A stretch of 32,000 nucleotides of DNA, taken from assembly GCA_017417385.1 (NCBI GenBank), contig JAFPZF010000029.1, positions 43,953 to 75,952 of the forward strand, written 5' to 3'. This document shows, in pieces, positions 1 to 32,000 of this stretch. The notes under the pieces were generated by a model. That model made no database searches. It was not told the DNA's origin and was given only the letters and a program-made list of their open reading frames with translations. Source of the stretch: Bacteroidales bacterium. Its GTDB lineage: Bacteria > Bacteroidota > Bacteroidia > Bacteroidales > Marinilabiliaceae. Within the stretch, counting starts at the first letter, position 1, and every line of letters starts with the position of its first letter. The position numbers and the translations under genes were made by a program.

Positions 1-143
1 TTGAATATGTAGGTCACTTTGCCCTCTTTCTCCTGTACGTCTCCAAAGTCGTGGCTGTCTGTCTCGAAAGTCATGACCGGCTTCTGTGCCATCGCTATCG
101 CACTTACTAGCACTACCCCTAACAATGATAGCAATCTTTTCAT
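1..143 (-). CDS. DUF1573-like secreted protein, N-terminal part only (gene continues past the left window edge)
   Basis: Reverse-strand ATG at 143-141. My translation is MKRLLSLLGVVLVSAIAMAQKPVMTFETDSHDFGDVQEKEGKVTYIFK. That is a signal peptide followed by the F..HDFG....EG.V pattern typical of DUF1573. It is absent from the ORF track only because the edge truncates it. Confidence 0.55.
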   Translation of the reverse strand, partial: MKRLLSLLGVVLVSAIAMAQKPVMTFETDSHDFGDVQEKEGKVTYIF

Positions 144-202
144 GTCAGTCGTTATTGTTGTCGTTATTCTTTTGTCTCTCTGTATTTTTTTCTACTGATT
201 TG

Positions 203-210
203 CAAAGATA
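203..210 (-). promoter_or_regulatory. Candidate Bacteroidetes -7 promoter box (TATCTTTG = TAnnTTTG) for the DUF1573-like gene
   Basis: The reverse complement of caaagata is tatctttg. It lies about 60 nt upstream of the ATG at 143. Support is a motif match only. Confidence 0.4.
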
Positions 211-460
211 GACAATTTCCATCTTATCAACCAATCTTTTCAGTGTTAAATGGCGACCCTGCTTCCTCTTTTTCGCCATTTTTCCACACTTATTTCCCTC
301 CTCTGCAATTTCTGAGCCAAACTGCTCTCCGCTCGCCGTCTCCTCTCTCCTCGCCTCCTCGATAGTCCCCGCTCTTGTCTATTTCCTTCACTCCCTCCTT
401 TCTCCCCCCTCCTACGCCTTCTTCCTCTATCTCCACTTCTCTTTTCTTTTCCCCGTCTTC

Positions 461-515
461 GTTTGACCTTCGGTTAGCCTTGGGTTAGCCTTGGGTTAGA
501 CCTGAATTAGACTTT
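461..515. repeat. Tandem repeat, 11-bp period, about 5 units
   Basis: The units read directly are gtttgaccttc, ggttagccttg, ggttagccttg, ggttagacctg and aattagacttt. The array is intergenic, about 70-120 bp beyond the minus-strand terminator at 581-615. Confidence 0.75.
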
Positions 516-580
516 GTACCTCTTTTCATGACGCTTCAGAGATGTCTCCTGACCCCTTTTTCTTCTGTGGGTATAGACGT

Positions 581-615
581 AAAAAGCCCCATAGCCGTCT
601 CTGTGGCTATGGGGC
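581..615 (-). terminator. Rho-independent terminator of the DUF3267 gene
   Basis: Perfect 11-bp stem gccccatagcc (586-596) / ggctatggggc (605-615) with an 8-nt loop. The A5 run at 581-585 gives U5 after the stem on the minus strand. It lies 25 nt downstream of the stop at 640-642. Confidence 0.8.
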
Positions 616-639
616 ATCTCCTATTGTGTTTTCCCTCTC

Positions 640-1215
640 CTATTCCTGCTCCTCCGGGTTGATAACATAAAACCCCGCCTTCGTCGGATGGTCGAGGACG
701 AGAAACTTCGGGTTGATGCTGTTTATCAAGTGCACGACCCAAATGTCTCCAACTGCCGAACTGATGAATATGATGCCGTAGAACAGCGTCGGCAGACTGC
801 CTATCGCAAGTGCGACGATAGACGGTATTATCCCCTGTACGATGAGCGGCATCAATGCTCCTATCCTGTATTTCGCTACCCTCATCGGCTCCGTGCAGTG
901 GCAGTATAGCGCCAGCCCCTTCCAGATGACGCCGAAACTGATGGTCTTCCACCCGCCCTTCACTTGACTCGCCCATGTTGCTCCGTGTATCAGTTCGTGT
1001 ATCCCGAGGCTGACTATCATCAGCAGCATGTATAGCGCCATCCCCATCCCGAATCTGACCGACTGTATGTCCTCGACTATCTTCTCTTGCCATATCAGGG
1101 CATACAAGCCCCCCAGGACTACAAAGGTCCCTATCATCAGCACCACCCCGAACTTGTTCGCCCTCATCAGGTCTATCGTTACTTCATATTTGCCTTTTTC
1201 TCCTGTCTGATTCAT
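640..1215 (-). CDS. DUF3267-family putative zincin metallopeptidase, multi-pass membrane protein
   Basis: 191-aa ORF with an HELIH (HExxH) motif in SLGIHELIHGATW and several hydrophobic helices. Its size and layout are typical of DUF3267. Confidence 0.7.
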   Translation of the reverse strand: MNQTGEKGKYEVTIDLMRANKFGVVLMIGTFVVLGGLYALIWQEKIVEDIQSVRFGMGMALYMLLMIVSLGIHELIHGATWASQVKGGWKTISFGVIWKGLALYCHCTEPMRVAKYRIGALMPLIVQGIIPSIVALAIGSLPTLFYGIIFISSAVGDIWVVHLINSINPKFLVLDHPTKAGFYVINPEEQE

Positions 1216-1480
1216 CGCTTTCCTTTATTTTGTTTCCTCAAATGTAATGCTTTTCTTTCAATTTTGTTATTCTTTCTATATCTCCTTTCGTCCCTCGTTC
1301 GACACGCTTTTTGTGCCTCCTGAGTTCGTCTTTCCCCTTAAATGGTAAATATTCCTTACGTCGTGTAACATTTTTTTAGCTTGTGCGTAGACACGCAAAA
1401 TGAGAGTAGGTCTCGAATGAGTCTTGGCTCTCTGAAGGGAAGTTCTATTAGAAGCTTCCATAACAGCATTTGACAACATT

Positions 1481-2221
1481 ATGAAGAAATACTTCGCACT
1501 ACTAGTCATAGCAGTTCTCATGACGATGCCTGCCTGGGTCGTCTCCTCCTGCGAGGAGGATATCGACGGGTCGGTCGTCTCCTCCGATACTACCACAGTC
1601 CGCAAGAAGGTCTCCACTGACGACGTCAACGACAACGACGCTAAGGATGACGCTAAGGATGACGACGCTAAGAAGGATGAGGACAATAATGGCGGCAATG
1701 ACGCCGAACAGAAGGATATTGAGCATGAGTTCTTCGACCTTATGAACCTCGCACGTACGCAGCCTAAGATCTTCTCCGAGAGGCATATCAAGCCGCTCCT
1801 CAATTCTATGGAGGCTAAGCTCTACGGCTCCGACGATATCCTCGAGTGTATCGCCGAGCTCGATACTATCACGCCTGTCGAACCTCTTAAATGGTCCGAC
1901 GGTCTCCACCGTGCTGCTGCCGAATGGGTCGACGAGCAGGGCGCAACAACTGAGATCGGTCATGCCTCCAACTGGAGCGCTCGTATCAAGAAATACGGCT
2001 CTGTCAAGAGCTGGATGGGAGAGAATATCAGCTACGGCGGCTCTTCTGCTGCCGATATGGTCAGCAACCTTATGGTCGACAGGGGAACGTCTGGTCGTGG
2101 GCACCGTCGCAACATTATGAGCCCCCTCGCCTCTGTCGTCGGTGTCGCCGTCGGCCCTCACAAGTCCTATGGCTATATGAGCGTCACGGAGTTCACCGAT
2201 GGCTTTACGGAGAAAGAGTAG
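1481..2221 (+). CDS. CAP/SCP (YkwD-like) domain lipoprotein with acidic low-complexity linker
   Basis: Lipoprotein signal MKKYFALLVIAVLMTMPAWVVSSC. D/K/N-rich linker (DAKDDAKDDDAKKDEDNN). C-terminal CAP-domain motifs: FFDLMNLARTQP, GHASNW and GHRRNIMSP. Confidence 0.75.
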   Translation: MKKYFALLVIAVLMTMPAWVVSSCEEDIDGSVVSSDTTTVRKKVSTDDVNDNDAKDDAKDDDAKKDEDNNGGNDAEQKDIEHEFFDLMNLARTQPKIFSERHIKPLLNSMEAKLYGSDDILECIAELDTITPVEPLKWSDGLHRAAAEWVDEQGATTEIGHASNWSARIKKYGSVKSWMGENISYGGSSAADMVSNLMVDRGTSGRGHRRNIMSPLASVVGVAVGPHKSYGYMSVTEFTDGFTEKE

Positions 2222-2365
2222 GGGAGGACAGCAACCATCTCCCTGCTATCCTCTACGACGCTCGTTTTCAGCGCCTATTTTTCCCCGAACACTTTTTTCC
2301 AATATTTTTTGACACGCAATTAAACACTTTTTAGTAACTTCGTACTTAAATTCAAGAACTGAACT

Positions 2366-4036
2366 ATGGCGAAGACGATAATCTACCAGTTGCTCCCGAG
2401 GCTTTTCTCAAACACTACGACGGGACGTGTCAAAAATGGTACACTTGCTGAAAATGGTAGCGGCAAACTTAACGACATCAACGAGGCTGCCTTGAAGGGC
2501 ATCGCCGATCTCGGCGTCTCTCACGTCTGGTACACAGGCGTCATTCGCCATGCCTCCGTCACCGACTACCCTTTCATCTCCGTCAAGTCTAATCCTAACG
2601 TCGTCAAGGGTAAGGCCGGTAGCCCCTACGCTATCTGCGATTACTATGATATCGACCCTGACCTCGCTACCGACGTCGATAGGCGCCTCGACGAATGGAT
2701 GGAGCTTGTCAACCGTACTCACAAGGCTGGCTTGAAGGTTATCATGGACTTTGTCCCGAACCACGTAGCTAGGCAATACCACTCCGACGCACGCACCGAC
2801 GTGCCTCAGTTTGGCGACGGCGATGAGCCAGACAAGGCTTTCAGTCCGGGTAACAACTTCTACTATATGCCCGGCGCAGACTTCCACGCACCAGTCTCCG
2901 ACCTCGGCGAGCCTTACCACGAGAACCCCGCCAAGGCTTCTGGCAACGACGCTTTCACCCCCTCTCCTTCTGTCTACGACTGGTACGAGACTGTCAAGCT
3001 CAACTACGGTCGCGACTACACCAACGGCATCATGCACACCGACCCTCGCCCCGATACGTGGTCCAAGATGAGGGACATCCTTCTCTACTGGATAGAGACT
3101 GGCATCGACGGCTTTAGGGTCGATATGGCTGAAATGGTCCCTGTGGAGTTCTGGCAGTGGGTAATCCGCCAGATCAGGGTCCGCAACCCGCAGGTTGTCT
3201 TCATCGCCGAGACTTACAATATCGCTCAGTATAAGTGCTATTCCGAGGCGGGCTTCAACCTGCTCTACGACAAGGTCAACTACTACGATACGGTCCGCGA
3301 CGTCGTCTGCGGCAACAAGCCGGCTAGCGACATCACGCACATCTGGCATACTAACGAGTCCGTCGAGCGTAGCATGCTCTACTTCCTCGAGAATCACGAC
3401 GAGCAGAGGGTTGCTAGCGACTTCTTCGCTGGCGACGCCCTCAAGGGAAGGCCCGCCTACATACTCACAGCTACGATGGGCCACGGCGGCGTCATGCTCT
3501 ATGCCGGTCAGGAACTTGGCGAGAAGGGTATGGACGAGGAAGGCTTCAGCGGTCGTGACGGCCGGACGACTATCTTCGACTACTGGAATGTCGATACTCT
3601 CACGCGCTACGTCAATGGTCTTAAGTATGACGGCGGTCAGCTTACCGACGACGAGAAGGCTCTCAGAAAATGGTACGAGCAGGTCGGTCAGGTCGTCCAG
3701 CGCTACGAGGCTCTCGCGACGGGAGACTTCTACGACTTGATGTGGATAAACCAGCATATCTGGGTCGACGCTTCGAAACTCTACGCCTTCCTCCGCTACG
3801 ACCGCAACAACCGTTTCCTCATCGCTGTCAACTTCGCCAACTCGCCCCGTCGCGCTATCCTGAGAATCCCCGCCGACGCTTGGCGACTCATGGGCAGCAC
3901 GTGGAACGAGTGTATTCAGCCTAGCGACATGCTCGGCAATGCTGTCTACATCGGCCGCGAGAGTGTCAACAATATCAAGGAGCGTGGTCTCGAGATCGTC
4001 ATCCCTGCCCACGACGGCGTCATCCTTAGCTTCTAG
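2366..4036 (+). CDS. Alpha-amylase family glycoside hydrolase (GH13), apparently cytoplasmic
   Basis: 556 aa with GH13 conserved regions VIMDFVPNHV, DGFRVDMAEMVP and FLENHDEQR. No signal peptide is evident. Confidence 0.9.
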   Translation: MAKTIIYQLLPRLFSNTTTGRVKNGTLAENGSGKLNDINEAALKGIADLGVSHVWYTGVIRHASVTDYPFISVKSNPNVVKGKAGSPYAICDYYDIDPDLATDVDRRLDEWMELVNRTHKAGLKVIMDFVPNHVARQYHSDARTDVPQFGDGDEPDKAFSPGNNFYYMPGADFHAPVSDLGEPYHENPAKASGNDAFTPSPSVYDWYETVKLNYGRDYTNGIMHTDPRPDTWSKMRDILLYWIETGIDGFRVDMAEMVPVEFWQWVIRQIRVRNPQVVFIAETYNIAQYKCYSEAGFNLLYDKVNYYDTVRDVVCGNKPASDITHIWHTNESVERSMLYFLENHDEQRVASDFFAGDALKGRPAYILTATMGHGGVMLYAGQELGEKGMDEEGFSGRDGRTTIFDYWNVDTLTRYVNGLKYDGGQLTDDEKALRKWYEQVGQVVQRYEALATGDFYDLMWINQHIWVDASKLYAFLRYDRNNRFLIAVNFANSPRRAILRIPADAWRLMGSTWNECIQPSDMLGNAVYIGRESVNNIKERGLEIVIPAHDGVILSF

Positions 4037-4156
4037 CCTTTGGCGTACTATGACATTCAGAAGATGCTGACTGATAAAAATCCTTCATACTAGCGACTGG
4101 CATCCTGAGAAGGGCGGACGAAGAGAAGAAGAGAAGAAAATTAACTAGGAGAACTG

Positions 4157-4188
4157 ACGGACATTCACTATTGTGGGTGTCCGTTTTT
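4157..4188 (+). terminator. Candidate terminator hairpin for the amylase gene, overlapping the 3' end of the convergent J-domain gene
   Basis: 7-bp stem acggaca (4157-4163) / tgtccgt (4178-4184) with a 14-nt loop, followed by tttt. It lies about 120 nt after the amylase stop. Confidence 0.45.
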
Positions 4189-5226
4189 CCATTGGAAGGA
4201 GTTGATGATCTGGGTCATGTGGTGGGCGTTATGGTCTCCCTGGCGGTAGTTGATGACGATGGTCACCATCTCCGAGTCTCGCTGGACGAAGTAGACCGTC
4301 GCGCAGCAAGTCGGTTTTGAATCTCTGCTATAAGGGGCAAATATGTATGCTGCAACGGTGGCACCGCTCTCGACAGTCGTCATCTCTGGTTTATGTGGCA
4401 ACATCTGAGGGAAATGTTCTACCTCGACAGTGCGTCCTAATTTTCTTGCGACGTCCTTCACCGTCTTGTCGTAGAAGTCGGGACTCAGGCTGGAATGGAT
4501 AGAGCGATAGACGGTCATGTTGCAACTGCCGTAGGAGGCGGCGTCCTTGCCGAAGCCGCTACCGATAAACACGGCGGTGTCGCTCCGGACAGTCATAGTG
4601 TCGCCTGCGATTGTCTTCTTGAGGATGTCTCCACGGAGGGACAGTTCGACGGGGACGGCAAGGGTGAAGCTGTTGTTTATCGAGTAGGTAGTCGTTTTGC
4701 TTTCGGTCATCTCGATGGTGGAGTCGTCTGTGACGTCTTTGGAGTTGCTGAATCTATTGGAGAAGACCTGATAACTGCCGATGATGGCGGCTATGGCGAT
4801 GATGACAATACGACATCTCCTGAAGAACTTGTTGACAGTCTCCTTAGCCTCTTCTGAAGGACCGTCGTATTCCTCGTAATCCTTAGATTCTTCGGTATCA
4901 TTTTTACGTTGTCGATAGCTGCGGCCGGACTGCCTGTATTTCTGTCCCGACCTGCTGTGAGAATGGTCGGTCTGTTGCGGGCGTGGAGTTGGGGTGGGCT
5001 GAGGTTGTGGCTGGGACTCTCGTTTGATAAGGAGCCAGTCGTAGGTGCTGCGGGAGGAAGGGTTGCCGAGGACGTCGTAGGCCTCGTTGATCTGCTGCAT
5101 CATACGTGTGGCATCGGGATCGGGGTTGGCGTCCGGATGCCACTTCTTGCATAGCTCGATGTAGGCATGCTTTATCTCGCGTGAGGAGGCGAAGCGCGAG
5201 ACACCGAGTATTTCGTAGTAGTTCAT
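4168..5226 (-). CDS. J-domain (DnaJ-like) membrane protein with uncharacterised C-terminal domain
   Basis: N-terminal J domain YYEILGV...KKWHPDANPD with the HPD motif. Pro/Gln-rich linker QPQPQPTPTPRPQQ. One TM helix (IVIIAIAAIIGSYQVF). No DnaJ zinc-finger or C-terminal domains. Confidence 0.85.
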   Translation of the reverse strand: MNYYEILGVSRFASSREIKHAYIELCKKWHPDANPDPDATRMMQQINEAYDVLGNPSSRSTYDWLLIKRESQPQPQPTPTPRPQQTDHSHSRSGQKYRQSGRSYRQRKNDTEESKDYEEYDGPSEEAKETVNKFFRRCRIVIIAIAAIIGSYQVFSNRFSNSKDVTDDSTIEMTESKTTTYSINNSFTLAVPVELSLRGDILKKTIAGDTMTVRSDTAVFIGSGFGKDAASYGSCNMTVYRSIHSSLSPDFYDKTVKDVARKLGRTVEVEHFPQMLPHKPEMTTVESGATVAAYIFAPYSRDSKPTCCATVYFVQRDSEMVTIVINYRQGDHNAHHMTQIINSFQWKNGHPQ

Positions 5227-5251
5227 CTGTAGAAGACGTGATGTAGCGTTG

Positions 5252-5259
5252 CAAAGGTA
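5252..5259 (-). promoter_or_regulatory. Candidate -7 promoter box (TACCTTTG) for the J-domain gene
   Basis: The reverse complement of caaaggta is tacctttg (TAnnTTTG), about 26 nt upstream of the ATG at 5226. A second match, TAATTTTG, lies further upstream. Confidence 0.4.
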
Positions 5260-5392
5260 GGTTTTTAGACGTGAATGGCAAAATTACAAACTTTGTGTTT
5301 GTGCGCAGGCTGACCCAGTTCTTTTGATTCTCGCAAAAACGTACTAAATTCGTTTCGACATACATAGATTGTTCATTTACACAGAAAGAGAT

Positions 5393-6283
5393 ATGAGGAA
5401 AGAAGTCTTTGCAATAGCATTGTCAGTGGTGGCGTTCGGCATGGTATCTTGTCAGCAGGCGCAAGGTGACAGAAAGCAGGAAGCGACAGAGAGCGAGCAG
5501 GCAGCAGCCACGGAGCGGACTGAGGAAGTGAAAGCACAGGTCGCATCGACTGATGAAGCCAGTGGGCTGAAGGTTGAGACGTTGAAGTACAAGAATCCCG
5601 ATCAGAGTCATGTGAGGATTGAGAAGTCAATCGACGTGCCGACGGGTGGCGATGTCAGGCTGGTCAGGAAGATAGGCAAATGGATGGGTGAGCTGATGGA
5701 GGTAGAAGATGTTGACATGACGACGTCGAAGGGACGGGAAGAGTTTGTCAGAAGGGCAGGGGAAGCTCAACTCAAATCTTTCACAAAGGAGTATGAGTCG
5801 GCACTGGGGGACGCAGAATACGAGATTCCGCAGTTCAGTTGTGAGGAGAGTTTGGACATGGCGTATCAGACGGATAGTTACATAGTTTACGTGAGATACT
5901 ACTATGCATATCTTGGCGGGGCACACGGTATGTACTCCACGAGCGCATACACATTCAAGACGAGCGACGGAGTGCTGATGGAGAGTTTCTTCGACAAGGG
6001 GAAGGCGGCAGCGATGCAACAAGTATTATCTGAGGGACTGATAGAATACCTGAAGGACAGGGTTGAAGACCCGGAGGATGACCTTATGGGATACTATTCT
6101 CTGGATGACGGTCTGATACCTCTTCCGGAGGCTCAGCAGGTCGAGCCGACGGACAGCGGGCTTGTAGTCAGATATGACGTGTATCAGTTAGGCCCGTACG
6201 CATTGGGAGAGCCTACGTTCTGCATCCCGTATAAAAAGGCGTGGCCGCTCTTGACGGAGGAGGCAAAGGGGGTGTTGAGGTAG
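5393..6283 (+). CDS. DUF3298/DUF4163-type lipoprotein
   Basis: Lipoprotein signal MRKEVFAIALSVVAFGMVSC, so I prefer the start at 5393 over the ORF-track 5369. The YYYAYLGGAHGMYS motif and the C-terminal YQLGPYALGEPTFCIPY are typical of DUF3298. Confidence 0.7.
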   Translation: MRKEVFAIALSVVAFGMVSCQQAQGDRKQEATESEQAAATERTEEVKAQVASTDEASGLKVETLKYKNPDQSHVRIEKSIDVPTGGDVRLVRKIGKWMGELMEVEDVDMTTSKGREEFVRRAGEAQLKSFTKEYESALGDAEYEIPQFSCEESLDMAYQTDSYIVYVRYYYAYLGGAHGMYSTSAYTFKTSDGVLMESFFDKGKAAAMQQVLSEGLIEYLKDRVEDPEDDLMGYYSLDDGLIPLPEAQQVEPTDSGLVVRYDVYQLGPYALGEPTFCIPYKKAWPLLTEEAKGVLR

Positions 6284-6355
6284 AAAGGGTAGGAGAAGAG
6301 GAGAAGAGAAGAGAAGGAGGGCTATCATTAATTGTCTTTTAAAACATACAGTACA

Positions 6356-7168
6356 ATGGATATTTTGTCAATACTTTTAGATAGTGTTCTTGGGCTGAAC
6401 TTATCGCCAAGAATGATGGTGTTTGCTGTCGTATTGTTCATTGCGATATATTACATCATAAAGGCGATATTATGGTTTAGTAATCGGTTGCGTGATATGT
6501 ATGAGCGTTGTGAAGCGGTAAATAAGAAACCCAGCTTAAAGAACTTTTTTACTTTGCCTGAGTTTTATGATGTTGTAACTACAAGCCAAAGGGGGACAGA
6601 AGGTGAACGTGAATTGATATCTGTCATGATAGAGAGCGGTATAAAATCTACAGCGATATACCATGATTTGCTGGTTCCCCAGCCAAACGGGGCGACTTCC
6701 CAAGTAGACATAGTCGTCATGACAAAAGTAGGATTAGTTGTTGTCGAGGTGAAAGACCATGGAGGGCTGATATATGGTAATGGTAAACAATCGAGATGGA
6801 CGTCTGTATATAATCCTTCAGCAAAGTATCAGTTCTACAATCCGTTCATGCAGAATGAGACTCATATAAGGGTGTTGAAGCAGCAATTGGGCTCGACAAT
6901 ACCGATGTATTCGCTTGTGGTATTCACAAGAGCGAAAATAAAGGACGTCAGTTTAATACCTTCGGAATCATATCTTGCTACAAAAGACGGTTTTATGCAG
7001 GCACTCAAGACAATAGAACAAAGTCATCAGGTGTATAACTATGGGGACGCATGGAGTATTGCAACGAAGTTGAAGCAGATGTCTGATAATGGAGGGAAAC
7101 AAGACCTACAAAGTCGGCACGTGGAGAGGGTTATTGATTATACTGGGGAAAATAGGGTTTTCAGATAG
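6356..7168 (+). CDS. NERD (nuclease-related domain) protein with N-terminal transmembrane helix
   Basis: NERD pattern GTEGERELISVM...QVDIVVMTKVGLVVVEVKDHGGLIYGNGKQSRWT...YNPFMQNETHIRVLKQQL. TM segment MMVFAVVLFIAIYYIIKAILWF. The ATG at 6356 is preferred to the TTG at 6332. The gene is visibly AT-richer than the gene upstream. Confidence 0.75.
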   Translation: MDILSILLDSVLGLNLSPRMMVFAVVLFIAIYYIIKAILWFSNRLRDMYERCEAVNKKPSLKNFFTLPEFYDVVTTSQRGTEGERELISVMIESGIKSTAIYHDLLVPQPNGATSQVDIVVMTKVGLVVVEVKDHGGLIYGNGKQSRWTSVYNPSAKYQFYNPFMQNETHIRVLKQQLGSTIPMYSLVVFTRAKIKDVSLIPSESYLATKDGFMQALKTIEQSHQVYNYGDAWSIATKLKQMSDNGGKQDLQSRHVERVIDYTGENRVFR

Positions 7169-7209
7169 GGAATTGAATAACACACAATGTAACAGGATTG
7201 CTCTTCCTT

Positions 7210-7248
7210 GCGGCTAATAAACCGCAGAATTTGCGGATTATTAGCCGC
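7210..7248. terminator. Long AT-rich inverted repeat (16 bp paired, one A-A mismatch), possible NERD-gene terminator or protein-binding palindrome
   Basis: gcggctaataa-a-ccgca gaatt tgcgg-a-ttattagccgc, read directly. It lies 42 nt after the NERD stop. There is no U-tract on either strand, so terminator function is uncertain. Confidence 0.45.
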
Positions 7249-7278
7249 AAATATGTATTCCAATCTTGGGGAACGTCG

Positions 7279-7312
7279 GTAAGGGAGAGTGTCTGACGAA
7301 AAGGCAGAGGGA
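7279..7312. repeat. Left copy of the 34-bp direct repeat flanking the R-M island
   Basis: gtaagggagagtgtctgacgaaaaggcagaggga is 32/34 identical to 17451-17484, with a 24-nt perfect core gtgtctgacgaaaaggcagaggga. Confidence 0.85.
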
Positions 7313-7701
7313 GGGGAATACTCAGTAAGCTACGCTCTCGCTTCTTGACGCTAAAGAGAGAAAAGGGGAGCAGAGGATATATCTTTTCACAATTTTCTTT
7401 ATCTTCGCATGTCGGTTTTGCTGAAACCTGCGCATTTAGTGGGTCGGGGGCAGCCGACAAACAGTTTTTGGGAAGCGTTTGCTACACGCTCTGTTTTGGC
7501 TCTTCGGAACGTAGGAAATTTCGACATAGTTAGTCAACAACTTTGCGACAGCAGACGCCGGGGTATGGTATGAAAGCCATTCCCACAAGCGTGCGGAGGG
7601 CAAAATTAGGGTGTCATGACAAAACACGGAGCATGGATCCCAACGTATCGACCATATAACAATGAGATTTGCAGACCAGTATCTCGATGTAATTTAGGCA
7701 A

Positions 7702-9483
7702 ATGACTGAGAAGATAAATATACGCAAACTCGAGGCGGACCTTTGGGAGTCGGCAGACTTGCTTCGGGCAGGAAGTAAACTGACATCGAGCCAATACTGT
7801 ATGCCGGTACTGGCATTATTGTTTCTAAGATACGCATACAGTCGCTTCAAGATGGTTGAAGCTGAATTGCTGAAGAATCGTCCAAGCCGTGGCGGTCGCG
7901 TGATGCCTGTTGAAGTAAGTGACTTTGCAGCTAAGAGTGCGCTCTACCTACCTCGAGAGGCTCAGTTTGACTATCTGGTGAATCTATCGGATGACCAACC
8001 TTTGGGGGAAGCTGTCAATCGCGCTATGACATTGGTCGAAGAACAAAGCGAACAGTTGACAGGTATTCTGCCTAAGTCATACACGATGTTCAGCGATGAG
8101 CTATTGCGCGAGTTGCTCCGAATCTTTAACAACAAGACACTTGACGAAATCGGTGGTGATGTCATAGGTCGTATTTATGAGTACTTTCTCAGTAAGTTTG
8201 CCAAGGCAGTAGCATCAGACGATGGTGTGTTCTTCACCCCCAAGTCATTGGTAAAGATGCTCGTCAATGTACTAGAGCCAGAGCAAGGCGTAATGCTTGA
8301 TCCTGCTTGTGGTTCAGGAGGTATGTTCGTTCAAACTGGCGACTTTGTGAACCAGTCGGGTCTCAATGCCAATACACAGATGACCTTCTACGGTCAGGAG
8401 AAGGTGGAGTATAATGCCCAGCTCTGTCTGATGAACATGGCAGTTCATGGATTGAATGGTCGCATCATCAGTGGTGACGAAGCCAACTCCTTCTATCATG
8501 ACGCACACAACCTTGCGGGGAAGTGCGACTACGTGATGGCGAATCCCCCATTCAATGTAGATAAAGTGAAGTCGGAATCAGCATCTGCTGCCGGTCGTTT
8601 GCCATTCGGCTTGCCAGGTGTTAATGCTAAGACAAAAGAGATTGGTAATGCCAACTATCTCTGGATTTCATACTTCTATGCCTACCTCAACGACCATGGT
8701 CGTGCGGGATTCGTCATGGCATCATCGGCAACAGATAGCGCCAACAAAGATCGTGACATCCGCGAAAAGCTTGTTCTTACAGGTGATGTAGATGTCATGG
8801 TTAGTGTAGGCAACAACTTCTTCTACACACTCTCGCTCCCTTGCTCGCTATGGTTCTTTGACAAGGCAAAGCGTCTGGAGAATAAGAATCGAGTACTGTT
8901 CATTGATGCCCGCAACTATTATACCGTTGTTGACCGTACTCTTAATGAATGGTCAGAATGGCAGTTGAAAAACTTGCAAGCTATAGTCCATCTGTATCGT
9001 GGCGAGAAAGAGAAATACCAGCAACTGATTTCCGAATATAAGACCGTCCTTGGTGCTACAACTGTTGCTTCGGCACAGGAAGCACTTGACAAGCAAAAGG
9101 TAACAGCTAAAGAAACACTAGCTGCTGCCCAACGCAAAGATAAGAAACGCATTGAGGCAGAACAGGATGCCCTAATTGACGAACTTGAAGACCTTCTTGA
9201 AACGGCTCGCCAGTTTGAATGGCTCACCTCCAAGTTTGGTCTTGAAGGTGAATATCAGGACATTCTTGGCCTCTGTAAGATTGCCACCATTGACGAAATT
9301 AGTGAGAAGAACTATAGTCTTACCCCCGGTGCATACGTCGGTGTTGCTGAAGTCGAGGATGATGGCGTTGACTTCCGTGAGCGTATGAATGAAATCCATA
9401 GCGAACTCGCCTCACTCAACAAAGAAGCCAATGTGCTAATGAGTGAGATAATGAAGGAATGGGAAGGCCTAAATATGAAGTAA
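7702..9483 (+). CDS. hsdM: Type I restriction-modification system, methyltransferase subunit M
   Basis: 593 aa. HsdM N-terminal pattern LWESADLLRAG...YCMPVLALLFLRY. AdoMet motif DPACGSGGMF. Catalytic NPPFN motif. Confidence 0.95.
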   Translation: MTEKINIRKLEADLWESADLLRAGSKLTSSQYCMPVLALLFLRYAYSRFKMVEAELLKNRPSRGGRVMPVEVSDFAAKSALYLPREAQFDYLVNLSDDQPLGEAVNRAMTLVEEQSEQLTGILPKSYTMFSDELLRELLRIFNNKTLDEIGGDVIGRIYEYFLSKFAKAVASDDGVFFTPKSLVKMLVNVLEPEQGVMLDPACGSGGMFVQTGDFVNQSGLNANTQMTFYGQEKVEYNAQLCLMNMAVHGLNGRIISGDEANSFYHDAHNLAGKCDYVMANPPFNVDKVKSESASAAGRLPFGLPGVNAKTKEIGNANYLWISYFYAYLNDHGRAGFVMASSATDSANKDRDIREKLVLTGDVDVMVSVGNNFFYTLSLPCSLWFFDKAKRLENKNRVLFIDARNYYTVVDRTLNEWSEWQLKNLQAIVHLYRGEKEKYQQLISEYKTVLGATTVASAQEALDKQKVTAKETLAAAQRKDKKRIEAEQDALIDELEDLLETARQFEWLTSKFGLEGEYQDILGLCKIATIDEISEKNYSLTPGAYVGVAEVEDDGVDFRERMNEIHSELASLNKEANVLMSEIMKEWEGLNMK

Positions 9484-9486
9484 GTT

Positions 9487-10020
9487 ATGGCAGACGTAAA
9501 ACCAATTGTGTCAACTGATATTTCAGCAATGGGTGCAGTAGTTGGAGATTTGATGACTGACCTCCGCCAAATCATTGACGAAGCGCGGAGCCATGTGGCA
9601 TCTACAGCCAACTATGAGCTTACCATGATGTACTGGCATATTGGCGAGCGAATCAACCGTGACGTGCTTGGAAATGAACGTGCTACATACGGAAAACAAA
9701 TTGTCGCAACAGTGGCGCGACAATTACAAACATGGTATGGCAGCAAGGGCTTTGAGGAGAGAACAATTAGGAGAATGGTACAATTTGCGCAAGAATTCCC
9801 TGATTGGCAAATTGTGTCACCGCTGGTGTCAAAATTGTCATGGTCTCATTTCCTGACTATTATGACACTGAAAGACCCTCTTCAACGAGAGTTTTATCTC
9901 ACAATGGCTGCAAACGAGAGATGGAGTAAACGCCAAGGGCTAAAAGGCTTGTATAGCGAGAAGGACTTGTTGCAAAAGCTAAATGGGAAAATGAAAGAAA
10001 GGAGGATGAGGTATGAGTGA
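9487..10020 (+). CDS. DUF1016 (YhcG-like) N-terminal domain protein, truncated and lacking the PD-(D/E)XK nuclease domain
   Basis: 177 aa. ANYELTMMYWHIGERINRDVLGNERATYGKQIV...LSWSHFLTIMTLKDPLQREFYLTMAANERWSKRQ matches the DUF1016 N-terminal region as I recall it. The ORF ends about 150-200 aa short of the full-length family size. Confidence 0.7.
   Translation: MADVKPIVSTDISAMGAVVGDLMTDLRQIIDEARSHVASTANYELTMMYWHIGERINRDVLGNERATYGKQIVATVARQLQTWYGSKGFEERTIRRMVQFAQEFPDWQIVSPLVSKLSWSHFLTIMTLKDPLQREFYLTMAANERWSKRQGLKGLYSEKDLLQKLNGKMKERRMRYE
9997..10020. repeat. Left copy of the 24-bp direct repeat bracketing fic (contains AGGAGG and the fic ATG)
   Basis: gaaaggaggatgaggtatgagtga is 22/24 identical to 10995-11018. 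Confidence 0.85.
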
Positions 10021-11014
10021 AATGACAGATAAGTTTAAGAAGGCTGACGAGAACAACCGTTTGCTGTCAGCATACAGACCTTTACCGCCCGAAACACTAA
10101 AATCGTTAAGAGAGTACTACCGCGTAGGGCTCACTTATACGAGTAATGCCCTTGAAGGCAATAGCCTGACAGAGTCAGAAACCAAAGTAGTCATTGAGGA
10201 CGGATTGACGATTGAGGGTAAGCCCCTGCGCGACCATTACGAGGCAGTAGGTCATGCCAAGGCCTACGACTATATCTACCAGATTACCGAAAAGGAAGGT
10301 CTTGAAGAAGAGGACATTCTGGCTCTTCATCGCCTGTTCTATCAGCAGATAGATGCCGAAAAGGCAGGAAAATATCGTGACGTAAAGGTTTATATCAGCG
10401 GCAGCCGTTATGCGGTATCGGCAGTATCTAAGATTCCTGCTGAGATGCAGAAACTTGTTAAATGGTACAATGACAACGAGAAGAAGTTGCACCCAATAGA
10501 GTTGGCGGCTACGTTGCATCAGCGTTTTGTCTTCATTCATCCCTTTGTGGATGGCAACGGGCGTGTGGCGCGTCTGCTGATGAATCTCGCTTTGTTGCGC
10601 AACGGCTTTACCATTGCCATTATTCCTGCTGTTCTGCGTCATGAATACATCTATTCGTTAGAGGCAGCCCATACTCGTCCAGAGGTCTTTGTTGACTTTA
10701 TTGCCGACCGTGTGATAGCCACCCAACTTGACCTGCTCAGGCTGATGCGGGAAGACGATGATACTGTAAGTGATACTGTAAATGATACTGTAAAAGCAGT
10801 TGCGCCCCTGCTTTCAAAGACCGAACAGACCGTCTTGAATGCGATAAGTACGTACCCCAATTATTCTTACGAGAAGCTTGCCACATACAGTCAGCTTTCT
10901 CGTCCTACTATCGCCCGTACCATCAAAGCCCTCCAAAGCCGCAAGTTCATCCGTCGCATAGGCTCTGATAAAACTGGCCATTGGGAAGTTATCGGAAAGG
11001 AGGATGAGGCATGA
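10013..11014 (+). CDS. fic: Fic family protein (predicted AMP-transferase) with N-terminal auto-inhibitory motif and C-terminal winged-helix domain
   Basis: Canonical Fic motif HPFVDGNGRVARLL. Inhibitory (S/T)xxxE(G/N) motif in TSNALEGN. The C-terminal segment LSRPTIARTIKALQSRKFIRRIG looks like a wHTH. Its start overlaps the upstream stop by 8 nt and its stop overlaps the hsdS start (ATGA). Confidence 0.9.
   Translation: MSEMTDKFKKADENNRLLSAYRPLPPETLKSLREYYRVGLTYTSNALEGNSLTESETKVVIEDGLTIEGKPLRDHYEAVGHAKAYDYIYQITEKEGLEEEDILALHRLFYQQIDAEKAGKYRDVKVYISGSRYAVSAVSKIPAEMQKLVKWYNDNEKKLHPIELAATLHQRFVFIHPFVDGNGRVARLLMNLALLRNGFTIAIIPAVLRHEYIYSLEAAHTRPEVFVDFIADRVIATQLDLLRLMREDDDTVSDTVNDTVKAVAPLLSKTEQTVLNAISTYPNYSYEKLATYSQLSRPTIARTIKALQSRKFIRRIGSDKTGHWEVIGKEDEA
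10760..10795. repeat. In-frame 12-bp tandem repeat x3 inside fic (encodes DTVS-DTVN-DTVK linker)
   Basis: gatactgtaagt gatactgtaaat gatactgtaaaa, read directly. It lies between the Fic core and the wHTH domain. Confidence 0.85.
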
Positions 11015-11018
11015 GCGA
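10995..11018. repeat. Right copy of the 24-bp direct repeat bracketing fic (contains AGGAGG and the hsdS ATG)
   Basis: gaaaggaggatgaggcatgagcga is 22/24 identical to 9997-10020. Confidence 0.85.
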
Positions 11019-12138
11019 GTTTTTGTTGAGTGAAGTCTGTGAACTCATTGTTGATTGTCCTCATACAACAGCTAACGATGAAGGTAAAGGGTTCCCATTA
11101 GTACGTACTCCCAACATTGGTAAGGGAAGACTGGTCTATGATGGAATGCATCGTGTTTGTGAGGATGTTTACAACAAGAGGAATGCCCGTGCCATTCCGC
11201 AAGAGAATGATTTAATCTTTGCCCGTGAGGCTACGGCTGGCAATGTCGCATTGATTCAAAAAGGAGAAAAGGTTTGTCTTGGGCAAAGGACTGTACTTAT
11301 TAGGCCTAATCAAGAAATGGTTAATCCAGCATTCCTGACCTATTTCCTTTTAGCGCCTAAACAGCAATATAATCTCTTGAGTACTGCAAATGGTGCAACA
11401 GTAGCTCATGTCAACCTTCCAACCATAAGAAACTTGAAGATTGACTTGCCAGAACTACCTACTCAGCACCGCATTGCCACTATCCTCTCTCGCTACGACT
11501 CTTTGATAGAGAACTATCAAAAGCAGATAAAGCTATTGGAGGAAGCAGCACAGCGACTCTATAAGGAATGGTTCGTTGACCTCCACTTCCCCGGCCACGA
11601 AAACACCAAGATTGTCGATGGTGTGCCTGAGGGGTGGGAGAAGAAGAGCGTAACAGATGTTCTCGAAATAAAATACGGCAAAGACCATAAACTATTGAAA
11701 GATGGAACAAATCCCGTATATGGAACAGGAGGTGTTATGCGCTATGTAGAAAAGAGCCTATGCACAGGTGAATCAGTACTGATACCTCGTAAGGGTTCCC
11801 TAAATAATATTTTGCTGGTTGACGGGACATTCTGGACAATAGACACAATGTTCTATTCCATACCGAAGAAAGATAATGTTGCAAAGATTGTATATTTCTA
11901 TCTCAAAGGAGTTGATATGTATTCTTTCAATATTGGAGCCGCAGTACCAAGTATGACGGTTAATATCTTATCAGGTATGAAACTCCTTATTCCCAAAGAT
12001 GATATAAGAAAAGAATTTGAGAAGATTGTTTCTATATATTTTATACGTGTGCAATCTCTCCAATCTCAAATCCGTCTCCTCACCGAAGCTCGTGACCGCT
12101 TGCTTCCGAAGCTGATGAGCGGCGAGATAGAGGTATAA
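11011..12138 (+). CDS. hsdS: Type I restriction-modification system, specificity subunit S (two target-recognition domains)
   Basis: 375 aa. Central conserved helix IATILSRYDSLIENYQKQIKLLEEAAQRLYKEWFVDLHFPGHE. C-terminal conserved helix QSQIRLLTEARDRLLPKLMSGEI. Two variable TRD-sized blocks. Confidence 0.9.
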   Translation: MSEFLLSEVCELIVDCPHTTANDEGKGFPLVRTPNIGKGRLVYDGMHRVCEDVYNKRNARAIPQENDLIFAREATAGNVALIQKGEKVCLGQRTVLIRPNQEMVNPAFLTYFLLAPKQQYNLLSTANGATVAHVNLPTIRNLKIDLPELPTQHRIATILSRYDSLIENYQKQIKLLEEAAQRLYKEWFVDLHFPGHENTKIVDGVPEGWEKKSVTDVLEIKYGKDHKLLKDGTNPVYGTGGVMRYVEKSLCTGESVLIPRKGSLNNILLVDGTFWTIDTMFYSIPKKDNVAKIVYFYLKGVDMYSFNIGAAVPSMTVNILSGMKLLIPKDDIRKEFEKIVSIYFIRVQSLQSQIRLLTEARDRLLPKLMSGEIEV

Positions 12139-12169
12139 TAACGAAATAATAAACATAAAAGGCAAAGAT

Positions 12170-13531
12170 ATGCGTAGAATTTCTATTAACAATTTTCGCT
12201 GCTACAAGAATAAATCGATGGATTTCCGTCGTGGTATAAATTTGCTGATAGGCGATAACTCAGTCGGTAAAACATCGCTGTTACGAGCTTGTAATCTTGT
12301 CATGAATGCTTTCTTTTGCGGATACAGTGACGAGAATACAAAATGGAAAAGTGCAGAGGACGATGATTTCCGAGAAATTAAGAATGATGATGTTGCAACT
12401 GATGAATTGCCTATCAATATAGCATTTGAACTAGATGAGACTGATTGCCCTGATATTACATTGGCAGATGGTTCTGTAAGAGCTCTTCATGAAAGCAAGC
12501 CACTTACGGGAGAACATGGGTACCCAGAATTAAGCATTGAAAAGAAATCAAAGAAGAATGCACGTAATCTTATTACAGGGCTTATGCCCTTGAGAACTTA
12601 CGCATCATTACTTCAAAGGAATTCTCATGTCATTATAGATGGTACTGCTTTGCAGCGTAATGCTTTGCCTCTTTTTGCTTGCTTTACTACAGAGGACATT
12701 CATACAGTCAGGAAGTTTGATAAAACTCAGTTTAAGAAGTATCCCCAGAAGTCTTCTTTTGGATACTTTGAGAACTTCGACTGTAAGGGATTGCTGGATT
12801 GCTGGCTAAAACGTCTGCTCGTGCTGAAAGAAGCTAAAAAGGGCGAACAGGAAATAGAATGTGTAAGGAAGGCTGTTGTTAGTGCATTGGGACCTGATGG
12901 ATGCAATATCATAGTGGATATGGAGGTTAGAGACAACGACAATGAAGTTTTCTTTATTTACTGTGATGGTAGAGAGGTTCGCTCAGACTTTCTGTCTGAT
13001 GGTTATCGCCGCATCGTCAGCATTGTCATCGACCTTGCCTTTCGCTGTGCATTACTGAATAAAGTGATGTATGGTGACGAGGCTTACAAACTGACTCACG
13101 GTACTGCTGTCATTGACGAGATTGACGAGCATCTGCACCCTGCACTACAAGTGCGTATATTAAAAGCCTTGCATCAGACATTTCCAAAGATTCAGTTTAT
13201 TGTTAGTACTCATGCGCCATTGGTGATGTCTTCTGTAGAAAACACACCTGAGAACGTGGTGTATAAACTGGAATACAAGGATGGCATATATAGTCACAAA
13301 GAGCTTAATACTTATGGATTGGATGCGTCGACTATTATGCAGGTCTATATGGACCAGACACCTCGTGATTTAGCTGTTGACGAAGAGATTAAGTATATTG
13401 AATCGTTGATCGATGTTGAAAAATACTCTGAGGCTAGAGTTGCATTAGAAAAAATGCAGGAGCGACCAGGAAGTGATGCAAATCCAGAGCTGTCCAGAAT
13501 AGAGGCTACTCTATCTTTCTACGAAGATTGA
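12170..13531 (+). CDS. ABC/AAA_15-21-type ATPase, PtuA-like (Septu-type partner of the downstream HNH protein)
   Basis: 453 aa. Walker A GDNSVGKTS. ABC-signature-like LSDGYRRIVS. Walker B AVIDEIDEHLHP. H-loop STHAP. It is the most AT-rich part of the operon. Confidence 0.75.
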   Translation: MRRISINNFRCYKNKSMDFRRGINLLIGDNSVGKTSLLRACNLVMNAFFCGYSDENTKWKSAEDDDFREIKNDDVATDELPINIAFELDETDCPDITLADGSVRALHESKPLTGEHGYPELSIEKKSKKNARNLITGLMPLRTYASLLQRNSHVIIDGTALQRNALPLFACFTTEDIHTVRKFDKTQFKKYPQKSSFGYFENFDCKGLLDCWLKRLLVLKEAKKGEQEIECVRKAVVSALGPDGCNIIVDMEVRDNDNEVFFIYCDGREVRSDFLSDGYRRIVSIVIDLAFRCALLNKVMYGDEAYKLTHGTAVIDEIDEHLHPALQVRILKALHQTFPKIQFIVSTHAPLVMSSVENTPENVVYKLEYKDGIYSHKELNTYGLDASTIMQVYMDQTPRDLAVDEEIKYIESLIDVEKYSEARVALEKMQERPGSDANPELSRIEATLSFYED

Positions 13532-13533
13532 TA

Positions 13534-14208
13534 ATGATACTTATTCAAAAGAAATCAGAGCCAAAAGAGTGGCTGAAATATAGAAGTACTCCTGGTGTTG
13601 ATTATCATTCAATCCCAGAGCTTGTTGATTCCCTCTTAGAAGAGCAGGGCTACATTTGTGCTTATTGTATGCGTCGTATTCCTTGCAAGGACAGACTATA
13701 CAAGAAAGATGGTACGACCTATGTCCTTACAGATGAAGATCATCGCGTTGAGCATATTCAGAGTCGCGAAAAACATGAGGATAAGAAATTGGATTATTCT
13801 AACATGGTGATTTGTTGCCCTGGTCATATAGGGAGTGAGGAACATTGTGATCGATTAAAGGGTAGTAAGGATATTTCTTTTTCTCCACTTGATCCTGCTT
13901 TTATAAAAACTATTTCTTATAAAACAGATGGTGAAATTGTATCTTCAAATGTACAATACAATAAAGAAATCAATGAGGTACTGAATCTCAACACTCCAAT
14001 TCTTAAAGAGAATAGGAGAAATACTTGGGAGGCTGTAAAAAAAGAATTGATCGCTAGTGAAGGAAAGAAGCCTTGGAACAAGACTGTTCTTTCAAAATAT
14101 ATAGACAAATACAGTTCAAAACATAAAAAAGAAGAGAAGTTAAGCTTGATTCCGTATTGCGGTGTGGTATTGTTCTTTCTTCAAAAGAAGCTAAAACAGA
14201 TGTTATAA
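13534..14208 (+). CDS. HNH-type endonuclease of the TIGR02646 / PtuB-like family
   Basis: Cys/His pattern GYICAYCMRRI...DHRVEHIQSRE...NMVICCPG...EEHCDRLKGSKDISFSP matches the TIGR02646 family as I remember it (CxYC, EH, HCDxxKG). The ATG at 13534 lies 2 nt after the ATPase stop. The ORF-track alternative is the TTG at 13528, which overlaps that stop. Confidence 0.7.
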   Translation: MILIQKKSEPKEWLKYRSTPGVDYHSIPELVDSLLEEQGYICAYCMRRIPCKDRLYKKDGTTYVLTDEDHRVEHIQSREKHEDKKLDYSNMVICCPGHIGSEEHCDRLKGSKDISFSPLDPAFIKTISYKTDGEIVSSNVQYNKEINEVLNLNTPILKENRRNTWEAVKKELIASEGKKPWNKTVLSKYIDKYSSKHKKEEKLSLIPYCGVVLFFLQKKLKQML

Positions 14209-14227
14209 ATCAATATCCTGGATTATT

Positions 14228-16987
14228 ATGGCGAAGGACTATAGCGAAGACCTGCTGATACAGAAATCGACAGCCGAACTCTTGGAAAAAGAGCTTGGCT
14301 GGAAGTCTGTGTATGCTTTCGACAATGAGGTACTGGGAGAACAAGGTACGCTTGGACGCAAGACACAGAGCGAGGTCGTATTAACGCGTCATCTTCGCAT
14401 AGTCCTAAAACGTCTGAATCCATGGATGACAGACAAGCAAATGACAGAAGCCATCGAGCGCATGACAGGCTATATGAGCTCGCAGACGTTGATGCAGATC
14501 AACGAGGAGAAGTATGGTTACATTCGTGATGGCGTGCCTGTCACTCGTCTGAAACCTAATGGCGAGACGGAGCAGGTACGCGCCAAGGTTGTGGACTTTG
14601 CCAATGTCGATAACAACGAGTTTATTGCAGTCAGAGAACTTTGGATAAAGGGGGCAATCCACAAGCGAAGGGCAGATGTGGTTGGTTTTGTGAATGGACT
14701 TCCGCTCATCTTCATCGAACTGAAGAATCACGACCAGGACATACGGAATGCCTATACCGACAATTATCGCGACTATCTTGATACCATACCTCATTTGTTC
14801 CACCACAATGCCATGATCATGTTGAGCAATGGCATGGAGAGCCGTGTGGGTACTGTGGGCTCTAAGTGGGAGTTCTTCCACGAATGGAAACGACTGACGG
14901 AGCAAGAGGCAGGCAATATCGAACTGCCAACGATGTTGCGAGGCATCTGCAAGAAAAAGAACTTTTTGGATTTGCTCGAAAACTTCATTCTCTACGACCA
15001 TAGTGGAGGACATACGGCAAAGATATTAGCTCGCAATCATCAGTATCTGGGGGTGAATCAAGCTATAGAGATGTACCGAAATCGTCAGTATCTAAACGGT
15101 AAGTTGGGCGTGTTCTGGCATACGCAGGGGAGCGGCAAAAGCTACTCCATGCTGTTTCTCTCACAGAAGATTCGCCGTAAGTTTGAGGGTTCGCCCACAT
15201 TCCTTGTGCTGACCGATCGCGATGAACTGAACAAGCAAATAAGCGACACGTTTGAGAACTGCGGACTGTTGGGCAATGTAAAGGCAAAGAAGTTCATCGC
15301 CAGTAGTGGCGAGGACTTGAAATCTAAGTTGAAAGGCAATCCGTCATTCATCTTCTCGCTCATTCAGAAATTCAACGATCCGAAGGCTGAACCTATTTAT
15401 CCGGATCATGACATCATCGTGATGAGCGACGAGGCTCACCGCACTCAAAACGGCATATTTGCTGATAACCTAATGCACTTGCTGCCGACGGCCCATCGCA
15501 TTGGTTTTACAGGTACACCATTGCTTTCTAACGATAACATCACAGCCCGCACATTCGGTGGCTACGTGAGTATCTACGACTTCAAACGGGCTGTGGAAGA
15601 TAAGGCAACGGTGCCCCTTTACTATGAGAATCGGGGTGAGAAACTGCAAGACCTGAAGAATCCAGAAATTAACGATGAGATTGCAGCAGCGCTGGAACAA
15701 GCAGGCGAACTAGATGCCTCGCAACTAGCAAAACTGGAACGGGAGTTTGCCAAGGAGGTGCATCTGCTGACGGCCGAGAAAAGATTGCGAGTAGTGGCAC
15801 AGGACTTCGTGCGTCACTATAGCGATTTGTGGACTGCGGGCAAGGCGATGTTCGTGTGTTATAACAAGGTGACATGCGTCCGTATGTTCAACTATGTGCA
15901 GGAGTACTGGCAGAAGGAGATCAAGGCGTTGGAAGAATCCATTGCCAAGAGCACTTCGCAACAGGAGGCGCAGGAGAAGCGGCGTAAGCTGGAATGGATG
16001 CGTGAGACTGACATGGCGGTAGTCGTTTCGCAAGAGCAGAATGAGATACAGACGTTTCAGAAGTGGGGACTCGACATCAGGCCACATCGTGAGCGGATGG
16101 AGAATGAGGAACTGGACAAGGCTTTCAAGGCTGACGACTCACGATTGCGAGTGGTGTTTGTCTGTGCCATGTGGCTGACTGGTTTCGATGTAAAGACACT
16201 CTCCTGCCTCTACATCGACAAGCCCATGAAGGCGCACACGCTGATGCAGACCATTGCCCGTGCTAACCGAGTGTCGGAAGGAAAGACAAACGGCTTGATT
16301 ATCGACTACATAGGCATCGTGAAAGCCCTTCGCCAGGCGTTGGCCGACTATACAGCTAACTCGGAAGATGGCATAGCAGGCAATGATCCGACCATTGATA
16401 AGAAGGAACTCATCAACCATGTGCTGGAGGCGATAGCTGGTACAACAGTTTTCCTGAAAGACCACAGTATAGAACTTAATGACCTGATTAAAGCAGAGAG
16501 CTTCGGGAAACTGTCGCTGCTGAAGGCGGCGGCGAATGCGATGTGCGAGACGGCAGAAGTCAGGAAATCATACTGCACGTTTGCCACTACACTGTTGAAG
16601 CTATGGAAATACCTCGACCGTGAGGATATAAAACCCGAGATGAAACAGCAGAAGGATGCCATTGAAGCCATATACAAGGAGTTGCAGCAGAAGCGCAGAC
16701 ATGCTGACATCTCAGATTTGAGTGTGGCGATCAATGACATTGTCAATGAGCATGTCGAGTTGGATCCCGAAGCAACTATGATGGTAGCAGAGTCACGACG
16801 TTTCGACATTAGTGGCATCGATTTCGATTTGCTCCGTCGTGAGTTCGCCAAGAGTAAAGAAAAGAATCTTGTCTTGAAAGACATACAGGAACTGCTTCAA
16901 GAGCGTATAGCCCAGATGTTGGCGCAGAATCCATCGCGTATCAACTTTTACGAGAAGTACCGGGAAATCATTCACGATTACAATTAG
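14228..16987 (+). CDS. hsdR: Type I restriction enzyme R subunit, truncated by an in-frame TAG at 16985-16987
   Basis: 919 aa. N-terminal PD-(D/E)xK region ADVVGFVNGLPLIFIELKN. SF2 helicase motifs HTQGSGKSYSM, VMSDEAHRTQ (DEAH) and GFTGTP. It ends at ...FYEKYREIIHDYN*, and the same frame continues with HsdR C-terminal sequence. Confidence 0.9.
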   Translation: MAKDYSEDLLIQKSTAELLEKELGWKSVYAFDNEVLGEQGTLGRKTQSEVVLTRHLRIVLKRLNPWMTDKQMTEAIERMTGYMSSQTLMQINEEKYGYIRDGVPVTRLKPNGETEQVRAKVVDFANVDNNEFIAVRELWIKGAIHKRRADVVGFVNGLPLIFIELKNHDQDIRNAYTDNYRDYLDTIPHLFHHNAMIMLSNGMESRVGTVGSKWEFFHEWKRLTEQEAGNIELPTMLRGICKKKNFLDLLENFILYDHSGGHTAKILARNHQYLGVNQAIEMYRNRQYLNGKLGVFWHTQGSGKSYSMLFLSQKIRRKFEGSPTFLVLTDRDELNKQISDTFENCGLLGNVKAKKFIASSGEDLKSKLKGNPSFIFSLIQKFNDPKAEPIYPDHDIIVMSDEAHRTQNGIFADNLMHLLPTAHRIGFTGTPLLSNDNITARTFGGYVSIYDFKRAVEDKATVPLYYENRGEKLQDLKNPEINDEIAAALEQAGELDASQLAKLEREFAKEVHLLTAEKRLRVVAQDFVRHYSDLWTAGKAMFVCYNKVTCVRMFNYVQEYWQKEIKALEESIAKSTSQQEAQEKRRKLEWMRETDMAVVVSQEQNEIQTFQKWGLDIRPHRERMENEELDKAFKADDSRLRVVFVCAMWLTGFDVKTLSCLYIDKPMKAHTLMQTIARANRVSEGKTNGLIIDYIGIVKALRQALADYTANSEDGIAGNDPTIDKKELINHVLEAIAGTTVFLKDHSIELNDLIKAESFGKLSLLKAAANAMCETAEVRKSYCTFATTLLKLWKYLDREDIKPEMKQQKDAIEAIYKELQQKRRHADISDLSVAINDIVNEHVELDPEATMMVAESRRFDISGIDFDLLRREFAKSKEKNLVLKDIQELLQERIAQMLAQNPSRINFYEKYREIIHDYN

Positions 16988-17377
16988 GAACAGAATCGTG
17001 CCACAATTGAAAAGACCTTCGAGGATTTGATGCATCTGTCTCAATCTCTCAGCGAAGAAGAGAAACGTTATGTACGAGAAGGATTCAAGAGTGATGAAGA
17101 ACTCTCGCTCTATGACCTCCTATTGAAAGACAGTCTATCAAGGGCAGAAGTCAAGAAGCTGAAGGATGTAGCCATAGAGTTGCTTGCCAAAATTAAGGGA
17201 CAGTTGGCAGGTATGGATCATCCATTTGACAAGCCAACGACTCGTGCTACTCTTAGCAATACCATCCGTGATGTTTTGTGGCAGGAACTTCCAGCGAGTT
17301 ATAGTGAAGAAAGCATAAACTACTATCGCGACACCATCTACAATTATGTTAGTCAAAGATATGGTGGTGTTGCATAA
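16988..17377 (+). pseudogene. hsdR: Detached C-terminal (DUF3387-like) region of hsdR, in the same frame as 14228-16987 (ORF-track ORF 17027-17377)
   Basis: 14228 and 17027 are in the same frame. Read-through gives ...DYN*EQNRATIEKTFEDLMHLSQSLSEEEKRYVREGFKSDEELSLYDLL..., which is the usual HsdR C-terminal tail. Combined length would be about 1049 aa, normal for HsdR. Confidence 0.8.
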
Positions 17378-17429
17378 CTTTCTTCATAGTTCAGCATTGG
17401 AGTGAATCGTAGGTATATCCTATCGTAGT

Positions 17430-17459
17430 CCCCCTTAAGGGACACGGACTGTAAGGGGG
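17430..17459. other. Stem-loop overlapping the right island repeat
   Basis: 8-bp stem ccccctta (17430-17437) / taaggggg (17452-17459) with a 14-nt loop. There is no U-tract. A G7 run at 17455-17461 replaces gggagag of the left repeat copy. Confidence 0.5.
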
Positions 17460-17484
17460 GGTGTCTGACGAAAAGGCAGAGGGA
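17451..17484. repeat. Right copy of the 34-bp direct repeat flanking the R-M island
   Basis: gtaagggggggtgtctgacgaaaaggcagaggga is 32/34 identical to 7279-7312. Confidence 0.85.
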
Positions 17485-17603
17485 TGAGAGAAATATGACA
17501 TGAAAGAAGAGGAAGAAAAGGAGAGTAGAGTGACAAGATGGCAGACGTGAGGGGGTGGCACGGGATTTGACAAGAGGAGAGTCAAAGTAAAAAATATAAT
17601 ACT

Positions 17604-19661
17604 ATGGCATCAGGCAAGATAGGTGTATCCACCAAAGACCTTTTCCCGATTATCAAGAAGTTCTTGTACTCGGATCATGACATTTTCCTACGTGAGATAG
17701 TCTCGAACGCTGTCGACGCATGTCAGAAGCTGAAGGTAGTCTCGACGAGCAGCGACTTTAATGGCGAGCTGGGCGACCTGAAGGTAGAGGTCAAGCTAGA
17801 CCCGAAGGAGAAGACACTGACCGTCAGTGATAATGGTATCGGTATGACGGGCGACGAGGTCGAGAAGTATATCAACCAGATAGCATTCTCGGGTGCAGAG
17901 GAGTTCCTCGAGAAGCACAAGAATGACGGAGCGACGATAATCGGTCACTTCGGTATGGGTTTCTACTCGGCGTTCATGGTATCTGACAAGGTCGAGATAG
18001 TCACCAAGTCTTACAAGGAGGGAGCTCAGGCAGTGCACTGGAGCTGCACGGGCGACCCGGAGTACACACTCGAGGAAGCCAAGAAGGAGACGAGGGGCAC
18101 GGACATCATCATGCACATCAGCGAGGAGGAGAAGGAGTTCCTGGAGAAGAACAGGATCGAGACGCTGCTCCAGAAGTACTGCAAGTTCCTGCCTATACCT
18201 GTCATCTTCGGTAAGAAGACCGAGTGGAAGGACGGTAAGGAGCAGGACACTGACGAGGACAACCAGATCAACGACACGACGCCAGCATGGGTGAAGAAGC
18301 CTGCGGACCTGAAGGATGAGGACTACGAGGCGTTCTACAACAAGCTGTATCCGGGGGCTGACAAGCCACTCTTCAACATACACCTGAACGTCGACTATCC
18401 GTTCACCTTGACGGGTATACTCTATTTCCCGAAGATCAAGAACAACATCGACGTCAACAGGAACAAGATACAGCTCTACTGCAACCAGGTCTTCGTGACC
18501 GACTCGGTAGAGGGCATTGTGCCGGACTTCCTGACGCTCCTGCATGGCGTCATCGACTCGCCGGACATCCCGCTGAACGTCTCGAGGTCTTACCTCCAGA
18601 GTGACAGCAACGTCAAGAAGATATCGAGCCACATCACGAAGAAGGTAGCAGACAGGCTGGAGGAGATATTCAAGAACGAGAGGCCCACATTCGAGGAGAA
18701 GTGGGACGACCTGAAGATCTTCATCGAGTATGGTATCTTGACGGATGAGAAGTTTGCGGAGAGGAGTGATAAGTTCGCACTCTTGAAGAACGTCGACGGG
18801 AAGTACTTCACATTCGAGGAGTACAAGAAGCTGATAGAGAAGGAGCAGACGGACAAGGACGGCAACCTCATCTATCTATATGCTACGGACAAGGCGACGC
18901 AGTACACGTTCATCGAGGCTGCGAAGGCGAAGGGCTATGACGTCTTGATGATGGACGGACAGCTCGACACGCCATTCATGAACCAGAAGGAGCAGAAGTG
19001 GGAGAAGAGCAGGTTCACGAGGGTTGACGCCGACGTCATCGACAAGCTGATAGTCAAGGACAACGCGCCGGAGCTGACATTGACGACGAACGAGAAGAGC
19101 GACCTCGAGGAGGTATTCCGCAGCCAGACGCCGACGACGGACAGCAAGAAGACGTACACCGTCTCTGTCGAGGCGCTGGGCGAGGATGCGCTGCCAGTCA
19201 TCGTCACGCAGAACGAGTGGATGAGGCGAATGAAGGAGATGAGCAACCTGCAGGCAGGCATGTCGTTCTACGGCGAGATGCCGGACTCGTACAATATCGT
19301 CGTCAACGGCAACCATCCGCTGGTCAACAAGGTCCTCGGCGGTCTGCAGCCGGTCATCAAGGAAAAGATAGAACCGATACGCGAGGAGATCTCGAAGCTG
19401 GAGAGCAGGAGGGACGAGCTGAACAAGGAGAAGAGCGGGAAGAAGGATGAGGACGTGCCGCAGAGCGTCAAGGACGAGCTGGAGAGCGTCAACAGCAGCC
19501 TGAACGAGAAGAGGAGCGAGAGGACATCGGCCCTCACGGCGTTCGGCAAGGACAACGAGCTTGTCTCTCAGCTGATAGACCTGGCACTGCTCTCGAACAA
19601 CATGCTGACGGGTGCTGACCTGACGAAGTTCATCAAGAGGAGCATCTCGATGATGAAGTAG
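17604..19661 (+). CDS. htpG: Molecular chaperone HtpG (Hsp90 family)
   Basis: 685 aa. GHKL ATPase motifs LREIVSNAVDA, DNGIGM and GHFGMGFYSAFMV. Full-length Hsp90 architecture. Confidence 0.97.
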   Translation: MASGKIGVSTKDLFPIIKKFLYSDHDIFLREIVSNAVDACQKLKVVSTSSDFNGELGDLKVEVKLDPKEKTLTVSDNGIGMTGDEVEKYINQIAFSGAEEFLEKHKNDGATIIGHFGMGFYSAFMVSDKVEIVTKSYKEGAQAVHWSCTGDPEYTLEEAKKETRGTDIIMHISEEEKEFLEKNRIETLLQKYCKFLPIPVIFGKKTEWKDGKEQDTDEDNQINDTTPAWVKKPADLKDEDYEAFYNKLYPGADKPLFNIHLNVDYPFTLTGILYFPKIKNNIDVNRNKIQLYCNQVFVTDSVEGIVPDFLTLLHGVIDSPDIPLNVSRSYLQSDSNVKKISSHITKKVADRLEEIFKNERPTFEEKWDDLKIFIEYGILTDEKFAERSDKFALLKNVDGKYFTFEEYKKLIEKEQTDKDGNLIYLYATDKATQYTFIEAAKAKGYDVLMMDGQLDTPFMNQKEQKWEKSRFTRVDADVIDKLIVKDNAPELTLTTNEKSDLEEVFRSQTPTTDSKKTYTVSVEALGEDALPVIVTQNEWMRRMKEMSNLQAGMSFYGEMPDSYNIVVNGNHPLVNKVLGGLQPVIKEKIEPIREEISKLESRRDELNKEKSGKKDEDVPQSVKDELESVNSSLNEKRSERTSALTAFGKDNELVSQLIDLALLSNNMLTGADLTKFIKRSISMMK

Positions 19662-19692
19662 AGCGACAGCATTTTTAAGATTGACAGATAAG

Positions 19693-19736
19693 ATGCAGCC
19701 GTGGCGAGAGTCGCGGCTGCATTCTGCGTTTTTTGA
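19693..19736 (+). terminator. Rho-independent terminator of htpG
   Basis: Stem atgcagccg (19693-19701) / cggctgcat (19714-19722), followed by tctgcgtttttt. It lies 32 nt after the htpG stop. Confidence 0.75.
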
Positions 19737-19797
19737 AGGCGTGTTTGAATGGAGTTTGAAGGACGTTTGAAGGACGTTTGAAGGGCGTTTGAAGGGT
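19731..19797. repeat. Tandem repeat, 11-bp period, 5-6 units (CGTTTGAAGGR), immediately after the htpG terminator
   Basis: Units gtttgaatgga, gtttgaaggac, gtttgaaggac, gtttgaagggc and gtttgaagggt, plus a degenerate first unit ttttgaaggcgt. They are followed to about 19885 by scattered CGGAAGG motifs. Confidence 0.8.
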
Positions 19798-19962
19798 GGT
19801 AATGGTCGGAAGGATCGGTGGGGGCGGAAGGGTCGGATTGGTCAGTATTGTTGGAGTTGTCCGGAAGGGTCGGAAGGGGGAGAGATGTCGGTAAAGAGAA
19901 TGAAAAATGAGGTGGAGAGGAAAAAACGGGGAGGAAAGTGTATGAGAAAGGGTTGAGTTTTG

Positions 19963-19970
19963 TAAATTTG
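19963..19970 (+). promoter_or_regulatory. Candidate -7 promoter box (TAAATTTG) for metG
   Basis: Match to the Bacteroidetes TAnnTTTG consensus, 81 nt upstream of the ATG at 20051. Confidence 0.4.
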
Positions 19971-20050
19971 CGGTGTTAAATGGGGTGGAGTCGTCGCGGG
20001 GACGTGGCGGAGCCATCAGGACGAACAAGAAGAGTAACACAAAACACAAG

Positions 20051-22096
20051 ATGGGAGAAGAGAAGAGATATAAGCGGACGCTTGTGACGACGGCGCTGCC
20101 GTATGCCAACGGGCCAGTTCACATCGGTCATCTTGCCGGTGTATACATACCGGCGGACATATACGTCCGCTACCTGCGTCATAAGGGCGAGGATGTGCTG
20201 ATGATAGGCGGCTCGGACGAGCACGGAGTGCCTATCACGATAAGGGCGAGGAAGGAAGGCGTGACGCCGCAGGACATCGTCGACCGTTATCACAACATCA
20301 TCAAGAAGTCGTTTGAGGACTTCGGGATAACGATGGACATCTACAGCAGGACGACGAGCGAGACCCATCGTCAGGTAGCCTCGGACTTCTTCAAGACTCT
20401 CAACGAGAAGGGCGAGTTCATCCAGAAGACGACGGAGCAGTATTATGACGAGGAGGCCAAGCAGTTTCTAGCAGACAGATATATCACGGGCAAGTGTCCT
20501 CATTGTGGCAACGAGAGGGCATACGGAGACCAGTGCGAGGCGTGCGGCACGTCGTTGTCTGCGCTGGACCTGATAGACCCGAAGAGTGCAATCAGCGGAT
20601 CGAAGCCAGTATTGAAGGAGACTACACACTGGTATCTGCCACTGGACAAGCATGAGCCGTGGCTCAGGAAGTGGATACTCGAGGACCACAAGGAGTGGAG
20701 GAGCAACGTGTATGGTCAGTGCAAGAGCTGGCTTGACATGGGCCTCCAGCCGAGGGCCGTCAGCCGTGACCTGGACTGGGGAATCCCGGTACCGGCAAAG
20801 GGAGCCGAGGGCAAGGTCCTCTACGTCTGGTTTGACGCACCAATAGGTTACATCTCGAACACCAAGGAGCTACGTCCGGACGACTGGGAGAAGTGGTGGA
20901 AGGACCCGGAGACTCGACTGATACACTTCATCGGCAAGGACAACATAGTATTCCACTGCATAGTATTCCCGGCGATGCTGAAGGCACACGGCGGTTACAA
21001 CCTGCCGGACAACGTCCCGGCCAACGAGTTCATGAACCTCGAGGGTGACAAGATATCGACGTCGAGGAACTGGGCAGTATGGCTTCACGAGTATCTCGAG
21101 GACATGCCTGGCAAGCAGGACGTCTTGCGATATGTCTTGACTGCGAATGCGCCGGAGACTAAGGATAACGACTTCACGTGGAAGGACTATCAGGCGAGGA
21201 ACAACAATGAGCTCGTCGCGATACTCGGCAACTTCGTCAACAGGGTCATGGTCTTGACGCATAAGTACTTCGGCGGCAAGGTGCCGGAGGTCGCAGCGAT
21301 GGAGGCCATAGACAACGAGGCGATAGAGGAGCTCAGAGGATACAAGAGGGAGGTCGACAACCTGCTCGACAACTTCAGGTTCAGGGATGCGCAGAAGGAG
21401 GCCATGAACATGGCTAGAGTCGGCAACAAGTATCTGGCAGACACGGAGCCATGGAAGGTAGCTAAGACAGACATGGCGAGGGTCGGGACGATACTTAACG
21501 TCAGCCTACAGATCACGGCAAGCCTTGCGACAGTCTTTGAGCCGTTCCTCCCATTCACGTCGGCTAAGATACTGAAGCAGCTGCAGAAGGAGCAGATGGA
21601 GTGGGGTAGCATCGGAAGGCTTGACCTGATAGAGGCGGGTCATCAGCTGGGTGCGCCGGAGCTACTCTTCGAGAAGATCGAGGACAGCGTCGTCGATGCG
21701 CAGATAGCGAAGCTCGAGGCTACGAAGGCGGCGAACGAGAAGGCCAACTACACGCCGAAGCCTATAGGTGAGACGATAGACTTCGAGGCGTTCGAGAAGC
21801 TCGACATCAGGGTAGGTCTCGTCAAGGAGTGCACGAAAGTACCGAAGGCGGACAAGCTGTTGTGCTTCAAGATAGACGATGGGCTTGGCGGCAGGACGAT
21901 AGTATCTGGCATAGCGAAGCACTATGAGCCGGAGCAGCTTGTCGGCAAGAGAGTCTGCTTCATAGCAAATCTGGCGCCGAGGAAGCTGAAGGGCATTGAG
22001 AGCCAGGGAATGATACTGTCGGCCGAGGGTGCTGACGGTCATCTCAGCGTAGTCATGCCGGACAGCGACGTCGAGCCTGGAAGTCAGGTGAAATAA
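20051..22096 (+). CDS. metG: Methionine--tRNA ligase with C-terminal EMAP-II-like tRNA-binding domain
   Basis: Class I HIGH motif PVHIGHLAG. Zinc knuckle [23 protein letters not shown]-equivalent [10 protein letters not shown]-terminal [27 protein letters not shown]. The ATG at 20051 gives the usual N-terminus; the GTG at 19973 adds an implausible basic extension. Confidence 0.95.
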
Positions 22097-22098
22097 TC

Positions 22099-24486
22099 AT
22101 GTATACCTATATGATAGAGGGAAGAGGGAGGGGGCACGTTTCGCATGTCCCCTTTCTTGTTTTCACACTTGTCATGTTGTTCGTGGCGGGAGTCGAGGAC
22201 ATTGTCGGCGAGGAGATAGTCCAGCAGAACGTCGTAATAGATGAGTTGCGCGAGATGGAGGGTCATCATATGACCCAGATGCTCCAGGAGGCAGACGGGA
22301 CGTTGTGGGTGTCGACATGGGACGGGCTTTATAGTTACGATGGGTATGACTTCGAGTGTCATAAGAGCCAGCCTGGCAATGGGGTACCGATGCATAGTGA
22401 CAGGGCGCGGAACATGCGTCCTGGTCAGGACTGCATATACGTTCTGCTAGACTCTACGGTGTTCAGTTTTGACCCAGTGACATATAGGTTCAGCGAGCCG
22501 ACAGACGAGGTCCAGGACTCAGTCAAGCATCAGTTTGCGACGACACGAGGAGCGACACGGATGTATCATGGAGAGGTTGACGGGATAGCCTTGCCGAGGG
22601 AGAAGATGAGGGTGCTGAGGGACATAGACGGGGATCTATATGCGCTGAGTAACGACCTCCTCATAAGGATAATAAAGGAGAACGTCCCGTGGGAGATAGA
22701 GCTACCGAGTGCGCCAGTCAGAAGCATCGTAGAACTGACGGACGGGAAAGTCGCCGTCGGCACACAGGAAGGAATGACGATAGGCGGCGAGAGGGTGAAG
22801 GCCGTCGGAAATCGTAGTGTCTATTCCATAGCTGAGATGCCGGACGGGAGTCTATGGGTCGGAGGCAAGCCGGAGGGGCTGATGCACATCGGGACAGACG
22901 GAAAGGTATTGGACGAGATAGAAGTTGACGGCGGGATATACGAGATAATACTAGTTGGCGAAGACAGTGCGCTCGTGTCGACAGGGCAGTACGGACTACT
23001 GTTATTGAGGAGAGAAGGAGGGAAGTGGGCCTTAGGGCCTGTGGAAGGATATCCGACGGAAACGAACCAGAGGTCGCGGGGGCTGATGGTCGAGGGAGAC
23101 ACGATAGTCGTCTCGACGACAGAAGGTATAGTCTGTGGAAAGTTGCGAGGCGACAGGATAGAGGGAGTCGTCGTACACAGGCGGGAGGCCGACAGGGAGT
23201 CGAGCCTGAGTGCAGATGCGACGATGAACACGATGGTCGATGGTGACAGCATAATCGTATGTACGGAGAGCCACGGATTTGACAGGATAAGCAGAACAGA
23301 CCTATTGAGAGCCGGAAGCGATTTTGCGCATTACAGCACGGAGGATGGACTGACGAGCGACATACTCCTCTCGGGTGCAGTGATACGAGGAAGCAAGCTG
23401 ATAGTCGGGAAGACGCAACTAATGCTCCTGAGTAGAGGTGAGCAGATGAGGACATATTGGGTTGACAGCTACTACTTTACAGATGCTCGGCCCATAGTCT
23501 GCAAAGATGGGACGTGTCTGATAGGGACGAGCGTAGGGCTCGCGCGGTTGGACTGGTCTAAGATGAAGGTCGAGGCGAGGATGCCGCGGCTGAAATGGAA
23601 GAAGATAGTCGTCTCGGACGGTCGGAAGTTCCAGGTCCCGGACACCATAGAGAGACTCGTCCTCGGTCCGGAGGGGAGGACCGTGAGGATAGACTTTGCG
23701 GCGATAAACCTGAAGTCGTCGCGACGGACGAGGTATGAGTATGCGATAGAGCGCGACGGAGACAAGCGAGGATGGACCGAGGTCTGCGGTCGGAGCGTCA
23801 TGATAGCAGACATGGAGCCAGGGGAGTACAGCCTAAAGGTGCGCTCGACCGACAGTCAGGGGCGATGGAGGGACAACGTCAGGACGATGCACATATCCGT
23901 GCCACCGGTCTTCATGGAGACGACGTTGGCGAAGGCGTTGATAATGATGGCAGTCCTCGCCTTGATACTAGTGGCGCTCGGGACGATACGGCACGTCCTA
24001 AGGATGAACAGGCAGCACAAGGAGCTGCTCGACGCATACCTCTCTATGCTTGACAGGGCGAAGGGAGAGGAGAATAAGGAAGGAGACAGCAGCGAGGGGA
24101 ACGACAAGACTACTGGGAATGCGGAGACAGAGGAGACCGCTGAGCCGCAGAAGAGAGTGACAGACGACCCGACGATGAGGAGGATAATGGCGTTCATAGA
24201 GCAGCACATAGGAGACTCAGAGGTCAGGATGAGCGACATGGCGGAGGCGGCTGCGACGAGCCTGAGTGGGCTGAGCCGGAAGACGCGTAGCATGGTCGGA
24301 CTGACGCCGGCGGAGTTGTTGAAGTCGGCGAGGCTGAAGAGAGCAGGGGACATGCTGCGGGAGAGCAGTGCGCCGGTCGCGGACATAGCCTTAGACTGTG
24401 GATTTACCGATGCGAAGTATTTCAGCAAGTGCTTCAAGCAGAGTTTTGGCAAGACACCGACGGAATGGAGGGAGGAAGACCGTTAA
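22099..24486 (+). CDS. Membrane-anchored sensor/regulator: HTCS-type periplasmic beta-propeller + Y_Y_Y domain, TM helix, AraC-type HTH; no histidine kinase or receiver domain
   Basis: 795 aa. N-terminal TM. Propeller-like repeats (LWVSTWDGLYSYDG, SLWVGG). Y_Y_Y-like YEYAIERDGDKRGW...GEYSLKVRSTDSQGRW. TM helix LAKALIMMAVLALILVALGTI. C-terminal AraC HTH GFTDAKYFSKCFKQSFGKTPTEWR. Only about 60 aa separate the TM helix from the HTH. Confidence 0.8.
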   Translation: MYTYMIEGRGRGHVSHVPFLVFTLVMLFVAGVEDIVGEEIVQQNVVIDELREMEGHHMTQMLQEADGTLWVSTWDGLYSYDGYDFECHKSQPGNGVPMHSDRARNMRPGQDCIYVLLDSTVFSFDPVTYRFSEPTDEVQDSVKHQFATTRGATRMYHGEVDGIALPREKMRVLRDIDGDLYALSNDLLIRIIKENVPWEIELPSAPVRSIVELTDGKVAVGTQEGMTIGGERVKAVGNRSVYSIAEMPDGSLWVGGKPEGLMHIGTDGKVLDEIEVDGGIYEIILVGEDSALVSTGQYGLLLLRREGGKWALGPVEGYPTETNQRSRGLMVEGDTIVVSTTEGIVCGKLRGDRIEGVVVHRREADRESSLSADATMNTMVDGDSIIVCTESHGFDRISRTDLLRAGSDFAHYSTEDGLTSDILLSGAVIRGSKLIVGKTQLMLLSRGEQMRTYWVDSYYFTDARPIVCKDGTCLIGTSVGLARLDWSKMKVEARMPRLKWKKIVVSDGRKFQVPDTIERLVLGPEGRTVRIDFAAINLKSSRRTRYEYAIERDGDKRGWTEVCGRSVMIADMEPGEYSLKVRSTDSQGRWRDNVRTMHISVPPVFMETTLAKALIMMAVLALILVALGTIRHVLRMNRQHKELLDAYLSMLDRAKGEENKEGDSSEGNDKTTGNAETEETAEPQKRVTDDPTMRRIMAFIEQHIGDSEVRMSDMAEAAATSLSGLSRKTRSMVGLTPAELLKSARLKRAGDMLRESSAPVADIALDCGFTDAKYFSKCFKQSFGKTPTEWREEDR

Positions 24487-24651
24487 TAGACTTTGAAAAG
24501 TCAGAATAAAGGCAGAAATAATGATATTTAATTATTTTTTGCATTGTATTAAAACGGTGATAATGTGGGAGTTGTGAGTGTGGGAGGGAGAAAAGTAAAG
24601 TAGTGCGGAAGAAATTGTCGGGTAAGGAGTTTTCGCAAATAAAACAGTTAC

Positions 24652-24659
24652 TATATTTG
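24652..24659 (+). promoter_or_regulatory. Candidate -7 promoter box (TATATTTG) for the acidic-protein/GldB-like gene pair
   Basis: TAnnTTTG match 86 nt upstream of the ATG at 24745. A TTTC element lies about 21 nt upstream of the box. Confidence 0.4.
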
Positions 24660-24744
24660 CTTTCAAAATGAGGCGAAAGAGGAAGCGACGGGATAGTCTG
24701 CGGGTTCCCCGAACGCTGAATCGAAGATAATAATACGAAGATTT

Positions 24745-25092
24745 ATGGTTAAACAGAAACCAAGAGTAATCAAGAGCTACGAAAAGATAGACGAGAAGCT
24801 TCGTGAGGCCATTGCGGAGCGTTATCCGTTGGGTTATACGTCTGAGATACAGATGTATGATGTAGGTGGTGGAAAGTTCATGGCGGCTCTACCGTTTGAG
24901 ACCGACGACTACTATTACCTGATCAAGTTCCCGATATCGGAGGACCACATGGAGGATCTTGAGGATTCAGTTGGAGGGGAAGACGATCTTGACCTTGAGG
25001 GAGGAGAGGACGTAGAAGAGGAAGAGGAAGCAGATGAGGTCGAGAAGCCGACGGACAATTTTGACGACATCGACATAGCAGATGAGCCATAG
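24745..25092 (+). CDS. Small hypothetical protein with highly acidic C-terminal tail
   Basis: 115-aa ORF. The N-terminal half looks globular (YPLGYTSEIQMYDVGGGKFMAALPFETDDYYYLIKF). The C-terminal 45 aa are D/E-rich. I recognise no family. Confidence 0.55.
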   Translation: MVKQKPRVIKSYEKIDEKLREAIAERYPLGYTSEIQMYDVGGGKFMAALPFETDDYYYLIKFPISEDHMEDLEDSVGGEDDLDLEGGEDVEEEEEADEVEKPTDNFDDIDIADEP

Positions 25093-26140
25093 GCGAGAAG
25101 AGAACATAGGGGTAGGCTTGCGGAGCGCGACCTACCCTTTTCTTTTAGGGTGTTTGTTCGTTCTGAGCATCCTGATGGCTGGATGCACAGGTACGGGATT
25201 TAAGCATCCGGACATCGCTGGCTGCAGGCAGGAGCTGAAGGTGCGGCCGTTCTACAAAGACTTCATGGAGAGTGGTGAGGGAGACATGACGAAGCTCTCG
25301 GCGCAGTTGACAGAGAAGTATGGGGAGTATTTCAGGGATTATTGTCGGTACGAGATAAAAGTCGGGGAGCCTGGGACCCCGGAGTTCGTGGCAAATGCTC
25401 AACGTTTCCTTTCGTATGACGAGAATGGGGAGGTCCTGGCGGCGTGTGACAGCGTCTGGGGGAAGCTAGACATAGACGACGAGTTGAGTGATGCTTTCTC
25501 TTGTTTTGCATCTTTGTTTCCGAGTCAGCCGGTGCCGAAGGAGGTAAACTGCCACTTCTCGGGGTTCAACAGCAAGATGTTTGTAGACTCTGCATATATA
25601 TCGTTCAGCATCGAGCATTTTCTGGGTCAGGATTGTCGGTTTTACGACTGGCTCGAGCTGCCGAGGTATGCGAGGGTGACGAGGACTCCGGAGTTCATCG
25701 TCCCGAACCTTGTCGAGGCGTGGGTGGTGTCGACGATGCCACAGGTCAGTGAGAAGGACGACGTGTTCTCCGCCCTGATGTATAGGGGAAAAGTATTGTA
25801 TGCCACACATGCGTGTCTGCCGGACATAGAGTTGACGCGACTCTTCGGGTATAGCGAAGCACAGGTCGAGTGGTGTGAGCGGAATGAAGGTCGGATGTGG
25901 GCTTATATGGCGGAGCACAAGCTATTGTTCAGTACGAACCAGATGGACAAGTCGAAACTAGTCAATGAGACGCCGTTCACAGTGTTCTTTGGGAATGAGT
26001 CTCCTGGCAGGGCTGCGACATACGTAGCATATCGGATAGTATGCTCCTACATGCAAAATGCAGAGGGAGTCAGCGTCGAAGAGCTCATGAAAGAGCGCGA
26101 CGACCAGAAAATTTTACGGTTGGCGAAATATAACCCGTAA
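25082..26140 (+). CDS. GldB-like gliding-motility-associated lipoprotein family protein
   Basis: Lipobox LMAGC. The C-terminal half (GYSEAQVEWCERNEGRMWAYM...FGNESPGRAATYVAYRIVCSYMQN...LAKYNP) resembles the Flavobacterium GldB sequence as I recall it. The start overlaps the upstream ORF by 11 nt. Confidence 0.6.
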   Translation: MSHRREENIGVGLRSATYPFLLGCLFVLSILMAGCTGTGFKHPDIAGCRQELKVRPFYKDFMESGEGDMTKLSAQLTEKYGEYFRDYCRYEIKVGEPGTPEFVANAQRFLSYDENGEVLAACDSVWGKLDIDDELSDAFSCFASLFPSQPVPKEVNCHFSGFNSKMFVDSAYISFSIEHFLGQDCRFYDWLELPRYARVTRTPEFIVPNLVEAWVVSTMPQVSEKDDVFSALMYRGKVLYATHACLPDIELTRLFGYSEAQVEWCERNEGRMWAYMAEHKLLFSTNQMDKSKLVNETPFTVFFGNESPGRAATYVAYRIVCSYMQNAEGVSVEELMKERDDQKILRLAKYNP

Positions 26141-26147
26141 ACTTTAT

Positions 26148-26155
26148 TACTTTTG
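26148..26155 (+). promoter_or_regulatory. Candidate -7 promoter box (TACTTTTG) for prs
   Basis: TAnnTTTG match ending 25 nt before the prs ATG at 26181. Confidence 0.4.
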
Positions 26156-26180
26156 CAAAAGATAAAAGGCGAAATATAGC

Positions 26181-27125
26181 ATGCAACCTCAATCATCTGT
26201 CAAAATCTTCGCAGGCACAGCTACAAAGTATCTTGCCGAGAAGATAGCCGCGGCCTATGGACAGGATCTCGGCAAAGTCAACAAGTTGTTATTCTCTGAC
26301 GGGGAGTATACGACGATGTATAATGAGACCATCCGCGGGTCGCACGTATTCTTGATACAGAGCACGTTCCAGCCAGCGGACAACCTGTTTGAGCTGCTGA
26401 TGATGATCGATGCGGCGAAGCGCGCATCGGCGGCGAGTATCAATGCGGTCATACCATACTTCGGATATGCCCGTCAGGATCGCAAGGATCAGCCACGTGT
26501 CGCAATAGGCGCGAAGCTCGTAGCCGACTTGTTGGCAGCGGTAGGAGTAGATCGTGTCATCACGATGGACTTGCATGCCGACCAGATACAGGGATTCTTC
26601 AACATACCGGTCGACCACCTGTATAGTTCGACAATCTTCGTCCCGTACATTCAGGCGTTGGGCTTGGAGGACATGGTTATGGCATCGCCTGATGCAGGAG
26701 GAGCCAAGCGAGCAAACAGCTATGCGAAGTTCTTTGACGTCCCGATGGTCATCTGCCACAAGCATCGTCCGCGTCCTAACGTCGTAGGCGAGATGAGGAT
26801 CATAGGCGACGTGAAGGACAAGAACGTCATCTTGCTTGACGACATGATAGACACGGCAGGTACACTGTCAGCGGCAGCGGACAAGATGATGGAGCAGGGA
26901 GCAAAGAGCGTCAGGGCGTTTGCATCACACGGCGTCCTTTCAGGACCGGCGTTCGACAACATCGAGAAATCGTCAATCGAGGAGGTCGTCATAACGGACT
27001 CCATACCGCTCAAGCAGCAGAGTCACAAGATCAAGGTTCTCTCGATAGCGGAGATGTTTGCAGAGACCATTGCTTGTGTCTACAACAACGAGACGATAGC
27101 AAAGCACTTCCTGTTCAGGAAGTAG
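26181..27125 (+). CDS. prs: Ribose-phosphate pyrophosphokinase
   Basis: 314 aa. FSDGE, YFGYARQDRK, the PRPP-binding loop VILLDDMIDTAGT and overall Prs length. Confidence 0.95.
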   Translation: MQPQSSVKIFAGTATKYLAEKIAAAYGQDLGKVNKLLFSDGEYTTMYNETIRGSHVFLIQSTFQPADNLFELLMMIDAAKRASAASINAVIPYFGYARQDRKDQPRVAIGAKLVADLLAAVGVDRVITMDLHADQIQGFFNIPVDHLYSSTIFVPYIQALGLEDMVMASPDAGGAKRANSYAKFFDVPMVICHKHRPRPNVVGEMRIIGDVKDKNVILLDDMIDTAGTLSAAADKMMEQGAKSVRAFASHGVLSGPAFDNIEKSSIEEVVITDSIPLKQQSHKIKVLSIAEMFAETIACVYNNETIAKHFLFRK

Positions 27126-27148
27126 GTCTGACAAGAGCTATAGACAAC

Positions 27149-27181
27149 GAGGGGGCGAAACGCACGACGTTTCGCCCCCTC
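27149..27181. terminator. Strong hairpin between convergent prs and EamA genes (candidate bidirectional terminator)
   Basis: Perfect 14-bp stem gagggggcgaaacg (27149-27162) / cgtttcgccccctc (27168-27181) with a 5-nt loop. The flanking U/A tracts are weak. Confidence 0.65.
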
Positions 27182-27198
27182 GACTATTATTCAGTTCT

Positions 27199-27258
27199 CG
27201 TTCAAAAGGCGTTCAAAAGGCGTTTAGGAACGTATTCAGAAAGCCGTTCAGAGGAAAA
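27199..27258. repeat. Degenerate tandem repeat, about 11-bp period (CGTTCAAAAGG family), between the terminator hairpin and the EamA stop
   Basis: Units cgttcaaaagg, cgttcaaaagg, cgtttaggaa, cgtattcagaaagc and cgttcagaggaaaa, read directly. The core resembles the 19731-19797 array. Confidence 0.65.
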
Positions 27259-28140
27259 TCATTTCTTGATGACAGTCAGAGCCACGGCAAAGAGGACGAG
27301 GAGGATGCCCAGCCAGTTCGACAGGTTGAGATGACCGTCGAAGAAGAGGAGAGAGATGCCGAGGGCCGTGAGAGGCTCGAGGGCGCCAATGATGCTGGCG
27401 GGAGTAGATCCGATAGTGTGGATGCTGCGGGTCACCATGACGAGGGAGAGTATAGTCGGGAAAATAGCGAGGCCGGCGGCGTTGAGGTAGTCGCTGGGGA
27501 CGCGAAGAGGGGACAGACCACCCTCGATAGCGAGGACGGCGGAGAAGAGGATAGTCCCGCTGATGAGAGTATAGAAAGTCAGCGTCATAGTGTGCATACT
27601 CTTGAGGCTGCTCCTGTTGACCCCGACGATGTAGATAGCGTAGGTCAGGGAGCTGAGGAGGACCAGCACGACGCCAATAGGGTCGAGGGTCTTGCCATCA
27701 GTCTCGTAGAGAAGGACGATGCCGATAGTCGCGAGGAGCAGAGCCGTCCAGGTGGCGGCACTCGCTTTCTCGCCGAAGAATTTCCACTGCATCAGGGCGA
27801 CAAAGAGAGGGTAGGTGAAGAGAATTGTCGAGGCGATGCCGGCGTCGATGTAGACGAAGCTGGCGAAGAGCAGGAGAGAGGAGAGCGCGAAGAAGATGCC
27901 CATCAGTGCAGCCTGCCAAGTCTCGCGACGGCTCATTATAAGTCTCTCGCCTTTCAGCCACACGATGAAGCTCATGATGACGGCAGCCATGATATAGCGG
28001 TAGAAGACCACCTCAGTCGGCGAGTAGTTGTGGGCGTAGAGAGGAAGGGCGAAAAGCGGGTTGAGACCATAGGAGACAGAGCCGAGAATGGCGAGGACGT
28101 AGCCGCCTGTGTTTGAATTGTAGTTTATTTTAGTGTTCAT
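27259..28140 (-). CDS. EamA/DMT-superfamily transporter
   Basis: About 10 hydrophobic helices and duplicated EamA-like halves. I prefer the ATG at 28140 (MNTKINYNS...) because it forms an ATGA overlap with the upstream U32 stop. The ORF-track start is 28173. Confidence 0.85.
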   Translation of the reverse strand: MNTKINYNSNTGGYVLAILGSVSYGLNPLFALPLYAHNYSPTEVVFYRYIMAAVIMSFIVWLKGERLIMSRRETWQAALMGIFFALSSLLLFASFVYIDAGIASTILFTYPLFVALMQWKFFGEKASAATWTALLLATIGIVLLYETDGKTLDPIGVVLVLLSSLTYAIYIVGVNRSSLKSMHTMTLTFYTLISGTILFSAVLAIEGGLSPLRVPSDYLNAAGLAIFPTILSLVMVTRSIHTIGSTPASIIGALEPLTALGISLLFFDGHLNLSNWLGILLVLFAVALTVIKK

Positions 28141-30008
28141 TGTTTGAATACCCGCATCACGCAGGCTTTGCAATCAGTCTTAATTAAGAATGTGTTATTG
28201 TCAGAAGTGATGTGTAGGGGGAGCAGAGATGCGTTCTTAGGATTGGTCTTGATACAGCGACCCAGCGAGTGAAGGATGCAGTGCCTTGTGGTCATGACGA
28301 CAGCCCCGCTCGGCACTTTCTTCTTGCTCTCGAAAGCCATTTGAGAGACCTCGGCGCCATGACTTTCGTAGAATGCCTTGGCCTCGGCGTTGAGAATGTT
28401 GGCTTCTTGAACGAGTACGCCTTCTGCGGGAAAACGTACGTCGCCTTCAACCATTCGGGTGTAGGGTAGGGGGCGATGAGCTTCGATTCTTTTTGCAAGA
28501 TGCTCGGCGAGAGCGGTTCGTCGTATCCCGTTGCATACAGACTGAGGGATGAACAGTTCGCCGACCTCGTCAGCTACGCTCATGTCTCGGAGGCGGAAGA
28601 TAGTGTCGCCAGTCTTGTTCATTGCGTTGCGCAATGCTTGTTCGCCTGCGCCTGCGTTACGAGCCTTCTCACATTCAATGTGCGTCGTGGTCTGCGAAGA
28701 TATGCCCTCGATGTCTTTGATGCTGACAGTCAAGTCGTTGCCTACTATCGTTGCGCAGATGTCGATATCGACAAGTCGTCGAGTTGAGTCGTTTTTCAGC
28801 AGAGCCTCGAACTTAGTGTCGAGATTTCGGAATATCATGTCGCCGACGTGCAGGCCTGCGATGCTCTGGCAGGAGACGTGCTGGACCTTACCCTTGTCAG
28901 TCGCAGTGTTGACCCTCATGCCGCCCGTGCGTCCGTCAGTAGATATATAGACGAGGCCGTCGCCATTGGCAATCTTGACAGACGTGGCAATGTCAGCCTC
29001 GTTACCCTTGCAGGATGTTGCCTTGCCTATCGGCTCGCCAATCGACTTGGGAGTCAGCGGCTGCCAGATGTCATTCTGCCTCCCGTGGGCGAAGTAGTCA
29101 GTGAACCCACGGTTGAAACTCTTGCGGACGTCTGGAGAAAACGACGGTATCACCTCGCCGACAGACAGCCTTCGTAGTTCAGGTTTCCTTGCTATTATCT
29201 GGTCCAGAAGTTGCCTATAGTGCATCGTGACGTTGGAAACGTAGGCAGCGTCCTTGAGTCGACCCTCAATCTTGAAAGATGACACACCGACATCAATCAG
29301 AGCCTCAATGTTCTGCGTCTGGTTGTTGTCCTTAAGCGACAGGACATGACGCCTCTTGCATAGGGACGAGCCGTCCGCCGCCGTCACGTCGTAGGCCATT
29401 CTGCACGGCTGAGCACATTCGCCTCTGTTGGCAGAACGGCCGCCAATGGCGTAGCTCATGTAGCATTGACCGCTGAAGCTGACGCAGAGGGCGCCGTGGA
29501 TGAATGCCTCAAGCCTGACGTTGCTCTGCTTAGCAATCTCAGCTATCTCGCTTATCGACAGTTCTCTCGCCAAGACCACCTGTGCGAGCCCCATCTTCTC
29601 CCAGAAGAGTACCTTCTCAGCCGTCCTGTTGTCGCACTGAGTGCTGGCGTGAAGTTCGATAGGAGGCATATCGCCGCACATAAGTGCAGTATCCTGAACA
29701 ATCAAGGCATCAGCCCCAGCCTCATAGAGTTGCCAAGCCATGTGCCTAGCCTCCTCGACTTCGCTGTCCCTCAGTATCGTGTTGAGAGCGACGTGGAGGC
29801 GGCAGCCATAGGCGTGGGCATAGTCGGCGACGCCCTTGATGTCGTCGAGGCTGCAAGATGCCGCTTTGCGAGCTCCGAACTGAGGAGCTCCCATGTATAT
29901 CGCGTCAGCGCCGTGGTCTATGGCAGCCCTGGCACATTCCGCATCTCGTGCAGGGGCCAGAAGCTCGAGCACAGTTCGTGGTTTCGTATGACTCTTCTTT
30001 TCGTCCAC
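28137..30008 (-). CDS. Peptidase U32 family protein (long YdcP/RlhA-like form)
   Basis: 623 aa. LELLAPA...GADAIY, the U32 core EAFIHGALCVSFSGQCYMS and the Cys-rich NRGECAQPCR motif. The GTG start at 30008 shares one nucleotide with the upstream TAG stop. Confidence 0.9.
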   Translation of the reverse strand: MDEKKSHTKPRTVLELLAPARDAECARAAIDHGADAIYMGAPQFGARKAASCSLDDIKGVADYAHAYGCRLHVALNTILRDSEVEEARHMAWQLYEAGADALIVQDTALMCGDMPPIELHASTQCDNRTAEKVLFWEKMGLAQVVLARELSISEIAEIAKQSNVRLEAFIHGALCVSFSGQCYMSYAIGGRSANRGECAQPCRMAYDVTAADGSSLCKRRHVLSLKDNNQTQNIEALIDVGVSSFKIEGRLKDAAYVSNVTMHYRQLLDQIIARKPELRRLSVGEVIPSFSPDVRKSFNRGFTDYFAHGRQNDIWQPLTPKSIGEPIGKATSCKGNEADIATSVKIANGDGLVYISTDGRTGGMRVNTATDKGKVQHVSCQSIAGLHVGDMIFRNLDTKFEALLKNDSTRRLVDIDICATIVGNDLTVSIKDIEGISSQTTTHIECEKARNAGAGEQALRNAMNKTGDTIFRLRDMSVADEVGELFIPQSVCNGIRRTALAEHLAKRIEAHRPLPYTRMVEGDVRFPAEGVLVQEANILNAEAKAFYESHGAEVSQMAFESKKKVPSGAVVMTTRHCILHSLGRCIKTNPKNASLLPLHITSDNNTFLIKTDCKACVMRVFKQ

Positions 30009-32000
30009 TATGGTATTATCTCCTCATGTTTTACTCTCAGACGTCTCCAAGTGTAGACGACGTGAATATGACCGTCTTTCGTCTGAATAATCGATGGATA
30101 CGAATACTGACTTATTGGGCTGTCCTCGAGCGTAAGCCAATGCGTCCATTTCAGTCCGTCGGTGCTTCTCATCAGTGAGATAGGCGTCCTAGCTCCCTTC
30201 GTCTTGTCCTTTTCTATAGGCCAGTCGTTGCAGATGAGAGCGTAGGAGCCGTCCTTCAGGTTGACAGCGTCGATTCCGCTGTTGTTGTTGGGTGTCTCAA
30301 TGAGTTCCAGCTTGCTCCATGTCTCGCCGTTGTCGTTGCTGAACGTCACACCTATGAAGCGGCTGCGAGTGCGGCAGAGAGCTTCGAGGCGGCCGTCTGG
30401 GAGGACGAGGATAGTAGGCTGGATAGCGAGGACGCCGCTGTCCGCCTTGACAAAGTCAGTCTTGCGCCATGTCTTACCATTGTCGTCGCTCAGTTCGAAG
30501 TACAGCCTCCAACCGTTGGTCTCGATGCTTGTCGGGGCGATCATGCGAACCTTGTTCGTCACAATCTTGTTCTTAACTGGGCCGAGGAAGCCCTCTTGCA
30601 GAGGTTCCCTGTCCTGCCAAGTCTTGCCACCGTCCTTAGAGCGTACGCACCATCCAGTCCAGTCAGCCACCTTGAGGCCAATCTTGTAGTATATCACGAG
30701 TTCACCGTTTGGCAATTCGTGAATGACAGGATTCCAGCAAGCCTTGCGCTTTAGCTTACTATTCTCCGTCTTGTTGAAGACCTTGTCCTTGAGCCTCTTC
30801 TTGATAGGGCCTGCCGAAGCCTCGGTCGTAGTGTCGACGATGCCAGCTAGCTGAGCGTCTGGACTGCCGAGGACGAAGACGCCGTCGGCAGCCAATATCG
30901 GCTCACTCCACTTGTCGCTGCCCTTCTTTTTGATGTTGACATAGATACAGACGTCAGGGTTGCGCTCGTGCTTGCCGCCGAAGTACGTTGCCACGAGGTC
31001 GCCCTTGCTAGTCTCGACGATGCTTGCACTGTGGCACTGCGGGAATGATGCTTCAGTGTAGAGAAACTCGTCCTTGACGATAGCCTTGTCGGCAGTCGGG
31101 AGTTTTACCTCTATATCGTGTCTGCCGCTCACGAGCTTCTTAGTCGTCCCGTCTGGCAAGGTGATAGTAGCAGTAGTGTTAGCAGGAATCTCTATGTGCC
31201 ATTTCAGCATGCCGTTCACCTTTTTCCACTTGCTGACGATCAGTCCGTAGATACTCTTGTAGGAGCAGTCGATGTCGTCAATCTCGTCGACAGAGAAGTC
31301 AGGCTTCAGCTCAATCTCTTGAGTCCCGACGTTTTGCAGGCCGCCAATCTTCTCGTACATCCATGTGATGAGGTCACCGAGGAGCATCACGTGGTTGCCG
31401 CTGTTCATCTTAGGGCTCGCCGTGTTGCCGTTCCACAGCTCCCATGTCGTCGTAGCGCCGTTCTCCGCCATGTAGCCCCAGCTCGGGTAGGTCTTCTGAG
31501 TGGCGAGGTTCCATGCGACATCGTTGCGCCCCATGTCGGCGAGGGCCCTCATGAGCCAAGAGATGCCGATGACGCCGGAGGAGATGTGGTCCTTGTTGTC
31601 TGTGACAATCTTGCGGACGATATTGTTGGCAGCCATCTTGCGGACATACGGGTCGTCGGTCACGAGCAGGCCGAGAAGGTTTGCCGTCACAGTGTTGTTG
31701 CCGAAGAAGGTGCTATCCGGGTAGAGGATGTGGTCAGGGACAGTAGCAGTCCCCTCCTTGCGAGTGAGGAAAGTGCGCATGAAAGCCTCCTTCGTCCGCT
31801 CAGCCACCTTCTCGAAGAACTCCCTCTCCTCTGGAGTCATTGCCCTTGTAGCCATGATGTTCTTGCAGATATAGTAGTAGTAGGCTGTCGAGATCAAGGT
31901 CCCGTCAGTCTGACGTGCAGGGTCTTGACTGTGGATCATCTTGATGTCCTCGGGCGGTACGCACCAGTCGCCATACTTGTCCTTCGTGACAAGCCCATCT
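30008..32000 (-). CDS. Fusion glycosidase: GH78 alpha-L-rhamnosidase C-terminal portion + BNR/sialidase-fold (PF13088-like) domain; 5' end lies beyond the window
   Basis: The frame stays open upstream of the M at 31939, reading ...DGLVTKDKYGDWCVPPEDIKMIHSQDP, which is GH78-like. The six-hairpin region has GVIGISWLMRALADMGR and YPSWGYM. From about 31060 downward there is FPQCHSASIVE plus Asp-box repeats SKDGGKTW, SDDNGKTW, SNDNGETW and STDGLKW. Confidence 0.8.
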   Translation of the reverse strand, partial: DGLVTKDKYGDWCVPPEDIKMIHSQDPARQTDGTLISTAYYYYICKNIMATRAMTPEEREFFEKVAERTKEAFMRTFLTRKEGTATVPDHILYPDSTFFGNNTVTANLLGLLVTDDPYVRKMAANNIVRKIVTDNKDHISSGVIGISWLMRALADMGRNDVAWNLATQKTYPSWGYMAENGATTTWELWNGNTASPKMNSGNHVMLLGDLITWMYEKIGGLQNVGTQEIELKPDFSVDEIDDIDCSYKSIYGLIVSKWKKVNGMLKWHIEIPANTTATITLPDGTTKKLVSGRHDIEVKLPTADKAIVKDEFLYTEASFPQCHSASIVETSKGDLVATYFGGKHERNPDVCIYVNIKKKGSDKWSEPILAADGVFVLGSPDAQLAGIVDTTTEASAGPIKKRLKDKVFNKTENSKLKRKACWNPVIHELPNGELVIYYKIGLKVADWTGWCVRSKDGGKTWQDREPLQEGFLGPVKNKIVTNKVRMIAPTSIETNGWRLYFELSDDNGKTWRKTDFVKADSGVLAIQPTILVLPDGRLEALCRTRSRFIGVTFSNDNGETWSKLELIETPNNNSGIDAVNLKDGSYALICNDWPIEKDKTKGARTPISLMRSTDGLKWTHWLTLEDSPISQYSYPSIIQTKDGHIHVVYTWRRLRVKHEEIIP

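Follow-up and report, generated by a model that had tools for sequence, protein, structure and literature searches.

Probable carriage of independent anti-phage cassettes at two fixed slots of a Type I restriction-modification operon from Bacteroidales

In the window analysed here, a 32,000-nucleotide stretch of Bacteroidales DNA, the genes of a Type I restriction-modification (R-M) system are interleaved with a DUF1016 open reading frame, a fic gene and a pair of ATPase and HNH genes, which raises the question whether this block is one functionally integrated defence unit, a restriction locus in decay, or an R-M operon accommodating defence genes that act on their own. That nesting in Type I loci has precedent, as pointed out in the preliminary description of the locus, is confirmed by the literature: embedded defence genes have been described in Type I R-M, BREX, DISARM and Hma operons, 96.7% of them co-oriented (Payne, Hughes, Fineran and Jackson 2024, bioRxiv 10.1101/2024.01.29.577857). 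The reading favoured in the present analysis, at a probability of about 0.78, is that of a Type I R-M operon, belonging to a family often met in the Bacteroidales of gut and rumen, in which two fixed slots carry anti-phage cassettes that work independently. One of these, slot 1, lies between hsdM and hsdS; slot 2 lies between hsdS and hsdR and contains an intact Septu pair PtuA/PtuB.

The ORF listing and direct reading of the sequence gave seven genes, all on the + strand between positions 7702 and 17377, in the order hsdM, DUF1016_N ORF, fic, hsdS, ptuA, ptuB and hsdR. Profile searches with PADLOC and Pfam/NCBIfam models, a check proposed earlier, identified the products as HsdM, an ORF with only the DUF1016 N-terminal domain, a Fic protein with winged helix, HsdS, PtuA, PtuB and HsdR:

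7702..9483, + strand: hsdM, Type I methyltransferase subunit, 593 aa (Pfam N6_Mtase 251 bits and HsdM_N; PADLOC MTase_I 899 bits)
9487..10020, + strand: DUF1016 (YhcG / PDC-S02) remnant, 177 aa (DUF1016_N only, PF17761 142 bits; PADLOC PDC-S02 190 bits)
10013..11014, + strand: fic, Fic-domain protein, 333 aa (Pfam Fic 93 bits and MarR; PADLOC SoFic 119 bits, PDC-S04 117 bits)
11011..12138, + strand: hsdS, specificity subunit with two target-recognition domains (TRDs), 375 aa (Methylase_S in 2 stretches; PADLOC Specificity_I 272 bits over 1-375)
12170..13531, + strand: ptuA, Septu ABC-type ATPase, 453 aa (PADLOC PtuA PDLC00272 741 bits, 1-451 of 453 aa)
13534..14208, + strand: ptuB, Septu HNH nuclease, 224 aa from the ATG (PADLOC PtuB PDLC00322 234 bits)
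14228..17377, + strand: hsdR, restriction/translocase subunit, 1049 codons (HSDR_N, SWI2_SNF2, T1R_D3; TIGR00348 475 bits)
16985-16987, + strand: in-frame TAG at hsdR codon 920 (single C-to-T change from CAG, Gln)

Direct reading of the junctions gave, in order, +3, -8, -4, +31, +2 and +19 nt, and gene order, strand, junctions and the in-frame TAG all agree with the preliminary description. Its statement that no terminator-like hairpin is present holds for the intergenic gaps of the block; the only + strand matches were two weak 6-bp hairpins, one inside hsdM and one inside fic, and with 15 hairpins on both strands of positions 6000-19000, the count modestly exceeds that of shuffled sequence (9.3 ± 3.0). 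The whole window gave no match in Rfam and tRNA scans, and exact-protein look-ups of the window's Fic and HtpG gave no match. The block is real and no assembly artefact, because independent metagenome contigs from at least six samples cover it at 99.8-100% identity. In one sample, the neighbouring NERD gene is disrupted. The composition of the block is foreign and mosaic, with GC3 values of 0.31-0.60 vs 0.62-0.83 in the flanking genes.

The core genes belong to a Type I R-M system, as HsdM has an N6-adenine methyltransferase domain with intact motif I (DPACGSG) and motif IV (NPPF) and HsdS has two TRDs. Homology to the S. bryantii locus begins 12 nt 5' of the hsdM ATG; relative to the hsdS of that locus, TRD1 is 97% identical and TRD2 is unrelated. 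In HsdR the nuclease motif D...ELK as well as GSGKS and DEAH are intact. HsdM2S would methylate the host DNA and, together with HsdR, would cut unmodified DNA. In the window sequence, the TAG cuts off the last 130 aa of HsdR, including the T1RH-like_C domain, which is encoded 3' of it, and if the base call is right this single C-to-T nonsense change would leave the window variant restriction-deficient. Homologues have CAG/CAA (Gln), AAA/AAG (Lys) or GCT (Ala) at codon 920, and the 129 codons 3' of the TAG are intact and 91-93% identical to those of homologues. All four metagenome contigs that are 99.97-99.99% identical to the window (4/4) carry CAG and encode an intact HsdR of 1049 aa, and the TAG is a private C-to-T change of the window sequence. 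Recoding of TAG was rejected because many flanking housekeeping genes end with it as an ordinary stop.

This TAG lay behind the earlier suggestion that the additional genes replace a decaying restriction arm, and in the same vein they might hitch-hike in a pseudogenising island. The truncation of HsdR, the deleted nuclease domain of DUF1016, the absence of an XRE regulator and the disrupted NERD gene are what a dying R-M system might look like. The suggestion fails because the four near-identical contigs carry CAG. Moreover, every other catalytic motif is intact, the block is conserved at 99.8-100% over at least six samples, hsdR is intact in 9/9 complete related loci with the same cargo, and loss of the DUF1016 nuclease domain is widespread among loci that otherwise look functional. 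A locus in decay is thus considered very improbable.

The ATPase and HNH pair in slot 2, which had been described as Septu (PtuAB)-type, is bona fide PtuAB according to its PADLOC scores. Walker A (GDNSVGKT) and Walker B (AVIDE) of PtuA and the HRVEH motif of PtuB are intact, and the PDB relatives are PtuA 8ee4 (110 bits) and PtuB 8ee7. An alternative TTG start of ptuB at 13528 would create a -4 overlap with ptuA; the PDLC00322 alignment begins with the ATG codon, residue 3 of the ORF counted from the TTG. Like Septu type I and retron Eco7 (I-A), the locus has adjacent ABC ATPase and HNH nuclease genes with full-length HMM matches. A retron of type I-A (Eco7/Ec78) was rejected, and the pair was assigned to Septu because no reverse transcriptase or msr/msd RNA is nearby: no reverse transcriptase ORF was found in or beside the block, and no Rfam match in the window. 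In addition, and unlike retron Eco7, PtuA reaches 150 bits against the 500-bit cut-off of the NCBIfam Ec78 equivalog, and PtuB stays below both of its cut-offs (NCBIfam 79 bits, cut-off 150; TIGR02646 45 bits, cut-off 52). The PtuAB proteins of characterised Septu and of retron Eco7 are reported to cleave tRNA-Tyr. The pair encoded here would be an ATPase-controlled HNH nuclease that aborts infection and acts on its own; the solo two-gene cassettes of close relatives give indirect support to an anti-phage role as a two-gene unit.

The Fic protein has the active site HPFVDGNGRVAR at residues 176-187, which conforms to HxFx(D/E)GNGRxxR. Its N-terminal part carries the inhibitory motif SNALEG, and its C-terminal part is a winged helix of MarR-like type. 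The protein shares with SoFic and FICD-like class II Fic proteins the HPFxDGNGRxxR core, the N-terminal (S/T)xxxE(G/N) helix and the C-terminal winged helix. However, it scores only 28.9 bits against the NCBIfam SoFic equivalog NF046030 (cut-off 550), a value that does not support SoFic orthology, and its core is nearest to the FICD type, the best PDB relatives being FICD-type class II Fic proteins (125 bits). Sofic has been reported as an AMPylating abortive-infection toxin. Family membership and genomic context suggest that the window's Fic is probably an AMP-transferase defence toxin, which would be auto-inhibited and act on its own. It carries a D154G difference from the population copies in the metagenomes.

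The designation of the second ORF as a DUF1016 remnant was borne out by DNA alignment, which revealed two internal deletions relative to the orthologues of 362 aa that occupy this slot in two related loci (L009 and L011). These deletions spare the N-terminal domain but eliminate the PD-(D/E)XK nuclease domain; accordingly, the YhcG_C (PF06250) nuclease domain gave no Pfam match in this ORF. The last 16 codons of the remnant are the native 3' end in another reading frame, and metagenomes often contain an intermediate of 229 aa that ends in the same tail. Slot 1 may originally have held a DUF1016 nuclease gene, which two internal deletions would have turned into a translated spacer in the window lineage. 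Selection for in-frame deletions through translational coupling was considered and dropped: the argument is weak because only one of the three frames is closed before hsdS begins, and the remnant in the window is itself read in the alternative frame.

A sequence repeated at both ends of fic was recognised as a direct repeat (D2):

9984..10020, + strand: junction repeat copy 1, native DUF1016 3' end and ATGAGTGA start context including AAGGAGG, before fic
10982..11018, + strand: junction repeat copy 2, fic 3' end and hsdS start, 78% identical to copy 1 over 37 nt

Both copies have the exact core GAAAGGAGGATGAGG in common. Copy 1 is nearly identical to the DUF1016/hsdS junction of the related loci L001, L009 and L114, and where relatives have a single occurrence of the motif per locus, the window has two and L122 four. 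It appears that the Fic-wHTH gene was added later to slot 1 and that recombination duplicated the junction of about 37 nt in front of hsdS.

In order to decide whether the arrangement recurs, as the preliminary description had proposed to check, gene order was compared with that of relatives. Of 24 species-level genomes that encode close relatives of PtuA, 10 show the order hsdS-PtuAB-hsdR in the same hsd family (HsdM 72-86% and HsdR 75-82% identical to the window); this is the same slot architecture and more than expected by chance. Slot 1 of these loci holds a full-length DUF1016, a deleted DUF1016 or Fic. Metagenome variants include DUF1016 (229 aa), hsdS, a 343-aa gene of unknown function and hsdR; hsdM-Fic-hsdS; DUF1016-Fic-hsdS'-DUF1016N-DUF1016; and RhuM with a 771-aa gene upstream of the DUF1016 remnant. 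Sister loci additionally carry AbiU, a second Fic, or an REase-like gene with an unknown partner. Both here and in the related loci the cargo lies between core genes and on the same strand, co-oriented with the hsd genes in every case. Since seven genes are co-oriented and the slot architecture recurs in 10/24 genomes, the block exceeds a chance neighbourhood. The earlier view that these are not random neighbours therefore stands: many related hsd loci have cargo in the same two slots, and the gaps are too short for promoters or terminators.

The stronger claim that the block is a functionally integrated unit, with PtuAB and Fic as guard effectors, was not supported by the comparison. In such an arrangement, resembling that of PrrC and EcoprrI, PtuAB and/or Fic would be kept latent by the Hsd complex or would monitor it, and would fire when a phage anti-restriction protein, for instance a DNA mimic, disables it; if true, the Hsd complex and one or both of these modules would be functionally connected, and the operon would be a restriction system with built-in guards. 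The fixed position of PtuAB between hsdS and hsdR across at least three PtuA subclades and within one hsd family speaks for this idea, as does the fact that PrrC, PARIS and Gabija, which are related ABC-ATPase defences, are triggered by anti-restriction proteins (Payne et al. 2024, discussion), and the tight co-expression of the block that is likely. A PrrC-like effector, however, is expected (almost) only inside hsd operons, whereas PtuAB 64-77% identical in PtuA to that of the window is a solo pair surrounded by housekeeping genes in at least 12 of the 24 close-relative loci, and Fic relatives 84-89% identical also occur alone outside hsd loci (L029-L033). Embedded and solo copies are interleaved in the PtuA tree, embedded PtuA copies show no extra domain and no difference in length, and the hsdS-hsdR slot carries unrelated cargo in sister loci. 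Septu itself has been reported as a stand-alone two-gene system, with merely 0.7% embedded in Hma. Guarding of the Hsd complex is consequently regarded as unlikely. That PtuAB recurs in a single slot of this hsd family could also reflect functional synergy, and this placement, like that of Fic or DUF1016 in slot 1, may be more than recombinational convenience. With solo relatives and different cargo in the same slots, the modules look autonomous and swappable, as the reading of independent cassettes supposes. Their embedding would bring co-inheritance, co-expression and layered defence, not obligate coupling.

With regard to expression, a sigma-70 promoter scan is not informative for Bacteroidota, and a scan for TAnnTTTG was used instead. 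No such motif was found in the gaps of the block or upstream of hsdM (7169-7701), where relatives encode a 67-aa XRE regulator that is missing in the window. The gaps, at -8 to +31 nt, cannot accommodate promoters or terminators, so that one transcript would cover all genes, probably starting upstream of hsdM. Some genes are probably translationally coupled, given the ATGA and ATGAGTGA overlaps and the AAGGAGG 8 nt before the fic and hsdS starts. These features bear on a further account, according to which the operon is a passive genomic sink, discussed as an idea by Payne et al. (2024), where cargo landed because insertion is tolerated and may be transcribed independently and derive no benefit from co-expression. 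Recombination footprints and mosaic GC3, signs of repeated insertion and exchange, would be expected from it. In contrast, the gaps lack the promoter-like motif that precedes 5 of 13 solo PtuAB cassettes (L005, L006, L008, L012, L013/L016), start/stop overlaps and the AAGGAGG junction are kept across relatives whatever the cargo, and the cargo is strictly co-oriented in each related locus. A mere sink is the least probable of the explanations weighed, and co-expressed, exchangeable cassettes are preferred.

The duplicated junction sequences are read as marks of insertion by recombination, and further footprints were seen in relatives. In L001, hsdR-5' and hsdS-3' fragments lie upstream of PtuA, and in L009 and L010 an 82-codon duplicate of the hsdR 5' end flanks extra cargo. 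The solo PtuAB of L004 keeps hsdS-3' and hsdR-5' stubs with a score reached in 0 of 200 shuffles. That all solo PtuAB cassettes escaped from hsd loci was rejected, because such stubs were significant only in L004 among the 13 solo loci examined. The whole block of the window is additionally bracketed by a direct repeat:

7279..7317, + strand: 39-nt direct repeat, left copy, 24-nt core exact
17451..17489, + strand: 39-nt direct repeat, right copy, 74 nt past the hsdR stop, 24-nt core exact

The 24-nt core had 0 matches in 100 shuffles. The repeat is absent from 113/113 loci scanned for it, an exact scan of the metagenome contigs for the repeat or an empty site gave nothing, and an HtpG-anchored scan for an empty site returned only relatives of at most 83% identity with unrelated upstream DNA.

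The arrangement resembles those of Payne et al. (2024) in that known or candidate defence genes are nested, co-oriented, between core genes. The PADLOC PDC models were built from clusters with genes embedded in BREX, DISARM or Type I R-M, and two of them, PDC-S02 and PDC-S04, match the DUF1016 and Fic ORFs of the window. Septu, within Hma operons, is the paradigm of an embedded system in that study; to this the window adds two fixed slots and junction duplications that can be read from the sequence. DUF1016 genes between Type I core genes have also been reported, and the papers searched contain no description of an hsd operon that combines a DUF1016 remnant with Fic and Septu. A similar layout is that of DarTG2 in the hsdS-hsdR slot of a Type I R-M operon, a site proposed by the authors to be a recombination hotspot: in both cases a seven-ORF operon holds an autonomous defence pair in that slot. 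The window differs in its Septu cargo, in the occupied hsdM-hsdS slot and in its Bacteroidales host, and it lacks the small regulator found upstream of hsdM there and in the window's relatives. With PrrC-EcoprrI and the Campylobacter rlo genes it shares an ABC-ATPase-type effector gene inside a Type I hsd operon. Yet PrrC is controlled by the Hsd complex and very rarely found other than embedded (Payne et al. 2024), whereas the PtuAB clade of the window is frequently solo and its effector is a separate HNH protein without a fused anticodon nuclease.

The locus is a new combination of an already described embedding habit and reveals no new mechanism. Annotation pipelines that tolerate no additional genes between the core genes could overlook systems of this kind or break them up. 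As a clean and population-verified case, it indicates that Type I R-M operons of gut Bacteroidales gather and swap defence cassettes at two fixed slots, with readable footprints in the duplicated junction around fic, the hsd-derived stubs on one solo Septu cassette and the stepwise loss of the DUF1016 nuclease domain, and it may help in planning experiments on co-regulated layered defence in Prevotellaceae.

The block at 7702-17377 is composed of seven genes in the same orientation, the positions of which were determined by ORF listing and direct reading.

Genes of the block and the in-frame stop codon in hsdR
7702-9483, + strand, hsdM
9487-10020, + strand, DUF1016_N ORF of 177 aa
10013-11014, + strand, fic
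11011-12138, + strand, hsdS
12170-13531, + strand, ptuA
13534-14208, + strand, ptuB
14228-17377, + strand, hsdR
16985-16987, + strand, in-frame TAG in hsdR (codon 920), followed by 130 open codons to a TAA

The genes are tightly packed, with junctions of +3, -8, -4, +31, +2 and +19 nt in gene order as read directly from starts, stops and gaps; for ptuB the ATG at which the PADLOC alignment opens was used, and an alternative TTG at 13528 would result in a -4 overlap. The seven co-directional genes and their junctions agreed with the preliminary description, as did all gene names in HMM searches with Pfam, PADLOC and NCBIfam, and a hairpin scan likewise found no terminator-like hairpin in any gap of the block. 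Pfam assigned N6_Mtase and HsdM_N to HsdM, DUF1016_N only to the 177-aa ORF, Fic and a MarR-type winged helix to the Fic protein, Methylase_S to HsdS, AAA_15/AAA_21 to PtuA, and HSDR_N, SWI2_SNF2 and T1R_D3 to HsdR, with T1RH-like_C located past the stop. PADLOC models matched the hsd subunits (MTase_I 899 bits, Specificity_I 272, REase_I 487), the DUF1016_N ORF (PDC-S02, 190 bits), Fic (SoFic 119 bits, PDC-S04 117 bits) and the Septu pair (PtuA 741 bits, PtuB 234 bits); the NCBIfam hsdR model gave 475 bits, and the NCBIfam PtuA, PtuB and SoFic models scored under their equivalog cut-offs. The catalytic motifs of HsdM, Fic, PtuA, PtuB and HsdR are intact. The block was assigned to Type I R-M (with HsdR interrupted by the TAG here), to Septu and to embedded cassettes; it is neither a retron I-A nor a PrrC-like 'exclusively embedded' system, and contains neither a complete DUF1016 nuclease nor a SoFic orthologue.

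Because of the TAG in hsdR, it had been considered that the nested genes replace a decaying restriction arm, which is refuted by the following data. The closest homologues have Gln (CAG or CAA) at the position of the TAG, and the 129 codons past the stop are 91-93% identical to these homologues and show no further defect. With the read-through HsdR as protein query an intact, 100% identical HsdR of 1049 aa was retrieved, and codon 920 is CAG in all four contigs carrying it, which differ from the window by just 1-4 bases over 5-15.7 kb. The CAG in near-identical contigs and the intact downstream codons point to a private C-to-T variant or a base-call error. TAG is a normal stop codon of neighbouring housekeeping genes.

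The block is real and present in a natural population. Exact-protein look-ups retrieved metagenome contigs of this population from at least six samples, with 99.8-100% identity to the window: L127, L128 and L133 span the upstream genes, hsdM and the DUF1016 remnant into fic, L130 and L131 extend from hsdM through the remnant, fic and hsdS to the start of ptuA, and L123-L126 jointly cover the end of fic, hsdS, ptuA, ptuB and hsdR into htpG or further. Judged from their names, the samples look like re-assembled ruminant-gut studies. Fic codon 154 (10472-10474) encodes Asp in the window and Gly in L130 and L131. Several assemblies break within fic, probably owing to the abundance of this Fic family and its conservation among strains.

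A PtuA scan with one genome per species yielded 24 close loci (57-89% identical), the closest species-level genome locus being that of Segatella bryantii (L001; PtuA 89% identical). In ten of the 24 (L001, L009, L010, L011, L014, L018, L019, L021, L022 and L023) PtuAB occupies the hsdS-hsdR interval within the same hsd family, with HsdM 72-86% and HsdR 75-82% identical to the window's. The content of the slot between hsdM and hsdS (slot 1) varies in these loci: a full-length 362-aa DUF1016 is present in L009 and L011, deleted DUF1016 derivatives in L001 (78 aa), L010 (147 aa) and L021 (126 aa), and a different Fic, ~25% identical to the window's, in L018, L019, L022 and L023. Additional cargo between hsdS and hsdR (slot 2) comprises AbiU in L021 (605 bits) and, in L009 and L010, a REase-like protein (704/764 aa) with a protein without known function (411/416 aa); in L026, which belongs to another hsd family, slot 2 holds a second Fic. 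Metagenome contigs showed the orders HTH, hsdM, DUF1016 (229 aa), hsdS, an unknown 343-aa gene, hsdR and AbiH; a 229-aa DUF1016 remnant followed by hsdS and preceded by RhuM and a 771-aa gene; and hsdM-Fic-hsdS. In the metagenome contig L122 (1-4611) slot 1 contains a tandem pile-up of DUF1016 (378 aa), a Fic 94% identical to the window's, a 35-aa hsdS 5' stub, DUF1016_N (139 aa) and DUF1016 (362 aa), ending in a 196-aa ORF with an hsdS-like start that is cut by the contig end. Cargo in related loci is always co-oriented, with overlaps or short gaps. This recurrence of the slot architecture and the tight co-oriented packing bear out that the genes are not random neighbours.

DNA alignment of the window's DUF1016 ORF with the 362-aa orthologues of the same slot shows two internal deletions, which take out the PD-(D/E)XK domain; the native 3' end is kept and read in another frame. 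A 229-aa form common in metagenomes has only the second deletion, ends in the same tail (...LQKLNGKMKERRMRYE) and is located directly before hsdS with the same -8 overlap, which indicates that the window's remnant is a second-step derivative of this form. The 120 closest homologues of the DUF1016 remnant (P0121-P0240) include 110 without the nuclease domain and 47 with internal deletions, in at least 18 different lengths, that still run into the next-gene junction, so that this lineage has lost the nuclease domain repeatedly. Toxicity, an N-domain function or coupling could lie behind this loss and the retention of the N-terminal domain.

Recombination has left footprints at both slots. A 37-nt direct repeat (9984-10020 and 10982-11018) flanks fic on both sides, and its first copy is the native DUF1016/hsdS junction, as in L001, L009 and L114. 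The junction motif AAGGAGG-N-(A/G)AGGN-ATGA is single in each relative (L001, L009-L011, L018-L023, L114-L120), always directly before hsdS whichever gene is upstream; it occurs twice in the window (9999-10016 and 10997-11014) and four times in L122. In slot 2, fragments of hsdR-5' and hsdS-3' precede ptuA in L001, and in L009 (12017-15674) and L010 (12017-15846) an 82-codon hsdR 5' duplicate is followed by the two-gene insertion and then by complete hsdR. From these sequences we infer that cargo has probably been gained and swapped by recombination at conserved gene-end junctions, which fits the proposal of the hsdS-hsdR site as a 'hotspot'.

The AAGGAGG of the motif, strongly Shine-Dalgarno-like, is located 8 nt ahead of the start of hsdS, in the window also ahead of fic, and is conserved though it is inside the coding end of whichever gene is upstream. 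SD-led initiation is rare in Bacteroidales, so its conservation is unexpected.

By its composition the block is foreign and mosaic: GC3 is 0.31-0.60 versus 0.62-0.83 in the flanking genes, with the lowest values in hsdS and ptuAB. The core hsd genes, too, are mosaic by sequence comparison. About 200 nt of hsdM (9018-9219) are without DNA similarity to the L001 gene, which elsewhere is 90% identical; the middle of hsdR (14830-16900) is 58-80% identical and both ends 85-94%, and GC3 of hsdR is 0.60 upstream of the TAG versus 0.40 downstream. The first target-recognition domain (TRD) of hsdS (10995-11637, L001:8280-8922) is 97% identical to S. bryantii, with the rest of the block at 82-90%, and the second (~11648-12054) has no match in L001, which indicates TRD swapping.

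A gene for a 67-aa XRE regulator (L001 at 5981-6184, L009, L010, L011, L018) or an HTH_3 regulator (L114 at 320-532; size range 67-70 aa) is located directly upstream of hsdM in related loci. No counterpart is present in the window, where 7169-7701 is 533 nt of unrelated non-coding DNA, homology to L001 begins just 12 nt before the hsdM ATG, and a TAnnTTTG scan identified no promoter upstream of hsdM; the operon may no longer possess its native promoter and regulator. A 39-nt direct repeat (7279-7317 and 17451-17489; 90% identical, 24-nt exact core) surrounds the whole hsd block, 385 nt before hsdM and 74 nt after hsdR, and is a candidate att-like or dispersed repeat; no integrase or tRNA was found near it. 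L001 is likewise flanked by repeats of ~180 nt with unrelated sequence. Just upstream of the block, a NERD-domain gene (6332-7168, GC 0.40) with a strong terminal hairpin (7208-7250) is absent from related hsd loci, is split by a 79-nt deletion in population contig L129 and may be a separate defence-type gene.

PtuAB and Fic also occur autonomously. PtuAB is solo, away from hsd genes, in at least 12 of the 24 loci (PtuA 64-77% identical to the window's), and its neighbours are housekeeping genes (AMP-binding enzyme, acyltransferases, TauE, fucose pyrophosphorylase, ABC transporter, NAD(P)HX dehydratase, LpxK and an AIR-synthase-related protein). Upstream of the solo cassettes lie 140-320 nt of DNA of their own, with a Bacteroidetes-type TAnnTTTG element in five (L005, L006, L008, L012, L013/L016); embedded copies mostly have just 18-31 nt, the exceptions being L001 and L021 with 100-150 nt, and a motif scan found no such element in the window's gaps. 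In a PtuA neighbour-joining tree (no support values) embedded and solo copies are interleaved, with at least three embedded groups, and no extra domain was found in embedded PtuA. In Prevotella pectinovora (L004; 9900-12100) solo PtuAB is flanked by ~27 nt of an hsdS 3' end and ~45 nt of an hsdR 5' end, with scores reached by 0/200 shuffles on either side; this PtuAB either left an hsd operon or lost the hsd genes around it by deletion. The same shuffle test gave nothing comparable beside the other twelve solo loci. The Fic clade of the window is abundant (6,759 matches at E<=1e-20 among 8,000 candidates scored; the best 120 all >=80% identical) and is found in slot 1 of at least three hsd families, as well as solo, either in surroundings that resemble a defence island, with GmrSD, HNH and methylase as neighbours, or adjoining a giant helicase. 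With solo relatives of both modules and embedded PtuA devoid of an extra domain, no evidence was found for the functionally integrated unit proposed earlier. A guard function, with PtuAB and/or Fic wired to the Hsd complex, is improbable; unlike PrrC-like guards, these clades are not exclusively embedded.

The block genes are probably co-expressed, as had been suggested. One transcript would run from upstream of hsdM through the block, and translation would be coupled at the ATGA and ATGAGTGA overlaps. HsdM2S would methylate and, with HsdR, restrict; PtuAB would act as an ATPase-gated HNH nuclease leading to abortive infection, and Fic may be an auto-inhibited AMP-transferase toxin by analogy with Sofic, for which this activity has been reported. 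Cleavage of tRNA-Tyr has been reported for Septu and for the PtuAB of retron Eco7. Earlier work had already noted DUF1016 located between core genes of Type I systems, and DarTG2 occupies the same hsdS-hsdR site in EPEC, where the cargo here is PtuAB. Embedding has been described for Hma, BREX, DISARM and Type I R-M, with 96.7% of embedded genes co-oriented, PADLOC PDC models derived from embedded genes, and PrrC-type backup and co-regulation discussed as possible benefits (Payne et al. 2024, bioRxiv 10.1101/2024.01.29.577857); the block is exactly the same phenomenon. Embedding would offer co-inheritance, co-expression and layered defence, and the block represents a new combination of a known phenomenon, that of defence genes embedded in Type I R-M.
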